Positions 1 through 64,000 of a stretch of 64,000 nucleotides of DNA are shown piece by piece. The stretch covers positions 13,959 to 77,958 of the forward strand of contig JBBDRO010000103.1 in NCBI GenBank assembly GCA_040905425.1, read 5' to 3'. The translations under genes and the position numbers were made by a program. The notes under the pieces are model-generated. The model had not been told where the DNA came from. It ran no database searches and saw only the letters and a list, made by a program, of their open reading frames with translations. This DNA is from Gemmatimonadota bacterium (GTDB taxonomy: Bacteria > Gemmatimonadota > Gemmatimonadetes > Longimicrobiales > RSA9). Position 1 is the first letter of the stretch; the number at the start of each line of letters is the position of its first letter.

Positions 1-153
1 GTCTTTGCAACGGGCCGCACGCCGGAGGGCAAGCAGCTCGACCCGGCGTTCATGCCGTGGAACGTCATTGGCGGCGACGCGGCGCCGGAGGAGATCGACG
101 CCATCTGGGCCTACCTGCGGACGTTGGAGTCCATCGAGCGGACCTTCGAATAG
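1..153 (+). CDS. 3' end of a CDS cut by the window edge; the tail resembles the end of a class I c-type cytochrome domain
   Basis: Frame 1 is open from base 1 to TAG at 151-153: ...PAFMPWNVIGGDAAPEEIDAIWAYLRTLESIERTFE. An 'MP' (candidate axial Met) followed by an acidic helix ending in ...AYL is the usual end of cytochrome c domains. No CxxCH lies inside the window, so this is tentative. Confidence 0.4.
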   Translation, partial: VFATGRTPEGKQLDPAFMPWNVIGGDAAPEEIDAIWAYLRTLESIERTFE

Positions 154-160
154 ACCGGGT

Positions 161-1093
161 TCAGCGGCAGCCCCCCTCGGCACGGAGCACGGCCAACTCC
201 ACGTCGGGGGCGGGCGCCGCCTGCAGCGCTGCGCGCCAGGCGGCGTCCAGCGCGTCCAGGTCGGCGCCGGTCACGCCGAGCACCGCGCCGCTGCCCTGCT
301 GCCACAGCGTGCGCACGGCCTCCAGGCTGTAGCGCTCCATGAGGAAATGCACCAGGCCGCCCGCGCTCACCTCGGCGCTGAACGGATCGGCGGCCTCCGC
401 CGCTTCCCAGTCCTCCACGAGCGTGCGCGCGTCCACCCGCTCCCCCGCCGCCTCCAGCGCCGCCGGCAGCGTCTCCAACGGCCGCGCCACACCCACGCAC
501 TCGCCGTCGAACCAGAGTCCGAGGCCGGTGGCCAGCCATGGATCCGCGTTGCCCCAGAAATCCGTGGCCACGAGCGGCGCCATGGTGCGGCGCAGCAACG
601 GCCGCTCCGCCTCATTGAAGACCAGCACGACGGCGCCCAGCTCCTGGCTCCACCAGGCCGGATCGGTGCGCCCCGTCAGCGCTGCCATCTCTCCACGCGA
701 GTCCAGCACGAAGATGCGCACGCCGCGGCTGGCCTCCTCCTCTCCCAGCACCGCCAGCACCTCGTCCAGAATGGCCTCGGCGCCGTCCTGGAAATCGGGC
801 GCCACCAGCGCCGCGTAGCCGCCGCGTTGGAAGTGCAGCCGGATGCGGCCGCCCCCGAGCGTCTCCCAGCGGAAGCCGGGTGCGTTCAGAAGCTCCTGCA
901 CGCCGGGGTGGCTGTCATTGAACGTAGCCGCGGGCGCGGGCGCTGCGCTGCCGCCGCCCGGCGCGCCGCCGCTGGCTGGCGCGTCCGTCTCAGCGGGGCC
1001 GCACGCCTGGAAGAGGGCCAGGGCCGCGCACGTGACGCCGCCGCGCAGCTGGCGTGCGGCGCGGAGCCGGCGCCGGGCCGGGTCGCTTGGCAT
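161..1093 (-). CDS. hypothetical secreted or lipoprotein-like protein
   Basis: 310-aa ORF. It has a basic N-terminus, then a hydrophobic segment ending ...ALALFQACGP (signal/lipobox-like Cys). Composition is balanced, unlike the Arg/Ala/Pro-rich shadow ORF 5..1108 on the opposite strand. No family recognised. Confidence 0.6.
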   Translation of the reverse strand: MPSDPARRRLRAARQLRGGVTCAALALFQACGPAETDAPASGGAPGGGSAAPAPAATFNDSHPGVQELLNAPGFRWETLGGGRIRLHFQRGGYAALVAPDFQDGAEAILDEVLAVLGEEEASRGVRIFVLDSRGEMAALTGRTDPAWWSQELGAVVLVFNEAERPLLRRTMAPLVATDFWGNADPWLATGLGLWFDGECVGVARPLETLPAALEAAGERVDARTLVEDWEAAEAADPFSAEVSAGGLVHFLMERYSLEAVRTLWQQGSGAVLGVTGADLDALDAAWRAALQAAPAPDVELAVLRAEGGCR

Positions 1094-1235
1094 GATGTGC
1101 CTCCGTGAGGGCGTCCGGGTGGCCGATCGATAGACTGGCAGGATAACCAGGCTGCCCGGGTGGCGGAACTCCCGGCCTCCACCGCCGGTAGAGCAAGGGG
1201 CACCGGCAGCACCCTTCCTTCACGCCGGAGGTCCC

Positions 1236-1898
1236 ATGCCACACGCGCGTAGCACCCTCCCCACCGCCAACGAACGGTTGAAGCGCAGCAGCGAGGCGTG
1301 GTTCTGGCGCGGGCTGGTCCTGGCCGTGCTCATCCACGTGGGCGTCTTCTCCCTGGTCCCCGCCACGACGGCCGCCGCGGCCGGGGAGGATGGCGCGGAG
1401 ACCTCACTAATGGCGCCGCCCACGGCCCCGCTGCCGCCGCCGCCGGAGGACATCGTGCGGCCCGCCGCCCCGGTGGTGAGTGACGCGGTGATCGATGACC
1501 ATGTCACCATCACCTCGAACACGGACTGGGAGCCCGGCACCAGCGCGCTCCCGCCCCCGCCGCCCAGCAATCCCACCGTGCAACAGCGCTACGAAGCGTT
1601 CGTGCCCTCCATGACGGCGCCGCGCGTCCTGAACCGGGACGAGGTGGAGGCGGCCATGCGGCAGTACTACCCGCCGAACCTGCGGCAGGCCGGCATCGGC
1701 GCCACGGTGGACGTGCTGATCTGGCTGGACGAGCAGGGCGTGGTGCAGCAGGCACGCGTGGCGGAGGAGGGGCCCTATCCGGCGCTGGACGCGGCGGCCC
1801 TGCGGCTGGTGGAGGTGATGCGGCTCTCACCGGCTCTGAACCGGGACCGGGCCGTGCCCGTGGTGGTGCGCGTGCCGGTGGTGTTTACGGTGCGCTGA
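1236..1898 (+). CDS. TonB family energy-transducer protein
   Basis: TM anchor WFWRGLVLAVLIHVGVFSLV, then a Pro-rich spacer (PPTAPLPPPPEDIV, LPPPPPSNP). The C-terminal TonB-C-like domain reads YPPNLRQAGIGATVDVLIWLDEQGVV...AVPVVVRVPVVFTV. Confidence 0.8.
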   Translation: MPHARSTLPTANERLKRSSEAWFWRGLVLAVLIHVGVFSLVPATTAAAAGEDGAETSLMAPPTAPLPPPPEDIVRPAAPVVSDAVIDDHVTITSNTDWEPGTSALPPPPPSNPTVQQRYEAFVPSMTAPRVLNRDEVEAAMRQYYPPNLRQAGIGATVDVLIWLDEQGVVQQARVAEEGPYPALDAAALRLVEVMRLSPALNRDRAVPVVVRVPVVFTVR

Positions 1899-1919
1899 GC
1901 GTGGGGTGGGCGGCGTCCC

Positions 1920-2141
1920 TCAGTCGCCGTCGTGATCCTCGAGCAGCATCTCACCCACGCGCGCCATGCCGTGGCCGCGTTCGGTGAGCACGCGCCCCAG
2001 GCGCGCCAGGAGGTCGGCCGGGGCGTGCTGCGGATTGGCCCGGAAGGAGCGGAGATCACCCACCGGAACGTCCAGCGCGCGCGCCAACTCCTCCTCGGTG
2101 CCCAGGAAGAGCTGGGTGGCGCGCGCGAAGTCCAGGGGCAC
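1920..2141 (-). CDS. small hypothetical protein (73 aa)
   Basis: Non-biased composition. It begins 9 nt downstream of the stop of the L,D-transpeptidase gene on the same strand. No recognisable family. Confidence 0.4.
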   Translation of the reverse strand: MPLDFARATQLFLGTEEELARALDVPVGDLRSFRANPQHAPADLLARLGRVLTERGHGMARVGEMLLEDHDGD

Positions 2142-2149
2142 GAGGGCCG

Positions 2150-2926
2150 CTAGAAGATGAAGACGGGGGTGCCTACGTCCACCATGTGGTAGAGGCGCTC
2201 CACGTCCGGGTTCCTCATGCGCACGCAGCCGTGGCTCACGCGCAGGCCCACCGAACCGCCGTTGTAGCGGTGCGTGCCGTGGATCAGGTAGCCCTCACCC
2301 ATGTCCAGCTTGTAGGGACCCAGGGCGTCGGGGATGCGCCGCTGGCGCGTGTCGAGCGGGGGTACGTAGACCTTCTGGTCGAAGACGATCTCGTAGCCCG
2401 GCGTGAACGGCCAGAAATTGCCGAACTGATTGATGCGGCCCACGTCGCCGTCCCGGATCTCCAGAAAGGTGCCGTCCCCCAACCGGTACATCTTGCCACG
2501 CTCCATGTGCACGATCTCGTAGCCCAGGGAGGCGGCACGCTCGTAATAGTGCCAATCGGGCGCGGTCCAGACGGGGTCGGGCGCCTTGCCGATGATGCGC
2601 CGCTGGCCGGTGGGCGTGGCAAAGTACCAGCTCCTGCCCGCGTGGCTGAAGCTCTGCTGCATGCCGATGGCCACGGGCGCCCGCAGGAGCGTGTCACTCG
2701 TACCTACGTACCAGAGCCGCAGATCCCTCGTCGAAATCATGATCTTCGGGCCCTCGTAGGCCAGCGCCTCCTCGTAGATGGCCCGCGCCGCGGGGTTCGT
2801 GGGCGCCGTGATGGCCGGGCGGCCGACCGTGGCCGGCGCGGCACCGAGTGCCAGCGCTCCCAGCGCGATGGCCGGGACGATCGCCAGCGCCGTTCTGCGC
2901 ATGCTGCTGTGCCGGTTCCAGCTCAT
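2150..2926 (-). CDS. L,D-transpeptidase (YkuD family)
   Basis: Signal-like N-terminus (AIVPAIALGALALGAAPA). Catalytic motif YLIHGTHRYNGGSVGLRVSHGCVRMRNPDVERLY (His...SHGCxR). Confidence 0.85.
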   Translation of the reverse strand: MSWNRHSSMRRTALAIVPAIALGALALGAAPATVGRPAITAPTNPAARAIYEEALAYEGPKIMISTRDLRLWYVGTSDTLLRAPVAIGMQQSFSHAGRSWYFATPTGQRRIIGKAPDPVWTAPDWHYYERAASLGYEIVHMERGKMYRLGDGTFLEIRDGDVGRINQFGNFWPFTPGYEIVFDQKVYVPPLDTRQRRIPDALGPYKLDMGEGYLIHGTHRYNGGSVGLRVSHGCVRMRNPDVERLYHMVDVGTPVFIF

Positions 2927-4194
2927 GGTCCTGCTCCGCTGCTGCTCGGGGTTCCGTCAGATTGTTCGATCAGAGGTATTCCTTGCAGATCGGGTGCCAG
3001 CCCGCGGCTGGTCAGAATGCGCTCGATCGTCTGGCCAATCTTGTTGTTGGGCGTGGAGGCCCCCGCCGTGAGGCCCACCGTGAACGCTCCTTCCGGCAGC
3101 CAGCCCGTCACCGACTCCTCAGGGGCGTCGGCGGCCAACTCCGATTTGTGCCGGATGGTCCGCCCCTCCACGTCGATGCACGTGGCATCGGCAATGTGAT
3201 ACGTGGGGCAGTATTCCCGGCACAGGTGGGCCAGATGGTTCGTGTTCGATGAGTTATACCCCCCGATGACCACCATGAGGTCCGGCGGGTCCTGGATCAT
3301 CTCCAGGACGGCGTCCTGGCGCTCCTGCGTGGCGGAGCAGATCGTGTCGAAGGAGCGGAAGTGTTCGTCAAGCTCATCGGTCCCGTAGCGCCGCTCCAGA
3401 CTGCTCCCCACCTCGGCGGCAATGGCCAGCGATTCAGTGGCCAGCATGGTGGTCTGGTTGGCCACGCCCACCTTGCGCAGATCCCGGTCCGGATCGAAGC
3501 CGGCGGGCACCTTGCGCTGGAAGTGCTCCAGGAACGCATCCCGGTCCAGGGCGTCCGGATCCCCTTCGATGTAGCGGCACACGAGGCGGGCTTCCTCCAT
3601 GTCCCGCACCACGATGTATTTGCCGTCCGGATGGCGGTTCACCTGCGAGGCCGTGGCGCGCGTCTCCTCGTGGAACACCTTGCCGTGGATGAGCGCGGTG
3701 AAGCCGTCCGCCGCGTACTGCTCCACGCGCTTCCAGACGTTCAGCACCGACCCGCATGTGGTGTCCACGAGGATGCAGCCCAGTTCCTGCAAGCGCGCGA
3801 AGTCCTGCAGCGCCACACCGAAGGCGGGCATGATCACCACGTCTTCCGGTCCCACCGCCGAAAAATCGAATTCACCGTCCTCCGCCGGGTAGAGGAAAGT
3901 GATGCCGGCGTCCCGCAGGCGCTGGTTGACGTGGGGGTTGTGGATGATCTCCCCTACCAAAAAAATGCGCCGATCCGGAAATTTGTGCGTGGTCTGGTAG
4001 GCGTAGTCCACGGCCCGGTCCACGCCGTAACAGAACCCGAAGTCCTTGGCCAGGCGCACGGTGACGTCCCCGAACGTGGCGGTGAAGCCCGCATCGCGGA
4101 TCTGGTCCACCAGCCGGCTGTGGTACTCGGCCGCCAGCACGGGCTGGATCTCTTTCTTGAGGCCGAGGCCCCGACGGAAATAGGTCTCCTGCAT
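2923..4194 (-). CDS. ispH: 4-hydroxy-3-methylbut-2-enyl diphosphate reductase (long form)
   Basis: IspH/LytB hallmarks: DFGFCYGVDRAV, GEIIHNPHV, TTCGSVLNVW, ANQTT, SFDTICSATQERQDA, VVIGGYNSSNTNHL. Its stop overlaps the next gene's start by 4 nt. Confidence 0.9.
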   Translation of the reverse strand: MQETYFRRGLGLKKEIQPVLAAEYHSRLVDQIRDAGFTATFGDVTVRLAKDFGFCYGVDRAVDYAYQTTHKFPDRRIFLVGEIIHNPHVNQRLRDAGITFLYPAEDGEFDFSAVGPEDVVIMPAFGVALQDFARLQELGCILVDTTCGSVLNVWKRVEQYAADGFTALIHGKVFHEETRATASQVNRHPDGKYIVVRDMEEARLVCRYIEGDPDALDRDAFLEHFQRKVPAGFDPDRDLRKVGVANQTTMLATESLAIAAEVGSSLERRYGTDELDEHFRSFDTICSATQERQDAVLEMIQDPPDLMVVIGGYNSSNTNHLAHLCREYCPTYHIADATCIDVEGRTIRHKSELAADAPEESVTGWLPEGAFTVGLTAGASTPNNKIGQTIERILTSRGLAPDLQGIPLIEQSDGTPSSSGAGP

Positions 4195-4398
4195 ACTGTT
4201 AAGCTAGACCAGGTGCGGGCCTGGATCAACGATGCGATGCTGGGCGTGCCCGGGGAAGCGCCCCCGCCGTGGGCATTCCAGCGCCTTCGGCTCCTCGTGC
4301 AGCACGATCATGAAGCGCTCGGCCCGCAGTTGAACGGAGCGGGGGAAGGTAGGTGCTGGACCGCTCGGCAAGGAACCGGAGTCCGGCGCGGCCTGCCG

Positions 4399-4424
4399 CC
4401 AAAATATTCTATAAAGTATTTTGG
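4399..4424. promoter_or_regulatory. AT-rich perfect inverted repeat CCAAAATA-N10-TATTTTGG (candidate operator or promoter element)
   Basis: Read directly: ccaaaata ttctataaag tattttgg. It is an isolated AT-rich island inside a 530-bp GC-rich divergent intergenic region between ispH (-) and the M42 peptidase gene (+). Confidence 0.3.
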
Positions 4425-4600
4425 CTCAACCACGCGGCGGACGGTGCGAAAGCTCCGAGCGCCCCGCATACCCGCACACCGGCCCGCTCCGGTTCCGCTC
4501 CTACGCGCTCCTACCCGGCTTCCTCCGAGAAATGCCCCGTGAGCCCATGGTCGTTGGCACACAACGTCTCCCCCGTTATACTCCAGGGCTCCGCATCCGC

Positions 4601-4642
4601 GAGAAGCTGCGGGAGCTCGCGGGAGCTCGCGGGAGCTCGCGG
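4601..4642. repeat. 10-bp tandem repeat (gggagctcgc x3 exact, plus one degenerate copy)
   Basis: gagaagctgc gggagctcgc gggagctcgc gggagctcgc gg. Each unit carries the palindrome GAGCTC. It lies about 85 nt upstream of the proposed M42 start. Confidence 0.8.
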
Positions 4643-4726
4643 CCACGCGGAGAACCGCGGCCATACGAAGCCACTGCGGCGGACCGCCTGGAAAAGGCGC
4701 CCCGCCACTGTCCCGAAGGAGAGCCC

Positions 4727-5797
4727 TTGGAGCAACGAGCTCTGGAATTCCTCAAGCGACTGCTGGATACGCCCGGCCCCAGCGGGTTCGAGGCGGCGCC
4801 GGCGGCGCTATGGCGCGAGGAAGCGTCCGGCTTTGCCGATGAGGTGGAGGCGGACGTGGCGGGCAACTCCATCGCGGTGGTGAATCCGGGCGGCGCACCC
4901 CGCATCATGCTGGCCGGCCATATCGACGAGATCGGCGTCATGGTCACCCATGTGGACGACGAGGGCTTTCTGTGGTTCAGCGGCATCGGCGGATGGGATC
5001 CCCAGGTGTTCGTGGGCCAGCGGATCCGCCTCCTCACCCGCGCGGGGCACCTGTACGGTGTGGTGGGCAGGAAGCCCATCCACCTCATCAAGGAGGATGA
5101 GCGGGACAAGGCGTCGAAGATCACGGACCTGTGGATCGACATCGGCGCGAAGGACCGGGAGGACGCGGAAAAGCGGGGCATCCGGGTGGGCGATCCGGGC
5201 GTCATCGACGCGCGCGCGCTGGAGCTGGGCAATGACCTGCTGGCGTCCCGCTCCATCGACAATCGCATTGGCGCCTTCGTGGTGCTGGAGGCGCTCCGCT
5301 TGCTGAAGGATCAACCGGCCGACGCCATGGTGGCCGCCGTGGCCACCACGCAGGAGGAGATCGGCTACTCCGGGGGCGGGGCGCGCACCAGCGCCTACAA
5401 GCTGGAGCCGCACGCGGCGCTGGTGGTGGACGTCACCTTTGCCACGGACGCGCCGGAGATGGAGAAGAAAGAGCTGGGCAAGCACGAACTGGGCGGCGGG
5501 CCCGTCCTGAGCCGCGGCTCGGCGGCTCATCCCGTGATCTTCGAGCTGTTGGTCCAGGCGGCCGAGGCGGAGGGGATTCCTCATACCATCGCCGCATCGC
5601 CCAGGTACAGCTCCACGGACGCGGACGCCATCTACCTGTCGCGGGCCGGCGTGCCCACGGGCATCGTCTCGGTGCCCAACCGCTACATGCACTCGCCCAA
5701 CGAGATGGTGCACCTGGAGGACCTGAGCGCCGCCGCGCGCCTGCTGGCCGCGTTCTGCCGGCTGCTCACGGCGGAGACGGACCTGGTACCGCGCTGA
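4727..5797 (+). CDS. M42 family metallopeptidase (glutamyl aminopeptidase / endoglucanase-like)
   Basis: LEFLKRLLDTPGPSGFE...IMLAGHIDEIGVMVTHVDDEGFLWFSGIGGWD...SRSIDNRIG is typical of M42. The listed ORF starts at TTG 4421, but its N-terminal 100 aa are Arg/Pro-rich and cover the tandem repeat. An in-frame TTG at 4727 is preceded by GAAGGAG (4715-4721), giving 356 aa, a typical M42 size. Confidence 0.8.
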   Translation: MEQRALEFLKRLLDTPGPSGFEAAPAALWREEASGFADEVEADVAGNSIAVVNPGGAPRIMLAGHIDEIGVMVTHVDDEGFLWFSGIGGWDPQVFVGQRIRLLTRAGHLYGVVGRKPIHLIKEDERDKASKITDLWIDIGAKDREDAEKRGIRVGDPGVIDARALELGNDLLASRSIDNRIGAFVVLEALRLLKDQPADAMVAAVATTQEEIGYSGGGARTSAYKLEPHAALVVDVTFATDAPEMEKKELGKHELGGGPVLSRGSAAHPVIFELLVQAAEAEGIPHTIAASPRYSSTDADAIYLSRAGVPTGIVSVPNRYMHSPNEMVHLEDLSAAARLLAAFCRLLTAETDLVPR

Positions 5798-6426
5798 TGC
5801 GCATCCTGGACATCAGCCAGCCGCTCGGCTCGGCCACGGCCGTCTGGCCGGGGGACCGGGCGGTGGAGGGCGGCTGGTCCATGCGCCGCGCGGAGGGCCA
5901 CAGCGTGAACGTGGCCACGCTCTGCACCACGGTGCACGCGGGCACGCACGTGGACGGCCCGCTGCATTTCGAGGATGACGCGCCGCCCGTGGGGGCGCTG
6001 CCGCTGGAGGCCTACCTGGGCCCCGCCCTGGTAGTGGACGCCCGCGGCCGTGATTCATTGGACGTGGATCTGGTGGACCACGTGGATCTGGGCGCGGCCG
6101 AGCGCATCCTCTTCCGCAGTAGGGAGACGGTGGACGCGCGGGTCTTCCCGGAGCGCTTCGCGGCGCTCACGCCGGCGCTGGCCGAACGGCTGGCATCGGC
6201 CGGCGTCAGGCTGGTGGGCACCGACGCCCCGAGCGTGGATCCGGCGGACTCGAAGGAGCTGCTTGCGCACCGCGCCCTGGGCGCTGGCCAGGTGGCCATT
6301 CTGGAGAACGCCGTGCTCGACCACGTGAGCCCGGGACGTTACACGCTGGTGGCACTGCCGTTGCCGCTGGTGGAGGCGGACAGCTCGCCGGTGCGAGCCG
6401 TGCTGCTCGAGGGAGACGCGCCGTGA
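5797..6426 (+). CDS. kynB: kynurenine formamidase / cyclase-family arylformamidase
   Basis: ILDISQPL...AVWPGD and the metal motif VHAGTHVDGPLHF. At 209 aa it has the size typical of KynB. The start sits directly on the M42 stop. Confidence 0.7.
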   Translation: MRILDISQPLGSATAVWPGDRAVEGGWSMRRAEGHSVNVATLCTTVHAGTHVDGPLHFEDDAPPVGALPLEAYLGPALVVDARGRDSLDVDLVDHVDLGAAERILFRSRETVDARVFPERFAALTPALAERLASAGVRLVGTDAPSVDPADSKELLAHRALGAGQVAILENAVLDHVSPGRYTLVALPLPLVEADSSPVRAVLLEGDAP

Positions 6427-6479
6427 ACGGCGGCGCGGTCCCGCAATTCTGCAACCCTGCCACATGAGGTGACCGGTAC

Positions 6480-6950
6480 ATGGACGCGGACAAGCTCGTC
6501 AAGAAGATCCAGGAGATGCGCGACGGTGGCTATCTCTCCGACGCCATCCTGCGCGAGTCGGTGAAGCAGATCAAGACCTGGAACACGGACTTCCATTTCG
6601 TGGGGGTCTACATGTGGAATCCGGATGAGAACATCCTCTGGCTGCACAACTACATGGGGAGCTCCACGGAGCACTCGCGCATTGACAAGGGCCAGGGCGT
6701 GTGCGGCACCGCCGTGGAGACCGGTGAGAACCAGAACGTGCCGGACGTGAGTGAGGTGGAGAACTACCTGGCGTGCTCGCCGCGCACCAAGTCGGAGCTG
6801 GTGGTGCTGATCCGGGCCGGGGATGACCTGTTCGGCCAGATCGACATCGACTCCCGTGAGAAGAAGGGCTTCTCCGCCAAGATGCAGGAGAACGTGGAGC
6901 TGGTGGCCACCAAGCTGGCCGAGGTGTTCGTGGCCGAGCGCCGGGACTGA
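6480..6950 (+). CDS. GAF domain protein (free Met-R-sulfoxide reductase-like)
   Basis: 156-aa single-domain protein: FHFVGVYMWNPDENILWLHNYMG...GQGVCGTAVETGENQNVPDVSEVENYLACSPRTKSELVVLI...GQIDIDS. Confidence 0.7.
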   Translation: MDADKLVKKIQEMRDGGYLSDAILRESVKQIKTWNTDFHFVGVYMWNPDENILWLHNYMGSSTEHSRIDKGQGVCGTAVETGENQNVPDVSEVENYLACSPRTKSELVVLIRAGDDLFGQIDIDSREKKGFSAKMQENVELVATKLAEVFVAERRD

Positions 6951-6974
6951 GCCACGGCGGGCGAGCGGCGGGCC

Positions 6975-7712
6975 ATGCTGCGTGAACTCTTGGCGCCGAA
7001 CGCATCACCCATGACGCTGGACGGTACCCGCACCTTCCTGGTGGGACGGGAGCGGGTGGCCGTGATCGATCCGGGGTCGGCGGACGGCGGCCACCTGGCG
7101 GCGCTGGAAAACGCCGTGGGAGGAGGCCGGGCGGTGGCCGTGCTGGTCACGCATCGTCATCCCGACCATGCGGCTGGCGCCGCGGAGCTGGCCCGCCGCC
7201 TGGACGCGCCACTTCGCTCGGCGGGCCGCGCCACGCTGGTCGCGGGTGAGCGCATAGCCACCGACGCCGGTGACCTGGTGGGCGTGGCCACCCCCGGCCA
7301 CACCCTGGAGCACATGGCGCTCCACTGGCCCGCCGGCCGTGCCGTCTTCTGCGGCGACCTCATGATGGGCGGGTTGGACACCACGCTGGTGGCTCCCCCC
7401 GAGGGGCACCTGGCCGACTACCTGGCCTCGCTGGAGCGGGTCCGCGCGCTGGCGCCTGCCGTCATCCATCCCTCCCACGGCCCTTCCTTCGAAGATCCGC
7501 CCGCCGCGCTGGACGCTTACGCGCGGCATCGCGCCGAGCGGCTGGAGCAGGTGCGGGCGGCCGTGGCGGCCGGCGACGCGTCGGTGGGTCACATCATCAG
7601 CCGCATCTACGAGGAGCCCCTCCCCGACGCGTTGCGCGCCGCCGCCCGCGGCGCGGTGGAGGCCTACCTGGCGTACCTGGTGGAGCGCGGGGAGGTGGCA
7701 TGGCCCGACTGA
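6975..7712 (+). CDS. MBL-fold metallo-hydrolase
   Basis: HxHxDH motif (VLVTHRHPDHAAGA), TPGHTLEHM, and a downstream FCGD / IHPSHG. Confidence 0.8.
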   Translation: MLRELLAPNASPMTLDGTRTFLVGRERVAVIDPGSADGGHLAALENAVGGGRAVAVLVTHRHPDHAAGAAELARRLDAPLRSAGRATLVAGERIATDAGDLVGVATPGHTLEHMALHWPAGRAVFCGDLMMGGLDTTLVAPPEGHLADYLASLERVRALAPAVIHPSHGPSFEDPPAALDAYARHRAERLEQVRAAVAAGDASVGHIISRIYEEPLPDALRAAARGAVEAYLAYLVERGEVAWPD

Positions 7713-9274
7713 GCGGCCCCACACCCGGAGCGCGGACTTCCACCGGCGCACCTCCCTTCCTGGACGTCGAGCTGGCGGAGCGCCTGGCCGCGGTGGTGGG
7801 GGCTGACGGCGTGATCACCGACCCCGGCGCCCTGCTGGTCTACGAGTCGGACGCGCTGGCCGCGCGCCGCGCCTGCCCCCGCGCGGTGGTCTTTCCGCGG
7901 GACACGGAGCAGACCGCGGCGGTGCTCCGCCTGCTGGCGGGGGCCGGCCTGCCGTTCGTGCCGCGCGGGGCGGGCACCGGGCTCTCGGGCGGCGCGCTGC
8001 CGCTGGAGGACGCCGTGGTGGTGTCCACGGCCCGCATGACGGGGATCCTGGCGCTGGACGCCCCCAACCGCTGGGCCTGGGTGCAGCCCGGCGTGGTGAA
8101 CGTGCGGCTCTCGGCCGCGGCGGCGCCGTACGGCCTGCACTACGCGCCCGACCCCAGCTCCCAGACGGCGTGCACCATCGGCGGCAACGTGGCGGAGAAC
8201 GCCGGCGGGCCGCACTGCCTGGCCTACGGCGTGACGGTCAACCACATCCTGGGCCTCACCGTGGTGCTGGCCGATGGGGAGGTGGTCCGCCTGGGCGGCG
8301 GCGCCGGCGAGCCGGCCGGCTATGACCTGGTGGGCCTCTTCGTGGGGAGCGAGGGGCAGTTCGGCATTGCCACCGAGATCCAGCTCCGCCTGACCCCGCT
8401 GCCCGAGGGCATCGAGACGCTGCTGGCGCTCTTCGAGGACGTGGATGACGCGTCGCGCGCCGTCTCCGCCATCATCGCGGAGGGCATGGTGCCGGCCGCG
8501 CTGGAGATGGTGGACCGCGAGGCCATCCGTGCCGTGGAGGCCAGCGTCTATGCCGCCGGGCTGCCGGACGTGGCGGGCGCGCTGGTGGTGGAGCTGGACG
8601 GGCCCACGGCCGGGCTGGAGCACGAGGTGCGCCGCGCCAGGGCCATCCTGGAGCGGGAGGGGGCCACGGAGATCCGCCGTGCCGCGGACGCCGCCGAGCG
8701 CACCCGCCTGTGGAACGCCCGCAAGAAGGCGTTCGGCGCCATGGGCCGGCTGGCGCCGGACATCCTGGTGCAGGACGCCGTGGTGCCGCGCAGCCGCCTG
8801 CCCGAGGTGCTGGCCGCCGTCTACGCCGCCGCCGCGCGCCAGAGCGTCCTGGTGTGCAACACCTTCCATGCCGGGGACGGCAACCTCCATCCCACCCTGG
8901 TCTTCGACCGTCGTGACGCCGACCAGGTGGCGCGCGTGGAGCGTGCCTCCGGTGAGATCATGAAGGCGTGCATTGCCGCCGGCGGCACCATCACCGGCGA
9001 GCACGGCGTGGGCGTCGACAAGCTGGCATACATGGAGCTGCTTTTCCCGGACGCGGTGCTAGAAGCCATGTGCGCCGTGCGGCGCGTCTTTGATCCGTCC
9101 GGCCGCGCCAACCCGCTCAAGGTCCTGCCGGTGCGCGTGTGCCGCGAGTGGGCGGGGCCGGGCACGCATGTCTTAAGCGACGACGCCGCCCCCACGCCCC
9201 GTGCGCCCGTCACGCCTCCGCCCGGCACGCATCCCGATGCCGGCGTACCGCCGGCCGAAGCGCCGCATGACTGA
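7700..9274 (+). CDS. glcD: glycolate oxidase subunit GlcD (FAD-linked oxidase)
   Basis: FAD_binding_4-type N-terminus (VVFPRDTEQTAAVLRLLAGAGLPFVPRGAGTGLSGGALP). C-terminal oxidase domain with GTITGEHGVGVDK. It is followed by glcE and glcF. Confidence 0.85.
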   Translation: MARLSGPTPGARTSTGAPPFLDVELAERLAAVVGADGVITDPGALLVYESDALAARRACPRAVVFPRDTEQTAAVLRLLAGAGLPFVPRGAGTGLSGGALPLEDAVVVSTARMTGILALDAPNRWAWVQPGVVNVRLSAAAAPYGLHYAPDPSSQTACTIGGNVAENAGGPHCLAYGVTVNHILGLTVVLADGEVVRLGGGAGEPAGYDLVGLFVGSEGQFGIATEIQLRLTPLPEGIETLLALFEDVDDASRAVSAIIAEGMVPAALEMVDREAIRAVEASVYAAGLPDVAGALVVELDGPTAGLEHEVRRARAILEREGATEIRRAADAAERTRLWNARKKAFGAMGRLAPDILVQDAVVPRSRLPEVLAAVYAAAARQSVLVCNTFHAGDGNLHPTLVFDRRDADQVARVERASGEIMKACIAAGGTITGEHGVGVDKLAYMELLFPDAVLEAMCAVRRVFDPSGRANPLKVLPVRVCREWAGPGTHVLSDDAAPTPRAPVTPPPGTHPDAGVPPAEAPHD

Positions 9275-10646
9275 GCCCGCGGCCCGCCTGCTCGGTGCAC
9301 TCGGTGAGATCGCGGGCCCGGGGGCGGTCCGCGCCGGCGCGGCCGCTGACGCGGTGCACGGTGTCCTCCCGGCCGCGGTGGTCACCCCGCCGGACGCCGC
9401 CGGCGTGGCCGCCGTGCTGGCGCGCTGCAGCGCGGAGGGATGGGCCGTGGAGCCGGCCGGAGCGGCCGGGCGCACGGCCTGGGGACGCCCGCCGGCCCGC
9501 GTGGACGTGCTGCTCTCCACACGCGCGCTGGCGGCCGTGGAGGACTACGTGCCCGCCGACCTGGTGGCCACCGCCGGCGCCGGCGTGCCGCTCGGGGGTC
9601 TGGCCGAGCGCCTGACCGCCGCAAGGCAGTGGCTGCCCCTGGACGCGCCGGGGGGCGGCGCCAGCAGCGTGGGCGCCGTCTTCGCGCAGGGCAGCGCCGG
9701 GGCCCTCCGCGCCACGTACGGCGCGCCCCGTGACCTGGCGCTGGGGCTCGAGGTGGCCACCGGCGACGGCCGCCTCCTGGCACTGGGCGGACGCGTGGTC
9801 AAGAACGTGGCCGGCTACGATCTGGTGCGCCTGGTGGTGGGGAGCCAGGGGACCCTCGGCGTGATCACCCGCGTACACCTCCGCCTGCGTCCGCTGCCCG
9901 CCGCGGATGGCACGCTGGACCTGCGCGCGGCCAGCGCCGGCGCGGCGGCCGGGGCGGCGCTGGCGGTGCGGGAGGCCGTCCCCGTGGCGGCGCTGGAGGT
10001 CCTGGGGCCCGGGCTGCGGGTGGGTGGGGAGGCGGCGGATGGCTGGCGCCTCCTGGTCCGGCTGCACGGCAACGCACCGGCGGTGGCGGAGCTGCGCGAG
10101 CGGGCGCTGGCGGCGGCCGCGGCCTGTGACGCGCGGCCCGCTCCCGGCGGCGCCTCGAGCGGGCCCTGCGGCGCCCCGAGCCAGGTCGGCGCGGACCGCG
10201 TCTGGGCGGACGTGGCGCTGCTCGGGGCGGCCGCACCGCTCTTCCTGCGGCTGGCCGGTCCGCCTGCGGCGCTCGAGCGCACGTTGCGGTTGGCCGCGCG
10301 CTGCGCGGATGCCGTCGGGATGGCAGGCGGCAACGGCAGCCATGCTCCGGGGCGCAGCGGGGCCGGCGGGCCGTCCGGGCTGGCCGGGCACGCGGGAACC
10401 GGAGTGGTGCGGCTGTGGGGCGCGGTGCCGGAGGACGCCCCCGAACGGCTGGCCGGCGTGCTGGCGGACGTCCGTGCCAGCCTGGCGGGGCAGGGCGGCA
10501 GCCTCACCGTGGCACGTGCGCCCGCGCCGCTGGCGGCGCGCCTGGACCTCTTTCCGGATCCCGGCCCGGCCGGCCGGCTCATGCGCGAGCTCCGCCAGAC
10601 CTTCGATCCCGCCGGCATCCTCTCGGCAGGCAGGTGGGTGGTTTGA
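9267..10646 (+). CDS. glcE: glycolate oxidase FAD-binding subunit GlcE
   Basis: ATG 9267 overlaps the glcD stop (ATGACTGA). FAD-binding PCMH-type motifs: VVTPPDAAGVAAVLARCSAEGWAVEPAGA...VKNVAGYDLVRLVVGSQGTLGVITRVHLRL. An Ala-rich central expansion makes it longer than the E. coli protein. Confidence 0.75.
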   Translation: MTEPAARLLGALGEIAGPGAVRAGAAADAVHGVLPAAVVTPPDAAGVAAVLARCSAEGWAVEPAGAAGRTAWGRPPARVDVLLSTRALAAVEDYVPADLVATAGAGVPLGGLAERLTAARQWLPLDAPGGGASSVGAVFAQGSAGALRATYGAPRDLALGLEVATGDGRLLALGGRVVKNVAGYDLVRLVVGSQGTLGVITRVHLRLRPLPAADGTLDLRAASAGAAAGAALAVREAVPVAALEVLGPGLRVGGEAADGWRLLVRLHGNAPAVAELRERALAAAAACDARPAPGGASSGPCGAPSQVGADRVWADVALLGAAAPLFLRLAGPPAALERTLRLAARCADAVGMAGGNGSHAPGRSGAGGPSGLAGHAGTGVVRLWGAVPEDAPERLAGVLADVRASLAGQGGSLTVARAPAPLAARLDLFPDPGPAGRLMRELRQTFDPAGILSAGRWVV

Positions 10647-11983
10647 CGGAGCGGAAGCGGGGGGCCGACATCCTGAGCGCCGAAATGGACGGCCTGCTGG
10701 CGTGCGTCCACTGCGGCTTCTGCCTGGACGCCTGCCCCACCTACACGCGGCTGGGCCACGAGGCGGATTCGCCACGCGGACGCCTTCACCTCATGCGCGC
10801 CGTGGCCGAGGACCGTCTGGACGCCGCCAGCCCCGCCTTCGGCACGCATATCGACCGCTGCCTGGGCTGCCGCGCCTGCGAGCCCGTGTGCCCCTCCGGC
10901 GTGCAGTACGGCTGGCTGCTGGAGCGGGCCCGCGCGGCGTCGGCCGCGGCCACGGGCATCCGCCGCTCCACCCGGCTGCTGCTACGCGTCTTCGGCTCCC
11001 CCGTGCTGGCCCGCCTGGCCGGGCTGGGCGGCCGGCTCGCACGGCCCGTGGCGGGTCTGCTGGCGCGCTGGCTGCCGGCGCGCCTGGGCTCGGCCCGCTT
11101 TGCCCTGGCCATGCTGGCGGGCACGCGGCCCTGGCGCCGCCTGCGGCACGCCACCGCCGCTCCGGAGCGTGCCCCGGAACCGGACCACTTCGACGCACGC
11201 GCGCTGGCGCCGCCGGAAACGCACGCGGCCCAGGGGGCCGCCACGGGGCTCCGCGTGGGGCTGCTCACCGGGTGCGTGCAGGAGGGGCTCTACGCGCGTG
11301 TGAATCGGGCCACGGAGGCCGTCCTGCGCGCGCACGGTTGTGAGATCGTGAGCGTGCCGGCGCAGCGCTGCTGCGGGGCGCTCCATGCCCACGCGGGGGA
11401 GCTGGCTGGCGCGCGCGCCCTGGCCCGCGCCAACGTGGCCGCCTTCGAGGCCGCCGGAGTGGAGCGGATCGTGGTCAACGCCGCGGGGTGCGGGGCCGTC
11501 ATGAAGGAGTACGCCGAGCAACTGGCCCATGACCCGGCCTGGGCCGCCCGGGCCGAGCGCGTGACGGGCCGGGTGCGGGACCTCTTCGAGCTGCTCGTGG
11601 AGCTGGGCCCCCGTGTGGGTGCGCCGCTTCATCTCCGCTACACCTACGACGCGCCCTGCCATCTGCACCACGCCCAGGGCATCACGCGGGCGCCGCTGGA
11701 CGTGCTGTCCGCCGTCCCGGGACTCGAGCATATCCCCCTCGCGCGCGCCGAGGAGTGCTGCGGCGGCGCGGGCACCTACGGCCTGTTGCACCCCGAGCTG
11801 GGCGGGCGCATCCTGCGCGACAAGGTGGCCGCCGTGGTAGCCACCGGCGCCGACGTGGTGGTCACCCCCAATCCCGGCTGCATGATGCAGATCGGCGCGG
11901 GGCTGGTGCTGCACGGCCACGCCATGCCGGTGCTCCATCCCGTGGAGCTGCTGGCCGAGAGCTATCGACGACTGGAGGAGTAG
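10643..11983 (+). CDS. glcF: glycolate oxidase iron-sulfur subunit GlcF
   Basis: Two ferredoxin Cys motifs (CVHCGFCLDACPTY, CLGCRACEPVCPSGV) and two CCG domains (CCGA...; ECCGGAG). TTG 10643 overlaps the glcE stop, and ATG 10685 is an alternative start. Confidence 0.85.
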   Translation: MTERKRGADILSAEMDGLLACVHCGFCLDACPTYTRLGHEADSPRGRLHLMRAVAEDRLDAASPAFGTHIDRCLGCRACEPVCPSGVQYGWLLERARAASAAATGIRRSTRLLLRVFGSPVLARLAGLGGRLARPVAGLLARWLPARLGSARFALAMLAGTRPWRRLRHATAAPERAPEPDHFDARALAPPETHAAQGAATGLRVGLLTGCVQEGLYARVNRATEAVLRAHGCEIVSVPAQRCCGALHAHAGELAGARALARANVAAFEAAGVERIVVNAAGCGAVMKEYAEQLAHDPAWAARAERVTGRVRDLFELLVELGPRVGAPLHLRYTYDAPCHLHHAQGITRAPLDVLSAVPGLEHIPLARAEECCGGAGTYGLLHPELGGRILRDKVAAVVATGADVVVTPNPGCMMQIGAGLVLHGHAMPVLHPVELLAESYRRLEE

Positions 11984-11986
11984 CGC

Positions 11987-13159
11987 ATGCCGTCGACCTG
12001 GACCGGAGACCCGACGGCGCTGGAGCGGCGCCTGGACGCCCCGCCCGCCGAGGTGGCGGAGCGCGTGCTGGCGCGCCTGCGCCGCTACGTGGAGGTGGAG
12101 ACGCCCAGCAACGATGAGGCACGGCTCGGCGCGCTGGCGGAGCTCCTGGCCGCGGACCTGGAGGCGCTCGGGGGGCGCGTGGAACGCCAGCCCGCACCGG
12201 CGCTGGGGATGAACCTGCTGGCCCGCGTGGAGGGGCGGGAGGACGCCCTGGAGCCGGTGGTGATTCTGGCGCATCTGGACACCGTCCATCCCGTGGGCAC
12301 GCTGGCGCGCATGCCGTTCCGCGTGGACGAGGGGGCGGTGCGCGGCCCCGGCGTCTATGACATGAAGGGCGGCGTGGCCGTGGCCCTCGAGGCGCTGGCC
12401 GCGCTCCTGGCCGCCGGGTCCGCGCCGCGCCGCCCCCTGCTGCTGGCCCTCACCTGCGACGAGGAGATCGGCTCCCACGGTTCCGAGGCGCTCATCGCGG
12501 ACGTGGCGCGCCGGGCCGCCGCGGTGCTGGTGCCGGAGCCCTGCCTGGAGGACGGCGGCGTGAAGACGGCGCGCAAGGGCGTGGCCACCTACCGGCTGGA
12601 CGTCACGGGGAGCGCGGCGCACGCCGGCCACGAGCCGCAGCAGGGGGCCAGCGCCATCCACGAACTGGCGCACCAGATCCTGGCGGTCCTCCCGCTGGCA
12701 GACGGGGAGCGCGGCACGCGGCTGAACGTGGGTACGATCAAAGGCGGCAGCGCCTCCAACGTGGTGGCGGCTGGTGCCCAGGCCCTGGTGGACGTCCGCC
12801 TGCAGGAGCCGGGTGAGGGCGGGCGCGTGGCCGCCGCCATGGCGGCGCTCGAGCCCCGGGATCCCGGCACGAGCGTACGGGCCCTGCTCCAGGAGGACCG
12901 TCCGCCGCTGGTGCGCACGGACGCGGTGGCGGCGCTCTACGACCACGCCCGCGAGGTGGCCCGGGAGCTGGGCGTGGCGCTCACCGAGGGCCGCTCGGGC
13001 GGCGGCTCGGACGGCTCGCTTGCGGCGGCCGCCGGCGCTGCCGTCCTCGACGGGCTGGGCCCCCTGGGCGGCGGCGCCCACGCCGACTCCGAGCACGTCG
13101 TGCTGGCCGACCTGCCCTACCGCGTGGCGCTCATGGCCGGCCTCCTGGACACGCTCTAG
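11987..13159 (+). CDS. M20 family metallopeptidase (carboxypeptidase G2-like)
   Basis: VVILAHLDTVHP, GPGVYDMKGG, LTCDEEIGSHGS, and a GGGSDGS tail motif. Confidence 0.8.
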   Translation: MPSTWTGDPTALERRLDAPPAEVAERVLARLRRYVEVETPSNDEARLGALAELLAADLEALGGRVERQPAPALGMNLLARVEGREDALEPVVILAHLDTVHPVGTLARMPFRVDEGAVRGPGVYDMKGGVAVALEALAALLAAGSAPRRPLLLALTCDEEIGSHGSEALIADVARRAAAVLVPEPCLEDGGVKTARKGVATYRLDVTGSAAHAGHEPQQGASAIHELAHQILAVLPLADGERGTRLNVGTIKGGSASNVVAAGAQALVDVRLQEPGEGGRVAAAMAALEPRDPGTSVRALLQEDRPPLVRTDAVAALYDHAREVARELGVALTEGRSGGGSDGSLAAAAGAAVLDGLGPLGGGAHADSEHVVLADLPYRVALMAGLLDTL

Positions 13160-13164
13160 GCGGC

Positions 13165-13962
13165 GTGGTGCCGCAGGTGGAGATACGCGGGCTGGCCTCC
13201 GAGGAAGAGCGGCGCGCCGCGGTGGCGCTCCAGGAGGCCACCTGGGGCGCCGGTTTCTCACAGAAGGTCCCCGAGTCGGTGCTCTGGTTCGTGCCGCGCG
13301 TCGGCGGCATCGCGGGCGGCGCCTTCGCCGCCGTCGGCGCGCTCGTGGGCTTCGTCTTCGGCGTCACCGGGTGGGTGGACGGCGCACCCCTCCACTGGTC
13401 CGACATGCTGGCCGTGCGCGGCGACCTGCGCGGCGCGGGCATCGGGCTGGCGCTGAAGCGCTGGCAGCGGGCCGAGCTCCTGGCGGCCGGTGTGACCCGG
13501 GCGCAGTGGACCGTCGATCCGCTGGTGGCAGCCAATGCCCACTTCAACTTCGACCGCCTGGGCTGCACGGCCGGCACCTACCTGCGGGACGTCTACGGCA
13601 GCTCCGACTCCCCCCTGCACGCCGGCGTGGGCACCGATCGGCTGCTGGTGGAATGGGCGCTGGACGCGCCGCGCGTGGCGGCGCTGGCCGCGGGGGAGGT
13701 GGCACGGGAACCGTCGCTTGAAAGGGGTGAGGAAGAGATTCCGCTGCTGGATCCCGCCGTGCCGTTGGCGGCGCCCACGGTGGGCATCGCGGCGCCGGCC
13801 GACATCCAGCGGCTGAAGACCGCCGACGCCGCGCGCGCCCAGGCGTGGCACGTCCGCCAGCGGGAGAGCTTCGAGTGGGCGTTCGCCGCGGGCTACCGGG
13901 TGCGTGGTTTCAGGAGGCGGGCGGACGGCGGTGGGGTGTACGTGCTGAGGGCCACGGCCTAG
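13165..13962 (+). CDS. GNAT-like acetyltransferase-fold protein
   Basis: 265 aa. An acetyl-CoA-pocket-like segment reads MLAVRGDLRGAGIGLALKRWQRAE (R/Q-x-x-G-x-G/A). The family assignment is approximate. Confidence 0.5.
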   Translation: MVPQVEIRGLASEEERRAAVALQEATWGAGFSQKVPESVLWFVPRVGGIAGGAFAAVGALVGFVFGVTGWVDGAPLHWSDMLAVRGDLRGAGIGLALKRWQRAELLAAGVTRAQWTVDPLVAANAHFNFDRLGCTAGTYLRDVYGSSDSPLHAGVGTDRLLVEWALDAPRVAALAAGEVAREPSLERGEEEIPLLDPAVPLAAPTVGIAAPADIQRLKTADAARAQAWHVRQRESFEWAFAAGYRVRGFRRRADGGGVYVLRATA

Positions 13963-14126
13963 CGATGTGTCGCAGAAGTCACGTTGCATTCGGAACCGGC
14001 TGCATCCCAGCCAGCGTCGTTGCTCGTCGTCGGCATAGCTACGGCTATGCTCTCCTCCTCGCGCCTAGCTGGCCGGGCGCATCCGGCCCCTCGGTGCGAC
14101 ACGGGACTTCTGCGACACATCACTAG
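13959..14126. repeat. 168-bp element bounded by 25-bp inverted repeats (2 mismatches), filling the gap between convergent genes
   Basis: The left arm ctagcgatgtgtcgcagaagtcacg (13959-13983) is the reverse complement of the right arm cgggacttctgcgacacatcactag (14102-14126), with 23/25 matches. An inner 7-bp hairpin gcatagc-tacg-gctatgc lies at 14033-14050. The left arm contains the GNAT stop codon. Confidence 0.75.
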
Positions 14127-14131
14127 CGCCC

Positions 14132-16018
14132 TCAGCTGGCGCGTACGCTGGTCTTGGCCTCGTAGAGGGCGGCGTCGGCGGCGCGAATGAGGTCGCTCGG
14201 CTCGGTCATGCTCGGATCGTAGAGCGCGATCCCGGCGCTCACGGACAGCCGCTTGTCCTCGGTGGTGCGTTGCAGCTGGTCCCGCACCCGCTCCACGAAG
14301 ACGCGCGCCCCCTCCCGGTCCACGTCGGTCACCAGCGCCACGAACTCGTCTCCCCCCCACCGCGCCACCAGGTTCATGGCCCGGGTCTCGTGCGCCAGGA
14401 CGCTGGCGAAGCGGCGCAGCGCCTCGTCGCCCGCCAGGTGGCCGTGCCGATCGTTGAAGGCCTTGAAGCCGTCCAGATCCAGCATGACGGCCACCAGCCG
14501 GCGGCCCCGCCCGGCCGCGGCGAACTCCCGCGCCAGGTCGCGATCCAGCTGGCGCCGGTTGGCCAGGCCGGTGAGGGGATCCGTCACGGACAGCTGGCGG
14601 GCCTGGGCCAGGAGGCGAGCGTTCTCGATGGCTACGGCCGCCTGACCCGCCAGCGCTTCGAGGAGCTCCAGGTCGGGCGCGTCGAAGGGGTGGGGCGCCA
14701 CGCACGCCAGCACGCCCAGCACCTGGTCGTGGAAGCGCAGCGGCGCCGCGGCCACGGGGGAGCCGCCCAGCCGACTGCGGCTGCGCGCCAGGACGTCCCG
14801 CATGGCGGCTGGATCGGTGGTGGTGGCCACCTGGCCGGAGTGCGCCACGTTGCCCGTGAAGCTGTCCTCCACCGACGTGCGGCGGCCCACGATGCGCTCG
14901 GGGATGCCCTCCCCCGCTCGCAGCTCCAGGGACTGGCCGTCATCGGAGAGGAGTTCGATGACCGCGGCGTCCGCGCGCAGCAGCGTGTTGCACCAGTGGG
15001 TGACGCGGCGCAGCGTCTCGTCCAGGTCCTCCGCGCCGGCCAGCGCCGCGCTCACCTCCACCAGCGCCTGGTTCTGCGCCAGGAGATGGCGCTCCTGCGG
15101 CAGCGAGCGCGTGTCACTGAGGAGCTGGGCCACGCGCAGCGCCAGCAGGGCGCCCAGGAGCCCCAGGGCCAGGCCGGTGGCCTGACCCAGCGGCGCGCCC
15201 AGCCCGGCATCCACCACCACCGCGCCCATGCCCAGTGCCACGGCGGGCGCCACCACCAGGCGCAGCGCCGCCCCGCCACTGCTACCGGGCGGCGCCAGGG
15301 CGGCGGACGCGCCGCGGGTGGCAAGGAAGAGCGCGGCGGCCGCCACCAGACCCCAGCCCGACACCTGGAGGAGTAGTGCCAGCCCGCCGGGGCCCAGCAC
15401 GGTGCCCACGCCGATGGCTACGGCGCCGGTGCCCACCCCCAGCGCGACAGGCAGCCCCACCGCGCGCCGCTGGACCACCACCAGCACCGCGCAGTAGAGC
15501 AGGGCGCAGAGCATGGCCACGGGCGCCACCAGCGAGGCGGCTTCCGCCAGGAATGTGTCATTGGCCGGGTCAGGGGTCCAGCGCAGGGCCAGCACCGTGG
15601 CGGCACCCACGAGCAGGGCGCTGTCGGCCACGATCTCCAGCATGCGGCCCCGCTCGCGCTCATGGAGCGCCCACGCCAGCGCCAGCGCCAGCATGCCGGC
15701 CGCGGTGCCCGACAGGAGCAGCGCCATGGTGTGCGCGGGAGGCAGCATGCCACCGGCGGTGGCCGCCAACGCCGCCAGTACCACGATGGCCCACGGGCGG
15801 CCTGCCTGACGGGGCAGGCGCAGCCAGGCCGCGGCGGCCAGACCGGCGGCGCCGAAGGGCGCGGCGGCGCGCAGGACGGCCGCATCGGAAAATGCCCACG
15901 CACCCGTGGCCGCGGCGATCACGTACGTGATGATCGCGGCCAGGGGCAGAAGGCGGGCGGTGCGCCCGGCCCGGGCGCCGCCCCCGTCCGCGGGGCTGTC
16001 CCTACCGATGTGATCCAT
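14132..16018 (-). CDS. membrane-bound GAF-GGDEF diguanylate cyclase
   Basis: About 8 hydrophobic helices, then a GAF-like region, then a GGDEF domain (DPLTGLANRRQLDRDL...LDLDGFKAFNDRHGHLAGDEALR...ARWGGDEFVALV). ATG 16018 (MDHIGRD...) is preferred over the longest-ORF start at 16135. Confidence 0.85.
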   Translation of the reverse strand: MDHIGRDSPADGGGARAGRTARLLPLAAIITYVIAAATGAWAFSDAAVLRAAAPFGAAGLAAAAWLRLPRQAGRPWAIVVLAALAATAGGMLPPAHTMALLLSGTAAGMLALALAWALHERERGRMLEIVADSALLVGAATVLALRWTPDPANDTFLAEAASLVAPVAMLCALLYCAVLVVVQRRAVGLPVALGVGTGAVAIGVGTVLGPGGLALLLQVSGWGLVAAAALFLATRGASAALAPPGSSGGAALRLVVAPAVALGMGAVVVDAGLGAPLGQATGLALGLLGALLALRVAQLLSDTRSLPQERHLLAQNQALVEVSAALAGAEDLDETLRRVTHWCNTLLRADAAVIELLSDDGQSLELRAGEGIPERIVGRRTSVEDSFTGNVAHSGQVATTTDPAAMRDVLARSRSRLGGSPVAAAPLRFHDQVLGVLACVAPHPFDAPDLELLEALAGQAAVAIENARLLAQARQLSVTDPLTGLANRRQLDRDLAREFAAAGRGRRLVAVMLDLDGFKAFNDRHGHLAGDEALRRFASVLAHETRAMNLVARWGGDEFVALVTDVDREGARVFVERVRDQLQRTTEDKRLSVSAGIALYDPSMTEPSDLIRAADAALYEAKTSVRAS

Positions 16019-16145
16019 AGGCGTGCTGCCGCCGTCCGTGGCGGTCGTAGCTGAGTGCGTTCGCCGGGGAGAAAAAGCGAAGATTGTAAAAGATACGCCA
16101 CGGCGCGGGCGCGCCACAAGAGGAATGGCTCCCATCCGGGGAGGC

Positions 16146-17627
16146 CTATCCGGCGGGCGCGAGCGCGGCGGCCCCCTCCTCCAGCAGTGACCAGGCGCGC
16201 AGGACGTGCCGTTCGGTGGTCTTGAGATTGCCGATGGCCAGCCGGAGGGCGTAGCGGCCGCCCACGCGGGTGTGGGAGAGGAACACTTCCCCGGAGGCGT
16301 TGACGTGGTCCAGCAGCGCCTCGTTCAGCCGGTCCTGCTCCTCGGGCGTGGCGTGCGGCGGGACCCAACGGAACGCCACCACGGACAGCAGCGTGGGTGC
16401 CACGCGCTTGAAGGCGGGGTGTCCGTCCACCCTCGTGGCGAAGAGGCGGGCCAGCGCAACGTGGCCGCGCAGCCGCTCCGCGATCCCCGCCGTGCCGAAA
16501 TACCGGAGCACGAACCAGAGCTTCAGCGCCCGGAAGCGGCGCCCCAGCGCCACGCCGTAGTCCATGAGGTTGCGCGTATCCTCGCGGGTGCGCAGGTACT
16601 CCGGCACCAGGCTGAAGGCGCCGCGCAGCATCTCCGGCCGCCGCGTGTAGAGCACGGAGCAGTCCACCGGCACGAAGAGCCATTTGTGAGGGTTGACCAC
16701 CAGCGAGTCGGCGCGCTCACATCCGTCCAGCACCCAGCGCAGCTCGGGCACCACCGCGGCCGCGCCGCCATAGGCCGCGTCCACGTGCAGCCAGATGCCC
16801 TCCGCCTCACAGATGTCGGCAATCTGTGGCACCGGGTCCACGGCCGTGGTGGAGGTGGTGCCGGTGGTGGCTACCACGGCCATGGGGCGGACGCCGCGGG
16901 CCAGGTCCTCGTGAATGGCCGAGACCAGGGCGGCGGGGTCCATGCGGAGATCTGCGTCGGTGGCCACGCGCCGGATCCCGCTCGTGCCGAGACCCAGCGT
17001 GAGGGCCGCCTTGTCCACGCTCGAATGCGCCTCGGTGGAGCAGTAGACGGCCAGCGGCGGCAGGTCGGCACGTCCGGCCATGCCGTGCTTCCGGATGCCC
17101 AGGTCCAGCGCCTCGCGGGCCGCGGCCAGGGCGTAGAGCGTGCTGCTCGACGCCGTATCGTTGATGGTGCCGTCCAGCCCCGCCGGCAGTCCCAGCATCT
17201 GGCGCAGCCAGTCCAGCGTGACCTCCTCCAGCTCCGTGGCGGCGGGGCCGGAGCGCCACAGCATGGCATTCACGTTCAGCGCCGCCGCCAGCGCCTCGCC
17301 CAGGATGCCGGGTCCGGAGCCAGTGATGGAGAACCAGGCAAAGAAACCGGGATGGTTCCAGTGGGTGGTGGCGGGCATGATCAGGCGGTCGAAATCGGCC
17401 AGAATGTCCTCGAAGGGCTCTCCCTCCTCCGGCGCCGACGCGGGCAGCACGGCGCGGATCCCGCCCGGCTCCACGGTGGGCAGGACGCGCCAGTCCTCCG
17501 TGTGCTCCAGGTAGGCGGCAATGCGGTCCACCACGTCCCGGCCGAAGCGGCGCACGTCCTCGGGTGGCATGTCGGTGGAAGCCCGCGGTGGGGCCTGGTC
17601 GATGGCGGACGGCAGTGGCGCTGGCAT
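16146..17627 (-). CDS. pyridoxal-dependent (group II) aromatic-L-amino-acid / tyrosine decarboxylase-like enzyme
   Basis: HWNHPGFFAWFSITGSGPGILGEALAAALNVN, and NPHKWLFVPVDCSVLYTR (PLP-Lys region). Confidence 0.85.
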   Translation of the reverse strand: MPAPLPSAIDQAPPRASTDMPPEDVRRFGRDVVDRIAAYLEHTEDWRVLPTVEPGGIRAVLPASAPEEGEPFEDILADFDRLIMPATTHWNHPGFFAWFSITGSGPGILGEALAAALNVNAMLWRSGPAATELEEVTLDWLRQMLGLPAGLDGTINDTASSSTLYALAAAREALDLGIRKHGMAGRADLPPLAVYCSTEAHSSVDKAALTLGLGTSGIRRVATDADLRMDPAALVSAIHEDLARGVRPMAVVATTGTTSTTAVDPVPQIADICEAEGIWLHVDAAYGGAAAVVPELRWVLDGCERADSLVVNPHKWLFVPVDCSVLYTRRPEMLRGAFSLVPEYLRTREDTRNLMDYGVALGRRFRALKLWFVLRYFGTAGIAERLRGHVALARLFATRVDGHPAFKRVAPTLLSVVAFRWVPPHATPEEQDRLNEALLDHVNASGEVFLSHTRVGGRYALRLAIGNLKTTERHVLRAWSLLEEGAAALAPAG

Positions 17628-17780
17628 GACTCCTCCCCGTGAGCCCGGCGGATACTGGTGGCGGTGCCACGGTGGTGCAACGTAGCGCGCGAGCGCATTG
17701 CCGGCGACGGGCCAGCGCTTCCGGGTGGGCGCGCGTCATGTTAAACTTGAACGCTTCCCCGAGCTTCTGTCCCGTACAGG

Positions 17781-20486
17781 TTGACCATGGTCCCACGTTC
17801 CGTACGCGCACCGGCCCGCTCCGCAGCCCTGCTCGCGGTGGCCGCCGCCGGCGTGCTCGCACCCGCTCCGGCCCTCGCGCAGGATGATCTGCCGGCGGGC
17901 GTGGACCCGCGCACGTACCTGGATGCGGATCTGCCCACCGTGTCGGCGCGGCGCATCACCGCGCCCATCGTGCTGGACGGCCGCCTGGACGAGGCGTTGT
18001 GGAGCCAGGCCGAGCCGGCGGGCAGCTTCGTGCAGACGGAGCCCTATGACGGCCGTGTCGCCTCGGAGCCCACCGAAGTCCGGGTGCTCTATGACGATGA
18101 CGCGCTGTACGTGGGCGCGCGTATGCATCAGACGTCCGGCGACGTGCGGCGCCGCCTGGGCGCGCGCGACGCCATGCTGAGTGACTCGGACTGGTTCTAC
18201 GTGATGCTGGACAGCTACCACGACCACCAGACGGCCTTCAAGTTCAGTGTCAATCCGGCGGGCGTGAAGCGGGACGAGATCGAGGGCGTGGGCCGTGGCA
18301 TGATGGGCCGTGGGGACACGTCGTGGGATGCCGTCTGGGACGTGGCCACCAGGATCGACGAGGACGGCTGGACGGCGGAGATCCGTATTCCCTTCAGCCA
18401 GCTCCGCTTCCGGGACGAGCAGGTGCAGACCTGGGGCGTGCAGTTCTCGCGCCGCCTCATCGCGGACGAGGAGACGGTGGTGCTGGCGCACACCCCCAAG
18501 AGCCAGCGGGGCGGGGTGGCGCGCTACGGCCATCTGGTGGGTCTGGAGGGGATCCGGCCTGGGAAGCGCACCGAAATCCTACCCTACCTGACGGGCCGGT
18601 TCGACGCGCTGGACGTGGCGCCGGGTGATCCGTTCCGCGACGGCTCCGACGGCGGGGCCAGCATGGGCGCCGACCTCAAGTACCGCGTCACGTCCAGCCT
18701 CACCCTGGACGCCACCATCAATCCCGACTTCGGCCAGGTGGAGGTGGACCCGGCCGTGGTGAATCTGAGCGCCAACGAGACCTCGCTGGACGAGAAGCGG
18801 CCCTTCTTCGTGGAGGGGGATGACGTCTTCCAGTTCCGCGGCATGCGGCTCTTCTATTCGCGGCGCATCGGCCGCCAGCCGCAGGGGAGCACGCCGTCCG
18901 GGACGCTTTACCGGGACGTGCCGGGCAGTACCAGGATCCTGGGCGCCGCCAAGCTGTCGGGGAAGACCACCAACGGCTGGAACGTGGGGGTGCTGAACGC
19001 GCTCACCGCGAAGGAGCGGGCCGACTGGATCGGCGCCGACGAGTCCCCCGGATCCAATGTGGTGGAGCCGCTGGCCAACTACTTCATCGCGCGCGCCGAG
19101 AAGCAGATGCGGCGGGGCGAGAGTTCCACGGGCGGCATCCTCACGCTGGTCAATCGGCGGCTGGACGGGACGGGGCTGGACGGGCGTCTACGCGCCACGG
19201 CGCTGACCGGCGGCGCGGACTTCTCGCATCAGTTCCTGCGCCGTAGCTGGCAGGTGAGCGGCTACGCCACCATGAGCCAGGTGCGCGGCAGCCAGCAGGC
19301 CATGCTGCTCACCCAGCGCTCCTCGGCGCGCTACTTCCACCGGCCGGACGCGGACCACCTGGCGCTGGATTCGGCGCGTACGAAGCTGACCGGCTACGCG
19401 GCCCGGGTGGAGCTGCGCAAGTCGGCGGGGCTGCACTGGCGCGGTGACGTGAACCTGAGCGCCACCAGCCCCGGCTTCGAGATCAACGACTTCGGCTTCC
19501 AGACCGGCGTGGACCGCGTGGGCACGGACGTGAATTTCTCCTATGTGGAGAACACACCGGGCCGCATCTTCCGCAGCTACTGGATCAGCAGCCGCACCGC
19601 CATGGACTGGAATTACGGTGGTGACCGGACGAGCGGCCGCACCACGCTGAGCTTCCGGGGCTCGTTCACCAACTACTGGGGCGGCAACGTCAGCTTGACG
19701 CGCTCCTTCGAGGCGTTCGACGATCGTCTCACCCGTGGCGGTCCCATGGCGTTCGACCCGGCGGGCTACAACGTGCGCATGGACCTGAACTCGGACAGCC
19801 GCAAGGCGCTCAGCTTGCGCGGCAATCTAAACCGATCCTGGGGAGACTCCGGCGGCTGGCGGAACGCCGCCTCCGTGACGCTCACCGCGCGGCCAGCGGA
19901 GAACTGGTCGGTCACCGTGGGTCCCGACGTGAGCCGCAGCCGGACCTCGGCCCAGTACGTCACTTCGGTGGCGGACGAGCACATGCCGTCCACCTACGGC
20001 CGGCGCTATATCTTCGCGCCCATCCAGCAGACCACCGTCTCCATGGACACGCGGCTGAACGTCAACTTCACGCCGGCGCTTTCGCTGGATCTGTACGCCC
20101 AGCCGTTCGTGTCTACCGCGGATTACGGCGAGCCCATGCAGCTGGCCGCGCCGCGCAGCTACGACTTTGAGGTCTTCGGCACGGACGTGGGGACGCTCAG
20201 CTACGATGCGGAGCAGGATCGCTATGCCATCGACCCCGACGGTAGCGGCCCCGCCCGGGGCTTCACGTTCAGCAATCGGGATTTCAACCGGCGTTCGCTG
20301 CGGGGCAACGCCGTGCTGCGCTGGGAGTGGCGGCCCGGCTCGAACCTCTTCCTGGTCTGGCAGCAGAGCCGCTCGCGTCGCCTGGACACCGGGGAGTTCA
20401 GTCTGGAGCGGGACGTGCGAGGCGTCTTCGACAGCGCACCGGAGAGTATGTTCATGCTGAAGGTCGATTACTGGTTGAACCTGTGA
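17781..20486 (+). CDS. large secreted CBM9-like / DUF5916-type protein
   Basis: Signal peptide (AALLAVAAAGVLAPAPALAQ). The N-terminal module RRITAPIVLDGRLDEALWSQAEPAGSFVQTEPYDG...VRVLYDDDALYVGARM is typical of this family. The C-terminal half is long and beta-rich. Confidence 0.7.
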   Translation: MTMVPRSVRAPARSAALLAVAAAGVLAPAPALAQDDLPAGVDPRTYLDADLPTVSARRITAPIVLDGRLDEALWSQAEPAGSFVQTEPYDGRVASEPTEVRVLYDDDALYVGARMHQTSGDVRRRLGARDAMLSDSDWFYVMLDSYHDHQTAFKFSVNPAGVKRDEIEGVGRGMMGRGDTSWDAVWDVATRIDEDGWTAEIRIPFSQLRFRDEQVQTWGVQFSRRLIADEETVVLAHTPKSQRGGVARYGHLVGLEGIRPGKRTEILPYLTGRFDALDVAPGDPFRDGSDGGASMGADLKYRVTSSLTLDATINPDFGQVEVDPAVVNLSANETSLDEKRPFFVEGDDVFQFRGMRLFYSRRIGRQPQGSTPSGTLYRDVPGSTRILGAAKLSGKTTNGWNVGVLNALTAKERADWIGADESPGSNVVEPLANYFIARAEKQMRRGESSTGGILTLVNRRLDGTGLDGRLRATALTGGADFSHQFLRRSWQVSGYATMSQVRGSQQAMLLTQRSSARYFHRPDADHLALDSARTKLTGYAARVELRKSAGLHWRGDVNLSATSPGFEINDFGFQTGVDRVGTDVNFSYVENTPGRIFRSYWISSRTAMDWNYGGDRTSGRTTLSFRGSFTNYWGGNVSLTRSFEAFDDRLTRGGPMAFDPAGYNVRMDLNSDSRKALSLRGNLNRSWGDSGGWRNAASVTLTARPAENWSVTVGPDVSRSRTSAQYVTSVADEHMPSTYGRRYIFAPIQQTTVSMDTRLNVNFTPALSLDLYAQPFVSTADYGEPMQLAAPRSYDFEVFGTDVGTLSYDAEQDRYAIDPDGSGPARGFTFSNRDFNRRSLRGNAVLRWEWRPGSNLFLVWQQSRSRRLDTGEFSLERDVRGVFDSAPESMFMLKVDYWLNL

Positions 20487-22051
20487 GTGCGCCCGTGTGG
20501 CCGTGCGTGGCCCGCACGGCCGGACGCGCCCGATCCCTGGGCGCGTTGAGCGCGGCCCTCCTCGCCGGCTGCGCGCCCCTCACGGGTCCGGGCGCTCCCG
20601 CGCCGGGCGAGCGCCTGGCCGCGAGTATCGACTCCATCATCTCCAGCCGGCCGCTGGACGGCATGCACTGGGGCATCCTGGTGCGGGAGCACGCCACCGG
20701 CCGGGTGCTCTACGAGCGCGACGCGGACAGGAAGTTCATTCCCGCCTCGAACACCAAGCTGGTGGTCACGGCGGTGGCGCTGGGCGTGCTCGGTCCCGAG
20801 TGGCGCTACACCACGCCCCTCGTGGCGGTGCGCTCGCCTGGGGACAGCGTGGCCGCGGAGCTGCGGGTGCGCGGCAGCGGTGATCCCACCTTTTCGGCGC
20901 GTTTCCACGAGGAGCCGCTGGCCGCACTGGATTCCATGGCCCGGGCCGTGCGCGCCGCGGGCATCACGCGTGTGACCGGGGACGTGGTGGTGGAGACGGA
21001 CGCCTTCGTGGATCCGGAGGTCCTTGGCGCGTGGGAGGTTGGGGACCTGCCATGGTACTATGCCGCGCCGACCGCGGCTTTCGCCGTGGCGGAGGGGACA
21101 TTTCAGCTCATCGTGGAACCGGGTCCGGCGCCCGGCTATCCCGGGCGGGCGCGCGTGCTCGGTGGGTCGTGGCTGGACCTCGAGGGGGAGATCGTCACGG
21201 ATACGGCGGGCGCCCCCAGCCGCCGGAGCGTGGACTTCACGGCCCGCCGTGAGGCCATCCACCTCACCGGCAGCATTGCCGCCGACGCCGGCGCCGACAC
21301 CGTGACGCTGGCGGTCACCCGCCCCGCCGAATACGCGGGGCGCGCGCTGCGGGCGGCGCTGGCGCGGGCGGGGGTGGTGATGGAGGGCCGCAGCCGCGTG
21401 CATGACGTGGACATCACGGCCGGTCCCGTGCCCGGCGGCATGACGGCGGACACGCTGGCGCGCCTGCGCTCCGCCCCGCTCCTGGACATCGTCACGGCCA
21501 TCCTGCAGCCCAGCCAGAACTGGATGGCGGAGCAGCTCCTGAAGACGCTCGGTGCCCTGGCCGACTCCACCGGCGCCGTCGACCCGGCCGCGGCGCCTGC
21601 TGGTGGGAGCTGGAGCACGGGCCTGGCCGTGGAGGAGCGCTACCTCACGCAGGTGGTGGGCGTGGACTCCCTCTCGTTCAGTCTGCGGGACGCCTCCGGC
21701 CTTTCGGCCCAGAACGTGCTGAGCCCCCGTACCACGGTTACGTTGCTGGACCACGCGCACGCGCGCTGGGGGGATGCCTGGGACGCGGCGCTCGCCGGTC
21801 CGGGCGTTGCGGGGAGTACGCTGAACCGGCGGCTCACCGCGCTGGAGGGGCGCGTCTTCGGCAAGACGGGGACGATCGCCAACGTGAACGCGCTGAGCGG
21901 CTACCTGCTCACGCGGGACGGCCGCCGGCTCACCTTCAGCATCCTGACCAACGGTTCCGGCTTGCCGGCATCCCGGGTACGGCAGGCCATCGACGCCATT
22001 GTCGAAGTCACAGCCCGGGAGGCAGGCATGGATGGATCCGAGACATCGTAA
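20483..22051 (+). CDS. dacB: D-alanyl-D-alanine carboxypeptidase/endopeptidase (PBP4, S13 family)
   Basis: GTG 20483 overlaps the upstream stop (GTGA). Lipoprotein-like LLAGC; the SxxK motif within IPASNTKLV; GKTGT near the C-terminus. Confidence 0.8.
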   Translation: MSAPVWPCVARTAGRARSLGALSAALLAGCAPLTGPGAPAPGERLAASIDSIISSRPLDGMHWGILVREHATGRVLYERDADRKFIPASNTKLVVTAVALGVLGPEWRYTTPLVAVRSPGDSVAAELRVRGSGDPTFSARFHEEPLAALDSMARAVRAAGITRVTGDVVVETDAFVDPEVLGAWEVGDLPWYYAAPTAAFAVAEGTFQLIVEPGPAPGYPGRARVLGGSWLDLEGEIVTDTAGAPSRRSVDFTARREAIHLTGSIAADAGADTVTLAVTRPAEYAGRALRAALARAGVVMEGRSRVHDVDITAGPVPGGMTADTLARLRSAPLLDIVTAILQPSQNWMAEQLLKTLGALADSTGAVDPAAAPAGGSWSTGLAVEERYLTQVVGVDSLSFSLRDASGLSAQNVLSPRTTVTLLDHAHARWGDAWDAALAGPGVAGSTLNRRLTALEGRVFGKTGTIANVNALSGYLLTRDGRRLTFSILTNGSGLPASRVRQAIDAIVEVTAREAGMDGSETS

Positions 22052-22484
22052 CGCACTCCTCGTTGCAGCCGGCGTGGTGCTGGCTTTCCTGGTGGGCTTC
22101 GGCTGGCAGTACACGCGCGCCGAGGCCGTGGAGGATCACCTCGAGACCACCACCCGGGAGGCCACCTTCCAGCGGCTGCAGGCTACCCTGGCCGCGGCGG
22201 CGCTGGACGCGCGGGCCGGGGCGCATGAGGTGGCCCGCCAGCACGCCAGCCGCTTCTATTCCGGCCTGCAGGACGCCCTGCCCGACGCCCCGGCCGGGGC
22301 GGCCGAGGAGCTGGGGGCAATCCTGGCCACGCGGGATGCCATGATCACCTCCCTGTCCCGGTCCGATCCCGAAGTGGCGGACCAGCTCCACCGCCTCTTC
22401 CTGCGTTGGCGCCTGGCCTTCGACGAACCGGTCGGCCCGTCACCGCCCGGACCGGATACTGCGGCCGACACCGCCGGGTCCTGA
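22032..22484 (+). CDS. hypothetical single-pass membrane protein
   Basis: MDPRHRNALLVAAGVVLAFLVGFGW... followed by a helical Ala-rich domain. It overlaps the dacB 3' end by 20 nt. Confidence 0.45.
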   Translation: MDPRHRNALLVAAGVVLAFLVGFGWQYTRAEAVEDHLETTTREATFQRLQATLAAAALDARAGAHEVARQHASRFYSGLQDALPDAPAGAAEELGAILATRDAMITSLSRSDPEVADQLHRLFLRWRLAFDEPVGPSPPGPDTAADTAGS

Positions 22485-22525
22485 GCGGGGTGAGCGGCGG
22501 GGCCGGCCGGACGGCTGCCGGCCGG

Positions 22526-23239
22526 ATGCTTCGGCGGGCGTGGTCGGAAGCCGTGACCGGCTGGCGCGCCCTGCCCCGGAGCACACAGCGGAGCGCGCTG
22601 CGCACGGTGGTGGTGGGGGCCGTCCTGCTGGTGGCCGCCACGGTGGCCGCGGTGTTCGTGGCGCGCCGCCTGGAGCTGGCCGGCGCCCTGGCCGGCGAGC
22701 CCGCCCTCCTGGACGCCTTCCTGGCCACCGGCTGGGTCTCCTTCAGCGGCGGGGTATGGCTGCAGGCACTCGGCACGGATCTGTTTCTCACGGCCATCGT
22801 GCTGGTGGGCGCCATCCTCTCCCTGCGCGCCGGCCGGCCGCTCACCGCCCTGGCGCTCGTGCTGGCCTTCGTGGGCATGGACCTGGCCGTCCGGCTTGGC
22901 TGGTCACTGTGGGCGCGGCCCCGTCCCACGGTGGTCTTCGGCGGGGAGGCCGCCCCCGGCTTCCACGCCTTTCCCTCCGGCCACTCGGGCAAGACCGTGG
23001 TGGTGTGGGGGCTGCTGGCCGTGCTCTGGATGCGCGCCTCGCGCAGCACGGTGGAACGGCTGGTGGTGGGGGTGGGGGCCGCCGTGATCATGGTGCTGGT
23101 GCCCGTGGCGCGCCTGCGCATGGGCGCCCACTGGCCGAGTGACCTGGTGGGCGGCGCCTTCCTGGGGCTGGTCTGGCTGACTGTGGTCGCCCGGCTCGTG
23201 ATGCTGGAGGCTGGACTCAGTCCGCCGCCCCCTCCGTGA
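22526..23239 (+). CDS. PAP2 superfamily phosphatase
   Basis: Multi-pass membrane protein with PAP2 motifs FPSGHSGKT and RLRMGAHWPSDLVGG. The start is uncertain (GTG 22490 or ATG 22526). Confidence 0.7.
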   Translation: MLRRAWSEAVTGWRALPRSTQRSALRTVVVGAVLLVAATVAAVFVARRLELAGALAGEPALLDAFLATGWVSFSGGVWLQALGTDLFLTAIVLVGAILSLRAGRPLTALALVLAFVGMDLAVRLGWSLWARPRPTVVFGGEAAPGFHAFPSGHSGKTVVVWGLLAVLWMRASRSTVERLVVGVGAAVIMVLVPVARLRMGAHWPSDLVGGAFLGLVWLTVVARLVMLEAGLSPPPPP

Positions 23240-24065
23240 GCGGCGCCGCCAGGCCGTGCTCCCCCAGCGCCGCCCGCATGGACCGGTAGCCCTCCTCCAG
23301 GAAGAAGCCCGTGCGCGCGAAGTCGAAGGTGGATGTGCCCTGCAGGCGCGGCCGCACCAGGATCAGCTCCGGTCCCGTCCACGCCGCCAGCTGCAGCTGC
23401 TTGCGCGCGTAGTTCATGATGTCGGTCACCCGGTGGTGGATGGCAATGAGGCCCGCCTCCACCGTATCCCGGTCATCCTTGACCGGACCGCTCCCCGCGT
23501 CCACGGCAATCACGCGCGTGGCCCCGCGCTCCCTGGCCCTGGTGAGCGGCAGCGCGTCGGCCACCCCGCCGTCCACGTAATACTCGCCGTCCAGCTCCAC
23601 CGGCGGATAGAAGACCGGCAGCGAACAGGAGGCGTTGACCGCGTCCACGAGCGGCACGTCCGTCCGCCCACCGGCCCCGAACCATTCCATCTCACCCGTC
23701 TCCAGCCGCACCGCATTGGTGGCGAACGGTATGCTCAGCTCATCCCACTCCGTGACCGGCAGCACGCCGGCGATGTAGTTGCGCAGCGGCTCGCCCCGGA
23801 AGATCGCGGGTTGGCGGATACCGTTCAGCAGCAGCGCCCAGCGGTTCAGCCCCACGATGTCCGCCTTCGCGAGCGCCCGCGCCCGCGTGGCCAGCTCCTC
23901 CGTGGTACTGCCGCCCGCGATGGTGGCGCCCACCAGGGCGCCGATGCTCGTGCCCAGGATCTCGTGGATGGCCACGCCCGCCTCCCGCAGCGCGCGCCAC
24001 GCACCCACGTGCGTGAGGCCCTTCACGCCTCCGCCGCCCAGCACCAGTATGGTCCGCTCGGCCAT
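23217..24065 (-). CDS. patatin-like phospholipase
   Basis: LVLGGGGVKG (oxyanion Gly-rich loop), GTSIG (GxSxG nucleophile) and DGG (catalytic Asp). ATG 24065 is preceded by AAGGAA. Confidence 0.8.
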   Translation of the reverse strand: MAERTILVLGGGGVKGLTHVGAWRALREAGVAIHEILGTSIGALVGATIAGGSTTEELATRARALAKADIVGLNRWALLLNGIRQPAIFRGEPLRNYIAGVLPVTEWDELSIPFATNAVRLETGEMEWFGAGGRTDVPLVDAVNASCSLPVFYPPVELDGEYYVDGGVADALPLTRARERGATRVIAVDAGSGPVKDDRDTVEAGLIAIHHRVTDIMNYARKQLQLAAWTGPELILVRPRLQGTSTFDFARTGFFLEEGYRSMRAALGEHGLAAPLTEGAAD

Positions 24066-24204
24066 GCCATTCCTTTCTTCAAGCGACGCTGCCCGTCCAC
24101 GTTCTTCCGCTCCTACACCCACCGGCTCGCCGGGGGTCGCGGCACGCCCCTCGCGCAGTGCCGCTTCGGTTGACAGTATAAGGGTCTCCCGGTAGCTTCG
24201 GGGT

Positions 24205-24228
24205 GATACTGAGAATCATTCTTGATTC
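24205..24228. promoter_or_regulatory. Fur-box-like operator upstream of the suf operon
   Basis: gatactgagaatcattctt matches the 19-bp Fur consensus GATAATGATAATCATTATC at 15/19 positions. It contains the perfect palindrome GAATCA-ttct-TGATTC (24213-24228), 37 nt upstream of sufC. A TTGACA lies at 24170-24175. Confidence 0.45.
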
Positions 24229-24264
24229 GTCCGCCGACTCTGGCCGGCGCGCGGTGAGGATACG

Positions 24265-25035
24265 ATGAGCGAGCCGTTGCTGAAGATATTGAATCTGCAT
24301 GCCGAGGTAGCCGAGGACGGCACCGAGATCCTGAAGGGTGTGGATCTGGAGGTGACCGCCGGCGAGATGCACGCCGTGATGGGCCCCAACGGGTCGGGCA
24401 AGAGTACGCTGGCCAAGGTGCTCTCCGGCCACCCGGGTTACGAGGTGACCCAGGGGGAGATCCTCTATCGTGGGGATAACCTGCTGGAACTGGAGGTGGA
24501 CGAGCGCGCGCGGGAGGGGATCTTCCTGGCCTTCCAGTATCCGGTGGACATTCCCGGCGTCTCCATTGCCAACTTCATGCGTACCGCCGTCCAGTCCCGC
24601 AGTCCGGACGAGGAGGTGGACATCTTCGACTTCCAGGAGGCGCTCGTGGAGCGCATGCAGCTCCTGGAGATGGACCCCAGCTTTGCCGCGCGCAGCGTGA
24701 ATGACGGCTTCAGCGGTGGTGAGAAGAAGCGCAATGAGATCCTGCAGATGGCCATGCTCGAGCCCGCGCTGGCCATCATGGACGAGACCGACTCGGGGCT
24801 GGACATCGACGCCCTCAAGATCGTCAGTGACGGCGTCAACAAGCTGAAGGCGGAGCGCCCTGACATGGCGGTGCTGCTCATCACGCACTACCAGCGCATC
24901 CTGAACTACATCCAGCCGGATCACGTGCACGTGATGGTGGCCGGGCGCATCGTGCGCTCCGGTGGCCCGGAAGTGGCGGCGGAGCTGGAAGAGAAGGGCT
25001 ACGAGACCTGGCGCACCGAGCCCGCGCCGGTCTGA
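24265..25035 (+). CDS. sufC: Fe-S cluster assembly ATPase SufC
   Basis: Walker [13 protein letters not shown] signature FSGGEKKR, Walker [13 protein letters not shown]. Confidence 0.95.
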
Positions 25036-25065
25036 GCCGAATCCCCGCAGGAAGGAACGAGACAT

Positions 25066-26484
25066 ATGCCAGCCAACGAAACAGTCCAGGGACTCGGCCT
25101 CGAGGAGTACAAGTACGGCTTCGTCACGGATGAGGGGAAGCCGGTCTTCAAGTCGGAGCCCGGCCTCTCGGAGGCCATCGTCCGGCAGATCTCCATGCAC
25201 AAGGAGGAGCCCGAGTGGATGCTCGAGTTCCGCCTGAAGGCGCTGGAGATCTACTACTCCAAGCCCATGCCGAACTGGGGCGGTGACCTCTCCCGGTTGA
25301 ACGATACGCTGGACGAGATCTACTACTATCTGCGTCCGCAGGATCATATGGAGCGGTCCTGGGACGACGTTCCCCAGGAGATCAAGGACACGTTCGAGAA
25401 GCTGGGCATCCCCGAGGCGGAGCGGAAGGTGCTGGCGGGGGTGGGCGCCCAGTACGAATCGGAGATGGTCTACCACTCGCTGAAGAAGGAGTGGGAGGAC
25501 AAGGGGATCATCTTCGAGTCCATCGAGGACGGTCTGCGCAAGTATCCCGAGCTCTTCCGGGAGCACTTCTCCACCATCGTGCCGCCCGGGGACAACAAGT
25601 TCGCCGCGCTCAACAGCGCCGTCTGGTCGGGCGGCTCCTTCGTGTACATCCCGAAGGGCGTCAAGGTGAACACGCCGCTGCAGGCGTACTTCCGTGTGAA
25701 CGCGGAGAAGATGGGGCAGTTCGAGCGCACCCTCATCATCGTGGACGAGGGCGCCGAGGCCCAGTACATCGAGGGCTGCACGGCGCCGGTCTACACCACC
25801 GAGTCGTTCCATTCGGGGGTGATCGAAATCGTGGTCAAGCCCAATGCCCGGTTCCGGTACGTGACCATCCAGAACTGGTCGAGCAACATGTACAACCTGG
25901 TCACGCAGCGGGCCATGGTGCACGAGCACGCCACCATGGAGTGGCTGGACGGCAATCTGGGCTCCAAGCTCACCATGAAGTACCCGTCCTGCTACCTGGT
26001 CGGCGAGGGCGCCCACGGCGAGATTCTCTCCATTGCCTACGCCGGCAACGGGCAGCACCAGGACACCGGCGGCAAGGTGGTGCACGCGGCGCCGCACACC
26101 ACCTCCCAGATCCTGTCGAAGTCCATTTCGAAGGGCACGGGCCGCTCCACCTACCGCGGACTGTGCAAGATCTACGACGGCGCGGAGGGCGCCAAGTCCA
26201 ACGTGGAGTGTGACGCGCTCCTGCTGAACGAGACGTCCCGCACGGACACCTTCCCCTACATCGAGATCGAGGAGCAGACGGCCAGCGTGGGCCACGAAGC
26301 CAGCGTCTCCAAGATCGGCGCCGAGCAGCTCTTCTACCTCATGAGCCGCGGGCTCAGTGAGGAGGAGGCGGCCGCCATGATCGTGCGCGGCTTCATCGAG
26401 CCCATTGCCAAGCAGCTCCCGCTGGAGTATGCCGTGGAGTTGAACCGACTCATCGAGCTGGAGATGGAGGGTTCCGTTGGCTGA
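25066..26484 (+). CDS. sufB: Fe-S cluster assembly scaffold protein SufB
   Basis: 472 aa with highly conserved SufB blocks ([66 protein letters not shown]). Confidence 0.95.
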
Positions 26485-27799
26485 GGCAGTACTGGCGGTC
26501 GAGGGCGTCTCGGCCGCATTCAATCGTGAGGCGGTAAGCGCCCGCGCCGGATCCGAGCCGCAGTGGCTCACCGAACGGCGCCTGGCCGCCTGGGACACCT
26601 ACGAAGCCACCCCCATGCCCACCACGCGGCTGGAGGAGTGGCGCTACACCGACCCCAAACGGCTGCGCTGGGCGGACGTGGCGCTGCCCGCCGAGCCGCC
26701 GGAAGGCGACGACCGCGGGGCGCACGACATCCTGGATGGGCGGCCGGCTGACGCCACGGTATTCGTGACCAACGGCCGTGTGCGGGAGGTCACCCTGTCG
26801 GCCGAGCTGGCCGCCAAGGGCGTCATCCTGGCGGATCTGGCCACGGCTGCTATGGAGCACGAAGCCCTTGTCCGAGAGCATCTCGGCACCCGGGCCACGA
26901 CGCCCGAGGAGGGCAAGTTCGCCGCGCTGAACGGCGCCCTGTGGAGCGGCGGCGTCTTCCTGTACCTGCCAAAGGGCGTACGGGTGGAGCATCCCATCCG
27001 CGTCATCCGCTGGGTGGACGCGGGTGGACAGGCGTACCTGCCGCGCACCCTCATCGTGGCCGAGCAGGGCAGTCACGCGGCCTTCGTGGAGGAGTTCGCC
27101 TCGCCGGACTTCGACAAGGCCAGCCCCGTCTTCTCCTGCGGAGCCGTGGAGATCCTGGCCGGTCCGGCCTCCGAGGTGCAGTACGTCTCGCTGCAGCACT
27201 GGGGCGACCATGTGCACCACATGGCCACGCACCGCACCATCGCCGAGCGGGACGCCAACCTGGATACGCTGGTGGTGAACCTGGGCGGCCGCGTGGCGCG
27301 CGTGGACCTGGCCGCTTCCATGGAGGGCCCCGGCTCTCGCAGTGACATGCTCGGCCTCTACTTCGGCCGGGGCGAGCAGCATTTCGACCACAACACGCGC
27401 CAGAACCACAGGGTGCCGCACGCCACCAGCGACCTGCTCTACAAGGGCGCGCTGGATGATCGGGCGCACGCCGTCTTCCGCGGCATCATCAAGGTCTATC
27501 CCAAGGCGCAGCGCACCGACGCCTACCAGACCAACCGCAACCTGCTGCTCTCCAGATCGAGCCAGGCCACGGCGCTGCCCAATCTGGAGATCGAGGCGGA
27601 TGACGTGCGCTGCTCGCACGCGGCCACGGTGGGACAGCTCGACGAGGATGAACTCTTCTACATCATGAGCCGCGGCATCGCGCGCCGCGAGGCGGAGCGG
27701 CTGGTGGTCTTCGGCTTCTTTGGTGAGGTGCTGGACCGCCTGCCCATGGAGGGCGTCACCGAGGAGTTGCGTGACGCCATTGCCCGGAAGATCGGCTGA
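26477..27799 (+). CDS. sufD: Fe-S cluster assembly protein SufD
   Basis: TTG 26477 overlaps the sufB stop. SufD blocks: [50 protein letters not shown]. Confidence 0.9.
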
Positions 27800-27833
27800 T
27801 GGGGAGCGGATGCCGACGCCTTGAGGTACGGTT

Positions 27834-28157
27834 GTGACCGAGGGCATCGAGAATTTCGTGCGCGTGGCCGCCGTGGCGGACGTGCCGCCGGGCAAGCTCC
27901 ACGGCGTGGAAGTGGACGGGCACTCCATCTGCCTGGCCAACGCCGACGGACAGCTCTACGCCTTCAAGAACAACTGCTCGCACCGTGACTTCCCGCTGGA
28001 TACGGGCGAGCTCGAGGGCAACAAGGTGGAGTGCTCCTGGCACGGCGCAAAATTTGACGTGACCACCGGCAAGGCGTTGCAGCTCCCCGCCATCAAGCCC
28101 GTCGTCACCTATGAGGTGCGCGTGGACGGGGATGACATCCTGGTGGCGGTGGATTAG
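27834..28157 (+). CDS. Rieske [2Fe-2S] domain protein
   Basis: CSHRDFPL...CSWHGAKF (CxH...CxxH), 107 aa, GTG start. Confidence 0.85.
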   Translation: MTEGIENFVRVAAVADVPPGKLHGVEVDGHSICLANADGQLYAFKNNCSHRDFPLDTGELEGNKVECSWHGAKFDVTTGKALQLPAIKPVVTYEVRVDGDDILVAVD

Positions 28158-28181
28158 CCGCCGCCGGAAGGTGATGAGGAC

Positions 28182-29429
28182 GTGAGCACGAGCACACACG
28201 CGGGTCTCGATCCGCACGCGGTCCGGGAGCGGTTTCCCGCCCTCCACCAGGAGGTCAACGGGAAGCCGCTCGCGTATCTGGACAACGCCGCCACGGCGCA
28301 GCGGCCACAGGTCGTCATCGACGCGGTGGTGGACTTCTACACCCGGGACAACGCCAACGTCCACCGCGGCCTGCACGAGCTGGCGCGGCGCGCCACGGAG
28401 CGCTACGAGGCGGCCCGCCAGACCGTAGCCCGCTTCCTGAATGCCCCTGATGCGCGCGAAGTGGTCTGGGTGCGCGGCTGCACGGAGGCCATCAACCTGG
28501 TGGCCGCCACCTGGGGCGTGACCAACGTGAAGGCGGGTGACGAGATCCTCCTCACCCTCACCGAGCACCACTCCAACATCGTCCCCTGGCAGCTACTGGC
28601 AGAGCGCGTGGGTGCGCGCCTGAAGTGGCTGGATGTGGACGAGCACGGCTGCCTCCGCCTGGACGCGCTGGATGAGGCGCTTACCGAGCGCACGAAGCTG
28701 CTGGCCATCGGCCACATCTCCAACGCCATGGGCACCATCAATCCCGTACGGGACATGGTGGCCCGGGCCAAGGCCGTGGGGGCGCTCACGCTGGTGGACG
28801 GCGCGCAGGGTGCGCCCCACCTGCCCGTGGACGTGCAGGAGCTGGGCTGTGACTTCTACGCGCTCTCCGGCCACAAGATGTGCGGGCCCATGGGCATCGG
28901 GGCGCTGTGGGCGCGCCGGGAACTGCTGGAGGCCATGCCGCCCTACCAGGGCGGCGGCGAGATGATCGACCACGTGGGCATGGACGGCTCCACCTGGGCC
29001 AGGGTGCCGCACAAGTTCGAGGCCGGCACCCCGAACGGCGCCGGCGCCGTGGGACTGGCCGCCGCGGTGGAGTTCCTGGAGGAGCTGGGCTGGGAGAACA
29101 TCCAGGCGCACGAGCAGGCACTCGTGGCCTACGGGCTGGAGCGGCTCGGCCGCGTGGAGGGTCTGCGCATGTTCGGGGAGACGGATCCGGCACGGCGCGT
29201 CTCGGTGTTCTCCTTTGCGCTGGACGGCGTCCACCCGCACGACATTGCCACCGTGCTCGACGCCGAGGGGATTGCCGTGCGGGCCGGCCACCACTGCACC
29301 CAGCCCCTCATGCGGCGGCTGGGCGTGCCGGCCACCACGCGGGCCTCGCTCTACCTTTACAACACCACGGACGAGATCGACCGGCTGGCCGAAGCGCTGG
29401 GCACGGCGCAGAGCATCTTCGGCATGTAG
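28182..29429 (+). CDS. sufS: cysteine desulfurase SufS
   Basis: YLDNAATAQRPQ, ALSGHKMCGPMGIG (PLP-Lys), RAGHHCTQPL (active-site Cys). Confidence 0.9.
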   Translation: MSTSTHAGLDPHAVRERFPALHQEVNGKPLAYLDNAATAQRPQVVIDAVVDFYTRDNANVHRGLHELARRATERYEAARQTVARFLNAPDAREVVWVRGCTEAINLVAATWGVTNVKAGDEILLTLTEHHSNIVPWQLLAERVGARLKWLDVDEHGCLRLDALDEALTERTKLLAIGHISNAMGTINPVRDMVARAKAVGALTLVDGAQGAPHLPVDVQELGCDFYALSGHKMCGPMGIGALWARRELLEAMPPYQGGGEMIDHVGMDGSTWARVPHKFEAGTPNGAGAVGLAAAVEFLEELGWENIQAHEQALVAYGLERLGRVEGLRMFGETDPARRVSVFSFALDGVHPHDIATVLDAEGIAVRAGHHCTQPLMRRLGVPATTRASLYLYNTTDEIDRLAEALGTAQSIFGM

Positions 29430-29441
29430 CTCCGGCCCGCC

Positions 29442-30176
29442 CTAAGCCGGCGGCTCCTCCGCCTCCTCCGCCCCCTCATCCAGATACGCCTCGAAGAGCG
29501 GCCGCATGGATTTCAGCGAGCCGTCCACCTCCATGGGGAGGATCTGCGCCAGCGCGTCCAGCAGCGCCACGGCGTTCAGGGACGAGTCCGTGCTGGTGGC
29601 GTCCTGGAGCCGGCCGTGCAGGTGGCGGTTGACGATCTGGATGCGCTGGTAGATCTCGGTGAGGCGCCGCAGGTCGAAGGTGACCTCCTCGGCGCCCTCG
29701 CTGCGGCGTAGCCACTCGGCCAGCAGGAAGCTGCCCGCAGAGCGGAAGACCGTCTCCTGGATGGTGGAGAGCGGCAGGTGGAAGCGGGCCATGGGCCGGA
29801 AGAAGGCCGTATGTGGGCAGCCGCTCATGGGCATGAGCAGGCCGAGCAGGGAGCCCAGAACATTCTGCAACTCCACAGCTTTGAACTCTACCCGCCGCTC
29901 GTCCGATTCCACCGTCACGTCCACCCGCTCGAAGGAGTGTACGTCACCGATGGCGTCCACCAGTTCGGCCAGGCCCACCGCGGCCGGGCAGTGCGGGTGC
30001 TCGTCCGCCGTCAGGGGGCAGTGCGGACACTTGTTGTGCTCGAGTTCCGTCCAGGCCGGGCGGGGCACCGGCTTCTCGCGTGGGAGCCCCACTCCGGTGG
30101 ATCCCACATCCACGGCGAAGGCGCGCTCCAGGCCGTCGGGCAGACGGATGGCGTAGCGGACGATTTTCTGACTCAT
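29442..30176 (-). CDS. hypothetical Cys/His-rich protein
   Basis: 244 aa, unbiased composition. Motifs HNKCPHCPLTADEHPHCP and MSGCPH. It is convergent with sufS, separated by 12 nt. Confidence 0.55.
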   Translation of the reverse strand: MSQKIVRYAIRLPDGLERAFAVDVGSTGVGLPREKPVPRPAWTELEHNKCPHCPLTADEHPHCPAAVGLAELVDAIGDVHSFERVDVTVESDERRVEFKAVELQNVLGSLLGLLMPMSGCPHTAFFRPMARFHLPLSTIQETVFRSAGSFLLAEWLRRSEGAEEVTFDLRRLTEIYQRIQIVNRHLHGRLQDATSTDSSLNAVALLDALAQILPMEVDGSLKSMRPLFEAYLDEGAEEAEEPPA

Positions 30177-30376
30177 GGCAACAGGCTCGCGGGGAGGCGC
30201 GGGCGGCGCCGGCGGACGGTGCCTCCGTTCGCGGTGCCACCAACGAAAGGGAGCGCTCCGGCGTCATCCGGACAAGGGGGACGCGCAGGATGCCCGCTGG
30301 CCAGGTCCCTTGCTTGCCGCGGCCGGATGGACGCAATACCCTCCCTGTCACACCACCGACCTACATGGAGCATATC

Positions 30377-33115
30377 ATGGCGGAGCGCACCGCACGGCGC
30401 ATGACCTTTGGCCTGCTGGCCCTGATCCTGGCCCCCGGGCTGGGCATGGCCACCCCCCCGGACGCGGCCGCACAGCGGCTCACCGAGGCGCACCTCGAGC
30501 CGATCCAGTACCGGAGCATAGGCCCCACGCGCCAGAGCGGGCGCTTCGTGGACGTGGAGGTGCGGCCGGACGAACCCTTCACCTTTTACATAGCAACCGG
30601 TTCCGGTCACCTGTGGAAGAGTGATAACCGGGGCGTCAGCTTCGACGTGCTCTTCGACGACCAGGACGTCTTCTCGATCGGCGACATTGCCATCGCGCCG
30701 TCGCAGCCGGACATCATGTACCTGGGGTCGGGGGAGGCCAACAACTCCCGCAGCACCTACTGGGGGGACGGCGTCTACAAGTCCACCGACGCCGGCGAGA
30801 CGTGGACCAACGTGGGGCTCCCCGAGTCCCACCACGTCGGCCGCATCGTGGTCCACCCCACCAACCCGGACATCGTCTACGTGGCGGCGCTGGGGCACCT
30901 CTATTCCGAGAATCCGGAGCGGGGTCTCTACCGCAGCACGAACGGCGGCCAGAGCTGGGAGCAGGTGCTGGCGCCCGTGGTGCGCGGCAAGACCATCGGT
31001 GTGGTGGACGTGGCCATGGACCCGTCCAACCCCAACGTCCTCTACGCCGCCACCTTCGACAAGGTGCGCCTGCCCTTTACCTACGACCTGGGCGGCCCGG
31101 GTAGCCGTGTCTACAAGAGCACGGATGGCGGCAGCAACTGGACCATGCTGGAGAACGGGCTGCCGGGCGGCATGCTCGGCCGCATCGGCGTGGACGTCTC
31201 ACAGAGCAACCCGAACATTGTCTACCTGACCATCGAGAACGCCAACAAGCCGGACATGTCGGACGCGGAGCGCCTGGCGGAGTTGGAAGGCCACCTGTCC
31301 AGCCGCGGCATGATCGGCGGTGAGATCTACCGCTCCGACGATTCCGGCGAGTCGTGGGAGAAGGTGAGCCCGGACGACCAGTCCATCGGCGGCAGCCCGG
31401 CTTACTACTACGGGCAGATCCGCGTGGACCCGAGCGATCCCGACGTGGTCTACGTCCTCTCCGTGAGCACCATGAAGAGCACGGACGGCGGCCGCACGTG
31501 GGAGCAGCGCGCGCTCGGCCACGGCGGTGACGACCACGCCCTGTGGATCGATCCCGAGGACTCCGAGCATATCATCCTGGGTCACGACCACGGCATGGGG
31601 ATCACCTACGACGGCGGCGAGAACTGGTATCACCCCGACTTCCAGAGCCTGGCGCAGTTCTATGCGGTGGGCTACGACATGTCCTATCCCTACCGCGTGG
31701 CGGGGGGCCTGCAGGACAACGGCTCCCATATGGTCCACCACACCAACCCGGCCGGCGGCCCCATCTACTACGAGCAGTGGGAGCGCGTGGGTGGCGGGGA
31801 CGGCATGTACAACGAGATCGAGCCGTGCACCAACCGCTACCTGTACAACGAGAGCCAGTTCGGGCCCATCTCACGCACCGATCTCTGGACGGGCGAGCGG
31901 GCGGGCATCCGCTACAGCGGTGAGGACGGCCTGCGCTGGAACTGGAACGCCCCCATCCTGATCTCGCCGCACGACTGTGACGTGATCTTCCACGGCGCCA
32001 ACAAGTTGGTGCGCAGCCCCAACAAGGGGGAGAGCTGGGAGGTCATCAGCCCCGACCTCACCAAGGCGGATCCGGCCACGCTCACCACGGGCAGCGGCGG
32101 CGATGGCAACATCCAGTACGCCACCATCACCACCGTGGACGAGTCGGAGCTGGTGGAGGGAATCATCTGGGTGGGCACGGACGACGGCAACGTGCAGGTG
32201 ACCCGCGACGGCGGTGACAGCTGGACGCTGGTCAACGCCAGCGTGCCGAACAATCCCGAATACTGGGTGAGCCGGGTGGAGGCGTCCCATCACGAGCCGG
32301 GGACCGCGTACATCTCCTACACGGGCTACCGGAATGATGACTTCCGGCCGTTCGTCTACAAGACCACGGACTACGGGCAGAGCTGGACGTCCATTGCCTC
32401 CAACCTGCCGGCCGTGGGGCCCGTGAACGTCATCCGCGAGCACCACGCCAACCCGGATCTGCTCTTCGTGGGCACGGAGTTCGAGGTGTTCGTGAGCATC
32501 GATGGGGGTGGCACCTGGGCCTCGTTCAAGCAGAACATGCCCACGCAGCCGGTCCACGATCTCAAGATCCACCCGCGCGAGAATGACGTGATCGTGGCCA
32601 CGCACGGACGCGGCCTCTACATTGCGGACATCTCCCCCTTGGTGGAAATGACGCCGCAGGTGCTGGCTTCCGGGGCCCACTTCTTCCAGCCCGAGTCGAA
32701 GGTACGCTGGATTGCCACCGACCGGACCAACTACTCCTCCTCCAACTTCCGGGGGGAGAGCGAGCCCGGGGAGATTCCGTTCTACTACTACCTGGGTCAG
32801 AACGCCGGTGACGTCCGCTTCACGGTCTACCAGGGCAACACGGCCATCGCCGAGCTGGAGGGCACAGGTGAGTTCGGCATGCATGCCGTGAGCTGGGAGA
32901 TGGACAAGCGCCTCGAGCGGAGCGCCGCCGAGCAGCAGGAGATGCGCGCGCGGATCGAGGAGCGCGGTGGGCGCATCAACGAGGAGCAGATTCGCTATGC
33001 CATGTCGGCGGCGCCCCTCGGGAGCTACCGGGTGGTCATGTCGGTGGCCGGCCAGCCCGTGGCCGAGCGCCAGGTGTCCATCCTCAAGGACGAGTGGTGG
33101 ATGCACCGGCGCTGA
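30377..33115 (+). CDS. secreted BNR/sortilin (VPS10)-like beta-propeller repeat protein
   Basis: Signal peptide (FGLLALILAPGLGMA). Repeated 'S.D.G.sW' BNR/Asp-box motifs: KSDNRGVSF, KSTDAGETW, RSTNGGQSW, KSTDGGSNW, RSDDSGESW, KSTDGGRTW, YDGGENW, VTRDGGDSW, KTTDYGQSW, SIDGGGTW. ATG 30377 is preceded by GGAG. Confidence 0.8.
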   Translation: MAERTARRMTFGLLALILAPGLGMATPPDAAAQRLTEAHLEPIQYRSIGPTRQSGRFVDVEVRPDEPFTFYIATGSGHLWKSDNRGVSFDVLFDDQDVFSIGDIAIAPSQPDIMYLGSGEANNSRSTYWGDGVYKSTDAGETWTNVGLPESHHVGRIVVHPTNPDIVYVAALGHLYSENPERGLYRSTNGGQSWEQVLAPVVRGKTIGVVDVAMDPSNPNVLYAATFDKVRLPFTYDLGGPGSRVYKSTDGGSNWTMLENGLPGGMLGRIGVDVSQSNPNIVYLTIENANKPDMSDAERLAELEGHLSSRGMIGGEIYRSDDSGESWEKVSPDDQSIGGSPAYYYGQIRVDPSDPDVVYVLSVSTMKSTDGGRTWEQRALGHGGDDHALWIDPEDSEHIILGHDHGMGITYDGGENWYHPDFQSLAQFYAVGYDMSYPYRVAGGLQDNGSHMVHHTNPAGGPIYYEQWERVGGGDGMYNEIEPCTNRYLYNESQFGPISRTDLWTGERAGIRYSGEDGLRWNWNAPILISPHDCDVIFHGANKLVRSPNKGESWEVISPDLTKADPATLTTGSGGDGNIQYATITTVDESELVEGIIWVGTDDGNVQVTRDGGDSWTLVNASVPNNPEYWVSRVEASHHEPGTAYISYTGYRNDDFRPFVYKTTDYGQSWTSIASNLPAVGPVNVIREHHANPDLLFVGTEFEVFVSIDGGGTWASFKQNMPTQPVHDLKIHPRENDVIVATHGRGLYIADISPLVEMTPQVLASGAHFFQPESKVRWIATDRTNYSSSNFRGESEPGEIPFYYYLGQNAGDVRFTVYQGNTAIAELEGTGEFGMHAVSWEMDKRLERSAAEQQEMRARIEERGGRINEEQIRYAMSAAPLGSYRVVMSVAGQPVAERQVSILKDEWWMHRR

Positions 33116-33136
33116 TTTCAAGCCGCGTCCCGTAGC

Positions 33137-33171
33137 ACGCGCCCCGCGGACCGCCGGTTCGCGGGGCGCGT
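33137..33171 (+). terminator. GC-rich stem-loop (12-bp stem) downstream of the BNR gene
   Basis: acgcgccccgcg-gaccgccggtt-cgcggggcgcgt, a perfect 12-bp stem, 22 nt after the stop codon. There is no clear U-tract. Confidence 0.5.
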
Positions 33172-33307
33172 CACGTTCGTGGCTGGCGGCCCGGGGCGCC
33201 TACCGCCGCCGCCGGCGCGGCTGGCTGTCCCGCGGGCGGTGCGTTAGCTTGCGGCATCTGCGGTGGTGTCCCCAACGCCCCGCGGTCTCAGGCAGGATGG
33301 GCGCCCC

Positions 33308-33910
33308 GTGGGCTCCGAATTTGCCGTTTTTCTGCGCCTGGGGTTCGATCACATCGCGGACCTCCGGGCGTGGGACCACATCCTCTTCATCGTGGCCCTG
33401 AGCGCCGGCTACGGCTTGGCGCACTGGCGCCAGCTGCTGGTGCTGGTCACCGCCTTCACCGTGGGCCACTCGCTCACGCTGCTACTGGCCACGCTCCGCC
33501 TGGTGAGTGTGTCCGCCGCAGTGGTGGAGCCGCTCATCGCGGCCACCATCCTGGCCACGGCCGCCTTCAACCTGGCGGAGGCCCGCACCCGTCCCGACCC
33601 GCTACAGCTGCCGCGCAGGACCCGCCGCGTCCTGTATGCCATGGCGCTCTGCTTCGGCCTGATCCACGGGCTGGGCTTCTCCAGCTTCCTGCGCGCCCTC
33701 CTGGGCCAGGAAGAGGCCATCACCGTGCCGCTCCTGGCGTTCAACCTGGGGCTGGAGGCGGGCCAGCTGGTCATCCTTGCCGTCATCCTGCTGACCACGC
33801 ACCTGGCCGTGCGGGTGGCGCGTGTACCCCGCACCCGGTGGATCACACTTCTTTCCGGCAGTGCCTGTCTGGCCGCCCTGTTCCTCCTGGCGGGGCATAT
33901 CGGCGCATGA
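33308..33910 (+). CDS. HupE/UreJ family membrane protein
   Basis: FLRLGFDHIADLRAWDHILFIVAL...TAFTVGHSLTL...GLIHGLGFS, about 6 TM segments. GTG 33308 is preferred over 33263. Confidence 0.7.
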   Translation: MGSEFAVFLRLGFDHIADLRAWDHILFIVALSAGYGLAHWRQLLVLVTAFTVGHSLTLLLATLRLVSVSAAVVEPLIAATILATAAFNLAEARTRPDPLQLPRRTRRVLYAMALCFGLIHGLGFSSFLRALLGQEEAITVPLLAFNLGLEAGQLVILAVILLTTHLAVRVARVPRTRWITLLSGSACLAALFLLAGHIGA

Positions 33911-33941
33911 CGTACTCACCCACCTCCACGGATAAGTCTCC

Positions 33942-36035
33942 ATGAAGCTTCGAGCGCACGACGCACTGGCCACGCTGCTCCTGGCGGCGCTGCTCGGCCC
34001 CGCGACCCCGCTCGCCGCGCAGCAATGGCTGCACGATGACGGGTCGAAGTCCAATCGTTCCATCTTCCGCATGCTCGAGGACTGGCCCGCGGCCAACGAG
34101 TACCGGAACGGGGCTGGCATGCCCGGGCCCCGCTACTGGCAGCAGCAGGTGGACTACGTCATCCAGGCCGCCCTGGACACCACGGATCACAGCATCCGCG
34201 GCACGGAGCGCATCACCTATCACAACAACTCGCCGGACGCGCTCCGCTACCTCTGGTTCCAGCTCGATCAGAACACGCGCTCCCTCGAGCACAGCCGCGC
34301 CTACCAGGTGCAGGGCGCCCTGCCGGAGCGCATCAGCCCGCAGGCCATGCGGTACGTGGGCCTGGAACCCTTCGACGGCGGCTTCGACCTGAGCCGTGTC
34401 CAGCTCGTGGACGGGGCGGGCGGGCTTGTGGACGCCGACTACCGCATCAACAACACGGTGATGCGGCTGAACCTGGCGGAGCCGCTGGCGCCCGGGGGCG
34501 TGCAGGTCATGGAGATCGACTGGAGCTACCTCATCCCCGACCAGGGCCGCGGCGGCAAGGAGCTGGTGAGCGACGGCTTTATCTACGAGATGGCGCAGTG
34601 GTTCCCCCGGCTCTCCGTCTATGATGACGTGAACGGCTGGCAGACGGACCAGTTCATGGGCCGCGGGGAGTTCTACCTGGAGTTCGGCAACTATGACGTC
34701 ACGCTCACCGTGCCGTGGAACCACATCGTGGACGCCACGGGCGTGCTGCAGAACCCGGACGCGGTGCTCACCACCACGCAGCGGGAGCGGCTGGAGCGGG
34801 CCCTCAGGAGCGAGGAGCCGGTCTTCATCGTGGCGGCCGACGAGGTGATGGAGCCCGCCAGCCGGCCTCGCCGGAGCGGGACGCTGACCTGGCACTTCAA
34901 CGCCGAGAACGTGCGCGACTTCGCGTGGGTCTCCTCCAAGACGTACGTGTGGGACGCGGCCGGCTTCCGGTACCGGCCGGGGGAGACGCCCATCGCGGTG
35001 CACTCCCTCTACCCGCGGGACGCCATGCCCCTCTGGGACAAGGTCTCCACGCGCGCCACCATCCAGACGCTCAAGACTTACGGCCGCATGGCGTTCGAGT
35101 ATCCCTATCCCAAGGCCGTGAACGCCAACGGCCTGGCCGGCGGGATGGAGTACCCCATGATGGCCTTCTGCGGCGCGCGGCCGCAGCCGGACGGCACGTA
35201 TAGCGAAGGCACGGAGCGGGCGCTCATCAGCGTCACCATCCACGAGGTGGGCCACAACTGGTTCCCCATGATCGTGGCCACGGACGAGCGCAAGTGGACC
35301 TGGATGGACGAGGGGCTGAACACCTTCCTGCAGTACTACGGTGAGCAGGATTACGCGGCCACCTACTGCGGCGGCGTGTGGACGCAGACGGAGGATTGCA
35401 CGTATCAGAGCTCGCGTGGCCCGGCGCCGAACATCGTCGCTTACATGCGTGACCCGGACCAGGTGCCGCTCATGACGGAGTCCGACTTCATCCACAAGGA
35501 CTTCGGCAACAACGGCTACGCCAAGCCCGCCACGGGCTTGCAGATGCTGCGCGAACACATCCTGGAGCCGGCGCCGTTCGATGACGCCTTCTCCGGCTAC
35601 GCCACGGCGTGGATGTTCAAAAAGCCCCAGCCCGCCGACTTCTTCCGCTCCATGGACGAGGGCGCCGGGGAGAACATGGCGTGGTTCTGGCGCGGCTGGT
35701 TCTACACCACGCACGCCAATGACCAGCACCTCACCAACGTGTCCGCTCAGCGCGCGGAGGAACTGGTGGGCAGCACGGAGCGGGGGACCACGTACTACCG
35801 CATCACCGTGGAGAATGCCGGCGGGCTGGTCATGCCGCTGGACATCCGGGTTACCTTCGAGGACGGCACCACCCGCCGTCTGGACTATCCGGTGGACATC
35901 TGGCGCAACAACGAGCGCAGCTTCACCGCCGGCTTCTTCACCGACGGTGTGGTCGTGGAGGTGGTGGTGGACCCGGAGGAGGCGTACGCCGACATCGACC
36001 GGAGCAACAACGTGTGGACCAAACCCATCACATGA
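33942..36035 (+). CDS. M1 family zinc metallopeptidase (secreted)
   Basis: Signal peptide, the GxMEN-like motif GGMEYP, and the zinc motif HEVGHNWF-x17-WMDEG. Confidence 0.85.
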   Translation: MKLRAHDALATLLLAALLGPATPLAAQQWLHDDGSKSNRSIFRMLEDWPAANEYRNGAGMPGPRYWQQQVDYVIQAALDTTDHSIRGTERITYHNNSPDALRYLWFQLDQNTRSLEHSRAYQVQGALPERISPQAMRYVGLEPFDGGFDLSRVQLVDGAGGLVDADYRINNTVMRLNLAEPLAPGGVQVMEIDWSYLIPDQGRGGKELVSDGFIYEMAQWFPRLSVYDDVNGWQTDQFMGRGEFYLEFGNYDVTLTVPWNHIVDATGVLQNPDAVLTTTQRERLERALRSEEPVFIVAADEVMEPASRPRRSGTLTWHFNAENVRDFAWVSSKTYVWDAAGFRYRPGETPIAVHSLYPRDAMPLWDKVSTRATIQTLKTYGRMAFEYPYPKAVNANGLAGGMEYPMMAFCGARPQPDGTYSEGTERALISVTIHEVGHNWFPMIVATDERKWTWMDEGLNTFLQYYGEQDYAATYCGGVWTQTEDCTYQSSRGPAPNIVAYMRDPDQVPLMTESDFIHKDFGNNGYAKPATGLQMLREHILEPAPFDDAFSGYATAWMFKKPQPADFFRSMDEGAGENMAWFWRGWFYTTHANDQHLTNVSAQRAEELVGSTERGTTYYRITVENAGGLVMPLDIRVTFEDGTTRRLDYPVDIWRNNERSFTAGFFTDGVVVEVVVDPEEAYADIDRSNNVWTKPIT

Positions 36036-36583
36036 GCACGAGCCTGTTGCTGACCATGACGCTCCTGGCCCTCGCCCCGCAGGTCGGGGCGGGGGCGGCG
36101 TCCGGGAGCGTAGCGCACGGCACCCCGCCCCACGATCTCCACGTCACTTACGCCAACGCGGCCGTGGAGGGCGCCACCCTGGTCGTGCGCATCCGCATCT
36201 TCAAGGATGACCTGGAGGCGGCGCTGGGCCGCGCGGCGGGAGCGGACGTCCTCCAACTGGCGCCGGAGCCCGCCGTGGACGCCGCGTTCATGGCCTACCT
36301 GGCACCCCGCTTCGTGGTGGAGGTGGACGGCCGCGCGCTGCCTGCCCGCATCCTGGCGCGGGGTGAGGACGAACTGGACCGCGAGCCCGTTTGGTGGTAT
36401 ACCATTCACTTCACGGCGGCCGCGCCGCTCACGGCCTTCCGCCTGCGCAACACCCTGCTCCTGGAGCTGTTCCGTGACCAGCGCAACGTAGTGAAGGTGG
36501 TCCATTTTCCGGACCAGCGGCAGCTCACCTTCTCCTTTGCCGCGGGCGAGGAAGTGGCCGAGGTTAGATTCCAGGACCGCTGA
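36032..36583 (+). CDS. hypothetical secreted protein (DUF6702-like partner of M1 peptidases)
   Basis: ATG 36032 overlaps the M1 stop (ATGA). Signal peptide LLLTMTLLALAPQVGA. The family name is from memory and unverified. Confidence 0.55.
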   Translation: MSTSLLLTMTLLALAPQVGAGAASGSVAHGTPPHDLHVTYANAAVEGATLVVRIRIFKDDLEAALGRAAGADVLQLAPEPAVDAAFMAYLAPRFVVEVDGRALPARILARGEDELDREPVWWYTIHFTAAAPLTAFRLRNTLLLELFRDQRNVVKVVHFPDQRQLTFSFAAGEEVAEVRFQDR

Positions 36584-36617
36584 GGCCGGTCCCCCACTCC
36601 ATCCGAGAGTCGATGCC

Positions 36618-37787
36618 ATGCGTCATGCCGTAATCCTAGCCGCCCTGGCTGCCATGCTCGCGCCCGTGGGCTGCGCTTCCACACCCGCCGCGCGGCCCGA
36701 CCCCGCGCGGGAGGACGAGCACATGGCGCTGGCGCGCCGGGTGCTGTCCACCACGCCGCTCTTCGACGGGCACAATGACCTGCCGTGGGCCATCCGCGGC
36801 TATGACGAGGCGCCGCATGACGTGGTGGCCTACGACCTGCGCGGCACCACGCCCGGACACACGGACATCGCGCGCCTGCGCGCAGGCATGGTGGGCGCGC
36901 AGTTCTGGTCCGTCTACATCCCCTACAGCGCCGTGGAGGAGGGCGCCGCCAGGGTGCAGCTCGAGCAGATCGACATTGCCCAGCGCGTCTTCGAGCGCTA
37001 CCCGGACGTCTTCCAGGAGGCGCTCACGCCGGATGCCGCGGTGGCCGCGTTCGAGAGCGGCCGGATCGCCTCGGTCATGGGCATGGAGGGCGGCCACGCC
37101 ATCGAGAATTCCCTGGGCGCCCTGCGCGCCTTCCACCGCCTGGGCGCCCGCTACCTGACGCTCACGCACTCCAGCAACATCGACTGGGCGGACTCCTGCT
37201 GCGAGCCGGCGGAGCATGGCGGACTGACGGAGTTCGGCAAGGAGGTGGTGCGGGAGATGAACCGCCTGGGCATGCTCGTGGACCTCTCCCACGTCTCCCC
37301 CGAGACCATGCACGACGCGCTGGACGTCACGGAGGCGCCGGTCATCTTCTCCCATTCCTCCGCGCGCGGCGTCACCGACCACGACCGTAACGTCCCGGAC
37401 GACGTGCTGCGCCGCCTGCCCACCACGGACGGCGTGGTCATGATCACCTTCGTGCCGTCCTTCATCACCACGGAGCTGCCGGCCACCATCGGCGACGTGA
37501 TCGCGCACATCGAGCACGTGCGTGACGTGGCCGGCATGGACCACGTGGGCATCGGCGCGGACTACGACGGCATCAGCAGCACGCCCGAGGGGCTGGAGGA
37601 CGTCTCCACCTACCCGGTGCTCTTCGCCGAGCTGGCGCGGCGCGGCTGGAGTGAGGGAGAGCTGCGTCAGCTGGCCGGGGAGAACGTGCTGCGCGTGTGG
37701 CGCAAGGCCGAGGACACGCGCATCCGGCTGCGGGCCCGGCCCGCGTCCACGGCCACCATCGAGGCGTTGGACGGATCCGGCCGCTAG
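36618..37787 (+). CDS. membrane dipeptidase (M19, renal dipeptidase family), lipoprotein-like
   Basis: LAPVGCAS lipobox-like; FDGHNDLPWAIR, GHTDIARLRAGMVGAQFWSVYIP, HSSARG, IGADYDG. Confidence 0.85.
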   Translation: MRHAVILAALAAMLAPVGCASTPAARPDPAREDEHMALARRVLSTTPLFDGHNDLPWAIRGYDEAPHDVVAYDLRGTTPGHTDIARLRAGMVGAQFWSVYIPYSAVEEGAARVQLEQIDIAQRVFERYPDVFQEALTPDAAVAAFESGRIASVMGMEGGHAIENSLGALRAFHRLGARYLTLTHSSNIDWADSCCEPAEHGGLTEFGKEVVREMNRLGMLVDLSHVSPETMHDALDVTEAPVIFSHSSARGVTDHDRNVPDDVLRRLPTTDGVVMITFVPSFITTELPATIGDVIAHIEHVRDVAGMDHVGIGADYDGISSTPEGLEDVSTYPVLFAELARRGWSEGELRQLAGENVLRVWRKAEDTRIRLRARPASTATIEALDGSGR

Positions 37788-37808
37788 CCTGGCCACGCTA
37801 AGGATCGT

Positions 37809-37856
37809 AAGCGACGACGCCGCGCACCCTCCGGGTGCTGCGCGGCGTCGTCGCTT
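37809..37856. terminator. strong bidirectional stem-loop between convergent genes
   Basis: aagcgacgacgccgcgca...tgcgcggcgtcgtcgctt forms an 18-bp perfect stem, with a further ccc/ggg pairing across a 3-nt bulge. It lies 22 nt after the dipeptidase stop and 2 nt from the stop of the minus-strand propeller gene. Confidence 0.75.
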
Positions 37857-37857
37857 A

Positions 37858-38958
37858 TCAGGATCCGTCCCGGACCCCCAGACGCCAGAGGTCGAGCACC
37901 ACGTTGCCGTCCTCCAGCTCCCGCAGCCCCACCACGTGCTCCCCGTCCATGAAGCTGGTGTAGAAGCGCTCGGTGCTGCCGCCGGTGGCCACCACGCCGC
38001 CCGCTTCCAGGTCGAACAGCTCGATGACGGGCGCGAAGAGGCGGCGCAGCAGCCCCACCGACGGCATGTTGGCGCCGGTGCGCGCCAGTTCCTCCTCGAT
38101 TTCGGGCAGGAGCGCCATCTCCACGCGGTAGGTCAGCACCCAAGCCCGCCCCGCCGGCTCCACGCCCACGTCGATGATCACGCCGATGGGGGCGCCCGAC
38201 TGCTCGTGCTCGCGGAAGTCCTCGTTGGTGGCCACCGCGGGGAACCAGCCGGTCTCACGCACCAGGACCCGCTCGGGCGTCCCGTCCGGCTGCACCACGT
38301 CCAGCCGATAGCGGGTCCCCTGGGGTGCCAGGAGGGTGCCGTCGGGTAGGCGCGCCAGCGCGTTGTCGAAGGGGGAGCCCATGGCGTCCTGCTCGGGCAG
38401 CGCCAGCGCCTCCCCCACCTCGGTACCCGGGCCCAGATGACGGAGCGCGCCCCCGCCGATGCGCACCACCGCCCGGCCGTCCGCGCCGGGGAGGACGGCG
38501 TCCACGCCCGACACGCTCATGCTGCGCACCATCTCCAGCTCGGGGGTGAGCACGCTCACCCGGCCCGATCCGCTGACCACCCAGAGGGAGTCGCCGGGTC
38601 CGATCGTGACGTCTCCGATGTTGCGGAACTCGCCCGGGCCCTCACCCTCGGTGCCGAACGCCCGCTGGAAGCGGCCGTCCGGGCCGTAGACGGCAATCGT
38701 GCCGGGCGTGTAGGTGGGCGCCACGAAGTAGCGGCCGCGCGAGTCGCGGGTGACGCGGGACTCCAGCATGGGGCCGTGCACGCCCGCGTCCGCGCCGAGC
38801 GCCACCACGTGGGTGGTGGTGACCCGGCACGCCGGGCAGACGCGGCCGGGCGCAATGCGCAGCGTGTCCTGGGCCGCGACGTCCGGGATGTGCCCGGCGC
38901 CGGCCAGGAGGAGCAGCGTCAGGAGCGGCCACGGGGAGCGCTGCGGGGTGAGGCGCAT
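37858..38958 (-). CDS. secreted beta-propeller protein (NHL / 6-bladed-like repeats)
   Basis: ATG 38958 with GGAG 6 nt upstream. Signal peptide WPLLTLLLLAGAGHI. CPACRV motif, and repeated G.G.GEF.....v..... segments (GEGPGEFRNIGDVTIGPGDSLWVV). Confidence 0.6.
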   Translation of the reverse strand: MRLTPQRSPWPLLTLLLLAGAGHIPDVAAQDTLRIAPGRVCPACRVTTTHVVALGADAGVHGPMLESRVTRDSRGRYFVAPTYTPGTIAVYGPDGRFQRAFGTEGEGPGEFRNIGDVTIGPGDSLWVVSGSGRVSVLTPELEMVRSMSVSGVDAVLPGADGRAVVRIGGGALRHLGPGTEVGEALALPEQDAMGSPFDNALARLPDGTLLAPQGTRYRLDVVQPDGTPERVLVRETGWFPAVATNEDFREHEQSGAPIGVIIDVGVEPAGRAWVLTYRVEMALLPEIEEELARTGANMPSVGLLRRLFAPVIELFDLEAGGVVATGGSTERFYTSFMDGEHVVGLRELEDGNVVLDLWRLGVRDGS

Positions 38959-39209
38959 GGATTCTCCGGGAGGACGAGGGATGGCGGAATGACTCGCGAT
39001 GGTGCCCACTACGATGCTTCCGCCGGCGGGGTTTCGGGTGTGTTCGCGGGGGCGCCGCGCGGGCGGGACCCCATCCCCTGCTGAGCCGCGCCGCGTCATC
39101 TGGAACCCCTGGCGCCCGGCGGGTACACGGGTGCGGCAGTAACACAACGGACCGGGACCGGCGGGAAGCGCGAGTGATCCAGGCGGACAGTAACGGGCGT
39201 GGGACCTCC

Positions 39210-40538
39210 ATGCGAGAACGCTTCGGCGGCGCCCTGGCACGGACCACCCGCTCCCTGCGCTCGCGCGGCTTCCGCATCTACTTCACCGGTCAGGGCATCT
39301 CGCTCATCGGCACGTGGATGCAGCGCATGGCCATGGCCTGGCTGGTCTACCGCCTGAGCGGCTCCGCCTTCGTGCTCGGCCTGGTGGGTTTTGCCGGGCG
39401 CATCCCCACCCTCCTGCTGGCACCCTTCGCCGGGGTGGCCGCCGACCGCTGGGACCGGCGCCGCATCCTGTACGTCACGCAGAGCCTGAGCATGGTGCAG
39501 GCGCTACTGCTGGCCGGGCTGGTGCTCGGCGGCGTGGTGCAGGTCTGGCACGTCCTGGTGCTGGCCACCATCCTGGGCGTCTTCGACGCCTTCGACATCC
39601 CGGCCCGCCAGTCTTTCTACGTCCAGCTGATCGATCGTCCGGAGGATCTGGGCAACGCCATTGCGCTGAACTCCACCGTGTTCAACATGGCCCGCCTGGT
39701 GGGTCCCTCGGTGGCCGGCGTGCTCATCGCGCTGATCGGGGAGGGCTGGGTCTTCGCGCTGAACGGCCTCACGTACCTGTCCATGCTGGCCGCGCTGCTG
39801 CTGATGGGATCGCTGCCGCGCCACCAGGCCGCGAGTACCCCGGGCGTCCTGCGGAATGTGCGGGAGGGCTTCGACTTCGCGTGGAATTTCCCCGCGGTGC
39901 GGGCGGTCCTGCTCCTGATCACCACCTCCAGCTTCTTTGCCGTGCCCTTCGTGGTGCTCATGCCGATCTTTGCCATCGACGTGCTCGGCGGCGCGGCCGA
40001 CACGCTGGGCTTCCTCATGGCGGCGCAGGGCGTGGGGGCGCTGGCGGGGGCGCTCTTCCTGGCGGGGCGCTCCACCACGGAGGGCCTGGGGCGCCTGATC
40101 GCCTGGGCGGCCGCGCTCTTCGGGGGCGGGCTGCTCGTCTTCGGCGCCTCGGGCATGCTCTGGCTCTCCCTGCCCATGCTGGCGGTGGCGGGCTTCGGAT
40201 TGATGGTGCAGTCCGCCGCCTCCAACACCTTCCTGCAGGTCACGGTGGGAGAGGGCATGCGCGGCCGCATCATGAGCCTCTACACCATGGCCTTCATTGG
40301 CACCCTGCCGCTGGGCAGCCTCTACGCCGGCTGGATGGCGGAGCGCATCGGCGCGCCGGCCACGGTGATGGTGGGGGGGGCGGTGGCGCTGGCGGCTGCC
40401 GCCGTCTTCCGACGCCGCCTGCCGGGACTGCGCCGGGACGCGGCGGCCCGCCGTGACCCAAGAGCCCGCCGCGCCGAGGTGCCCGGAGGGGGCCTACCGT
40501 CGGGCGCAACCCGCGGATCCATCAGCATGTCCACGTAG
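39210..40538 (+). CDS. MFS transporter (EntS/MFS_3-like)
   Basis: RGFRIYFTGQGISLIGTWMQRMAMAWLVY...GVAADRWDRRRIL, about 12 TM segments. Confidence 0.8.
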   Translation: MRERFGGALARTTRSLRSRGFRIYFTGQGISLIGTWMQRMAMAWLVYRLSGSAFVLGLVGFAGRIPTLLLAPFAGVAADRWDRRRILYVTQSLSMVQALLLAGLVLGGVVQVWHVLVLATILGVFDAFDIPARQSFYVQLIDRPEDLGNAIALNSTVFNMARLVGPSVAGVLIALIGEGWVFALNGLTYLSMLAALLLMGSLPRHQAASTPGVLRNVREGFDFAWNFPAVRAVLLLITTSSFFAVPFVVLMPIFAIDVLGGAADTLGFLMAAQGVGALAGALFLAGRSTTEGLGRLIAWAAALFGGGLLVFGASGMLWLSLPMLAVAGFGLMVQSAASNTFLQVTVGEGMRGRIMSLYTMAFIGTLPLGSLYAGWMAERIGAPATVMVGGAVALAAAAVFRRRLPGLRRDAAARRDPRARRAEVPGGGLPSGATRGSISMST

Positions 40539-40713
40539 GCACGCGGCTACGTGATCGGTCCAGGTGGGGTCGGTAGCGCTGATCGGTAGCCCGGGCGTCC
40601 TGCGTCGGTGGCGATGTCCGGAACATCCGATTACATTCAATCAGCCATGTGTCTGAGCCCGGACCCTGGGACCCTGCCGCGCAGCCACATTCCCACCTCA
40701 GCCGAGCATCAGC

Positions 40714-41971
40714 ATGCCGCAGGACGACGAAACTCGCGTAATTGCCACCAGTGGCAGTCAGGACCATGACGCGCTGGTCTGCAGCGTGCTGGCCGAACGT
40801 TACGAGATCGAGGAGCTGTTGAGCGTGGGCGCGATGTACCTAGGGCGCATTCTCAAGGTCACCCGACGCGACGCCATCAAAGGGCTCCATCCGGACCAGG
40901 ACCGGGATCCGGACGCCAACGCGTGTATCCACCGCGGTGCTCGCAACGTAGGGGCCATTCGCCATCCTAACGTTAGTACCAGCTACGACTTCAGCGAGAC
41001 CGACAGCGGCCTGCAATACCTGGCCGTGGAAGACGTGGCTGGGGAATCTCTGAAGGAAGTTATGGACCGGGAGCCTGCCAATCCCCCAGCGTCCCCGGGC
41101 ACGCTCCCGCTGGAGCGGGTTCTGCGCATCGCGGATCAGGTGGCGGCAGCGCTCCAGGCCGCCCAGGAGGCGGACATCGTACATCGGGACCTGAGTCCCG
41201 GCAACATTATGATCGTCCCCGGCCACGCGGGTGAGGACGCAGTCAAGGTAGAGGATTTCGACCTCTCCAAGGGATCCCGGGCCGGGATCGACCCGGAGGT
41301 CACGCGCGTGGGCTTCGGGGGGGCATGCCGGAGCATATGAGCCCGGAGCAGCTCTGGGGCGGTGAATTGGACGGCCGTAGCGACATTTACTGCATGGCGG
41401 TCGTCCTCTATCGCATGCTCACCGGCGGCCCCCCGTTCCGGGAGGATACCACGCAGGAAGTCGCCTCACCGACGCGCCGCTCCTCCCTCGCACGGAGATG
41501 GCCCCTGAGCGCACCTTCCCGGACGGTCTTCAGCAGATCCTGGATTGCGCGTTGAAGTGCAAGGCCGCCGAGCGCACCCCCACCGCTGCGGTGTTCGCTA
41601 CCGAGTTGCGGGAACTCGTGGGTTGGCACGTGGCGGGTAGCCCTTCCATGGAGGTGCCTGCTACCCTGGTGGCTCCCCTTACCGCACCGGGGGATGCGCG
41701 CCGGGTGCTCGACGGCTACCGTGAGAAGCTGGCATTCGATTCCCCCTCGGATCCCACTACGCTCCGGGCCATGCAGGATACCACCACCACGTTCCACGGC
41801 ATGGCCGAACTAAACGCCCGGGATCGGGGGCTCACTGTGTTCATCTCCGGGAACGTCTCGTGCCTGGTTAGTGATCGATCCACGTGCCTCACATGGGCCG
41901 GGCGTGCAGTGGCTGCGGACGACTCGAGGGTCAACGGGACGCTTCGCCCCCTATGCGAATCCATCGGCTGA
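40714..41971 (+). pseudogene. Ser/Thr protein kinase homologue, split over three reading frames and with degenerate catalytic motifs
   Basis: Frame a (40714-41340) carries subdomains I-VII: RYEIEELLSVGAMY, DAIKGL, IRHPNV, HRDLSPGN (Lys to Ser), EDFDLSK (DFG to DFD). Frame b (41325-41555) continues with MPEHMSPEQLWGGELDGRSDIYCMAVVLYRMLTGGPPF. Frame c (41498-41971) continues with LTDAPLLP...FPDGLQQILDCALKCKAAERTPTAAVFATEL. The shifts fall at the G7 run (41317-41323) and near 41455-41465. Confidence 0.75.
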
Positions 41972-42873
41972 TGACCAACCCGATAACCGACATGAGGCCG
42001 ATGCAGGTCACCGCCTCCGGACGCACGGACACCGGGCAGCGCCGCGGTGACAACCAGGACAGCATGCTCATTGCCGATCTGAGCGCGTCGGGCGGCTTCG
42101 TGCTGGGCACCGACGGCGCCGCAGCCGGCGCGGGCAGTTTTTCACTGGGTGTCCGGGGCGCAATCCTGTTGGTAGCGGACGGCATGGGTGGCGCCGCTGC
42201 CGGCGCCCTGGCCAGCCGCCTGACCGTGAATCACATCCATCAGGCAATCCTACGCCATTGGGTGGCAGAGGGCGCGGCATCGGAAACGTTTCCGGACCAT
42301 CTGCGCGCCGCGGTGGAGGGCGCCGGGGTTCGTGTTGCCAAGGCTGCACGTCAGGATCCGTCGTGCACGGGCATGGGCACGACCGCTACCCTGGCCGGGC
42401 TCCTGGACGGTGTGGTGCACTTCGCCCAGGTAGGTGACAGCCGCGGGTATCTGGTGCGGGACGGTGTGGCCACCCAGCTTACCCGCGACCAGTCCGTGGT
42501 CCAGCAGCTCGTGGACGCCGGCACTATGACGCCCGAGGAAGCGGAGCGCAGCATTCACAGCAATCGCATCCTGCAGGCCGTTGGCGTGACGGAGCCGCTG
42601 CAGGTGGTAGTGAGCACGCACGAGATGCACTACGGCGACGTTCTCCTCCTCTGCTCCGACGGGCTGAGCAGGGTGGTGTCGGCCCGAGAGATGGCGGCGG
42701 CGTTCGGGCGGGAGGTGGACGTGACCGCCGCTTCAGATGCGCTGGTAGCGCTAGCCAACGAGCGCGGGGGTCCTGACAATATCACCGTCGTGGCGGCGCG
42801 GGTGGACGCGGGCATGCAAGAGACTCCAGGGGCGGATCCGGACACGCTCGAATTTCCCTCGCCGCTCCTGTGA
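41971..42873 (+). CDS. PP2C-family Ser/Thr protein phosphatase
   Basis: SGRTDTGQRRGDNQDS, LLVADGMGGAAAG, GMGTTA, AQVGDSRGYL, LLCSDGLS, GGPDNITVV. ATG 41971 overlaps the stop of kinase frame c (TGATG). Confidence 0.85.
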   Translation: MTNPITDMRPMQVTASGRTDTGQRRGDNQDSMLIADLSASGGFVLGTDGAAAGAGSFSLGVRGAILLVADGMGGAAAGALASRLTVNHIHQAILRHWVAEGAASETFPDHLRAAVEGAGVRVAKAARQDPSCTGMGTTATLAGLLDGVVHFAQVGDSRGYLVRDGVATQLTRDQSVVQQLVDAGTMTPEEAERSIHSNRILQAVGVTEPLQVVVSTHEMHYGDVLLLCSDGLSRVVSAREMAAAFGREVDVTAASDALVALANERGGPDNITVVAARVDAGMQETPGADPDTLEFPSPLL

Positions 42874-42897
42874 GGCCGCAGTCGGTCGGCCGATGAG

Positions 42898-43335
42898 ATG
42901 GCCGTAGATATCCGCTTGCGGGTGCTTTCGGACGCCCTGGCCGGCCAGGAAGTCACCAATCAGAGCGCTCCTGTGCCCATGGGTTGGGGTCAAGGACTGG
43001 AGCTGCGCTTCCATCCCGCCCGGGGCCTCGATCCGCCCGCCCGCCAGGCCACGGTGGCGTTGCTGCAAGATCGCTGGATTCTACAGAACCTGCGAAGTCG
43101 GAATGGCACGTTCGTGGCAAGCCGCCGCATCCGTAGACCCGAGACGCTCCAGCACGGGCAGCCTTCACTGGTCCCGAGGGCCCGGAGGTCGATGTCCAGC
43201 TGGCCGGCGTCGGCGTGGGCGCCGAATCCACGCGTGCCTTCTGTGCACCGGACGCTGCACCCGCCCCGGCTCCCACTCCCTCCATCGACTGCGCTCCCTC
43301 GGGCACAGCCGTTCTCCGGCGGGCCTGGCCGCTGA
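42898..43335 (+). CDS. FHA-domain protein, degenerate and probably disrupted
   Basis: FHA-like core: WILQNLRSRNGTFVASRRIRRPETLQHG. The pThr-binding GR and SxxH positions are replaced (MGWGQG, PARQAT). After about 43160 the more protein-like continuation (FTGPEGPEVDVQLAGV...) is in another frame, which ends at 43469 where the transposase remnant begins. Confidence 0.5.
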   Translation: MAVDIRLRVLSDALAGQEVTNQSAPVPMGWGQGLELRFHPARGLDPPARQATVALLQDRWILQNLRSRNGTFVASRRIRRPETLQHGQPSLVPRARRSMSSWPASAWAPNPRVPSVHRTLHPPRLPLPPSTALPRAQPFSGGPGR

Positions 43336-43459
43336 CGCATACCATGTGCGCCAGACCTAAGTGCCACTGTGCCGTTTGCCGAAGGGCAGGGGCATCCGCG
43401 CTGGCAGTTCGGGTGGCGACCTCCACGGAGCAGCAGCTGGGCGTGGAGCCCACACGCCG

Positions 43460-44020
43460 TTCGGCCTGATGTGCATCCAGATCATCGCTGCGGGCAGCGA
43501 TGTCTACCTGTTGGCCCACAACGCGCGGTTCGCGAAGCCAGCAACCAATGCGGCGGACCACCACCTGTCGCTCAACCCTGCTCTCAACCCGGACGACGTC
43601 TTCTGCTTCGGGCACAGGCGGACGGTCGCTAACGATTTCGTGGTACAATTCGAAAAGCGCGGCCTCCAACTCGATCGCAAGGCACGCGGCCGGGTCGCGG
43701 TATGTAGCCGGGTGCTGGTGCGGGAAACAGACGACGGCCGACTGCGGGCAATCTATCCATGCCCCGACGGGAGGGAGCACGAATGCACGTGGACACCAGC
43801 CGCACCCGAACGAAAACAGCGCCACCGCCGAAGCCGCCAGCTGCGGGCCCACGTAAACCGCCGCCCAAACCGCGGCAGATCACCCGTGGCGGCAAGCAGG
43901 CAGGATCGCTCTCGCCAAGCAAAGGCGCGTACGGTGCGGCCCCGACTGGCCTCACCCAGGCTCAACCCGAGTAGGGGACATTTCTATCCGTACTTGACAG
44001 CCGCCGCCGAACATGATTGA
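43460..44020 (+). mobile_element. truncated transposase remnant (C-terminal third of an rve/DDE-type, IS481/ISNCY-like transposase)
   Basis: YLLAHNARFAKPATNAADHHLSLNPALNPDDVFCFGHRRTVANDFVVQFEKRGLQLD...VLVRETDDGRLRAIY matches the remembered C-terminal pattern 'yN.RFa..P....daHrpl.....L..if......RtVsnD.vv.f.n..lQl'. The HTH and DDE catalytic parts are absent, and I found no inverted repeats. Confidence 0.55.
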
Positions 44021-44185
44021 CACTGCTGACACCTGAGGTGTACCATACTAGGGTCGACGCTCGTCCGTAGCACCACCGATACGCTCCAAAGCGTTCCAAC
44101 TATTCCCGGTGTCAGGAACATCCGATGATGGCTTTCCTCTCTGCTGCTCCAGCTACCGCTGGCCGCGACGGGTGCACCGCGGCTC

Positions 44186-46201
44186 ATGGCTGACGCGACT
44201 GACAGATTCGGCAAGTTCGAGATCCGCGAAACGCTGGGTCAGGGCGGCTTCGGCCGCGTGTACCGTGCCTACGACACGGTGCTCCAGCGCGAGGTGGCCA
44301 TCAAGGTCTTCACGGTACACGATCCATCCATCAAGCAGCGGTTCCTGCGCGAAGCTCAGATAGCGGCCAGCCTGAGCCACCCCAACATTGTCGCGATATT
44401 TGATCTCGGCGAGCATGACGGCGACCCGTTCATCGTACAGGAATATCTGGCGGGTGAGGATCTGGAGACGATCATCCGCCGACGTGATGCAATCAGTCTG
44501 CTCACGAAGCTAAACTACCTAATCGGTATCGCCGACGGCATTGCCTTCGCCCACCGGCACGGCGTCATTCACCGTGACATCAAGCCGCAAAACGTGCGGA
44601 TCCTGACGGACGGCTCGGTACGGGTGCTCGATTTCGGGATCGCGAAGCGCGCTGTCGAGGACGCGACCGCACTGACGCAGCCGGGGTCCAGCGTCGGTAC
44701 TGCCGGTTACATGGCCCCCGAGCAGCTGCGCGGGGAACAGATCGATCACCGCGTCGACATCTTTTCCTTCGGCGCACTCGCGTTCCGGCTGCTCACACTC
44801 AGAAGGGCGTTCGAGGGCGATTCGCTGGCGAGCACGCTGTTCAAGATCGTACACGAGGAGGCAGTCTGGCCCTCTGGCGTACGTGAGACCTACCCACCAG
44901 ACCTCACCGAATGCATTGACCGCTGCCTCGCCAAGAAGGCGGAAGATCGGCCCAGCAGCTGCAAAGAAATCGTCGCCGCCTTGCGTGACGTTAAGCGGTC
45001 GGTCGGCTCGGGCGCTGAGGCCGCTGCCATGGTCACCGGCCAGGCTGCGGGCGCGGATCCAGATCAGCAAGCCACCCGGCTCGCGCCGGCCAGAGCTGCC
45101 GCCTATATCCCACCTACTGCACCGTTCAACCCACCGGCGGCAGTCGGCCCGCGGCAGCCCCGGCAGGCGGCATGGTGGAACGCAGCAGTAGGAAAGCGGT
45201 CTGGGGCCGCCGCGGCGGCGTTTATAATCATCGCGACCGCGGCGATGGCTTCACAATCGCTCTCCGGCCGCGCCGCGATCACCAATCCGGACGCGGCTGT
45301 GACCGACGCCACCGACTCGGCCGACGGCGTCGCTGCGCCCGGTCCCAGCGATTCTGCGGACCTCGGCGGTTCGGCGGGCGCACCGGCCGCGGCCACTGAT
45401 GCGTCCGCCGAAGAGCCCGACAACGTACCGAACCAGCCAACCGCGCCTACCCGTGATACCGCCGCGCCGGACCCGGCCGAGCAGCCCACCAACGAGAGAT
45501 CTGCCGCGTTTGCACTCCTCGTTGACGTCGCCAGCCTCGACGGTGGTCTGCAGAAGGGTCTGGCAGCCGCGCTTCGTGGTGACGATCGCATCGATCTGAC
45601 CGCCACGGGCAGTTCTGCCGACCTAGTTATCAGCCATCAGGGCGCTGGCTCGATGCTCCAGGTCAGGGGCAGCGACGGCACTCTGCGCGGAGCTGTCAGC
45701 AGCGCGGACCCGGTGCGCGCGGCCGAGTCGCTCGCCGGCACGATTCGACACGAACTCGGCGTTATGGGGTTGATGCGCCTGCAGAACCCTGCGCAATCGT
45801 TTGCCGTTACCATCGCCCTCGTGGGCGGCCGCCGCACGTTCAGGGTGGGTGATGCCATCGAATTCACGGTCCGCACGCAGCGGCCGGGCTATCTTACCCT
45901 GGTCGATATCGGTCCCACCGGACAGGTCTTCGTGCTGTATCCGAATCCCGATATGCGGTTGGGTGAGCTGCCGGCGGCGAGCGATATCCGTGTTCCGAGC
46001 GGCGCGCATCCGGGCTGGGTGGTCGCACCGCCGGTAGGCCGCGGTGCCGTGCGGGCGATCGTGACATCCAGCCCGCTGTTTACCGAGGGCAGTCAGCCGG
46101 GTAGCGCGGCTGCGGCTGCCCACATACACGAGCAGCTCGCCGCGAGCGCCGGGAGCAGTTGGGCAACGGCACTCGTGACGTACAGCATGACTGACCGCTG
46201 A
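44186..46201 (+). CDS. transmembrane Ser/Thr protein kinase with an extracytoplasmic DUF4384-like domain
   Basis: Intact Hanks motifs GQGGFGRVY, VAIKVF, REAQIAASLSHPNIV, HRDIKPQN, DFGIAK, GTAGYMAPEQ. TM segment AAAAAFIIIATAAMA, then a low-complexity Ala/Asp/Pro linker. C-terminal FRVGDAIEFTVRTQRPGYLTLVDIGPTGQVFVLYPN...GRGAVRAIVTS. Confidence 0.85.
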   Translation: MADATDRFGKFEIRETLGQGGFGRVYRAYDTVLQREVAIKVFTVHDPSIKQRFLREAQIAASLSHPNIVAIFDLGEHDGDPFIVQEYLAGEDLETIIRRRDAISLLTKLNYLIGIADGIAFAHRHGVIHRDIKPQNVRILTDGSVRVLDFGIAKRAVEDATALTQPGSSVGTAGYMAPEQLRGEQIDHRVDIFSFGALAFRLLTLRRAFEGDSLASTLFKIVHEEAVWPSGVRETYPPDLTECIDRCLAKKAEDRPSSCKEIVAALRDVKRSVGSGAEAAAMVTGQAAGADPDQQATRLAPARAAAYIPPTAPFNPPAAVGPRQPRQAAWWNAAVGKRSGAAAAAFIIIATAAMASQSLSGRAAITNPDAAVTDATDSADGVAAPGPSDSADLGGSAGAPAAATDASAEEPDNVPNQPTAPTRDTAAPDPAEQPTNERSAAFALLVDVASLDGGLQKGLAAALRGDDRIDLTATGSSADLVISHQGAGSMLQVRGSDGTLRGAVSSADPVRAAESLAGTIRHELGVMGLMRLQNPAQSFAVTIALVGGRRTFRVGDAIEFTVRTQRPGYLTLVDIGPTGQVFVLYPNPDMRLGELPAASDIRVPSGAHPGWVVAPPVGRGAVRAIVTSSPLFTEGSQPGSAAAAAHIHEQLAASAGSSWATALVTYSMTDR

Positions 46202-46243
46202 GCTTGGCGCGACGATTCATTCATTTCTACACGGGGCCGTTCG

Positions 46244-49171
46244 ATGAAAAAACTCACATTGTCGTTGCTGTGCGTGGGAGCGCTGGCGCTGGGCGCTGTC
46301 GCAACACCGCTGGCGGCTCAGGCTCAGTCAGGACTCGAGATCACGATCGAGGAGCCCACTGACTGGCAGGAGGAAGGCCCGGGCCGCCGCGGTATTGTGG
46401 TCCAACCGAGATCCTCCATTCGCGTGAGTGGCGTCGCACGGCACCCATCCGGCATCAGCGAGCTGCTGCTCGACGGCAACCGCGCCTCCATTGCGCCGCA
46501 GCCCGATGGCACGGTCCGGTTTCTCGGCTACGTGCTCGTGCGGGAGAAGATGACGCACGCGGAAATCACGGCCTTGACGCCGTCCGGAGAGAGGGCGACG
46601 GCGCGGTATTCGATCTCGCCGACGGCGCCGCCGGCGCCGAGGGCTGAGTCGCCGGAAGAGGCCTGGAACGCCGCGGGGAGTGATTTCCGTGGCAAGAGGT
46701 GGGCGGTCGTCATCGGCATCAGCGAATACCGGGACCCCGGCGTTCAGGGACTGAAGTATGCCGACCGCGATGCCAAAGCCGTCTACGACTTTCTCCGGTC
46801 TGATTTGGCCGGTATGGGTGGCTTCGCGCCGGAAAACATCCAGCTTCTGCTGAATGAGGACGCGACCTATCAGAACATGCGCGTTGCATTATTCGATTTT
46901 CTGAAGAATGCCACGGAAGAGGATGTAGTCTACATCTACTATGCGGGCCATGGTGCGCCCGATCCGGATCGTCTCGAGAACCTGTATTTGCTGCCATATG
47001 ACGCCAACTCGAGGCAGCTCGGCGGCACAGGATTCCCGATGGAGGACATGAATCGAGCTCTCCGCAACGTCGCAGCTAAGCACAAGATATTGATCACGGA
47101 CGCTTGCCACAGCGGTGGCATTACTGCAGAGGGGACACGCTCGCTCGCGGTCAACAGAATCAACGAGGTCTTCCTCGAGCAGATGAGCACGAGCACCGGT
47201 GTACAGGTCATGTTCACGGCGAGCGCCAGCAATCAGGAGTCGCTCGAGGACGAACAGTGGGGTGGCGGTCATGGCGTGTTCACCCACTACCTGCTCGAGG
47301 GTCTGAAGGGCAGCGCAGATGAGGACGGCGATCACATCGTCAGCATCGGCGAGGCCATGGATTACACGAAATCGCAGGTCACGCGCGAGACGAGGCAGCG
47401 GCAGGTGCCGCAGATCAGTTCGACGGCCTACGACTATCGATTTCCCGTCGCATTGGTGCTGCCCGGTGCCGAGGTGCCGGACATACCAATCGATGAGATC
47501 CGGAAGGCGAATGCGCTCAGCAACATCATGACAAGCGCGTACGAGTCCGCATGGGTGCCGCCCGACTCAATTCTCACTGTTGCAGGGGGTACAGACACCG
47601 TCGCGATCCATCTGGCCAACGACCGCACCGACAGGTTACCGCCGGAACTGGTCGAGTTTAGCAGTAGCAATACCTCGGTCGTGACGGTCGACGACGAAGG
47701 CGTTATCACGGGTCAAAACGGCGGTCTAGCCCAGATCCGTGCGCAGGGGCTCAATCGCAGTGTGACAGTTTCCGTGAGAGTTCTCCCCAGGCCGGAGCAG
47801 GTCAGTTTCTCGCCGGCTGCCGATGAGATCCAGCTCGTGGTCGGTGAGCCGCTGAAGATTAGTACCGATCTGCTGCTGGAAGGCGACAAATGGATGCGCG
47901 GCGTTCCGCCGAAGCTCTCCGCACCGGACCCGAACGTCCTGCGCTCCGACGGCGGCGGCCAGTTCACCGGCGAGCGTGTCGGCACGACCACGATCCAGGC
48001 CGATATCGGCGGCGTGACCAAAGAATGGCGGGTTGAAGTCATTGCACCGCAGGTCGCGATAAAGGGCCCGCCTATGGCACTACCCGTCGGTGATTCACTT
48101 CGCCTCACCGCGTCCCGCACCCGGCCGGATGGATCGGTGCTCGGCGACGCAGCCAACGTGATCTGGCGCAGCAGTGACACGACAAAGGCTGTGATGCGGG
48201 ACGACATCCTGCACACGCGCGGCATCGGCAAGGTCACATTGAACGCATTCCTGGGCGACTCGGAGGACAGTGTCACTGTTTTCATCCTGGGTGACCTGCT
48301 ACTCGGCGTAAGGGGCCGGATGGGTGAAACAATCCTCTCCGTCTCCATGCACAGCGGCGAGGCCGTCCCGCTACTGCCGGACACCCTCAAAGCCTCGGAG
48401 CCGGCACTGTCACCGGACGGCAGTCGCATTGCCTTCGTCGTCGACAACAGGATCCACATTGCCGACACGGATGGCCAGAATGTGCGGCGGCTGACCCCTG
48501 ACATGGAAGGCGTGCTGGGATTCCGCGCATCCCGGTACGAAGAGCATACACCGGTGTGGTCGAACGATGGGGCGCGGGTCGTCTACGTGTCGAACGCGCC
48601 GGGCAATTACCAGATCCTCTCGATTGCGCCCGACGGCGGCGACGTCCGGCGTCTGACAGAAAGCAATTCGCAGGAGCGTGACGTGGCCACGTCGCGGGAA
48701 GCTCCGCGGATCGCGTTCGAGCGCATGGTCTCCGCCGATGACACGGACATCGTCGTTGCGCTGTCGGACGGCACACAGGCGGTTCAGTTCACCAGCAATG
48801 TGCCCGCGGCCATGGTCAAGTTCAGTGAGCACAAGCCGCAGTTCGTCATCGGTACGCCGTTCCTCATTTTCGCCCGTCGCAGCACCGGCCGTGACGGCGA
48901 GGCGCTGGCGCTGATGGACATTTCGAACGGCAAGGCGGGGGGGGAGCTGGTGCCGGCGATCCGCGACCATGTGATCCTCTACGCGGTGTCTCCGGACGGC
49001 CGCTGGATCGCATATCACCAGCGTGCGCTGTGGGGCCGCAAGAACAGCAGTCTCACGCTGATCGACATTGAAGGTAAGCCTGTGAAGAACCTGCATATCG
49101 GCGACGGCGTCGAGATTACCCATGTCGCGTGGGGTGCCTCGCCTCTCATCAGCAGCAGGGAGGACCAGTGA
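46244..49171 (+). CDS. secreted caspase-family (peptidase C14) protein with Ig-like Big_2 repeats and a TolB-like PD40 beta-propeller
   Basis: Signal peptide MKKLTLSLLCVGALALGAVATPLAAQA. Caspase His/Cys dyad YYAGHGAPD ... LITDACHSGGI. Three Big_2-like units (SSSNTSVVTVDDEGVITGQNGGLAQIRAQ; GERVGTTTIQADIGGV; WRSSDTTKAVM...GIGKVTLNAF). PD40 repeats LSPDGSRIAFV, PVWSNDGARVVYVS, YAVSPDGRWIAY. Confidence 0.85.
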   Translation: MKKLTLSLLCVGALALGAVATPLAAQAQSGLEITIEEPTDWQEEGPGRRGIVVQPRSSIRVSGVARHPSGISELLLDGNRASIAPQPDGTVRFLGYVLVREKMTHAEITALTPSGERATARYSISPTAPPAPRAESPEEAWNAAGSDFRGKRWAVVIGISEYRDPGVQGLKYADRDAKAVYDFLRSDLAGMGGFAPENIQLLLNEDATYQNMRVALFDFLKNATEEDVVYIYYAGHGAPDPDRLENLYLLPYDANSRQLGGTGFPMEDMNRALRNVAAKHKILITDACHSGGITAEGTRSLAVNRINEVFLEQMSTSTGVQVMFTASASNQESLEDEQWGGGHGVFTHYLLEGLKGSADEDGDHIVSIGEAMDYTKSQVTRETRQRQVPQISSTAYDYRFPVALVLPGAEVPDIPIDEIRKANALSNIMTSAYESAWVPPDSILTVAGGTDTVAIHLANDRTDRLPPELVEFSSSNTSVVTVDDEGVITGQNGGLAQIRAQGLNRSVTVSVRVLPRPEQVSFSPAADEIQLVVGEPLKISTDLLLEGDKWMRGVPPKLSAPDPNVLRSDGGGQFTGERVGTTTIQADIGGVTKEWRVEVIAPQVAIKGPPMALPVGDSLRLTASRTRPDGSVLGDAANVIWRSSDTTKAVMRDDILHTRGIGKVTLNAFLGDSEDSVTVFILGDLLLGVRGRMGETILSVSMHSGEAVPLLPDTLKASEPALSPDGSRIAFVVDNRIHIADTDGQNVRRLTPDMEGVLGFRASRYEEHTPVWSNDGARVVYVSNAPGNYQILSIAPDGGDVRRLTESNSQERDVATSREAPRIAFERMVSADDTDIVVALSDGTQAVQFTSNVPAAMVKFSEHKPQFVIGTPFLIFARRSTGRDGEALALMDISNGKAGGELVPAIRDHVILYAVSPDGRWIAYHQRALWGRKNSSLTLIDIEGKPVKNLHIGDGVEITHVAWGASPLISSREDQ

Positions 49172-50133
49172 TGCATCGCGCAGTTGTGATTGTTGCCGTG
49201 GTCGCTGCCGGCACCTTGACCGTGCCGGCCGAGGCGCAGTTTTCATCGGATATTCCCGGTGTTCCGCGTGCCTCCGTGCCGTTCCGTGGCAATCACCAGA
49301 ACCGTACGGAGTGGACGTTTGCTGGCTACAAGATCCCCGGTGCGGCAGACGTCGGCGATACGACGGCACTCGGCGTACGCGTGACCTTTGGCCGCAGCTA
49401 CCGAATCAGGAACGTGTTCGAGCTCGGTTTTGACATCTCGATCATCGATGGCCTCCTTGAACGGCCGCCGGAGGATACGTTACCCGGCGCCCCACCCGGG
49501 CCGGGCAGTTACATCCGCGGGTCCGGCTTCTACGGGCTACGCATTGGCGGCAAGTGGAGACCATTTTCCGCGCTCGACCTGGACGGCTATGGCTGGGAAG
49601 GCGCTATCGGCGCTGGGGTCCAGCCTTCACTTCGGCCGTTGATCGGTGCCGAGAGCTATGACGACAGCACGCGCTTCGGGGGCCAGTTCTCCGGTGAGGC
49701 GGAGCCCGGTCTGCGGGGCAGCGACCCGTTCGGCAGGATCCATATGGCCACCTTCTTATCTGGCATGGCGAGCTACAGGTCGCAGCGTATCCTGGCTGAT
49801 GTTGCGCTCGTCGCCGAAGCCGTCCGTGAGTCGGACGAAGCGGATGGACCGTCGCCGCTCGTGAAATTTGACGGTGTCTCGCCGCGCGGAGGTGTGATGT
49901 ACCGGCTCACACCTAGCCTGGCGCTCGGCGCGAGCTACTGGGGCAATGGCGCCCCGCCGTGGCGGGACCAGATCTCCGTGGGCGTTCCGGGCGCGGCGAA
50001 GGGAGAACACTACGGCTTTATAATGACGCTCGGTTCCCGGCCTGAGAGTGGCACCGATTTCATGGTGTCAACGCCGACCGGCGACTGGGGTCAGTCCGTG
50101 CGGCTCTACATACGGGGTCGCTCGACGCGCTGA
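49171..50133 (+). CDS. hypothetical secreted beta-rich protein (possible outer-membrane barrel)
   Basis: ATG 49171 overlaps the caspase stop (TGATG) and is preceded by GGGAGGA. Signal peptide VVIVAVVAAGTLTVPAEAQ. Alternating hydrophobic beta-strand-like segments, but no canonical C-terminal Phe. Confidence 0.55.
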   Translation: MHRAVVIVAVVAAGTLTVPAEAQFSSDIPGVPRASVPFRGNHQNRTEWTFAGYKIPGAADVGDTTALGVRVTFGRSYRIRNVFELGFDISIIDGLLERPPEDTLPGAPPGPGSYIRGSGFYGLRIGGKWRPFSALDLDGYGWEGAIGAGVQPSLRPLIGAESYDDSTRFGGQFSGEAEPGLRGSDPFGRIHMATFLSGMASYRSQRILADVALVAEAVRESDEADGPSPLVKFDGVSPRGGVMYRLTPSLALGASYWGNGAPPWRDQISVGVPGAAKGEHYGFIMTLGSRPESGTDFMVSTPTGDWGQSVRLYIRGRSTR

Positions 50134-50576
50134 GGCGTATGCCGGCGCGGCAGACCCCCGCCGCGAGGGCAGGCATGGTGAACAGTAGTGGATCGCCGCG
50201 AGTACTCGTACAAGCCACGCTGCCTGCCCGGCGGAGGCCGCTTCACCTTCGTCGCGGGAAGGGGCGTCGATACCTGGATGGCGCTTGTCCCGGCCGTGCA
50301 CAGCAAGCTGGAGATGCACGACTGGCGGGAAGTGGGAGGGCGGCTCGCTGCCGTTCTAGCGCAGTCCATCCCAGGGACGCTCGCCGCTCTCGGCCGCCGA
50401 GAGCATTTGCGTAAGCAGGATTGCCACCTCGACCCGTCGCATGGTAAGGTTCAGCTGCTGCTGGATGACGCGGCGGATGGGCAGTGCCTCCTGCTCGGGA
50501 GATACGCTGCATCGGCTGCGGTCAGGTCGGCACACGGTGTTGCAACGCCCGCCCCAGCCGCCCATAATCGACAGCC

Positions 50577-51470
50577 ATGAAGGAGCCCCAGCACCTCACC
50601 ACCCTTTTTGCCGACGTCAGCGGCAGCACCCGCCTCTTCGAGCAGCGCGGTGACCACGAAGCCCGCCGCATCATCGCCGCCGTCCTCGAGGCGCTGACGG
50701 AAGTGGTGCAGGGCTACAGCGGGCGCGTGGTTAAGACCATCGGGGACGAAGTGATGTGCACCTTCCCCGGCCCCACCCAGGGTCTGCTGGCCGCCTGCGA
50801 CATGCAGCAGCGCGTGGCGCGCGAGCCGGATTTCGCCCGGGACGACATCGGCATCCGGGTAGGTTTGCATCACGGCGCCACGCTCGTCGAGGATGGGGAT
50901 ATCTATGGCGACTCCGTGAACACGGCGGCCCGCATGGCCGCCCTGGCCAAGCGCGAGCAGATCATCACCACCACGGCCACCCTGGAAGGCGTCACGTCCG
51001 GTGTACATCTGAGCGCCCGCGCCCTAGGCCAGGTGCGCGTCCGCGGCAAGCAGCTCCCCGTGGAGGTGGTCGACATCATCTGGCAGGAAGACACATCGGA
51101 GGTCACAACGGTCCAGCAGGTGGTGCGGGTGGGTGGCGAGCCTGCGGATCTCCAGCTGCGTCTCCGCCACAGGGACACGGAGATTATCTTCACGCAGGAC
51201 TCGGAGCCCCTCTCCATAGGCCGGGACGCCGGGAATTCATTGACAGTCCCCACGGAATTGGCCAGCCGGAACCACGCCGTGTTGGAATGCAGGGGAGCCT
51301 ACTTCGCGCTGGTGGACCGCAGCACCAACGCCACCTTTGTGCGCTTCGGGGACGACGAAGAGCTCCGGGTGCATCGGGAGGAGATCCGGCTCCGTGGGTC
51401 GGGAACCATCAGCCTAGGACAGGTCGCGAGAAGCAACCCGGCGGATTTGGTATATTTTGAGTGCGCATAG
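50577..51470 (+). CDS. class III adenylate/guanylate cyclase fused to a C-terminal FHA domain
   Basis: Cyclase motifs: LFADVSGSTRLFE, VKTIGDEVMCTF, GLHHGATLVEDGDIYGDSVNTAARM. FHA: LSIGRDAGNSLTVPTELASRNHAVLE...LVDRSTNATFV. Confidence 0.85.
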   Translation: MKEPQHLTTLFADVSGSTRLFEQRGDHEARRIIAAVLEALTEVVQGYSGRVVKTIGDEVMCTFPGPTQGLLAACDMQQRVAREPDFARDDIGIRVGLHHGATLVEDGDIYGDSVNTAARMAALAKREQIITTTATLEGVTSGVHLSARALGQVRVRGKQLPVEVVDIIWQEDTSEVTTVQQVVRVGGEPADLQLRLRHRDTEIIFTQDSEPLSIGRDAGNSLTVPTELASRNHAVLECRGAYFALVDRSTNATFVRFGDDEELRVHREEIRLRGSGTISLGQVARSNPADLVYFECA

Positions 51471-51808
51471 CGAGGAACGGCGCCACCCGACCGCAGGTCA
51501 CCCGGTTTCCGCGGCCTGTGTCTGGCGCCTGTTGCCGGGGCAGGGCTCGTCGGCTGTGACAACGGGTTGTTCGTAGCACCCGCGAACCAGCCAGTCGTCA
51601 GGGTGGATGGCAGCGGTATCGTACGCGCAACCGGTGTGGGCGCGGTGGAGATCATCGTGCCAGGCCCGCCGAAGGGGGAACGATAGCGGCCATTCCGGTG
51701 GCCACCGTGGAGACTTTTTCGCGTAACGGACATAGCAGCGGGAACTGGCGTCCGGAAGGCGTGGAGGTACTTCTAAGTCTAAGGACCGCTTCGGCTTGGA
51801 CGTGGATC

Positions 51809-51843
51809 GAGCCCGGGGGCGCGGCAGTGCCGCCCCCGGGCTC
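51809..51843. terminator. GC-rich stem-loop (13-bp perfect stem), 49 nt downstream of the minus-strand operon
   Basis: gagcccgggggcg-cggcagtgc-cgcccccgggctc. It is located between the convergent cyclase gene and the oxidoreductase gene. Confidence 0.55.
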
Positions 51844-51891
51844 GAAAACAACAGGCGGTCCTGCTGAAGGTGACCGATACGTGACGAGTTG

Positions 51892-54243
51892 CTAGTCGAT
51901 GACTTCCACCACCACTGGACCCGACGCCCTGGCCATACACGCCAGTCGGCAGGCGCCCGGCTCCAGCCCCTTCCTCTTGAGGGTCTTGAGCTCCTTTTCG
52001 GCGGGCTCGCTCAGGTGCTCGGCGCCCTCCAGAATGCGAATGGCATCGCAGCCGCACATGCCGATCCAGCATTCGTAGTCGATGTCCACCTCATTCTCGT
52101 CGGCCCATTCGAGCAACGTCTGGTCCTCGGCCAGAGGCCCTGCCAGTTCCTGTCCCTGAAAGGTGACGTGTGGACCGCTGGCCACTGGCGCCGCCACGGC
52201 CGCGTGGCTCTGCTGCTGGACCGCGGCGGCCGGCGGTGGCTCGAGCTTGGCTGCCGGCGGAGGGGGCGGTGAGGAAGTGGGGGCTACTGGCGGCTCCAAT
52301 GCGGGCGGCGCCACTGCTGGCATCGAAGTGGTCTTCTCGGGAAGGTCCTCACGTAGCCGCACCTCCAGCTGCTGACCGCCGATGCGGAAGACATCCCGGT
52401 GCCCGAGCTGCCGCTCCCCCTCGATCTTCAGGTAGGTGCCGTTTCGGCTTCCGAAGTCGTGAAGCTGAATTTCTCCGTCCTCGACCGAGAGGGAGAAATG
52501 GAATCGGGAGAGGGTGTGGTCGTCGTTGTCCAGGAGCACGTCGGGGTCTGACTTGCCGCCTGATCGTCCGAAGACGGTGGTGTCCTTCAATAGATACACG
52601 GCCACCTGTCGCCCGCGCGCGTCATAGTGGACGAGCTCGGGCGGCGCTCCGCGCACCTGGCGGGAGACCACGAGGATCTGCTGTCCGGCCCGGATCAGGT
52701 CGCTATGGCGAACGCTCACGGCACGATCGGGGAGCACCTTCTGGTAGGTACCTGCCCGGCTGCCGTCGTCCCGGAGGAAGTAGCCGCTGTCCCTCCGGGT
52801 GAGGGAGGCGTGGGCCTCCGAGAGCAGCGTGTCGTGTGGAAAGGCCAGGTCCGTACCTGTGCGCCCCAATGTGGTCATGCCACGGGGGTTCAGCCGAAAC
52901 TCCTCGGCTTCAACGCCGGCGGGCGTCAGCAGAACCAGGTATGCGCCCTCCGCGGCAGCGGCTCCCGGCTCCGGAGTTACGTCCGCCTCCGCCGCGGCGT
53001 CCTCCTCGTCTCCCCGCAGGCCTAGGACACCGCTTACCCGGCCGTCCGAGGTAGTGTCGCCGGCGAGGGGCTCCGCGTCGCGAATCACCACATTCACCTC
53101 GGCGCGGCCCTCGAGGCGCTGGTTGATGACCTCCGCCACGAACACTCCGTCGCGCAGACCGCTCTTGATGTTGCCCCGGTGCTTGACCTGGCGGAAGGTG
53201 TCGGGCGACCCGGCGAAATCGTCCGTCTCCAGGTAAGACTGGCTCAGCAGGTCTCCGATCACGTAGACGTTCGGCTGCTGCGTCTCCAGCAGTGGCGTCA
53301 CCGCCATGGTCTTCTTTCCCTTGGTGCCACCCGCCACCATGTCGACGCCTATGGTCGAGAGGAGGGCCTCGGGAATGTCCTCGCCGATGCAAGCGATACA
53401 CTGTGTCTTTGCGAACTCCAGGTGAAGCGTTTCCGGCGGCCGACCTGCGGGCGTCTTCCGGTCCACCCGTAGCGACAACACCTCCGTGCGGTCGGGAGTC
53501 GTAACAACGGCTACGGGCTCGCTCTCGGGGAAGTGCCGGATGTTGCCGTTGCCGATGTAAGCTTCGAAGAACTGCTCGGCGAGTGCCTTGGAGACCCGCG
53601 GCATCTTGGTGCCACGGTACGCCCAGTAGACCGGGCACTCGTCACCCGCGCCCACCTTTGCCCTCGAGATGGCCAGGACCGCCTCGGCGGCCGACGTGCC
53701 GCCGCCAACCACCAGCACCGGGCCCTTGGCATAACGATCCGCCTCATCGAGCCGATAGGCAATCCCGTCGGTGTTGCCGGGGATGTCGAACCGCCGGGGG
53801 ACTCCCCGTCCCAGCGCCACCACCACGTGCCGGGCTCGGAAGGTCACCTGTTCGCTCGCCTTGTGGTCCCACGCCACCACGTTCCACAGGTCATCGGCAC
53901 GCTCCATGGCGGTTAGTTCCACGCCGGTCCGAAAGGGTACGCCGAACGCACCGTAAAGCGCCTTCCAGGAACTGCACATCTCATCCTTGTCAATGGGTCC
54001 GAACTGGAGCGCTGCTATCATCTTGCCACCGGCCGGAAACCGCATGCGGTCCCCACCGCCGAAACTGGGGAGGATTAGCTTGTCAGACGGATAGTCCCGG
54101 ATTCGCTTCAGGATGTCATCGAAATCGATGACCAGAACCTCGAGCCGCAATTCCCTGGCGCGGAAAGCCGCGGCGGTGCCTGCGGGTCCGCCGCCGATCA
54201 CCAGGACGTCCAGTATCTCGGTGCCGCCGTTGATGTTGCTCAT
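51892..54243 (-). CDS. FAD/NAD(P)-binding oxidoreductase - FHA - FHA - 2Fe-2S ferredoxin-like fusion protein
   Basis: Dinucleotide motifs VLVIGGGPAGTAAAF, VLVVGGGTSAAEA, NVYVIGDL. FHA1: TTLGRTGTDLAFPHDTLLSEAHASL...SRAGTY. FHA2: TVFGRSGG...LSRFHFSLSVEDGEIQLHDFGSRNGTY. Then a Pro/Ala linker. C-terminal Cys cluster YECWIGMCGCDAIRI...GACRLACMA. Confidence 0.8.
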   Translation of the reverse strand: MSNINGGTEILDVLVIGGGPAGTAAAFRARELRLEVLVIDFDDILKRIRDYPSDKLILPSFGGGDRMRFPAGGKMIAALQFGPIDKDEMCSSWKALYGAFGVPFRTGVELTAMERADDLWNVVAWDHKASEQVTFRARHVVVALGRGVPRRFDIPGNTDGIAYRLDEADRYAKGPVLVVGGGTSAAEAVLAISRAKVGAGDECPVYWAYRGTKMPRVSKALAEQFFEAYIGNGNIRHFPESEPVAVVTTPDRTEVLSLRVDRKTPAGRPPETLHLEFAKTQCIACIGEDIPEALLSTIGVDMVAGGTKGKKTMAVTPLLETQQPNVYVIGDLLSQSYLETDDFAGSPDTFRQVKHRGNIKSGLRDGVFVAEVINQRLEGRAEVNVVIRDAEPLAGDTTSDGRVSGVLGLRGDEEDAAAEADVTPEPGAAAAEGAYLVLLTPAGVEAEEFRLNPRGMTTLGRTGTDLAFPHDTLLSEAHASLTRRDSGYFLRDDGSRAGTYQKVLPDRAVSVRHSDLIRAGQQILVVSRQVRGAPPELVHYDARGRQVAVYLLKDTTVFGRSGGKSDPDVLLDNDDHTLSRFHFSLSVEDGEIQLHDFGSRNGTYLKIEGERQLGHRDVFRIGGQQLEVRLREDLPEKTTSMPAVAPPALEPPVAPTSSPPPPPAAKLEPPPAAAVQQQSHAAVAAPVASGPHVTFQGQELAGPLAEDQTLLEWADENEVDIDYECWIGMCGCDAIRILEGAEHLSEPAEKELKTLKRKGLEPGACRLACMARASGPVVVEVID

Positions 54244-55214
54244 TGCTGGTGCAGTCTGAACTCGAGGTGCGGACCCAGTAGAAAACTGGCGCCCGGCGTA
54301 AGGGCCGCAGTTTCAATGCGGCGGTCGCCTATAAACGTGCCGTTGCGGGCACCCAGGTCCACCAGCTGAACGCCGTGCGCGCCCACGCGTACGATCGCGT
54401 GTTTGCGGGACAGCCACATGTCGGGATCCTCGATGCGGATATCGGCGTCAGAGCCCCGGCCGATGACGTTGTCACCCGGTGCGAGCGGAAACTGGAGAGG
54501 TCCGCCCGTGGGCAACAACACCACCAGTTCGTAGGCGGGCACGGCAGGCGCGACCCGGGTGGCGTCCTCACCACCGGGGGGCGCTGGCTTGGGCGCTCGG
54601 TGATCCACCGGCGGCGCAGGCGTCTTGCCGAGGTCGGGGAGCACGCCAAACCCGGCCATGTCCACGACAGTGTGCTGATTCCCGAGCGGAGCAGCGGGGG
54701 ATGGCTGCGCGGCCGCATCCGGCTCCTCCGGGCGGTTAGCGCCGCCCGCTGAGCCATTGCCCTCCGCCGGATCTTCCACACCCGGCGCAGGCGGCCCGAG
54801 ATCCGGCAGCGCCCCGAAGCCCATCATGTCCACCACCGTGTGCTCCGCGTCGGCTAACGCCTCGGGCGGCGAGGTGTCCGGTGGCGGAGAATCGGGCGGC
54901 CGGCGTACCATGCTGCGACTGAACACGAACTCCTGTCCGGCCACCTCGATGACATGCATCCGCTCCAGCGCCGCGCTGCTGCGGAGCGGCTGCCCGTCCA
55001 CCTGAGCGCTTCCACCTGCGGCCTCCTCCATCACGAAGCCCCCCTCCACGTGCCGGATGCGTGCGTGCACGGCGGCCAGGTCCGCGTCCTGTCCCACCGC
55101 TGGCCTGCCCGCCCCATCCACACCGAGGGCGGTGTTCCCAGCCAGTTCGAAGGTCGATCCAGCCAGCGCTCCTGTACGGCAGACCAGGCGTGCTGTGGGC
55201 GTCAGTGAAGTCAT
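54240..55214 (-). CDS. tandem FHA-domain protein
   Basis: The C-terminal FHA is canonical (NVIGRGSDADIRIEDPDMWLSRKHAIVRV...LGARNGTFI). The N-terminal FHA-like domain is degenerate (AAVHARIRHVEGGFVMEE). A Pro/Ala-rich linker carries a near-duplicated 'HTVVDM.GFG.LPDLG..PAP' segment. The stop overlaps the next start (ATGA). Confidence 0.8.
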   Translation of the reverse strand: MTSLTPTARLVCRTGALAGSTFELAGNTALGVDGAGRPAVGQDADLAAVHARIRHVEGGFVMEEAAGGSAQVDGQPLRSSAALERMHVIEVAGQEFVFSRSMVRRPPDSPPPDTSPPEALADAEHTVVDMMGFGALPDLGPPAPGVEDPAEGNGSAGGANRPEEPDAAAQPSPAAPLGNQHTVVDMAGFGVLPDLGKTPAPPVDHRAPKPAPPGGEDATRVAPAVPAYELVVLLPTGGPLQFPLAPGDNVIGRGSDADIRIEDPDMWLSRKHAIVRVGAHGVQLVDLGARNGTFIGDRRIETAALTPGASFLLGPHLEFRLHQQ

Positions 55215-55227
55215 GGCTACCTGGGGC

Positions 55228-56793
55228 TCAGCGGGACAGGGTGGACCAGTGCGACTTGTCCGGATGGAACTGATGACAGGACGTGCAGCTGGCGGGCGCA
55301 GTCCTGCTGCCGTGACACGAGCGGCAGCTCTCGATGGTGGGGAGATTCACGACCTCCGCCCGGTCCTGAGCAGCCGTTGCGTCCTCCCCCGACAAAAGCA
55401 GCTCGCGCGTGGGAATTACGTCGTGGCAGTCCATGCAGCGGGCGTGCACAACGTGCGCCCGGTGATCGAATTCCGCGCGCGCCAGACCGCCGTGGGCCGG
55501 TTGTTGCACGCGCCTGATGGTGGCGCGCTCCACCACGTGGCACTGGACGCACGGCTCGATGATGGCGCTGATGACGGCCTCGTATGCCGCTACGTCCATC
55601 GTCCCGGTAGCCACCCCGTCGGCCTCGTCGGCGGGGCCCACTCCGAAACGTGTGGCGTCCAGCGGCGCGTAGGGATCCTCCAGGCGGGCCTCCACGGCGG
55701 CCAGCAACTCCGACAGTTCGGCGATCTCGCGCTGCACCGCCGGCGAGGGATCGCCCCGCAGGCCCTCGATCTGCCTCGCCAGGGTGGCGATTGCCTCCCG
55801 GTGCAGCGCGCGGACCTGATCGGGCGGCACCTCCGCCGAGGTGTCCAGGAGGTCAGCCAGCTCAGCGCCCGGGTAGAGGTCGCCGCGCAACTTCCGGAGG
55901 TTGTGGAGGATCCACGGGTCGGCGTGGTAGACCGGCCGCTTCACCACGGAACCACCCAGATCGGTGAACTCACCGGCGTTCCAGAAGTATGCCCACTGGC
56001 TCCCGGGCTCACCGGCGCTGCGGATGTCACCCAACGTGGCAACGCCAGGGCCGCTGCCGGAGGCCACCCGGGCGGGCTCCGTGGCGTCGCTCCGAGAGAG
56101 ATGGCAGGCATCACAGTGCCGGTCGAAGGCCAGGGGCTGAAAGCCCTTCCCGTCCGCCTCAGGCGTGTGGCAGCTCAGGCACGCCGCCTCGGGCTCCACC
56201 AGTTCGCTTTCCGCCATCACCTCTCGCACGTGCTGCACGTGGGCGAATTTCAGATTGGCCACGCCCGCGTTGTCCTCCACGGCAAAATCGAATTCCGGGT
56301 GGTCCTTTTCAAAGGAATTCACCTCGTGGCAGGATACGCACCGGGCATCGGCCACTTCCTGCAGGGAGGCCTCTCTGCCCTGGTGCTCACGGTGACAGGT
56401 GCCGCAAGCCACCTCGTGGACATCGGCAGCCGAACGGTCCGCCTCCCCGGAGCGGTACATATAGTGGCGCGCGAACGTGTAGATCCCGAGCTCGCCGCCG
56501 GACTGCTGATGACAGCTCAGGCATTTGGCGTCGGCCGTGCCTTGAAGCGGCGTGTGGCAAGCGGCGCAGTCCCCGTCGAAGATAGCGTGACTGTCCGTGA
56601 GCGGCGCGCCGGCAATGGCCGTCCCCCGGCCCAGGAAAGCGCTGGCGAGCAGGAGCACGGCCAGGACGAGGCCAGCCAGCCCTCCGCATGCAAAGAGACG
56701 GCTGCGGCTCGTGAGCCGCGTGTACCGGTCCGCCACCGGGAGTCGGTGTGGCGAGAAGAATCCCTTCTCGAAGCGACGATCTTCCGAGCCCAC
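55228..56793 (-). CDS. membrane-anchored decaheme c-type cytochrome
   Basis: Ten CxxCH motifs read in the translation: CAACH, CLSCH, CGTCH, CVSCH, CLSCH, CDACH, then CVQCH, CMDCH, CRSCH, CTSCH. N-terminal TM/signal anchor LAGLVLAVLLLASAFL. GTG start 15 nt after the upstream stop. Confidence 0.85.
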   Translation of the reverse strand: MGSEDRRFEKGFFSPHRLPVADRYTRLTSRSRLFACGGLAGLVLAVLLLASAFLGRGTAIAGAPLTDSHAIFDGDCAACHTPLQGTADAKCLSCHQQSGGELGIYTFARHYMYRSGEADRSAADVHEVACGTCHREHQGREASLQEVADARCVSCHEVNSFEKDHPEFDFAVEDNAGVANLKFAHVQHVREVMAESELVEPEAACLSCHTPEADGKGFQPLAFDRHCDACHLSRSDATEPARVASGSGPGVATLGDIRSAGEPGSQWAYFWNAGEFTDLGGSVVKRPVYHADPWILHNLRKLRGDLYPGAELADLLDTSAEVPPDQVRALHREAIATLARQIEGLRGDPSPAVQREIAELSELLAAVEARLEDPYAPLDATRFGVGPADEADGVATGTMDVAAYEAVISAIIEPCVQCHVVERATIRRVQQPAHGGLARAEFDHRAHVVHARCMDCHDVIPTRELLLSGEDATAAQDRAEVVNLPTIESCRSCHGSRTAPASCTSCHQFHPDKSHWSTLSR

Positions 56794-56808
56794 GCGGTGC
56801 CTGCCAGG

Positions 56809-57651
56809 CTAGAAGTAGAGAATGAAGAACACGTGCAGCACCACCAACGCCAGCAGCGCCACAGCCGCGGGCAGGTGGAGCACGAGCCAGCCGCGCAGCA
56901 CGCGCTGCAGCGTATAGTGGACGTCCATCTCGTGCTTGGTGACGCGCAGCCCCTGCACCTCGTCCACCACCGCCGCGTCTTCCGCCTCCAGGGTGCACTT
57001 GAGCAGCTCGACTTCCCGTGTGCCGCGCAGGTGGGCGGCGGGGCTCCGGAACAGTTCACGATAGGTGACCCGCGGCCCCGCCATCACCGGCGCCACGCGC
57101 TTCTGGAACCAGCTTCGCACGCGTGGGTCTGATTCCGCCACCTTGGCCTCCGCGCGGGCGCGCAACTCGTCGACCAGACCGGGGATCCGCTCCAGGTGGA
57201 CCTCGAACGAGGAGGTGGTGTTCAGCACCTGCGGAACTGCCCGCTGCAGAAAGAGGCCCACCGCACCCGTCAGGACCACCCAGAGGCTCAGCAGCCAGAG
57301 CCCCGCCACCATTCCGCCCGAGGGCAGCCCGAAACCGGTGTGGTAGAGGAAGAGCAGGAAAAACAGGGTGCCCCCCCACAGGTGTACCTGCAAGTACGTC
57401 CGCGTGGGGCCGAGGCGCCGCACGGCGGGCATGGCGCGGCGGGCCGAGTAGAGCATTACTGCCAGGAGCGACAGCGCCGCCGCCACGCCGAGCCCGAGCC
57501 CGAGCGGGGAACTGGGTGCCACACCACCGGTGGCCATGCCTACCATGAATGCCACTGTAGCAGCAACGGCACCCAGGGTACTGAGCAGGGGAACAGGCCC
57601 GGAACGCACCACGCCTCCGGCACCGCGCAGGCGCTGAACCAGAGCCGTCAT
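56809..57651 (-). CDS. integral membrane protein with two His-N13-His pairs (candidate di-heme b transmembrane electron carrier)
   Basis: ATG 57651 overlaps the upstream stop (ATGA). About 5 TM helices. H90/H104 lie in YLQVHLWGGTLFFLLFLYHTG, and H260/H274 in WLVLHLPAAVALLALVVLHVFF. A soluble segment of about 115 aa sits between TM4 and TM5. The function is inference only. Confidence 0.6.
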   Translation of the reverse strand: MTALVQRLRGAGGVVRSGPVPLLSTLGAVAATVAFMVGMATGGVAPSSPLGLGLGVAAALSLLAVMLYSARRAMPAVRRLGPTRTYLQVHLWGGTLFFLLFLYHTGFGLPSGGMVAGLWLLSLWVVLTGAVGLFLQRAVPQVLNTTSSFEVHLERIPGLVDELRARAEAKVAESDPRVRSWFQKRVAPVMAGPRVTYRELFRSPAAHLRGTREVELLKCTLEAEDAAVVDEVQGLRVTKHEMDVHYTLQRVLRGWLVLHLPAAVALLALVVLHVFFILYF

Positions 57652-59246
57652 ACCGGCATCTCCGCTGCACGCTTCGCCTGCCGCAGTAGGTCGAACTCTT
57701 CGGTGCCGGAAACGCGGTGCGCGGCGCTGTGCGGGCAGCTGGCCACGCAGGCCGGTCCCTCCGGCGCCTGGTAGCAAAGATCGCACTTGCTGGCCACCGC
57801 CCGGGGCTGCCCACGCAAATAGCTGGGCACCGCATCGGGGCCCCACGAGGTGTCCAGGTCGTGCATGACGATGGAATCATACGGGCAGTTCTGCTCGCAG
57901 GCGCCGCAACCGATGCAGATGGCGGGATCGATTTCCACCACCGCACCCACGTTCAGCCGGCGGATGGCGCCCGTGGGGCACCCCACCAGGCACGTGGGAT
58001 CCTGACAGTGATAGCAGGAGCGGGCCACCATGAAGCCGTCGTAGACCTCACCTTCGCGCACGAACCGAGGGCGGCCGCCATGGGTGCTGGCGCACCCGCG
58101 CACGCAATCGTCGCAGCGGGTGCAGGCCTCGAGGTCAATGACCAGCACACTGTTCGCCTGCGCAATGCCCTTGGCGAGCGTGAAGTCGAGCAGATCCGAA
58201 CGGGCCAGGTCAGAGCGGGTGGCACCCATGATCTTGATCCGCTCCATGGCAGTGCCCCACAGGCGTTGCTCCAGTTCCGGCTGCGCGGCCAGGGCGTCCA
58301 GGAAGGCGTCCCGGCCGATGCGGACCAGCTCCGAGTTGCCTACTGAGGAGGCGCTCACCTGCCACACGCCGGAGCCGTCCACCATGAGTTCGGACTCCCC
58401 GAGCGAATCACCCTTGCTGAGGTACGATACGGCTACCTCGGCGGCGCCCAGCGCCTGTGAGAGCCGCAGGCAACCGGAGCGTACCAGGACGAAGTGCTCC
58501 GTGGGCTCGCCCTCCCGGACGGCCACCTCCCCCGGCTCGCACGACACCAGTTCGGCCGCGGCCACCAGCCGCTCAAGCGTTTCCGGCGTGCAGCCGTGCA
58601 GCAGCGGGGTGCCGGCCAGGTGCTGTCGCAGCATGCGGGCCTTGTAGAGCTCGTCCAGCCGTATCCGGAGCGCGCGTGATTTACGGCGCAGCTTGCGGAG
58701 CGCGGGCAGGCGGATCTGCAGTAGCGTACAGGCGCTCGCCGTGCGGGCGGTGGCGGATTGCGGCCAACCGTTCATGGCGCCGATCTCGCCAAACAGTTCG
58801 CCAGGTCCCAAGCGCATGCACTCGTCCGCAGCCACGTCGAAGTCCATGGACGCCAGCATCACCGTTCCGCCGCTATGGCTCTCCCGATCGGCTTCGTAGG
58901 GGGCTTCACCCGCCACCGCGCCTGCGCCGCTTCCGAAGATGGGCTGAACCGCGCTCTCCGGGCGCGCCAGGAAGACCTCCACTTCGCCGCTCACCACCAG
59001 GAATGCCAGGTCCAGGTAGCTGCCCTGCTCGAAGATCACCGCCCCCGCGTTCCACTCCGCCAGCGATAGGTCGGGGCTCAACTCCTTCAGGAGGTCGTCA
59101 TCGAATTCCTGCAAGATGCCGATCTTTTTGAGCTGCGCGGGGGTGGGCAGGCTGGAGATGCTACGGATCCCTGTGTGCTCGCCGAAGGAGGACCAGCGGT
59201 CGCCGTGCTGGCGACTCATCATGACCAGGGTCCCTGATGCTTCCAT
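57648..59246 (-). CDS. two cyclic-nucleotide-binding domains fused to a 4x[4Fe-4S] DmsB/NrfC-like ferredoxin
   Basis: cNMP-binding 1: GAVIFEQGSYLDLAFLVVSGEVEV...GELFGEIGAMNGWPQSATARTA. cNMP-binding 2: GEVAVREGEPTEHFVLVRSGCLRL...GDSLGESELM. Four Cys clusters: CTRCDDCVRGC, CYHCQDPTCLVGCP, CIGCGACEQNCP, CDLCYQAPEGPACVASCP. No twin-arginine or signal sequence. Confidence 0.85.
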   Translation of the reverse strand: MEASGTLVMMSRQHGDRWSSFGEHTGIRSISSLPTPAQLKKIGILQEFDDDLLKELSPDLSLAEWNAGAVIFEQGSYLDLAFLVVSGEVEVFLARPESAVQPIFGSGAGAVAGEAPYEADRESHSGGTVMLASMDFDVAADECMRLGPGELFGEIGAMNGWPQSATARTASACTLLQIRLPALRKLRRKSRALRIRLDELYKARMLRQHLAGTPLLHGCTPETLERLVAAAELVSCEPGEVAVREGEPTEHFVLVRSGCLRLSQALGAAEVAVSYLSKGDSLGESELMVDGSGVWQVSASSVGNSELVRIGRDAFLDALAAQPELEQRLWGTAMERIKIMGATRSDLARSDLLDFTLAKGIAQANSVLVIDLEACTRCDDCVRGCASTHGGRPRFVREGEVYDGFMVARSCYHCQDPTCLVGCPTGAIRRLNVGAVVEIDPAICIGCGACEQNCPYDSIVMHDLDTSWGPDAVPSYLRGQPRAVASKCDLCYQAPEGPACVASCPHSAAHRVSGTEEFDLLRQAKRAAEMPV

Positions 59247-59258
59247 GGGCGTTCCGAC

Positions 59259-61334
59259 TCAATTGCCGCGGCCGATAGCCGCGTAGATGCGCTCCAGGCG
59301 CTGCTTCACCAGGAGCAGGACTTCCTCGGGTGTCATGGAGCCCGGCGCAACGTCAATCGGCTCCAGATCCAGGCTGCCGGATACGGTGCGTGCCGGTGCC
59401 ATCCCCGGCATAGGGGGCGGCGCCGCAAAACCGGCGCTCCCTCCGGTCGACCCGCCCGGGCTGCTGCCCACCGCGGTGAGAGGACGGCTCGGCGGCAGCG
59501 GCTCCACCACCTCCACCTGAGGTATGGGCCGGTCGGCCACGGCGCTCGTGAACGCCGCATTCAGCGCTCCCTCGGCCACCTCCGGATACGCGGCCCCGCG
59601 TTTCCCCCGCTCCAACTGCGGCTTCTTGCCTGGCCAGTGGGCTATGCTCCGATTGGCGGTGCCGATGTCATAGCCGCTACCCGAGGGGTGTCCGGCCGCG
59701 AGCAGCCGCTCATCACTGACGTGGTGACAGCCCGCGCACGTCCGTGCGCGCTCGTCAGCCTTCTTGAGGGCACGCATTCCCGCCTGTGGATTGCCCCCCT
59801 CCTGGTGCGGCTCCAGGAAGGCGGCGCCCGCGCCGTGGCAGCTCTCGCAGCTGACACCCGGCTCCACCACTCGCATGGACCGCTCATCCACGGTACCGTG
59901 GCAGCTCATGCAGATCTGATCCCCCCGCCCCATGGCGGCCGGGCCGATGCCGTACAACGTGGCGATCTTCCGTGCTCGAGGATCGTCGCCGAGGAGGCGG
60001 CGGCCAGTCTGCTGATGGGGGTCCCCGTACCACCACTCCTCCGCTTCGCCATGGCAGGAGGCGCACTCGCCGACGCCCACGGTGCCGTTCTGCGCTGGGC
60101 TGTGCCACGCCGGCTGGCGCCGGATCTCTCCCGGCATGTCGGGCGGCGGAGTGACCGCTGGGGGGCTGGCGCCCGGGGCTGCTGGCGCGGTCCCCCCGTC
60201 ACCCCCTGGCCCGGCGCTGGGTTCCACGGTGGTGCCGCTGCCCACCGAGCCGGTGGCCGCGGCCACCGGCGCAACAACGGGCGCTCCCGCGATCACCGTA
60301 TCCAGCACCGCCAGGACCGCCGCGTCCGCGGAGCGCGCGAACTGCTGCCCTATTCCACGAATCCTCTCCGCCGCGGTCTCCAGCTCCGCCCGGTTGCTGG
60401 CCACCAGGCGCAGGTCCTTCCCGGTTCTCAGCACCTCCTCCACAGCCGGCACGGAAGCGACGGTCGCCACCTCCTCCAGCGCCCGATACGCACCCTGCGC
60501 CGCGCGTTCCATGGATCGCGCGTAGCGCCCCTCCGCGGTGGCGCCTGCCAGGCCACGGAGCGCGTATTCGTACGCCAGGATCCGACCGGTGACGAACATC
60601 ATGCGATTTCGCTCGGGGGTGAGTTCCCGGTTCACACCCTCGGTGCCGTGCAGGAAGTTGTGCCGGACCTGCTCCACCCTGGCCACCAGGTCGAAGTCCG
60701 TGGTGCCCGTCCGGTGTTCACCGCGGTTGACAAGCTCTTCTTGCGGCACGGTGTGGCATTCAAAACAGTTGGCCACCACGGCGTAGATGTCCGCCGACGG
60801 CGGCAGCATGCCCTCCGCCGCGGCGGCGGCGATGCGCTGTTCCCTGGCCGCGGCCGATTCGTCGCCGCTGGACGGCAGCTTATTGTGGACATTCAGCCAT
60901 CCCTGGGCCGGGCCATGGCACGACTCGCACGAAACGCCGGCGACCGCCTTCCGGTCCGGCCCGACCGTGTAGTGGCACCGCATGCAGACCGCTTCCTGGC
61001 GCTTCGTGACCCGCAGGTTCATGCGCTGCAGAATGGCCTTTGCGTTCTCGTCCTTGTGCAGCGTCTCGTACCCCTGCGCGTGCTTCGTCTCCTGCCAGAC
61101 CTCCCATTCGTCAGTATGGCAGACGCCGCACGGCTCGTAGCCCTTGGCGTTCTCCACCACTACGCGGTCGGGATCGATGCGGAGGAAGGGCGAGTCGGAA
61201 AAGTCGGCCGGCTCCTGGGCCAGCAGGGCGTACGCCCCGGCCAGTCCAAGCGTGCCGAGCCCCGCCAGCCCGGCGGCGAGCCGGCGGCGGGGCTGGCGCA
61301 ATTGCCGGTAGCGGAACGACTTCAACGGTGGCAT
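59259..61334 (-). CDS. octaheme c-type cytochrome (two tetraheme modules)
   Basis: Signal/anchor LAGLGTLGLAGAYALLAQ. CxxCH x8: CGVCH, CMRCH, CESCH, CFECH, then CASCH, CMSCH, CESCH, CAGCH. The two halves are visibly paralogous. Confidence 0.85.
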   Translation of the reverse strand: MPPLKSFRYRQLRQPRRRLAAGLAGLGTLGLAGAYALLAQEPADFSDSPFLRIDPDRVVVENAKGYEPCGVCHTDEWEVWQETKHAQGYETLHKDENAKAILQRMNLRVTKRQEAVCMRCHYTVGPDRKAVAGVSCESCHGPAQGWLNVHNKLPSSGDESAAAREQRIAAAAAEGMLPPSADIYAVVANCFECHTVPQEELVNRGEHRTGTTDFDLVARVEQVRHNFLHGTEGVNRELTPERNRMMFVTGRILAYEYALRGLAGATAEGRYARSMERAAQGAYRALEEVATVASVPAVEEVLRTGKDLRLVASNRAELETAAERIRGIGQQFARSADAAVLAVLDTVIAGAPVVAPVAAATGSVGSGTTVEPSAGPGGDGGTAPAAPGASPPAVTPPPDMPGEIRRQPAWHSPAQNGTVGVGECASCHGEAEEWWYGDPHQQTGRRLLGDDPRARKIATLYGIGPAAMGRGDQICMSCHGTVDERSMRVVEPGVSCESCHGAGAAFLEPHQEGGNPQAGMRALKKADERARTCAGCHHVSDERLLAAGHPSGSGYDIGTANRSIAHWPGKKPQLERGKRGAAYPEVAEGALNAAFTSAVADRPIPQVEVVEPLPPSRPLTAVGSSPGGSTGGSAGFAAPPPMPGMAPARTVSGSLDLEPIDVAPGSMTPEEVLLLVKQRLERIYAAIGRGN

Positions 61335-61367
61335 GCGGGCACTACAGACTCCGGGGAAGCACCACGA

Positions 61368-62876
61368 CTAGAACTTGTGCCGGAGTTCGAGCCGGACGCC
61401 GCTGATGGTCCCCAGATCTTTGCGATGGCCGTACATGCCGTCGGCCCGCAGGATAATGGCGTTGGTCAGCGTACGCTGCGCCCGCACGCCGAACGCTACC
61501 TGTTCGCCTGGCAGTCCGGGGCTTTCCACGAGCGGATAGCTGCCCGCCACTTCCACCACGAGTTGCCGGTCGAAGCTGGAGCCGAGCAGGTTCAGGCCGA
61601 GCGCTCCACCTACCGCGTCCTGCGCGGTCGCGGTCAGCGCGGGGAGCGCCGTGACCGCATCCGGTTCGAAGCTGAGTCCGGTGTTGCGGAGGACGCCGCC
61701 TGCTCCCGGATCCCGGGCCGCGGAGACAGGCCGGTCGAACCCGGCGAAGAGGTTCAGGTACGGTACCACCGTGGAGGGTCGCGAGGTGATGAGGGAGTTC
61801 TCCAGCAGCAACAGGTGCCCGCCGGGGGCAAGCGCACTGCCTGCGCTGACGGCGCCGACGTAGCGCAAGGAATTGGAGATGAACGTGCCGTAGCGCTTCG
61901 AAAAGGAGACGGCATAGGAGTGGTAGGACTGATCGGCCTCGGAGTCGTCACCCACGTAGGCGTACCCCGCCTCCACATAGCCACCGTAAGCCTCGATAAA
62001 CGCGTTCACGCCCGCCAGCTGACCCGTCTCCCCGATTGCCGGAGAGGCGCCATGGGACACCTTGTCGAAGCCGACGAAGAAGCTGATGTCGTAGTTCGAC
62101 CAGTCGAGCGCCGCCGAGTTGCGGGCTGGAATCGTGAACGCGGCGCCGGTGAAGGCGTCTTCGAGCCAGGTCCCGTTGTGGAAGACCAGAGGCATGAGCC
62201 CCGCTGCCACCGGCAGGTCGAAGGGTGCCGCCCGGCCAGCGAGTCCGCCGACGATGGCGCCCAGGTCTCCCTCGAAGAAGAGCGCCACCGGGATGGCCGA
62301 GAAGTTCTGGTCGAATGTGCTCGTGTCCGCGGCGAAATCGAAGCGGGTCAGGACACCGTCGTTCTCCAGCGGCCGGAATGTGGCATGGATACGCTCGGTT
62401 GCCGTGAGCTTCAGATCCACGTCCAGGTTCAGACGCGCCGCCACCGTCCCGCCCTCGTCGTCATCCACGCTATTGAAGCCGCTGGCCGCCCGCAGGTCAC
62501 CGTATAACAGGAGCTGCGGGATCAGCAGGTTCGTGCCGCCCAGCGGGGTCCCGCCCCGCCGCAGCGGCCCTGCGCCGTACATGTCGCTGCCGAGTTCCAG
62601 CAGCGGCCGCTGGGTGGGATTCAGGTGCTTGGCTCCGTAGATGTCGAGCTGCGCCTGATAGTCGTACATGGTGTCGCTGTAGACCGGATCGGGCCCGAAG
62701 GCTTCAGCCGTATGCGGCACCACACGCACCCGCGGGTCCGTCTGCTGGGCGGTGGCATCGCCGGCCAGCAGGACGCTGGCCACCGCCATTGCGCCCAGCG
62801 GAATCGACCGGCCGTTGCGCGTCGACGTGCGGGTCGCGGCCCCAGCCCGTGCCTGGGAGGAGAGTTGGCTTGTCAT
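61368..62876 (-). CDS. outer-membrane porin-like beta-barrel protein
   Basis: ATG 62876 overlaps the upstream stop (TGATG). Signal peptide GAMAVASVLLAGDATAQ. Long alternating-polarity beta-strand pattern rich in Gly and aromatics. C-terminal ...GVRLELRHKF (terminal Phe, an OMP signature). Confidence 0.7.
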   Translation of the reverse strand: MTSQLSSQARAGAATRTSTRNGRSIPLGAMAVASVLLAGDATAQQTDPRVRVVPHTAEAFGPDPVYSDTMYDYQAQLDIYGAKHLNPTQRPLLELGSDMYGAGPLRRGGTPLGGTNLLIPQLLLYGDLRAASGFNSVDDDEGGTVAARLNLDVDLKLTATERIHATFRPLENDGVLTRFDFAADTSTFDQNFSAIPVALFFEGDLGAIVGGLAGRAAPFDLPVAAGLMPLVFHNGTWLEDAFTGAAFTIPARNSAALDWSNYDISFFVGFDKVSHGASPAIGETGQLAGVNAFIEAYGGYVEAGYAYVGDDSEADQSYHSYAVSFSKRYGTFISNSLRYVGAVSAGSALAPGGHLLLLENSLITSRPSTVVPYLNLFAGFDRPVSAARDPGAGGVLRNTGLSFEPDAVTALPALTATAQDAVGGALGLNLLGSSFDRQLVVEVAGSYPLVESPGLPGEQVAFGVRAQRTLTNAIILRADGMYGHRKDLGTISGVRLELRHKF

Positions 62877-64000
62877 CAGCGGACCTCGAACTCGACGGTG
62901 TACGGATGGATGTCCAGCATCCACTCGTTCATGGCTCGCTCCATCTCCTCCGTGGCGCCCACGAACTTCATGAAGTAGATGGGCTCGGCGCGGCTGCGAA
63001 GGCGCACCGCCAGCCGGTAGGTACCGGGCCTGGTGAGCAGGTCGCCCGGAACGGTGTACGTTGCGTCACGACTGGAAAGCGGCGGCAGCGAGCGGCTCTC
63101 CATGCGCACGCCCGGCGGATGGTTCAGCACCGAAACCGGTTGGCCCGCCGGGCGGATGAACGGGAGCTGATCCACGTCCAGGTTGATGGGCAGATACATC
63201 TCGCGGTCGGTACCCTTGACGTTCTGGGTGAGGAACTTCGTCTGCAGATTGAAGAGCTGGTCGTCGTGCGGGATACGGCCCGCCAGCACGTCCAGGGAAT
63301 GCAGGTCCGCCATGTCGCCGTTGCTGTCCAGGTAACCCGACTCCCAGATCCGCTGTCCGTCAGGGTCGATTAGCGCCACATTCAGCCACAGTTCCGGCTG
63401 CGCGCCCAGGGAGCCGGAGGGAAGGTTGTGCCCCGAGTTGGTGTTGGTAAGCGTGTAATGGAACTTCAGCGCCCCCCCGCGCCGGGGGTCACCGCTGAAG
63501 AACGGTCCGTCCAGCTTCGAACCGTTCTCCATCACCTGCCGGCGCAGTTCCCGCTTTTCCTCCAGCTTGGCCAGGTTCTGCTGGACGATGTCGCGGGCCT
63601 CGTAGCGGTCGTCCGGCTCGGCCCACATCTCGGGGAAGTTCACCTGCACCTGCCCGCCGGCCAGTCGGTCCTCGAACGCGTCCGTACCCCATCCCGCACG
63701 GAAATCGAAGCGCAGCCACTCGTCGATGGTCCAGCGCTCCGCGGCCGGATTGTGGGGAAAGACACCCGGATGCGCGCTGGCGTAACCGGGCCCGTAGAAG
63801 GTGTGGTTCGTGTGCTTCCGGGTCGGGTTGATGGGGACCCCCGCAAGCACCGCCGACGGCGCAGTCGCGTAGCCGTCCGGCTGCCCCGGCGTCTGGCCCA
63901 TGTGGCAGTCCTGGCAAGAGATCCCCGCGTCGGCGGCAGGGGAGGCCCGGTACTGGTCCCAGACCACCTCCAGCTTGATGCCGGGGTGCACTGCTACCTG
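62876..64000 (-). CDS. multiheme-cytochrome family protein, 5' end outside the window (C-terminal 374 aa seen)
   Basis: The frame stays open to the window edge; the listed GTG 63991 is not a real start. One CxxCH is visible (ISCQDCHMG). A large heme-free C-terminal domain follows (TNTNSGHNLPSGSLGAQPELWLNVALIDPDGQRIWESGY...). Confidence 0.7.
   Translation of the reverse strand, partial: QVAVHPGIKLEVVWDQYRASPAADAGISCQDCHMGQTPGQPDGYATAPSAVLAGVPINPTRKHTNHTFYGPGYASAHPGVFPHNPAAERWTIDEWLRFDFRAGWGTDAFEDRLAGGQVQVNFPEMWAEPDDRYEARDIVQQNLAKLEEKRELRRQVMENGSKLDGPFFSGDPRRGGALKFHYTLTNTNSGHNLPSGSLGAQPELWLNVALIDPDGQRIWESGYLDSNGDMADLHSLDVLAGRIPHDDQLFNLQTKFLTQNVKGTDREMYLPINLDVDQLPFIRPAGQPVSVLNHPPGVRMESRSLPPLSSRDATYTVPGDLLTRPGTYRLAVRLRSRAEPIYFMKFVGATEEMERAMNEWMLDIHPYTVEFEVR

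Follow-up and report, generated by a model that had tools for sequence, protein, structure and literature searches.

The open reading frame studied here encodes a 783-amino-acid flavoprotein and is the last, translationally coupled gene of an operon with genes for a porin, multihaem cytochromes, an iron-sulfur protein and a membrane protein. On balance, we lean towards reading its product as an input module in the cytoplasm that passes electrons of NAD(P)H to a Ptd-type trans-envelope conduit and is docked or gated via phospho-threonine. The operon looks like an electron wire from the cytoplasm to the cell surface, which protein phosphorylation probably switches on and off. All positions (Table 1) refer to the 64,000-nucleotide stretch of DNA that was analysed (the window).

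Table 1 Features of the flavoprotein gene and its surroundings in the window
Feature	Position	Strand	Basis or remark
Whole ORF, 783 aa: flavoprotein, FHA, FHA, linker, ferredoxin-like domain	51892..54243	-	ATG start
Residues 9-390, TrxR-like two-dinucleotide-binding FAD/NAD(P)H domain	53074..54219	-	Pfam, PDB sequence, Foldseek, conservation
Residues 435-530, FHA1, semi-canonical	52654..52941	-	Pfam, curated models, conservation, AlphaFold2
Residues 536-630, FHA2, canonical	52354..52638	-	Pfam, curated models, conservation, AlphaFold2
Residues 631-690, disordered Pro/Ala linker	52174..52353	-	Conservation, AlphaFold2, residue composition
Residues 691-783, plant-type-ferredoxin-like beta-grasp domain	51895..52173	-	Pfam Fer2, PDB ferredoxins, AlphaFold2
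FHA partner gene, 324 aa: C-terminal canonical FHA, N-terminal FHA-like region	54240..55214	-	Upstream
Decahaem cytochrome c (PtdG-like), one N-terminal TM helix, ~30-aa conserved cytoplasmic tail	55228..56793	-	
280-aa five-helix membrane protein (PtdF-like)	56809..57651	-	
532-aa cytoplasmic protein (PtdE-like): three cNMP-binding domains and HycB/NrfC-like four-[4Fe-4S] wire	57648..59246	-	
Octahaem cytochrome c, 691 aa	59259..61334	-	
518-aa secreted protein ending in ...RHKF, probable outer-membrane porin (PtdB-like)	61368..62924	-	No Pfam match
C-terminal part of cytochrome (PtdA-like)	62876..64000	-	Cut off by window end
Class III nucleotidyl cyclase fused to FHA domain	50577..51470	+	Convergent neighbour
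PP2C phosphatase gene	41884..42873	+	Candidate regulator by analogy to other genomes only
Ser/Thr kinase with C-terminal DUF4384	44186..46201	+	Candidate regulator
Partial kinase ORF	40714-41340		

Genomic context

The initial annotation had treated the flavoprotein as a stand-alone enzyme and overlooked its operon. The stop codon of the FHA partner gene overlaps the flavoprotein start codon (ATGA), and the genes further upstream (55228-64000) form a ptd-type set of porin, multihaem cytochromes, cNMP-binding [4Fe-4S] protein, membrane protein and decahaem cytochrome. The ptdABCDEFG (penta/tetra/decahaem porin-cytochrome) cluster was named recently, and its function is completely unknown according to the authors (preprint 10.1101/2023.11.21.568154).

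Linkage to the upstream genes was counted in 55 loci with at least 6 kb of upstream sequence, which cover about ten phyla. Genes for the decahaem cytochrome and the membrane protein were each present on the same strand in 54 loci, those for the cNMP-FeS protein and the FHA protein in 50 each. All genomes found to contain orthologues are MAGs, and the hosts belong mostly to heterotroph-type lineages, e.g. Rhodothermales, Bacteroidota, Gemmatimonadota and Thermoanaerobaculia. Ten CxxCH motifs are present in 57/60 orthologues of the decahaem cytochrome, while the four Cys motifs of the HycB/NrfC/NarH-like FeS protein are kept in 52/54.

The PtdF-like protein features four invariant His residues in two H-x13-H pairs, which lie in register in TM3 and TM5. 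From this His pattern we infer that it binds two b-type haems. A profile search of PDB sequences gave no match, and comparison of its AlphaFold model with the PDB (Foldseek) yielded nothing below E 0.4. The Pfam Ferric_reduct match was insignificant (E 0.5), and a profile search with the protein returned close family members only, with no proteobacterial PtdF or PtdC among them.

In the nearest flavoprotein clade, at 28-40% identity, every member has a 2x[4Fe-4S] domain at its N-terminus. One of these sister proteins is fused to a PtdF-like membrane domain (P0348), another to a PtdE-like FeS protein and PtdF (P0311) and a third to FHA-FHA, seven c-haems and Fer4 (P0315); unfused sisters adjoin PtdF homologues, multihaem cytochromes and putative porins. 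PtdE and PtdF are themselves fused in one locus (L036). The contigs of three stand-alone relatives of ~370 aa (P0276, P0286, P0297), and those of P0303 and P0317, are too short to show gene context.

The cNMP that the FeS protein senses may come from the product of the cyclase-FHA gene, which also adjoins the orthologue in locus L005. Neither a sigma-70-like promoter nor an intrinsic terminator was found downstream of the flavoprotein gene, a result that is uninformative in this phylum. A reading as a defence system was rejected: PADLOC gave no match for the flavoprotein or the FHA partner, and the matches to kinase, caspase and cyclase were generic domain matches.

Domain architecture

Judged by its sequence, the ORF encodes a real and widespread enzyme in which an NAD(P)H-type flavoprotein is joined to a predicted iron-sulfur domain through two putative phospho-threonine-binding modules. 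An identical protein is deposited at NCBI as 'MAG: FAD-dependent oxidoreductase [Gemmatimonadota bacterium]'. The 783-aa protein falls into four parts, which are, from the N-terminus, a thioredoxin-reductase-like FAD/NAD(P)H domain, a pair of FHA domains, a linker rich in Pro and Ala, and a ferredoxin-like domain of the plant type. This architecture is not a chance pattern, because more than 837 homologues share it in full length. The AlphaFold2 model, based on a 117-sequence alignment, reached a pLDDT of 86.9 and a pTM of 0.82, with both linkers disordered and with pLDDT values above 90 for each of FHA1, FHA2 and the C-terminal domain. Pfam, AlphaFold2 and Foldseek thus bear out the initial description: the protein is a flavoprotein oxidoreductase that carries two FHA domains and ends in a ferredoxin-like domain. 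Conservation was judged on 117 homologous proteins, and for the C-terminal domain also in 80 genomes.

The flavoprotein domain matches Pyr_redox_2 over residues 12-333 (E 4.6e-20). The GxGxxG-type FAD/NAD(P) motifs and the YVIGD motif noted initially were located at residue level as GGGPAG (residues 17-22), GGGTSAAE (residues 180-187) and YVIGD (residues 327-331), and both dinucleotide motifs are invariant in the family. Further characteristics are the family motif RDYPSDKLILPSFGGGD (residues 49-65), a YRG/K/R patch (residues 209-216) and CIAC (residues 282-285) in a predicted strand at the domain hinge, in which C285 is kept in 117/117 proteins and C282 is replaced by Ala in 10. A sequence match in the PDB was 7a76 (E 6.5e-10). 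The best Foldseek matches were YpdA/Bdr and TrxR-type ferredoxin-NADP+ reductases (FNRs) with E-values of 2e-22 to 1e-17; those to 6gar, 3ab1, 3lzw, 2zbw and 5ygq range from about 1e-18 to 1e-20. As in TrxR-type FNRs, the fold is TrxR-like, the FAD and NAD(P)H motifs are present and the disulfide is missing. No FNR-specific model was among the curated-model matches of the 783-aa protein, and none of the curated models searched with the flavoprotein reached its own cutoff.

Two identities were rejected. A low-Mr thioredoxin reductase is excluded by the absence of any Cys between residues 91 and 202, hence of a C-x2-C before GGGxSA, and TIGR01292 covers residues 12-40 only (24.9 bits compared to 343). 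The bacillithiol disulfide reductase YpdA/Bdr (TIGR04018) scored 63.7 bits against a cutoff of 339.9, and the active-site Cys of its GGGPCG motif is Ala in GGGPAG.

Two stretches match the FHA model PF00498 (E 2.4e-18, 66.7 bits, cutoff 20.7). That both regions fold as FHA had been set beforehand as a test, and both were predicted to be all-beta. FHA2 shows the motifs GR559, SRFH579 and NGT601 (G559, R560, S579, R580, H582, N601, G602). Its phospho-threonine-contact residues G559, R560, R580 and N601 are kept in 117/117 proteins, S579 in 111/117 (Thr in the other 6) and H582 in 113/117; OdhI is among the best curated matches (E 3.3e-11). FHA1 has GR460, SEAH475 and 'RAGT' (G460, R461, S475, H478), with Ala497 replacing the canonical Asn. 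Across the 117 proteins R461 is kept in 87, S475 in 96 and H478 in 116, and the Asn position is occupied by Thr, Ser or Ala. The rating of FHA2 as canonical therefore stands, whereas that of FHA1 as near-canonical does not extend to the family. The 60-aa Pro/Ala linker was found as described (50% Pro+Ala) and opens with a moderately conserved Ser/Thr cluster, P-E-K-T-T-S (residues 635-640).

The C-terminal domain was checked by HMM and structure prediction as proposed at the outset: it matches Fer2 (PF00111) over residues 696-773 with 27.8 bits, above the gathering cutoff of 21, and residues 690-783 were modelled as beta-grasp-like. Its best PDB relatives are [2Fe-2S] ferredoxins, headed by 9i2a ('Ferredoxin-4', E 4.5e-7), in which the third Cys ligand aligns with D733. 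The signature C-x4-C-x1-C...C-x3-C had been proposed from CWIGMCGC (residue 725) and CRLAC (residue 765), but these spacings are peculiar to certain lineages: a Cys occurs at position 732 in 40/117 proteins and 6/78 genomes, and at position 765 in 91/117 and 50/78. The invariant set is C-x4-C-x2-D...C (117/117 proteins, 80/80 genomes), with Asp733 in place of the third Cys ligand of the plant-type pattern C-x4-C-x2-C...C. Besides C725, C730, D733 and C769, residues G728, G731 and R766-L767-A768 are invariant. The candidate ligand codons lie within 52045-52071 (C725, C730, D733) and at 51937-51939 (C769).

An invariant Asp in place of the third Cys ligand is suggestive of a Cys3Asp [2Fe-2S] site. 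The motif C-x4-C-G-x-D also occurs in E. coli SdhB, in which we take Asp63 to be a cluster ligand; the likeness is one of motif, with no homology of the C-terminal domain beyond it (E 0.046). An Asp-ligated [2Fe-2S] cluster was reported for NfnI (PMC10724689).

Phospho-signalling genes and candidate sites

The initial annotation had taken the FHA domains to imply regulation by a Ser/Thr kinase and had pointed to two kinase genes and a PP2C gene 6-11 kb away. These genes are present as described, on the other strand from the flavoprotein gene. The link to phospho-signalling is much stronger than the window alone could show, being supported by FHA2 and by other genomes. Directly after the orthologue, within 3 kb, 21/59 loci have a PP2C and/or Ser/Thr kinase gene on its strand; with both strands counted, the number is 30/59. 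The adjoining gene often overlaps the stop codon of the orthologue. The window kinases as cognate partners are not supported; their non-kinase domains (DUF4384) differ from the PEGA-type kinases adjoining orthologues.

The linker of the FHA partner contains two copies of T-V-V-D-M-x-G-F-G-x-L-P (residues 126-137 and 182-193). The motif T-phi-phi-[DE]-x(2-9)-phi-P was found 50 times in 62 orthologues of the FHA partner, compared to 5.3 ± 2.3 times in shuffled sequences; about half of the orthologues are without the motif as defined.

Proposed electron path and its control

The analysis shows which domains are present, how they fold, which residues are conserved, and which genes are linked and domains fused. 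In the path proposed on this basis, the cofactors, the direction in which electrons flow, the dependence on phosphorylation and the choice of phospho-sites are predicted. The TrxR-like domain would bind FAD and oxidise NAD(P)H. Electrons would pass from the flavin to the protein's own ferredoxin-like domain, most likely a [2Fe-2S] site ligated by Cys725, Cys730, Asp733 and Cys769, and from there enter the cNMP-binding protein with its four [4Fe-4S] clusters. Two b-haems of the 280-aa protein would take them across the inner membrane, and the decahaem and octahaem cytochromes would relay them to a porin-cytochrome in the outer membrane.

The two FHA domains between reductase and ferredoxin may make this connection conditional on Ser/Thr phosphorylation, with phospho-threonine bound by FHA2 and more weakly by FHA1. 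The T-phi-phi-D/E repeats in the FHA partner linker are candidate phospho-sites, as is the E-K-T-T-S segment within the flavoprotein itself. A kinase and a PP2C, acting as a pair, would then control whether the input module is docked or released, or whether its ferredoxin arm is free or blocked; cNMP binding to the FeS protein may act as a second control.

Several observations count against parts of this proposal. Electrons that flow outwards from NAD(P)H would lower the membrane potential, neither sequence nor fold of the membrane protein matches a solved haem protein, and FHA1 is without the canonical Asn and, in a quarter of the members, without the Arg. Against phospho-gating count the distance and strand of the window kinases and PP2C, and a match of both FHA regions to the Yop-YscD_cpl model of phospho-independent, YscD-type domains.

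A wider reading, which we put forward tentatively and hold at less than an even chance, is that of a signalling-gated 'electron valve' that resembles an NADPH oxidase but is built from unrelated parts. It would carry electrons from cytoplasmic NAD(P)H to an external acceptor across both membranes, bypassing the quinone pool, and would open only with kinase-made phospho-threonine docking sites and a cyclic nucleotide on the Fe-S wire.

Alternative interpretations

First among the alternatives, and unlikely in our view, is a redox sensor or scaffold. Flavin and Fe-S cluster would read NAD(P)H/NAD(P)+ or oxygen and the FHA domains would signal to a kinase/phosphatase/cyclase network controlling the conduit, with bulk electrons supplied from elsewhere, e.g. 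from quinol via the membrane protein. The signalling domains are indeed dense (four FHA in two genes, the cyclase-FHA gene, cNMP domains on the FeS protein), and in one lineage (L055, L043) flavoprotein and PP2C occur as an isolated pair with no ptd genes nearby. An Asp-ligated cluster can also be labile or conformationally responsive (PMC10724689). However, fusion ties the flavoproteins of the sister clade firmly to FeS, membrane and cytochrome domains in the absence of any signalling domain, which looks like an electron path, and both dinucleotide sites are invariant.

A slightly smaller chance is given to the FHA domains being phospho-independent structural adaptors (YscD/EssC-type) that bolt the flavoprotein to its partners, with no kinase regulation. 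This would agree with the YscD-type matches, the degenerate FHA1 of many members and the presence of a kinase or PP2C in only 36-51% of loci. Retention of the FHA2 phospho-threonine contacts in 111-117 of the 117 proteins is not expected without phospho-peptide binding, PP2C/STK adjacency is far above expectation for a random 3-kb window, and the Thr-centred linker motif of the FHA partner is conserved.

Reverse flow is improbable, even though TrxR-type FNRs are reversible enzymes. The system would then be an electron-uptake or lithotrophic module, in which electrons enter the conduit from a donor outside the cell or in the periplasm and the flavoprotein uses them to reduce NAD(P)+. The high potentials of known Cys3Asp [2Fe-2S] clusters (SdhB, NfnI small subunit) speak for NAD(P)H oxidation; to bring electrons inwards to -320 mV against the membrane potential, the donor would have to be of very low potential, and the mostly heterotroph-type hosts speak against reverse flow as well. 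In its favour are related haem/FeS/membrane modules in Fe(II) oxidisers (preprint 10.64898/2026.01.22.701106) and Ptd genes reported in nitrite oxidisers (preprint 10.1101/2023.11.21.568154).

Least credible is a soluble YpdA/thioredoxin-reductase-type disulfide or low-molecular-weight-thiol reductase with a cluster-free beta-grasp domain and cytochrome genes as chance neighbours: the YpdA/Bdr matches (best in NCBIfam and PDB), the conserved C-x2-C at 282-285 and just three invariant Cys in the C-terminal domain are outweighed by the low YpdA score and the missing active-site Cys, the lack of C-x2-C at the TrxR position, the hinge location of CIAC with its replaceable C282, a synteny in 50-54/55 loci that is no coincidence, and an invariant Asp exactly at the missing ligand position.

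Implications

In the known routes of extracellular electron transfer, electrons come from the quinol pool and control is mainly transcriptional. A conduit that drew directly on NAD(P)H and answered to phospho-threonine and cyclic nucleotides would bring a new control principle to bacterial respiration and redox balancing. The as yet unexplained Ptd-type clusters of sediments, soils, saline waters and oxygen-deficient zones, from about ten phyla, would thereby gain a function. The electron valve, if true, would be the first extracellular electron transfer controlled post-translationally by phospho-threonine recognition inside the redox enzyme itself, and would also involve a ferredoxin-fold Cys3Asp cluster. 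Experimental handles are the putatively FHA-gated reductase-ferredoxin fusion, the universal Asp at a predicted ligand position of a ferredoxin fold and a new family of probable dihaem membrane proteins without structural relative in the PDB. A possible use is a switchable electron outlet for bio-electrochemical engineering.

Comparison with described systems

TrxR-type FNRs (B. subtilis YumC, C. tepidum FNR, B. cereus FNR1/2) and YpdA/Bdr share the two-dinucleotide-binding fold without the TrxR redox disulfide, but the identity of the 783-aa family to them is only 15-21%. The family has its own invariant insert, R-I-R-D-Y-P-x-D-K-L-I-L-P-x-F-G-G-G-D, and is without the YpdA Cys. TrxR-type FNRs exchange electrons with ferredoxin; here a ferredoxin domain is attached in cis, together with FHA-FHA. 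Compared to plant-type [2Fe-2S] ferredoxins (PF00111), the C-terminal domain shares the beta-grasp and Cys ligands 1, 2 and 4 in canonical spacing; its third ligand position always holds Asp, which is unusual for PF00111 ferredoxins, and cluster binding is predicted.

GarA and OdhI, FHA regulators of metabolic enzymes, bind themselves through an ETTS switch, which the E-K-T-T-S segment beside FHA2 recalls; self-binding of this segment is speculative and drawn from the analogy. Here the FHA domains are built into the enzyme, whereas GarA and OdhI are separate inhibitors, and the Thr-Thr-Ser motif is C-terminal to the FHA and only moderately conserved.

The proposed logic is like that of NOX/FRE systems, in which electrons pass from NAD(P)H via flavin and two membrane haems held by paired His to the outside; eukaryotic NOX enzymes are also gated by phosphorylation. 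In contrast, the flavoprotein is TrxR-like instead of FNR-like in fold, an extra Fe-S relay is present, and no significant similarity links the membrane protein to ferric reductase domains. As in the MtrCAB/Pcc conduits, a porin with multihaem cytochromes would cross the outer membrane; to our knowledge, Mtr/Pcc systems draw on the quinol pool and not directly on NAD(P)H.

By description, the nonahaem cytochrome cluster of Ferrigenium straubiae is similar, with a cytosolic [4Fe-4S] protein, an unannotated 5-TM protein, a single-TM multihaem cytochrome and a cytoplasmic-side FHA, its function being stated as unknown (preprint 10.64898/2026.01.22.701106). Its FHA is fused to the cytoplasmic end of the homologous-looking cytochrome, and no flavoprotein-FHA-ferredoxin component is described.

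The closest likeness, matched by architecture only, is to ptdABCDEFG, which has the same parts in the same order, from NrfA-like cytochrome and porin to the 'ferric-reductase-like' membrane protein and decahaem cytochrome. The ptd paper mentions no FHA, kinase or phosphatase (preprint 10.1101/2023.11.21.568154). The window differs in that the middle cytochrome has 8 haems instead of 4, and that only 33 bp separate the porin-like gene (61368) from the octahaem gene (61334), where PtdC, a flavoprotein, would be encoded. Instead, the operon ends in the FHA protein and the flavoprotein-FHA-FHA-ferredoxin fusion.

Domain architecture and structural model

The ORF starts with ATG and encodes a protein of 783 aa, which is identical to an NCBI entry from a 78.8-kb contig, 'MAG: FAD-dependent oxidoreductase [Gemmatimonadota bacterium]'. 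Comparison with Pfam yielded Pyr_redox_2 (residues 12–333, E 4.6e-20), FHA in two stretches (E 2.4e-18) and Fer2 (residues 696–773, 27.8 bits compared to a cutoff of 21). The motifs named in the initial annotation were located at residue level, namely GGGPAG (17), GGGTSA (180) and YVIGD (327) in the flavoprotein domain, GR460/SEAH475/RAGT in FHA1 and GR559/SRFH579/NGT601 in FHA2. The 60-aa linker described there corresponds to residues 631–690, which are 50% Pro + Ala. The domain architecture itself is not a discovery, since automatic annotations already give the domain string 'thioredoxin reductase/FHA/ferredoxin'.

An AlphaFold2 model built from 117 homologues reached a mean pLDDT of 86.9 and a pTM of 0.82. 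Segments 395–430 and 640–688 are disordered. FHA1 and FHA2 were modelled as all-beta and the C-terminal domain as beta-grasp-like, with pLDDT values above 90 for all three. The model thus does not show the failure of the FHA regions to fold as FHA that would have refuted the initial annotation.

Flavoprotein domain

The best PDB sequence match of the flavoprotein domain is 7a76 (E 6.5e-10). Foldseek placed YpdA/Bdr first (E 2e-22), followed by ferredoxin-NADP+ reductases of the thioredoxin reductase type (6gar, 3ab1, 3lzw, 2zbw, 5ygq) and low-Mr thioredoxin reductases, at 15–21% identity. Assignment to YpdA was ruled out by a score of 63.7 bits, with the cutoff at 339.9, and by GGGPAG at the place of the GGGPCG of YpdA. 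A thioredoxin reductase was likewise ruled out, as Cys is absent between residues 91 and 202.

Invariant in the family are both dinucleotide motifs, the GD motif and a family-specific insert R47-I-R-x-Y-x3-K-x-I-L-P-x2-G-G. A YRG...K..R patch after the second Rossmann strand hints at NADPH. The protein also contains a CIAC motif (residues 282–285, within 'QCIACIGED') on a strand predicted at the hinge of the NAD(P)H and FAD domains, off the disulfide position of thioredoxin reductases; C285 is present in 117/117 and C282 in 103/117 homologues.

Ferredoxin-like domain

Conservation of the C-terminal domain was assessed in an alignment of 117 full-length homologues with 48–69% identity. Residues C725, G728, C730, G731, D733, G740, R766, A768 and C769 are invariant. 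CWIGMCGC (725) and CRLAC (765), as reported initially, are present, but the C-x4-C-x1-C and C-x3-C spacings do not hold as a signature because the additional Cys residues vary. Position 732 is Ser in 49 homologues and Cys in 40, then Ala, Leu or Tyr; position 765 is Cys in 91 and Tyr in 17, then Phe or His. At species level, only 6/78 genomes have Cys at position 732, and 80/80 have Asp at the third ligand position. The best PDB alignment (9i2a, 'Ferredoxin-4', E 4.5e-7) pairs C725, C730, D733 and C769 with Cys1 to Cys4 of C-x4-C-x2-C...C. Because D733 is universal, C732 and C765 are variable and the alignment places D733 at Cys3, the family signature is C-x4-C-x2-D...C. Judged from these sequence patterns, a candidate [2Fe-2S] site liganded by three Cys and an Asp is the most economical reading.

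Escherichia coli SdhB has a matching local motif, SCREGVCGSDGLNM...LAC, in which Asp63 is a cluster ligand. SdhB and the small subunit of NfnI, which holds a [2Fe-2S] cluster with an Asp ligand (PMC10724689), are precedents for Asp at such a site.

FHA domains and candidate phosphorylation sites

Among the 117 homologues, FHA2 is canonical, as initially described, and highly conserved (G559, R560, R580 and N601 in 117/117; S579 in 111, with Thr in the other 6; H582 in 113). FHA1, initially labelled near-canonical, is canonical only in part: S475 (96) and H478 (116) are widely kept, R461 is found in 87/117, and the Asn position is occupied by Thr, Ser or Ala.

A moderately conserved Ser/Thr cluster, P-E-K-T-T-S (residues 635–640), lies C-terminal to FHA2. 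It is reminiscent of the self-binding ETTS motif of GarA/OdhI, and the best curated matches to FHA2 include OdhI; this likeness serves as a lead only. The FHA partner, i.e. the FHA protein encoded directly upstream, carries the linker motif T-phi-phi-[D/E]-x(2-9)-phi-P twice (TVVDMMGFGALP and TVVDMAGFGVLP), in copies of the form (E/Q)-H-T-V-V-D-M-x-G-F-G-x-L-P-D-L-G. In 62 partner orthologues the motif occurs 50 times, compared to 5.3 ± 2.3 after shuffling (maximum 12), and it is present in 33/62, across phyla. Some FHA domains prefer pT-x-x-D, which the motif fits because of its acidic residue at +3. The motif is a candidate both for phosphorylation by a kinase and for FHA docking. In the decahaem cytochrome, the cytoplasmic tail (first ~30 residues) contains a conserved K-G-[T/S/F]-F-[G/S]-x2-L-P-[V/I]-A-x2-Y that recurs in orthologues from many phyla and is a possible docking site for cytoplasmic partners.

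Operon structure

All genes from the window end (64000) to 51892 are on the minus strand, and the ATG of the FHA flavoprotein gene shares bases with the preceding gene's stop codon (caATGAgc).

Features of the operon and its surroundings in the window
Feature	Position	Strand
Cytochrome, cut by window end	62876-64000	-
518-aa secreted protein ending in F (porin-like)	61368-62924	-
Octahaem cytochrome	59259-61334	-
532-aa protein, three cNMP-binding domains and HycB/NrfC/NarH-like four-cluster domain (cNMP-FeS protein)	57648-59246	-
280-aa five-helix membrane protein	56809-57651	-
Decahaem cytochrome, one N-terminal TM helix	55228-56793	-
324-aa FHA protein	54240-55214	-
Linker motif copies in FHA protein gene	54636-54671, 54804-54839	-
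FHA flavoprotein	51892-54243	-
CIAC motif of FHA flavoprotein	53387-53398	-
Class III adenylate/guanylate cyclase fused to FHA	50577-51470	+
Stretch with the Ser/Thr kinase of the next row and the caspase-like protein	44186-49171	+
Ser/Thr kinase	44186-46201	+
PP2C	41884-42873	
Partial kinase ORF	40714-41340	

The 280-aa membrane protein has four invariant His in two H-x13-H pairs on helices 3 and 5, and the positive-inside rule places one pair at each membrane face. Such an arrangement is typical of bis-haem b electron carriers. As neither a Pfam family nor a PDB sequence relative nor a Foldseek match was found for this protein (model pLDDT 83.6), we infer haem binding from the His pattern. 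Homologues occur at genomic loci L001–L083 and L089–L091, and this family of ~280-aa five-helix proteins is probably a new dihaem electron-carrying fold.

The cyclase-FHA gene is convergent with the FHA flavoprotein gene, 421 bp from its stop codon, and such a gene also adjoins the orthologue at locus L005. Its product could be the source of cyclic nucleotide for the three cNMP domains of the cNMP-FeS protein. The G + C content within the window ranges from 0.75–0.77 (8001–16000) to 0.63 (24001–26000 and 46–50 kb).

Conservation of the linkage and natural fusions

Scanning one genome per species gave 187 genomes with a relative, among which the best 80 consist entirely of MAGs or uncultured genomes. 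The hosts of these 80 are Gemmatimonadota, Rhodothermales, Bacteroidota, Ignavibacteriota/Chlorobi, Zixibacteria, KSB1, Acidobacteriota, Nitrospirota, Eisenbacteria and one member of Chromatiales. At the 55 loci whose upstream sequence extends 6 kb or more, the decahaem cytochrome and the membrane protein were each found upstream on the same strand in 54, and the cNMP-FeS protein and the FHA protein in 50 each. Where 10 kb were available (50 loci), 43 loci encode the octahaem cytochrome, 24 the porin and 20 the outer cytochrome. Of 60 decahaem cytochrome orthologues, 57 preserve the haem number, and 52 of 54 FeS protein orthologues preserve all four Cys motifs.

A HMMER scan of residues 1–390 against 1.84 billion representatives revealed a compact family: 78 matches reach E ≤ 1e-30, and some 40 representatives are full-length. 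The next flavoprotein clade (28–40% identity) has the Y-P-x-x-K motif in common with this family, and an N-terminal 2x[4Fe-4S] domain is always present in it. Its members include several fusions. P0348 (Planctomycetota, 763 aa) joins Fer4 and the flavoprotein to a C-terminal homologue of the 280-aa membrane protein that keeps both H-x13-H pairs, and P0311 (967 aa) combines a PtdE-like cNMP/FeS part, the flavoprotein and a homologous membrane domain. P0315 (1015 aa) consists of FHA-FHA, TM, seven c-haems, TM, Fer4 and flavoprotein, and P0335 (711 aa) of four c-haems, TM, Fer4 and flavoprotein. At loci L089 and L090, a separate Fer4-flavoprotein gene adjoins genes for a membrane protein homologue (profile E 1e-19 to 1e-18), for multihaem cytochromes and for proteins that lack a Pfam match and end in F. 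Together, the fusions and gene neighbourhoods argue strongly, if indirectly, for electron exchange between this flavoprotein clade and the membrane protein and cytochromes by way of the attached Fe-S domain. They argue likewise that, in the family of the FHA flavoprotein, the ferredoxin-like C-terminal domain takes the role of the sister clade's N-terminal 4Fe-4S domain. Natural fusion proteins also occur at loci L036 and L091; at L036, the cNMP-FeS protein and the membrane protein are fused (828 aa).

Kinase and phosphatase genes

The two kinase genes and the PP2C gene reported initially, candidate regulators of the flavoprotein, were confirmed at their positions. The kinase at 44186–46201 has a C-terminal DUF4384 and is followed by a 975-aa caspase-like protein (Peptidase_C14/CHAT) with Big_2 and PD40 beta-propeller repeats; PADLOC returned only generic kinase and caspase matches for this pair.

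Downstream sequence of 3 kb or more was available at 59 loci. Of these, 16 have a same-strand PP2C gene after the flavoprotein gene, 17 a same-strand Ser/Thr kinase gene and 21 at least one of the two, rising to 30 when both strands are counted. The downstream gene often lies directly against the flavoprotein gene's stop codon or overlaps it. Loci L055 and L043 retain the flavoprotein-PP2C pair alone. In this lineage, which includes Ca. Coneutiohabitans thermophilus, no cytochrome, FeS or membrane genes were found within 10 kb; NamZ, a SpoIIE-type phosphatase and a pseudouridine synthase are encoded next to the pair.

Proposed mechanism

NAD(P)H would reduce the FAD, and the tethered Cys3Asp cluster would pass electrons to the four-cluster wire of the cNMP-FeS protein. 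Two b-haems would take them across the inner membrane, from where the deca- and octahaem cytochromes and the porin-cytochrome would carry them outward. The FHA pair between reductase and ferredoxin arm may let phospho-threonine, written by a kinase and erased by PP2C, set docking or intramolecular transfer. Binding of cNMP to the wire would be a second input, with the cyclase-FHA gene directly adjacent in the window. On balance, we lean slightly towards this NAD(P)H-fed conduit under FHA/phospho-threonine control as a whole, with direction, cofactors and phospho-dependence as proposals. In NADPH oxidases, outward electron flow from NAD(P)H depolarises the membrane. The system may be heavily regulated because outward flow would have the same effect here.

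Comparison with known systems

In architecture, the operon matches the ptdABCDEFG porin-cytochrome cluster, a name for which the preprint 10.1101/2023.11.21.568154 was the only paper found. Its authors state that the function 'remains completely unknown' and name neither FHA domains nor kinases (preprint 10.1101/2023.11.21.568154). The ptd cluster has a flavoprotein at the position of PtdC, whereas the window has none there, only a 33-bp gap (61334–61368); its operon instead ends 3' with the FHA protein and the FHA flavoprotein. Comparable to the decahaem cytochrome is a Ferrigenium cytochrome with a cytosolic FHA domain, encoded beside a 5-TM protein and a [4Fe-4S] protein and described as of unknown function (10.64898/2026.01.22.701106). 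Novel in this analysis are the Cys3Asp signature, the obligatory conduit linkage, the linkage to PP2C and kinase genes, the fusion evidence and the Thr motif of the partner.

Follow-up and report, generated by a model that had tools for sequence, protein, structure and literature searches.

A PtdE-like four-cluster ferredoxin with two cyclic-nucleotide-type sensor domains, a candidate entry subunit of a regulated electron conduit in a Gemmatimonadota bacterium

A gene in a 64,000-nucleotide stretch of Gemmatimonadota DNA (the window) encodes a protein in which two cyclic-nucleotide-binding (CNB) domains precede a four-[4Fe-4S] ferredoxin domain. Our main reading, to which we give a probability of about 0.5, is that this protein would be a PtdE-like electron-entry subunit of a regulated conduit leading from NAD(P)H to the periplasm or the outside, with its sensor re-specified. 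The reading draws on features observed directly in the sequences: the domains present, the conserved Cys and His, synteny, fused genes and a cassette dichotomy. The architecture itself is already in the literature, as a 2024 preprint names a cluster type ptdABCDEFG in which PtdE is a CNB/4Fe-4S protein whose function is given as unknown (bioRxiv 10.1101/2023.11.21.568154); we liken the target to PtdE by description and gene order. The target and its parts are located as follows.

57648..59246, minus strand: target gene, PtdE-like, 532 aa; tandem CNB domains, then four-[4Fe-4S] ferredoxin domain (ORF and Pfam)
58692..59129, minus strand: CNB domain A, aa ~40-185, of which aa ~95-135 are a disordered insert (aligns with PKA-R and a CRP-like protein in the PDB)
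58746..58793, minus strand: phosphate-binding cassette A, aa 152-167, FGEIGAMNGWPQSATA, with Gln163 at the canonical Arg position
58227..58634, minus strand: CNB domain B, aa ~205-340; best Pfam stretch 234-320, AF2 pLDDT ~90
58344..58403, minus strand: cassette B, aa 282-301, LGESELMVDGSGVWQVSASS, with Gly-Glu retained and Arg absent
57711..58154, minus strand: HycB-like ferredoxin domain, aa 365-512; 16 Cys in four motifs

The open reading frame matches 57648..59246 exactly, begins with ATG and has a third-position GC of 0.84, usual for coding sequence here; homologues at E ≤ 1e-30 form 644 clusters at 50% identity. The C-terminal 170 aa are a four-cluster ferredoxin, with the motifs C375-x2-C-x2-C-x3-C385, C411-x2-C-x4-C-x3-C423-P, C444-x2-C-x2-C-x3-C454-P and C488-x2-C-x8-C-x3-C504-P. 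All 16 Cys are invariant across 74 homologues, bearing out an earlier note on this DNA that had read four complete Cys motifs from the letters. The assignment to the DmsB/NrfC/HybA type made in that note held for the four Cys groups and for several Fer4 families that score above the Pfam cut-off, including DmsB-type Fer4_11 at 3.1e-8. However, the best solved relatives are the cytoplasmic HycB3/HycB4 and HycB (PDB 7qv7 HycB3, 7.7e-19; PDB 7z0s HycB, 2.8e-15), and scores stayed well short of every NCBIfam equivalog cut-off, among them those for DmsB (51.9 vs 214 bits), HybA (49.8 vs 263) and HydN (45.9 vs 260). By sequence similarity the domain is closer to HycB/HydN than to the Tat-exported DmsB/NrfC/HybA. 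The N-terminus (MEASGTLVMMSRQHGDRWSSFGEH...) has neither a twin-arginine motif nor a hydrophobic signal, in agreement with the earlier claim that Tat and Sec signals are missing, and a cytoplasmic location of the ferredoxin domain is supported. The target would be, in functional terms, a cytoplasmic four-cluster iron-sulfur 'wire' with two cyclic-nucleotide-type sensor domains.

The target lies fourth in an eight-gene operon with the order pentahaem c552-like cytochrome, porin-like protein, octahaem cytochrome, target, 5-TM protein, decahaem cytochrome, FHA protein and flavoprotein-FHA-[2Fe-2S] fusion. The other seven genes are these.

62876..64000, minus strand: pentahaem c552-like cytochrome, PtdA-like, 3′ part; cut by the window end, last haem motif in the window CQDCH
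61368..62876, minus strand: porin-like outer-membrane protein, PtdB-like; signal peptide, C-terminal ...LELRHKF (terminal Phe), between two multihaem genes
59259..61334, minus strand: octahaem c-type cytochrome, PtdD-like; 8 CxxCH in two tetrahaem halves, signal peptide, Cytochrome_C554 at 1.2e-21
56809..57651, minus strand: membrane partner, PtdF-like, 280 aa with 5 predicted TM helices; predicted di-haem cytochrome b, ATGA overlap with the target
55228..56793, minus strand: decahaem c-type cytochrome, PtdG-like; 10 CxxCH, N-terminal membrane anchor or signal, Pfam cytochrome families
54240..55214, minus strand: FHA-domain protein, 324 aa; FHA at 5.6e-14
51892..54243, minus strand: Pyr_redox_2 thioredoxin-reductase-like flavoprotein with two FHA domains and a C-terminal [2Fe-2S] ferredoxin (Pfam); candidate electron donor

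The stop codon of the target overlaps the start of the membrane gene (ATGA), and the two genes are translationally coupled. In most loci a same-strand membrane partner adjoins the target homologue, and in homologues P0121 (1e-43) and P0127 (5e-26) the two are fused. The partner contains two His pairs, H90/H104 and H259/H273, each spaced H-x13-H and lying within predicted helices 83-105 and 223-279 (AF2 pLDDT 83.6); each of these four His is kept in 123/123 partners. No Pfam family scores above threshold on the membrane partner, and a Foldseek search against the PDB gave a best E of 0.46. Below threshold, partners match mainly Ferric_reduct (10/20 members), DUF4405 (9/20) and Ni_hydr_CYTB (2/20), which are di-haem families, and on sequence grounds we predict a di-haem cytochrome b. 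The weaker sequence matches of the target include CRP, DNR and further Crp/Fnr regulators, and we also considered whether it might be a variant transcription factor of the CRP/FNR type, with Fe-S clusters that would sense redox state or oxygen. This reading is effectively refuted: the Pfam scan of the target found no helix-turn-helix family, the C-terminus is the four-cluster ferredoxin, and the gene is translationally coupled to that of a membrane protein, with which it is fused in some species. The earlier note had listed an already characterised CRP-family regulator variant as a refuting outcome, and the domain content makes this very improbable.

Neighbourhoods were compared between sister loci, whose target homologues carry Gln at the Arg position of cassette A (Q-type; counted in sets of 47 and 39), and distant loci with Arg at this position (R-type; sets of 45 and 26). 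Multihaem cytochromes flank the target/membrane pair in 39/39 sister and 25-26/26 distant loci, which bears on the survey proposed in the earlier note of how often this architecture sits beside such cytochromes. A decahaem gene follows the membrane gene in 45/47 sister loci and 45/45 R-type loci, an octahaem gene is present in 39/39 sister loci (some relatives, L082 and L073, have a 4-haem version of this upstream cytochrome), and a porin-like gene in 26/39. Taken with the fusions, the gene overlap and the invariant partner His, these flanking cytochromes strongly support an electron-wire role for the target. The eight-gene operon is kept across many phyla and in at least 565 species genomes. 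The operon type is widespread, being found in Gemmatimonadota, Rhodothermales/Bacteroidota, Ignavibacteria, Acidobacteriota and other phyla.

The four-cluster subunit on a five-helix di-haem-b anchor is the layout of the Nar and Fdn enzymes, and the predicted topology fits. The pair might then act as NarH/NarI or FdnH/FdnI do and trade electrons with the quinone pool instead of handing them straight to the periplasmic cytochromes, as a regulated link of the NAD(P)H:quinone or quinol:ferredoxin kind. We consider this improbable, given the regular presence of the membrane-anchored decahaem gene as the next gene; moreover, the membrane partner has no sequence similarity to NarI or FdnI and no recognisable quinone site. 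At the other end of the operon, full-length orthologues of the pentahaem cytochrome contain 5 CxxCH and match cytochrome c552 (PDB 5ZE8) at 2.7e-13. The porin-like protein had no Pfam or PDB sequence match, and its beta-barrel is predicted from sequence features and synteny only. With these two proteins the conduit in this genome probably also crosses the outer membrane.

A donor on the cytoplasmic side is suggested by the flavoprotein genes of equivalent clusters. The Pyr_redox_2-FHA-Fer2 protein occurs in 39/47 sister loci, while a NuoF-like Complex1_51K module occurs in 39/45 R-type loci; one R-type locus (L085) has an NDH-2-like protein bearing its own CNB domain, and homologues P0132 and P0151 carry fused Fer2_4/Fer4_Nqo3 domains. 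That differing NAD(P)H-type flavoprotein modules recur in equivalent clusters points to NAD(P)H as the likely input. No flavoprotein gene was found in the operon of the H- and A-type clusters examined, and the donor is therefore not universal. Flow might also run inward, as it does in the porin-cytochrome systems of iron oxidisers. Electrons from outside or periplasmic donors (Fe(II), a cathode) would then reduce ferredoxin or NAD(P)+ in the cytoplasm, and NuoF-like modules are reversible. We regard inward flow as very unlikely, since reduction of low-potential Fe-S clusters from outside would run against the membrane potential as well as the redox gradient, and an energy-coupling subunit is absent from the operon.

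The sensor half of the target is well defined. Profile-HMM parsing gives a Pfam cNMP_binding score of 102 bits (E 1.7e-29, cut-off 27.5), in three stretches that correspond to two domains, the first being split by the disordered insert; AF2 pLDDT is >90 in domain A and falls to ~30 in the insert. By Foldseek, the AF2 model resembles the tandem CNB pair of PKA/PKG regulatory subunits (E 1e-18). The two beta-barrels proposed in the earlier note are thus confirmed, and the signatures that it quoted are present as FGEIGA (aa 152-157) and LGESEL (aa 282-287). That note had counted failure of the HMM threshold or lack of the phosphate-binding cassette as refuting. The HMM threshold is passed, but the cassette Arg is missing from both domains throughout the target's clade, according to alignments to PKA-R and comparison of homologues, and this counts as one of the refuting outcomes that the note itself had named. 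In such cassettes the Gly-Glu contacts the ribose 2′-OH and the Arg clamps the cyclic phosphate. G153-E154 and G283-E284 are invariant or near-invariant across homologues, and cassette A is canonical in its Gly-Glu and its Ser-Ala-Thr part. HMMER aligned PQSAT of cassette A to PRAAS/PRAAT of PKA-R, placing Gln163 at the Arg position. Relatives ≥45% identical to the target carry Q in cassette A and those at 30-37% carry R, the distant ones having a canonical PRSATV cassette; Arg has been replaced by Q, V, H or A in several subclades.

Two further sets of observations bear on what the sensor might respond to. Divergent from the operon, and elsewhere in the window, are three signalling genes.

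50577..51470, plus strand: class III cyclase with C-terminal FHA (Guanylate_cyc 4.1e-17, FHA 1.3e-8), divergent from the operon
44186..46201, plus strand: Ser/Thr protein kinase (Pkinase and DUF4384; Pkinase 1.2e-50)
41884..42873, plus strand: PP2C-type protein phosphatase (PP2C_2 6.9e-11)

The cyclase, which the earlier note had correctly placed about 6 kb away, lies 6.2 kb from the target and scores 62.8 bits for Guanylate_cyc (cut-off 21.9). Its closest structure is the Ma1120 adenylyl cyclase, and the alignment shows FADV..., VKTIGD and DIYGDSVNTAARM; the metal Asp, the Lys/Asp specificity pair, and the Asn and Arg are all present, as assigned by inspection. This FHA-bearing adenylyl cyclase beside the operon appears to be active. 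One hypothesis is that its product, cAMP (or cGMP), is the ligand of the CNB domains and on binding directly switches flow through the wire. Both domains pass the HMM, much of cassette A is canonical, the FHA theme is common to cyclase and operon, and among canonical-cassette relatives a cyclase is nearby in 12/45 R-type loci, with phosphodiesterase-like genes in both R-type loci inspected gene by gene (L083, L085). We nevertheless judge direct cyclic-nucleotide switching of the target distinctly unlikely, for a cyclase is near only 1/47 sister loci, Arg is lost clade-wide, and in PKA, CRP, HCN or MloK1 the affinity for cNMP falls by orders of magnitude when this Arg is replaced. The earlier proposal of cAMP/cGMP control of an electron wire stands as to architecture, wire context and, for the superfamily as a whole, the idea itself; for the target, the cassettes and the neighbours count against it.

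FHA genes, in contrast, are found in 42/47 Q-type loci vs 2/45 R-type loci (Fisher p = 4e-18, a value that overstates the evidence, as do p-values for this contrast generally, because it reflects few clades and not many independent events). A kinase gene is no more than 10 kb away in 23/39 sister loci vs 0/26 R-type loci, PP2C is within the operon in 5/39 sister loci, homologue P0160 has a fused FHA domain, and in other Arg-less subclades FHA and kinase genes come after the decahaem gene. It could be argued from this that the CNB domains are a ligand-free scaffold, dimerisation or docking module, and that regulation is wholly by Ser/Thr phosphorylation read by FHA proteins. FHA and kinase genes were gained in exactly the Arg-less clades, Arg was lost with differing replacements, and the Arg-equivalent position of domain B varies among relatives. 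A module without any ligand is unlikely in our view: in the 74 homologues, 14/16 positions of cassette A are ≥90% conserved vs a 58% mean column identity for the whole protein, with W161 and Q163 near-invariant (motif GWPQS), and conservation so far above the mean suggests a working site, not a decaying one.

Returning to the main reading, in which the pocket has been re-specified, a site that is kept while its phosphate-clamping Arg is lost would be expected to take another ligand, or to bind cNMPs with much lower affinity. The ligand may differ from high-affinity cAMP/cGMP, being perhaps a nucleoside-like molecule without charge, or it may be a low-affinity cNMP; either would act jointly with Ser/Thr-kinase/FHA phospho-signalling. 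Counting against a re-specified pocket, Gln can still hydrogen-bond phosphate, and the apparently active cyclase with its FHA domain lies beside this very operon. Judged from sequence, cofactors, partner contacts, direction of flow, ligand and gating could fit together as follows. NAD(P)H would reduce the flavoprotein-FHA-[2Fe-2S] fusion, and electrons would then pass through the four [4Fe-4S] clusters of the target to the two b haems of the 5-TM partner, with H90/H259 on the predicted cytoplasmic side and H104/H273 on the periplasmic side. From there they would move to the membrane-anchored decahaem, then to the octahaem cytochrome, and may exit via the porin-like protein and the pentahaem c552-like cytochrome. 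The helix at the end of the tandem CNB module runs straight into the ferredoxin domain, and the module could act as an allosteric gate that governs docking of the wire on its donor or on the membrane subunit. Electron export from NAD(P)H would run down both reducing power and membrane potential, which would make heavy regulation of the entry subunit understandable. More tentatively, and as no more than possible, this may be a general scheme of quinone-independent NAD(P)H-to-outside export in which a signalling domain on the Fe-S wire gates flow and the input has been swapped: cyclic nucleotide in canonical-cassette clades, and another small ligand with Ser/Thr-kinase/FHA phospho-signalling in Arg-less clades including the target's.

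Among known systems, ptd clusters have been described in marine Alphaproteobacteria and also in Gammaproteobacteria, Nitrospirales and Planctomycetes, with a PtdE of two 4Fe-4S clusters (bioRxiv 10.1101/2023.11.21.568154), whereas the target has four motifs. Shared with Ptd are the run of CNB/4Fe-4S protein, ferric-reductase-like membrane protein and decahaem, and, upstream of the CNB/4Fe-4S gene, a pentahaem c552-like cytochrome and a porin or porin-like protein. Where Ptd has a tetrahaem-type cytochrome directly upstream, the gene here encodes an octahaem, seemingly a duplicated tetrahaem. Ptd places a flavohaemoprotein-like FAD/NAD(P) oxidoreductase, PtdC, between porin and tetrahaem; here that position holds no gene, the Pyr_redox_2-FHA-[2Fe-2S] fusion at the operon end replaces PtdC, and an FHA protein and kinase/PP2C genes are extra. 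HycB, HydN and HycB3 (PDB 7z0s, 7qv7) are the best matches for aa 365-525, with the same four Cys groups, a cytoplasmic location and no signal peptide, but they wire hydrogenase or formate dehydrogenase modules and lack the sensor domains of the target.

PKA/PKG regulatory subunits share the tandem two-barrel fold and the cassette Gly-Glu; the target differs in lacking the cassette Arg in both domains and in having an Fe-S wire, not a kinase-inhibitor segment, as output. The trypanosomatid cAMP-independent PKA regulatory subunits (PDB 6flo, 6hyi, 6hyq, 6h4g) are CNB tandems likewise without the cassette Arg. They remain ligand-regulated; according to the entry titles, they were crystallised with inosine or guanosine, and a T318R-containing mutant is reported to have been made to bind cAMP. 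They serve as a precedent only, being eukaryotic kinase regulators with other replacement residues than the target. NarH-NarI and FdnH-FdnI similarly dock a four-cluster Fe-S subunit to a di-haem-b membrane anchor, and Tmc/Hmc link a periplasmic multihaem cytochrome to a cytoplasmic Fe-S protein. Unlike in these systems, the target carries sensor domains, its membrane subunit has no sequence similarity to theirs, and no catalytic molybdoenzyme or HdrD-like subunit is encoded here. The concept is also shared with eukaryotic NOX/ferric reductases, in which electrons cross a membrane from NAD(P)H via flavin and two b haems to an acceptor outside, and in which control is tight and post-translational. 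The Ferric_reduct similarity of the partner is weak and below Pfam thresholds, and here each module is a subunit of its own, an Fe-S wire comes in between, and multihaem c cytochromes lie downstream.

Window 57648..59246 holds, on the minus strand, an ORF of 532 aa with coding-type composition (GC3 0.84), in which Pfam recovers two cNMP_binding domains (E 1.7e-29), the first split by an insert, and several 4Fe-4S families including DmsB-type Fer4_11. Its four Cys groups start at C375, C411, C444 and C488. This bears out the domain content described in the earlier note, tandem cyclic-nucleotide-binding (CNB) domains fused to a four-cluster ferredoxin, and its remark on missing export signals, as no Sec or Tat features were found at the N-terminus. 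Its DmsB/NrfC/HybA typing holds for the Fer4_11 match, but the closest solved sequences to the C-terminal part are the cytoplasmic HycB3/HycB4 of hydrogen-dependent CO2 reductase and HycB of formate hydrogenlyase, and every named NCBIfam equivalog scored far under its cut-off. All 16 Cys are invariant in alignments of 20 and 74 sequences, and in more distant relatives too. The AF2 model (pLDDT 75.5 overall, above 90 in the CNB domains) is matched by Foldseek to the tandem CNB domains of PKA/PKG regulatory subunits (E 1e-18), and the last CNB helix (aa 323-358) runs directly into the ferredoxin domain. The end helix of a CNB domain is the usual place for transmitting ligand-induced movement. 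Two other identities were ruled out, a CRP/FNR transcription factor (no HTH domain) and a periplasmic DmsB/NrfC-type subunit (no Tat signal).

The target is the fourth gene of a minus-strand operon:

Gene 1, minus strand: pentahaem c552-like cytochrome, truncated at the window end
Gene 2, minus strand: porin-like protein
Gene 3, 59259-61334, minus strand: octahaem cytochrome
Gene 4, 57648-59246, minus strand: target
Gene 5, minus strand: membrane protein, 280 aa
Gene 6, minus strand: decahaem cytochrome
Gene 7, minus strand: FHA protein
Gene 8, minus strand: Pyr_redox_2 flavoprotein with two FHA domains and a C-terminal [2Fe-2S] ferredoxin domain

Intergenic gaps are 12-15 bases or the genes overlap, with an ATGA common to the target stop and the membrane-gene start. 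The order was repeated in the first two homologue contigs checked and across 80 loci in one-genome-per-species data, covering Gemmatimonadota, Rhodothermales/Salinibacter, Ignavibacteria, other Bacteroidota, Acidobacteriota, KSB1, Zixibacteria, Calditrichia, Nitrospirota, Deltaproteobacteria and Planctomycetes. An exhaustive search gave 644 clusters (50% identity) at E<=1e-30, and relatives occur in at least 565 species genomes. As the carriers are hundreds of mostly uncultured species of soils, sediments and saline waters, activity of the system could bear on metal and redox cycling. Pfam and PDB sequence searches gave no match for the porin-like protein. The octahaem cytochrome carries haems at aa 69/117/136/190 and 424/475/496/533, the halves joined by an Ala/Pro/Gly-rich linker, and resembles a tetrahaem unit duplicated within one protein; a single tetrahaem replaces it in some relatives. 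A Suf Fe-S assembly operon (SufC, SufB, SufD and a SufS-type aminotransferase; 24226-29426, plus strand) lies about 28 kb away and is probably a coincidental housekeeping neighbour.

The membrane partner encoded by gene 5 belongs to no Pfam family and has no significant PDB fold match; its model is all-helical and of good confidence (pLDDT 83.6). Two His pairs, H90/H104 and H259/H273, are each spaced H-x13-H on a predicted transmembrane helix, and all four His are invariant in 20 of 20 close homologues and in 123 of 123 partners from all subclades. The commonest sub-threshold Pfam matches were Ferric_reduct (10 of 20 members), DUF4405 (9 of 20) and Ni_hydr_CYTB (2 of 20), all of which we take to be di-haem membrane families. 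In all likelihood the partner is a di-haem cytochrome b. Positive-inside loops put its N-terminus in the cytoplasm, in agreement with the order of parts in two naturally fused proteins, P0121 (828 aa) and P0127 (771 aa), where the ferredoxin C-terminus continues into the membrane partner. Together with the overlapping start and stop codons and the almost universal adjacency of the two genes, the fusions speak for a physical complex.

Aligned by HMMER, phosphate-binding cassette A of the target (FGEIGAMNGWPQSATA) falls on FGELALMYGTPRAAS of PKA-R such that Gln163 occupies the place of the phosphate-clamping Arg, and cassette B (LGESELMVDGSGVWQVSASS) has no Arg anywhere. In a survey of 258 relatives, Q163 was found in every one at least 50% identical to the target, with only two exceptions (one E, one M), and it still predominated in the 40-49% bin (7 of the 10 aligned there). 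Most relatives at 30-37% identity have canonical P-R-S-A-T-V, and intermediate subclades have V, H or A at position 163. Over 74 sequences with a mean column identity of 58%, 14 of the 16 positions in cassette A reach 90% conservation or more, so the pocket does not appear from the alignment to be decaying. Among the target's structural matches are the cAMP-independent PKA regulatory subunits of trypanosomatids, whose crystals contained inosine or guanosine; they are a precedent for Arg-less CNB domains that still bind ligand.

Neighbourhood tracks cassette type. Counts were made by iterated profile searches on six-frame ORFs in loci with enough flank, comparing Q-type loci (sisters of the target with Q at position 163) and distant R-type loci (canonical Arg).

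Neighbouring genes by cassette type; the first five rows cover loci with 6 kb or more downstream of the target gene, the last three loci with 5 kb or more on each flank.
FHA protein: Q-type 42/47; R-type 2/45
Pyr_redox_2 flavoprotein: Q-type 39/47; R-type 8/45
NuoF-like (Complex1_51K) module: Q-type 0/47; R-type 39/45
Cyclase: Q-type 1/47; R-type 12/45
Decahaem: Q-type 45/47; R-type 45/45
Ser/Thr kinase: Q-type 23/39; R-type 0/26
PP2C: Q-type 5/39; R-type 0/26
Porin-like: Q-type 26/39; R-type 0/26

Fisher p values for Q- versus R-type (FHA 4e-18, cyclase 7e-4, kinase 2e-7) are to be read as clade-level contrasts, since the loci are phylogenetically clustered. Cyclase counts rest on iterated jackhmmer searches with only the catalytic domain as query, since tblastn and a single phmmer pass with the window gene lacked sensitivity; jackhmmer seeded with the full-length cyclase of R-type operon L085, a protein in which Pfam finds no FHA domain, drifted onto FHA proteins, and its result was discarded. 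That operon holds its cyclase internally, and beside the canonical-Arg cluster it carries an NDH-2-like flavoprotein bearing its own C-terminal CNB (cNMP_binding) domain (L085:15483-17120) and an Apyc1/metallo-beta-lactamase-type gene (L085:17176-17629) that may be a cyclic-nucleotide phosphodiesterase. In another R-type operon, L083, a GGDEF-cyclase is accompanied by a class II phosphodiesterase-like gene. Other Arg-less subclades again show multi-FHA proteins, with kinases directly after the cytochrome gene, and one homologue (P0160) has an FHA domain inserted between its CNB and ferredoxin parts. Fusion forms P0132 and P0151, which like P0160 come from other metagenomes, carry N-terminal Fer2_4 and NuoG-like Fer4_Nqo3 domains. 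Giant multihaem proteins with LVIVD repeats (1181-1325 aa; L166:274-4251 and L167:3487-7032) diverge from the clusters with H or A at position 163, and unannotated proteins of about 580-600 aa adjoin their genes.

On the opposite strand beside the window operon are PP2C, Ser/Thr kinase, caspase-domain and cyclase-FHA genes. The cyclase (50577-51470, plus strand) retains all adenylyl cyclase catalytic residues in alignment to Ma1120. The PP2C, kinase and caspase-domain genes are part of a signalling group next to the operon (40714-50133, plus strand) that comprises:

40714-41340 and 41498-41971, plus strand: partial kinase ORFs
41884-42873, plus strand: PP2C
44186-46201, plus strand: Ser/Thr kinase with DUF4384
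46244-49171, plus strand: caspase-domain/PD40 protein, 975 aa
49129-50133, plus strand: OMP-like protein

Its GC (0.63-0.65) is lower than that of the rest of the window. Elsewhere lie a GAF-GGDEF diguanylate cyclase (14135-16324, minus strand), a small GAF protein (6468-6947, plus strand) and a region of GC 0.76-0.77 (10985-13363) with long ORFs on both strands (793 aa minus, 391 aa plus), the 793-aa one lacking a Pfam match.

The earlier note proposed cAMP/cGMP control of electron transfer, pointing to the nearby class III cyclase. That gene is present, and because it looks active by alignment the model keeps some standing; with Arg absent from both cassettes and a cyclase in only 1 of 47 Q-type loci, we give it a low probability for the target and find it more plausible for canonical-Arg relatives. 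In the target's clade we expect a ligand other than high-affinity cAMP/cGMP, alongside kinase/FHA signalling; for that clade, automatic annotation as a "cyclic nucleotide-binding domain-containing protein" probably gives the wrong impression. The split between canonical-Arg and Arg-less forms is a natural experiment that could reveal how the cyclic-nucleotide-binding fold gets re-specified.

At the target N-terminus (aa 1-24; window 59175-59246, minus strand), D16-R17-W18-S19 is near-invariant across the family, an "RWD" motif recurs in distant R-type relatives, and Thr6 is found in 52 of 65 aligned sequences; a role for Thr6 as an FHA-binding phospho-site is speculative. The disordered insert in CNB domain A (aa ~95-135; window 58842-58964, minus strand; 34-70 aa, pLDDT ~30) is variable in sequence, deleted in one homologue (P0047), and may host regulatory phosphorylation.

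The feature, which is real, conserved and uncharacterised, was noticed and named before this analysis. The ptdABCDEFG operon described in a preprint on Alphaproteobacteria of marine oxygen-deficient zones (10.1101/2023.11.21.568154) consists of PtdA, a pentahaem with beta-sandwich; PtdB, a porin; PtdC, an FAD/NAD(P) oxidoreductase; PtdD, a tetrahaem; PtdE, which combines CNB and 4Fe-4S parts and corresponds to the target; PtdF, a ferric-reductase-like membrane protein; and PtdG, a decahaem. Its function "remains completely unknown" according to the authors. Judged by the published description, the window cluster has the same composition and order, and an orthologue of its first cytochrome matches cytochrome c552 entry 5ZE8, as the preprint reports for PtdA. 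In contrast to Ptd, the target has four cluster motifs rather than two, an octahaem stands in place of the tetrahaem, PtdC is missing between porin and cytochrome, and an FHA protein and a flavoprotein-FHA-ferredoxin fusion are added. What sets the window version apart as a distinct variant is the missing cassette Arg, its coupling to FHA and kinase genes, and its different flavoprotein donor. PtdE and PtdF were not found in the preprint's supplements, further searches found no characterisation of the system beyond it among the papers covered, and the target's domains go unmentioned in a 2026 peat preprint about extracellular electron transfer.

Beyond the domain content, conservation, synteny, fusions and cassette/context dichotomy directly established here, we infer that a transmembrane conduit takes in electrons through the target, its entry wire on the cytoplasmic side. 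NAD(P)H electrons would enter via interchangeable flavoprotein modules, pass through the four [4Fe-4S] clusters of the target and the two b haems of its membrane partner to the multihaem cytochromes and, in the window's genome, probably cross the outer membrane via the porin-cytochrome. Thermodynamics favours outward flow, since electrons moving inward to low-potential clusters would run against the redox gradient as well as the membrane potential. Because such export would squander reducing power and membrane potential, heavy regulation at the entry subunit would make sense. To our knowledge, known extracellular electron-transfer systems are controlled mainly via gene expression and fed from the quinone pool. 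The cluster suggests a route from cytoplasmic flavoprotein through Fe-S wire to di-haem b, whose entry subunit carries its own sensor domains among phospho-threonine readers. If so, respiratory or overflow electron flow would be under direct, fast control, in contrast to the mainly expression-level control of known systems.

Follow-up and report, generated by a model that had tools for sequence, protein, structure and literature searches.

The known routes of bacterial electron export (CymA, ImcH, CbcL and similar) begin at the quinone pool. In cytochrome b of the bc1 and b6f complexes, helices A and C carry glycines and helices B and D each carry a His-x13-His pair. In FdnI-type cytochromes the heme ligands are drawn from three helices in a 1+1+2 arrangement. 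In the Tmc, Hmc and DsrMKJOP systems, a membrane cytochrome b joins a cytoplasmic Fe-S protein and a periplasmic multiheme cytochrome c, so that electrons pass from one side of the membrane to the other. For the NADPH oxidase NOX2, the heme ligands are H101/H115 in TM3 and H209/H222 in TM5, with one heme per level, and the canonical heme ligands of the ferric reductase domain are four His, with one pair spaced by 13-14 residues in each of TM3 and TM5 (PMC3591440). Heme b binding has been demonstrated by experiment for a DUF4405 protein, and models of the family show four central His, as in MsrQ and PepSY proteins (PMC11334425).

A 2024 bioRxiv preprint (10.1101/2023.11.21.568154) named a gene cluster ptdABCDEFG and described it as a putative porin-cytochrome complex, the function of which it calls "completely unknown." PtdF received the one-line label "ferric reductase-like," and its heme ligands were left undiscussed; because the component had been labelled in this way, the reading of PtdF presented here is not original. 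According to the same preprint, ptd genes are found in nitrite oxidisers and aerobes as well as in Alphaproteobacteria, Nitrospinota/Nitrospirales and Verrucomicrobia of saline habitats, where transcription of ptdAB is high in an oxygen-deficient zone. Its Table S7 gives PtdF accessions (e.g. MBT5046622 and QTD51416) and includes a Gemmatimonadales MAG. Among the carriers listed in the preprint are the cultured Roseibium aggregatum, Tistlia consotensis and Sulfidibacter corallicola.

The ptd cluster of the window

The window, a 64,000-nucleotide stretch of a Gemmatimonadota contig, contains the following genes in and next to the cluster.

50577-51470, plus strand: adenylate/guanylate cyclase-FHA protein, divergent (Pfam Guanylate_cyc 4.1e-17, FHA 1.3e-08)
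51892-54243, minus strand: ptdC-equivalent, FAD/NAD(P)H oxidoreductase of the pyridine-nucleotide-disulfide type with FHA in two copies and a 2Fe-2S ferredoxin domain at the C terminus (Pfam Pyr_redox_2 4.6e-20, FHA 2.4e-18 over two stretches, Fer2 2.5e-06)
54240-55214, minus strand: FHA-domain protein downstream of ptdG (Pfam FHA 5.6e-14)
55228-56793, minus strand: ptdG, decaheme c-type cytochrome with one N-terminal TM anchor and the remainder periplasmic
56809-57651, minus strand: ptdF, 280-residue membrane protein with five TM helices, predicted di-heme b cytochrome
57648-59246, minus strand: ptdE, cytoplasmic Fe-S protein in which three cNMP-binding stretches are combined with four 4Fe-4S Cys motifs of the DmsB/HybA type
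59259-61334, minus strand: ptdD-like, periplasmic octaheme cytochrome built of two c554-like tetraheme modules with an Ala/Pro-rich linker between them
61368-62924, minus strand: ptdB-like, putative outer-membrane porin ending in ...RHKF
62876-64000, minus strand: ptdA-like, multiheme cytochrome whose gene extends past the end of the window, so that the C-terminal part alone is included

PtdF is 100% identical to the NCBI MAG protein WEB88_13775 (Gemmatimonadota). The ATG at 57651 was taken as its start because the homologue N-termini and the NCBI call agree; for the same reason a longer GTG-started ORF (56809-57846) was rejected as the true gene. The earlier note had described the gene as translationally coupled by an ATGA overlap to a cytoplasmic poly-ferredoxin and as followed by a periplasmic decaheme cytochrome, and each of these statements was confirmed. 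The plus strand reads tcat at 57648-57651, where the ptdE stop and the ptdF start overlap. PtdE has four 4Fe-4S-type Cys motifs (at residues 375, 411, 444 and 488) and neither a TM segment nor a signal sequence; in Pfam it matches cNMP_binding (1.7e-29) plus Fer4 families, and in NCBIfam DmsB, HybA, DsrO and HydN. PtdG contains 10 CxxCH motifs and is anchored in the membrane by a single TM segment, residues 30-62.

The ptdD-like protein has eight CxxCH motifs, at residues 69-190 and 424-533, and matches Pfam Cytochrome_C554 (1.2e-21) over two stretches. The true start of the ptdB-like gene is uncertain because its ORF overlaps ptdA by 49 nucleotides. The putative porin gave no Pfam or NCBIfam match; its C-terminal Phe is common to loci L001, L003 and L010, and its slot is that of the PtdB porin in the ptd preprint. 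One CxxCH falls within the part of the ptdA-like protein inside the window, and the full-length homologues in L001, L005 and L006 have five.

The protein is the PtdF component of the widespread and already named ptd cluster. As for PtdF of the preprint, its gene is flanked by those for a 4Fe-4S protein with cNMP-binding stretches (PtdE) and for a decaheme cytochrome (PtdG), and the other defining parts of a ptd cluster, namely a porin, additional multiheme cytochromes and an FAD/NAD(P) oxidoreductase, are present in the window. Locus L010 shows the canonical order 5-heme / porin / FHA-FNR-Fer2 / 4-heme / cNMP-FeS / P0220 / 10-heme, and BLASTP aligned PtdF with P0220, the protein in the F slot, at E=2e-17 with 27% identity over 220 residues and all four ligand-candidate His in register. 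The window order A-B-D-E-F-G-x-C is that implied by the accession numbers in Table S7 for Sulfidibacter corallicola and Acidobacteriota LB AC 1. The Gemmatimonadota cluster differs from the canonical one in having an octaheme instead of a tetraheme PtdD, a Pyr_redox_2-type PtdC with two FHA domains instead of an FNR-type PtdC, and an additional inserted FHA protein. Cluster look-ups for the PtdF family returned no accession matching the Table S7 entries. A profile scan of genome contigs with the close alignment found four loci only, none from a Table S7 organism, and tblastn against plasmids with PtdF and P0220 as queries gave no match.

The triad of Fe-S protein, PtdF and decaheme cytochrome was syntenic in every locus examined. 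PtdE-PtdF-PtdG, or PtdF-PtdG on short contigs, was found in loci from Gemmatimonadota, Acidobacteriota, Gammaproteobacteria, Planctomycetes and SAR324, and a decaheme also lies directly downstream of PtdF in L004-L007, L001, L003 and L010. The gene order and domain content of the window cluster recur in L001, L003 and L005-L007. The slot of the FHA protein downstream of ptdG is conserved in the Gemmatimonadota-type cluster and is filled in L001, L003 and L008. A flavoprotein with a 2Fe-2S domain was present in every long locus. Its flavin module depends on the lineage (Pyr_redox_2 versus FAD_binding_6/NAD_binding_1): in other phyla the PtdC slot is occupied by an FNR-type flavoprotein, also with Fer2, and FHA is fused to it only in L010. 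That differing flavin modules fill the slot speaks for NAD(P)H input as the function under selection.

Among metagenomic proteins, two cNMP-Fer4::PtdF fusions (P0030 and P0067) and three shorter Fer4::PtdF proteins (P0064, P0071 and P0083) were found. Because the Fe-S domain is N-terminal to TM1 in these fusions, it is placed on the cytoplasmic side. An apparent fusion of PtdF to a cytochrome c (P0108) resembles a frameshifted gene call and was set aside.

Histidine pairs, topology and conservation of PtdF

The following segments of PtdF were delimited.

57529-57597, minus strand: TM1, residues 19-41, in-to-out (hydropathy)
57448-57507, minus strand: TM2, residues 49-68, with invariant G55 and followed by conserved R71-R/K72
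57337-57396, minus strand: TM3, residues 86-105, with H90/H104 and the conserved stripe H90-G94-F97-H104
57241-57315, minus strand: TM4, residues 113-137, out-to-in, with invariant G129 and near-invariant G132
56890-57240, minus strand: helical domain on the cytoplasmic side, residues 138-254, separating TM4 from TM5
56812-56889, minus strand: TM5, residues 255-280, with H259/H273, the C terminus lying in the periplasm directly past the helix

The translation contains His at positions 90, 104, 152, 207, 240, 245, 259 and 273. Two His pairs with identical i/i+14 spacing had been proposed, each within a hydrophobic helix. The spacing was found as described, H90/H104 (VHLWGGTLFFLLFLYH) in TM3 and H259/H273 (LHLPAAVALLALVVLH) in TM5, but the numbering 260/274 for the second pair was one too high. 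Hydropathy likewise placed both pairs within hydrophobic TM segments (TM3, residues ~86-105; TM5, residues ~255-280). The four ligand-candidate codons are all CAC on the minus strand, at 57382-84 (H90), 57340-42 (H104), 56875-77 (H259) and 56833-35 (H273).

The distribution of basic residues indicates an N-in topology, with three K+R in the N-terminal tail, five in the loop 69-85 and none in either periplasmic loop. TM3 and TM5 are thereby parallel, both in-to-out, and their His lie at matching depths, with H90 and H259 each four residues inside the cytoplasmic interface. Since both helices run in-to-out, each would provide one His for each heme. In the close alignment, conserved stripes were seen at i, i+4, i+7 and i+14 (H90-G94-F97-H104) and at i, i+7 and i+14 (H259-L266-H273), so that each pair would lie on a single helix face. 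The AlphaFold model had a mean pLDDT of 85.8, and 10-residue blocks in the TM helices were mostly above 90. TM3 and TM5 are helical in the model, with block pLDDT values of 77-95 and 90-95, respectively.

TM1 is missing in the homologues P0006, P0007, P0016 and P0019. Some members of the family therefore begin at TM2, and TM1 appears to be dispensable. It is kept in the Fe-S::PtdF fusions, where it would be needed for placing the Fe-S domain in the cytoplasm.

The cytoplasmic domain (residues 138-254) carries 18 K+R and 17 D+E. Its conserved residues are E150, R155, P157, the Y182-equivalent, K239, D243, H/Q245, Q249 and R/K253. From this domain into TM5, AlphaFold predicted helices at residues 153-172, 176-186, 197-201, 204-219 and 223-279; most 10-residue blocks of the domain have pLDDT values of 85-97, while two loop blocks fall to 58 and 64.

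Three alignments were used: A1 with 26 close homologues, A2 with 113 diverse homologues and A3 restricted to TM2-TM4. H90, H104, H259 and H273 were invariant in 26/26 close and 113/113 diverse homologues, the outcome that the earlier note had named as a check on its reading. Among 155 family representatives with a median identity of 29%, H90 and H104 were each present in 155/155, H259 in 152/155 and H273 in 151/155. These are the most conserved residues of the family, and the other four His of PtdF are unconserved. G55 was present in 155/155 and R71 in 145/155 representatives. When the single PtdF sequence was shuffled, at least two H-x13-H occurrences arose in 1.3% of shuffles, which makes the pattern only modestly unlikely by itself; it is the conservation across homologues that places it beyond chance. 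The second pair was also considered as a chance feature of a hydrophobic tail, and this was rejected because the pair is invariant. The PtdF family comprises 3,695 representatives at E<=1e-3 (~3,700 clusters at 50% identity) and 1,533 at E<=1e-10. A look-up of its members and a second homology search returned almost solely the name "hypothetical protein."

Relation to known membrane cytochromes

No curated family was reached at threshold by PtdF (no match in Pfam at E<=0.01 or in NCBIfam at E<=0.1). Its best Pfam match was Ferric_reduct (PF01794) with E=0.5 and 10.9 bits, below the cut-off of 28; sub-threshold matches to this family were obtained for 16/113 members, with a best E of 3.4e-6. 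The commonest weak match in the family was DUF4405 (PF14358), with 55/113 members and a best E of 5.3e-5, always over TM2-TM3; PtdF itself gave no match, and no member reached the 26.7-bit cut-off. Ni_hydr_CYTB (PF01292) was matched by 31/113 members, all sub-threshold, and not by PtdF. For PepSY_TM (FoxB-type; PF03929), one of the families to which PtdF had been likened, a single weak match below the 28.8-bit cut-off was obtained (P0292, E=0.72, 10 bits). The cytochrome b Pfam families were absent among the 25 most frequent weak matches of the PtdF family. The recurrent weak matches (DUF4405, Ni_hydr_CYTB and Ferric_reduct) are all transmembrane heme-b families, which lends support to the comparison with di-heme membrane proteins made in the earlier note.

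Sequence profile searches of the PDB with A1, A2 and A3 gave only chance coiled-coil matches and an insignificant match to p22phox, and Foldseek found no PDB match for the PtdF model. In hhalign, A2 aligned with E. coli MsrQ at a non-significant P=0.099 over 50 columns, a comparison of low sensitivity because the template was a single sequence; the span LG..W.Q.H...H of PtdF TM2-TM3 was aligned to MsrQ residues 119-168. The hhalign comparison of the family profile with E. coli YodB was not significant (P=0.35).

PtdF shares with the ferric reductase superfamily (NOX, FRE, bacterial FRD, MsrQ/YedZ and STEAP) the pattern of four His in TM3 and TM5 on parallel, in-to-out helices. In both, the N terminus is cytoplasmic and the TM4-TM5 loop faces the electron donor from the cytoplasm, and canonical ptd clusters, like ferric reductases, would draw on NAD(P)H as electron source through an FNR-like flavoprotein. 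By hydropathy and AlphaFold, however, there are five TM helices in PtdF and four in some of its homologues, compared with six in the ferric reductase domain, and a helical domain of ~115 residues is inserted in its TM4-TM5 loop. The flavoprotein of ptd is a separate subunit, with a 2Fe-2S and then up to four 4Fe-4S interposed, and the proposed electron acceptor is a multiheme cytochrome instead of O2 or a metal chelate. A role in moving electrons through the cytoplasmic membrane is proposed for DUF4405 proteins as for PtdF, but DUF4405 is modelled with six TM helices and accompanied by ApbE flavinylation or ferrosome genes (PMC11334425), whereas PtdF has an Fe-S protein and multiheme cytochromes as partners.

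The Ni_hydr_CYTB and cytochrome b561 proteins (FdnI, HyaC, PhsC and CybB) have a four-helix di-heme b core similar to the one predicted for PtdF, and the partners of Ni_hydr_CYTB cytochromes are ferredoxin subunits with four clusters, of the DmsB/HybA type to which PtdE also belongs. Unlike PtdE, the Fe-S subunit of these enzymes mostly lies in the periplasm, and their cytochrome reacts with quinone. The Gly/His pattern of bc1 and b6f cytochrome b corresponds to TM2 (G55), TM3 (H90/H104), TM4 (G129/G132) and TM5 (H259/H273) of PtdF, which is much smaller, has other partners and is without the Qo- and Qi-site elements. The cytochromes b of Tmc, Hmc and DsrMKJOP, which occupy a comparable position, are NarI/HdrE-like with different His spacings; their cytoplasmic partner is HdrD-like, the flow is generally inward to sulfate reduction, and no sequence relation to PtdF was detected.

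Proposed electron route through PtdF and alternatives

PtdF is probably an inner-membrane di-heme b cytochrome that passes electrons from PtdE to PtdG, as part of a NOX-like exporter split into subunits. The His conservation, the topology, the weak matches to heme-b families, the synteny of the triad and the Fe-S fusions all support the proposal of the earlier note that the protein is the transmembrane step of the conduit. Judged from sequence, two b hemes would almost certainly be held by the four invariant His and would be stacked across the bilayer, the cytoplasm-side heme by H90 (TM3) and H259 (TM5) and the periplasm-side heme by H104 (TM3) and H273 (TM5). The invariant glycines G55 (TM2), G129 and G132 (TM4) could make room for the porphyrins, and R71, R/K72 and R/K253 at the cytoplasmic interface are positioned for possible propionate binding. 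The domain of residues 138-254 may form a docking platform for PtdE. Counted against this arrangement, the same domain of ~115 residues would stand between the membrane and the docked partner, which bears on the tunnelling distance from Fe-S to the inner heme.

Electrons from NAD(P)H would enter the PtdC-equivalent flavoprotein, pass through its 2Fe-2S domain to the 4Fe-4S of PtdE, and reach the b hemes of PtdF from the cytoplasmic side. On the periplasmic side they would be taken up by the membrane-anchored decaheme PtdG and transferred via the octaheme PtdD to the porin-cytochrome pair PtdB/PtdA and the cell exterior. The logic would be that of a NOX/FRE ferric reductase divided into subunits, with Fe-S wires between flavin and hemes. 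The quinone pool need not take part, and the operon content makes the bypass suggested in the earlier note plausible. Redox potential and membrane potential would both favour outward flow, so that the system would act as a regulated electron-export valve and not as a coupling site; the outward direction is suggested by thermodynamic reasoning only. We infer a regulation by cNMP and phospho-threonine as well as the partners, the direction of flow, the independence of quinone and the binding of heme.

An unlikely but best surviving alternative is that PtdF is a quinone-reactive cytochrome b similar to FdnI, HydC or PhsC, so that the conduit runs through the quinone pool: either (mena)quinol is oxidised and the electrons are delivered to PtdG, as with CymA and CbcL elsewhere, or PtdE and PtdC reduce the pool. 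The weak Ni_hydr_CYTB matches described above are in line with this, in particular that of P0292: at 28.2 bits it stays below the cut-off of 30.1, and the protein has a precomputed PF01292 label. The JGI annotation of one PtdF homologue reads "thiosulfate reductase cytochrome b subunit," and MsrQ of the FRD family holds ubiquinone according to a recent report (PMC12525009). Against it stands the dedicated cytoplasmic chain of flavoprotein-2Fe-2S and four-motif Fe-S protein. This chain is conserved, shows translational coupling to PtdF and in some proteins is fused with it, and with quinol as the donor there would be no need for it. The 2+2 arrangement of the His in PtdF is unlike the 1+1+2 of FdnI-type cytochromes. 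No known quinone-site motif stood out in the PtdF sequence.

A reversed wiring, in which a donor outside the cell or in the periplasm (a cathode, a partner cell or Fe(II), for example) feeds electrons through PtdF to PtdE and PtdC and on to cytoplasmic acceptors such as NAD(P)+, is improbable. Porin-cytochrome complexes do operate in either direction in nature, as with MtoAB and PioAB, and no sequence feature fixes the direction of the ptd conduit. The occurrence of ptd genes in nitrite oxidisers and aerobes (10.1101/2023.11.21.568154) would also fit an inward flow. Inward electrons would, however, move against the membrane potential, and the transfer from most environmental donors to NAD(P)+ is uphill, while the ptd cluster contains no energy-coupling subunit (proton or sodium pump). 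NOX and FRE, the closest in ligand pattern, export electrons (PMC3591440). That PtdF binds no heme and instead anchors PtdE to the membrane, acts as a sensor for it or binds another metal, with the electrons crossing elsewhere, is very improbable: no curated heme-protein family was matched at threshold and neither sequence nor Foldseek gave a PDB match, but exactly four invariant intramembrane His at i/i+14 on parallel helices with Gly on the neighbouring helices are the classic bis-heme signature, the weak matches recur on heme-b families only, and the conserved cluster holds no other membrane protein able to move electrons across the inner membrane.

If PtdF is the outward transmembrane step as proposed, a line from NAD(P)H over Fe-S and two b hemes to a multiheme conduit would be a different design from quinone-linked export, nearer to the eukaryotic NADPH oxidases, and PtdF would stand for ~3,700 clusters at 50% identity outside every curated family. 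Pinning the transmembrane step to four named His gives a direct experimental handle, and since several cultured bacteria carry the ptd cluster, experiments are feasible. Somewhat more speculatively, and short of an even chance, the core PtdC-PtdE-PtdF-PtdG may constitute a quinone-independent NAD(P)H:extracellular-acceptor oxidoreductase, a second-messenger-gated "split NOX" with PtdF as a previously unclassified di-heme cytochrome of four or five TM helices. The inserted cytoplasmic helical domain of PtdF would then be a docking and gating element, and an electron-export valve that spends reducing power and membrane potential would be opened or closed by cyclic nucleotides and by phospho-threonine (FHA) signalling. 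Such an enzyme could be used by marine and soil bacteria for iron or manganese reduction, redox balancing or extracellular superoxide production. The nucleotide that PtdE would sense may come from the divergent cyclase-FHA protein at 50577-51470.

PtdF gene, histidine pairs and topology

Translation of positions 56809-57651 (-) gives a membrane protein of 280 residues, PtdF. A Gemmatimonadota MAG encodes an identical hypothetical protein. Its histidines lie at positions 90, 104, 152, 207, 240, 245, 259 and 273. An earlier note, made from the sequence alone, had read two histidine pairs in two helices as a di-heme transmembrane step. Both helices are real (VH90LWGGTLFFLLFLYH104 and LH259LPAAVALLALVVLH273), and the i/i+14 spacing is right for both pairs. 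The second pair had been numbered 260/274, one too high, and is H259/H273. The codons are as follows.

Codons of the paired histidines
57382-84 (-), CAC, H90
57340-42 (-), CAC, H104
56875-77 (-), CAC, H259
56833-35 (-), CAC, H273

The ATGA overlap behind the proposed translational coupling was borne out: the ATG of PtdF (57651-57649) shares bases with the upstream TGA (plus strand 57648-57651, tcat). A longer GTG-started ORF was ruled out as the true gene, because homologue N-termini and the NCBI call favour the ATG. At least two H-x13-H motifs occurred in 1.3% of residue shuffles of this single sequence; the pattern by itself is therefore only suggestive.

Hydropathy and an AlphaFold model (mean pLDDT 85.8, with 10-residue blocks mostly >90 in the TM helices) placed five TM helices at residues 19-41, 49-68, 86-105, 113-137 and 255-280. 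A helical domain (~138-254) lies between TM4 and TM5, and its final helix is continuous with TM5. Lysine plus arginine residues number 3 in the N-terminal tail, 5 in loop 69-85 and 0 in the two short loops of the opposite side. This distribution was decisive for the orientation and places the N-terminus, loop 69-85 and the inserted domain in the cytoplasm. TM3 and TM5 are both predicted to run from inside to outside, with the C-terminal end in the periplasm. H90 and H259 are both 4 residues into the membrane from the cytoplasmic interface, with H104 and H273 a helix-length closer to the periplasm. Both pairs were found inside TM3 and TM5, at matched depth on parallel helices, a predicted geometry for two stacked hemes with one ligand per helix each. 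Conserved stripes (H90-G94-F97-H104 and H259-L266-H273) hold the ligands on one helix face. The invariant glycines of the flanking helices and the basic residues R71, R/K72 and R/K253 at the inner interface would be as expected around porphyrins and propionates.

Some homologues lack TM1 and begin at TM2, which defines the core of PtdF as a four-helix Gly / His-His / Gly / His-His bundle. TM1 is missing, as called, from the homologues P0019 (10001-10711 of the related locus L001), P0006, P0007 and P0016; P0019 begins only 8 nt past the PtdE stop. Taken at face value, these calls would imply a form of four TM helices whose N-terminus lies outside.

Conservation and relation to curated families

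A word-indexed search yielded 26 homologues at 40-61% identity to PtdF, and H90, H104, H259 and H273 are invariant in their alignment. When 1.84 billion cluster representatives were searched exhaustively with a profile, the family grew to 3,695 proteins at E<=1e-3 (1,533 at E<=1e-10), mostly 265-285 aa long. At least two H-x13-H motifs were present in 167 of the 175 family sequences collected; the other 8 either do not extend over the C-terminal region of the family profile or have fewer than 200 aa. Residues were counted in 155 near-full-length representatives with a median identity of 29% to PtdF. H90 and H104 were each present in 155/155, H259 in 152/155 and H273 in 151/155. Besides the ligand positions only G55 and G129 were invariant, with G132 in 151, and no conservation of the unpaired H152, H207 and H240 was found in this set. 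When 113 diverse members were aligned with MAFFT, exactly six columns were invariant (G55, H90, H104, G129, H259 and H273).

Position 245 is histidine in 81/155 family members and glutamine in 56/155. H245 (codon 56917-56919 (-)) is a third histidine exactly 14 residues ahead of H259 on the same long helix, within the cytoplasmic extension and a motif K239-x3-D243-x-H245-x3-Q249. It could be part of a docking or electron-entry site. The homologue P0171 (883 aa) carries a low-complexity Pro/Ala/Lys-rich insertion of ~600 residues in the cytoplasmic domain, with repeated TPLEILREK and CxxC-containing units, and keeps both histidine pairs.

PtdF had no Pfam match at E<=0.01 and no NCBIfam match at E<=0.1. 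When 113 family members were scanned singly against Pfam at E<=1, sub-threshold matches were obtained to DUF4405 (55/113, best E 5.3e-5), Ni_hydr_CYTB (31/113) and Ferric_reduct (16/113, best E 3.4e-6); the remaining 74 families matched <=8 members each. In ten members scanned individually, the matches lay mostly over TM2-TM3(-TM4). The top match of PtdF itself was Ferric_reduct, at 10.9 bits (cut-off 28). Comparison by hhalign with single E. coli sequences of MsrQ and YodB was not significant, and PDB sequence searches and Foldseek gave no matches. In Pfam, DUF4405, Ni_hydr_CYTB and Ferric_reduct are grouped in a single clan, that of the transmembrane di-heme cytochromes. By these families' own criteria PtdF is in none of them; it probably works like them, and a remote relationship to them is probable.

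Heme b binding has been shown experimentally for a DUF4405 protein, and that family was modelled with four central histidines, as in MsrQ and FoxB (PMC11334425). The ferric reductase domain has four canonical histidines on TM3 (NOX2 101/115) and TM5 (209/222), and a single heme at each level (PMC3591440). PtdF has the same ligand pattern and the same topology through TM5, but lacks TM6 and has an insertion of ~115 residues in the cytoplasmic TM4-TM5 loop. PtdF is a predicted transmembrane di-heme b cytochrome of the FRD/DUF4405 type.

The ptd cluster and related loci

The ptdABCDEFG operon was named in a 2024 preprint (bioRxiv 10.1101/2023.11.21.568154). There PtdA is a pentaheme cytochrome with a beta-sandwich, PtdB a porin, PtdC an FAD/NAD(P) oxidoreductase, PtdD a tetraheme, PtdE a cNMP-binding protein with 4Fe-4S clusters, PtdF "ferric reductase-like" and PtdG a decaheme. 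The authors describe a putative porin-cytochrome complex, to their knowledge undescribed earlier, whose function "remains completely unknown". Their Table S7 includes a Gemmatimonadales MAG, and in some of its organisms the accessions follow the order A, B, D, E, F, G, x, C, which is the order in the window. A full-text search found no further paper on the cluster within the library covered. Our protein aligned with P0220, which occupies the F slot of a canonical cluster, at E=2e-17 with all four histidines in register, and was therefore assigned as PtdF. Both the cluster and the label "ferric reductase-like" were thus already on record. New here are the family-wide invariance of the four predicted ligands and flanking glycines, the topology and 4/5-TM architecture with cytoplasmic insertion, natural PtdE::PtdF fusions, the conserved C-E-F-G core with swapped flavin module, and the family size and absence of a covering curated family.

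Genes of the ptd cluster and its surroundings in the window
41884-42873, PP2C phosphatase
44186-46201, Ser/Thr protein kinase with DUF4384
46244-49171, caspase-domain/PD40 protein
50577-51470, adenylate cyclase-FHA protein, divergent
51892-54243 (-), Pyr_redox_2 / FHA / FHA / 2Fe-2S protein, downstream; flavoprotein of Pyr_redox_2 type
54240-55214, FHA protein, downstream
55228-56793, PtdG, directly downstream; ten CxxCH motifs, single N-terminal TM anchor
57648-59246, PtdE, directly upstream; three cNMP-binding stretches, four DmsB/HybA-type four-cluster-ferredoxin Cys motifs
59259-61334 (-), PtdD equivalent, octaheme; two c554-like tetraheme modules
61368-62924, porin-like protein, 518 aa, ending ...RHKF
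Upstream of the porin-like gene, multiheme cytochrome; C-terminal part only, cut by the window end

The neighbours had been named correctly as an Fe-S protein upstream and a ten-CxxCH cytochrome downstream. No TM segment or signal sequence was found in PtdE, and the 518-aa protein had no family match. The porin-like ORF (GTG at 62924) and the upstream multiheme ORF (stop at 62876) share 49 nt (62876-62924); no clean signal peptide is apparent in the first 45 residues of the porin-like product before ~residue 40, and its gene probably starts at an internal Met. In the PtdD equivalent, the CxxCH motifs lie at residues 69-190 and 424-533, separated by an Ala/Pro/Val-rich linker of which 336-365 scores as hydrophobic. 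The PtdD slot holds one tetraheme in the canonical Gammaproteobacteria cluster (L010) and two separate c554-like genes in the Planctomycetes locus L012, which looks like a duplication whose two copies are joined in one lineage and separate in the other.

The order 5-heme / porin-like / 8-heme / Fe-S / PtdF / 10-heme / FHA / flavoprotein is repeated in other Gemmatimonadota-like contigs, and partially on shorter contigs, one of Acidobacteriota. A Gammaproteobacteria MAG has 5-heme / porin-like / FHA-FAD_binding_6-NAD_binding_1-Fer2 / 4-heme / cNMP-Fe-S / P0220 / 10-heme, and Planctomycetes and SAR324 loci have a core of flavoprotein-Fer2 / cNMP-Fe-S / PtdF homologue / large multiheme. In the related locus L009 (5406-12888, 935-kb contig), IS elements (rve-type transposase pairs) split ptdE from ptdF and occur again after ptdG; its multiheme genes are short, and the cluster may be decaying there. 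Natural fusions of Fer4 to the PtdF domain occur in several metagenomic proteins (P0030, 828 aa; P0067, 771 aa; others), two of them also with cNMP-binding domains, and the junction is a normal TM1. The fusions tie PtdE and PtdF functionally and place the Fe-S domain on the N-terminal, cytoplasmic side.

Flavoproteins of the related loci
L010, 4884-6650, FNR type (FAD_binding_6/NAD_binding_1)
L012, 3440-4720, FNR type; faint NOX-type NAD_binding_6 match
L013, 1351-2634, FNR type

The flavoprotein slot shows non-orthologous replacement, with Pyr_redox_2 in Gemmatimonadota-like clusters and the FNR type elsewhere. The two types share a 2Fe-2S domain at the C-terminus; FHA domains are present as well in the proteins from the window and L010.

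Proposed electron path

The di-heme transmembrane step proposed in the earlier note is consistent with every computational test run. The best-supported scheme is a linear chain NAD(P)H -> PtdC -> PtdE -> PtdF -> PtdG -> PtdD -> PtdB/PtdA. NAD(P)H would be oxidised by the PtdC-type flavoprotein, whose 2Fe-2S domain would pass electrons to the 4Fe-4S clusters of PtdE. In PtdF they would move from a b heme on the cytoplasmic side (H90/H259) to one on the periplasmic side (H104/H273), and from there by way of the membrane-anchored decaheme PtdG and periplasmic PtdD to PtdB/PtdA in the outer membrane. Lineages differ in the flavin module but all retain the Fer2 domain, and often FHA domains, which argues for pyridine-nucleotide input as the conserved function.

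A quinone-linked reading of PtdF is a less probable rival, and weak similarity to quinone-linked cytochromes b speaks for it; gene content makes quinone independence of the ptd chain plausible. For the linear chain, membrane potential and expected potentials would favour outward electron flow, and inward flow to NAD(P)+ would be doubly uphill. No pump is encoded alongside the ptd genes. An outward valve would cost the cell both reducing power and membrane potential. This fits the heavy regulation suggested by several features: PtdE has cNMP-binding domains, PtdC and a further protein have FHA domains, and genes for a cyclase, Ser/Thr kinase and PP2C phosphatase lie nearby. The signalling genes (41884-51470) adjoin the ptd genes and, together with the FHA and cNMP domains, suggest that phospho-threonine and cyclic nucleotide control the system. 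In L001 and L012, too, a kinase gene lies beside the ptd clusters.
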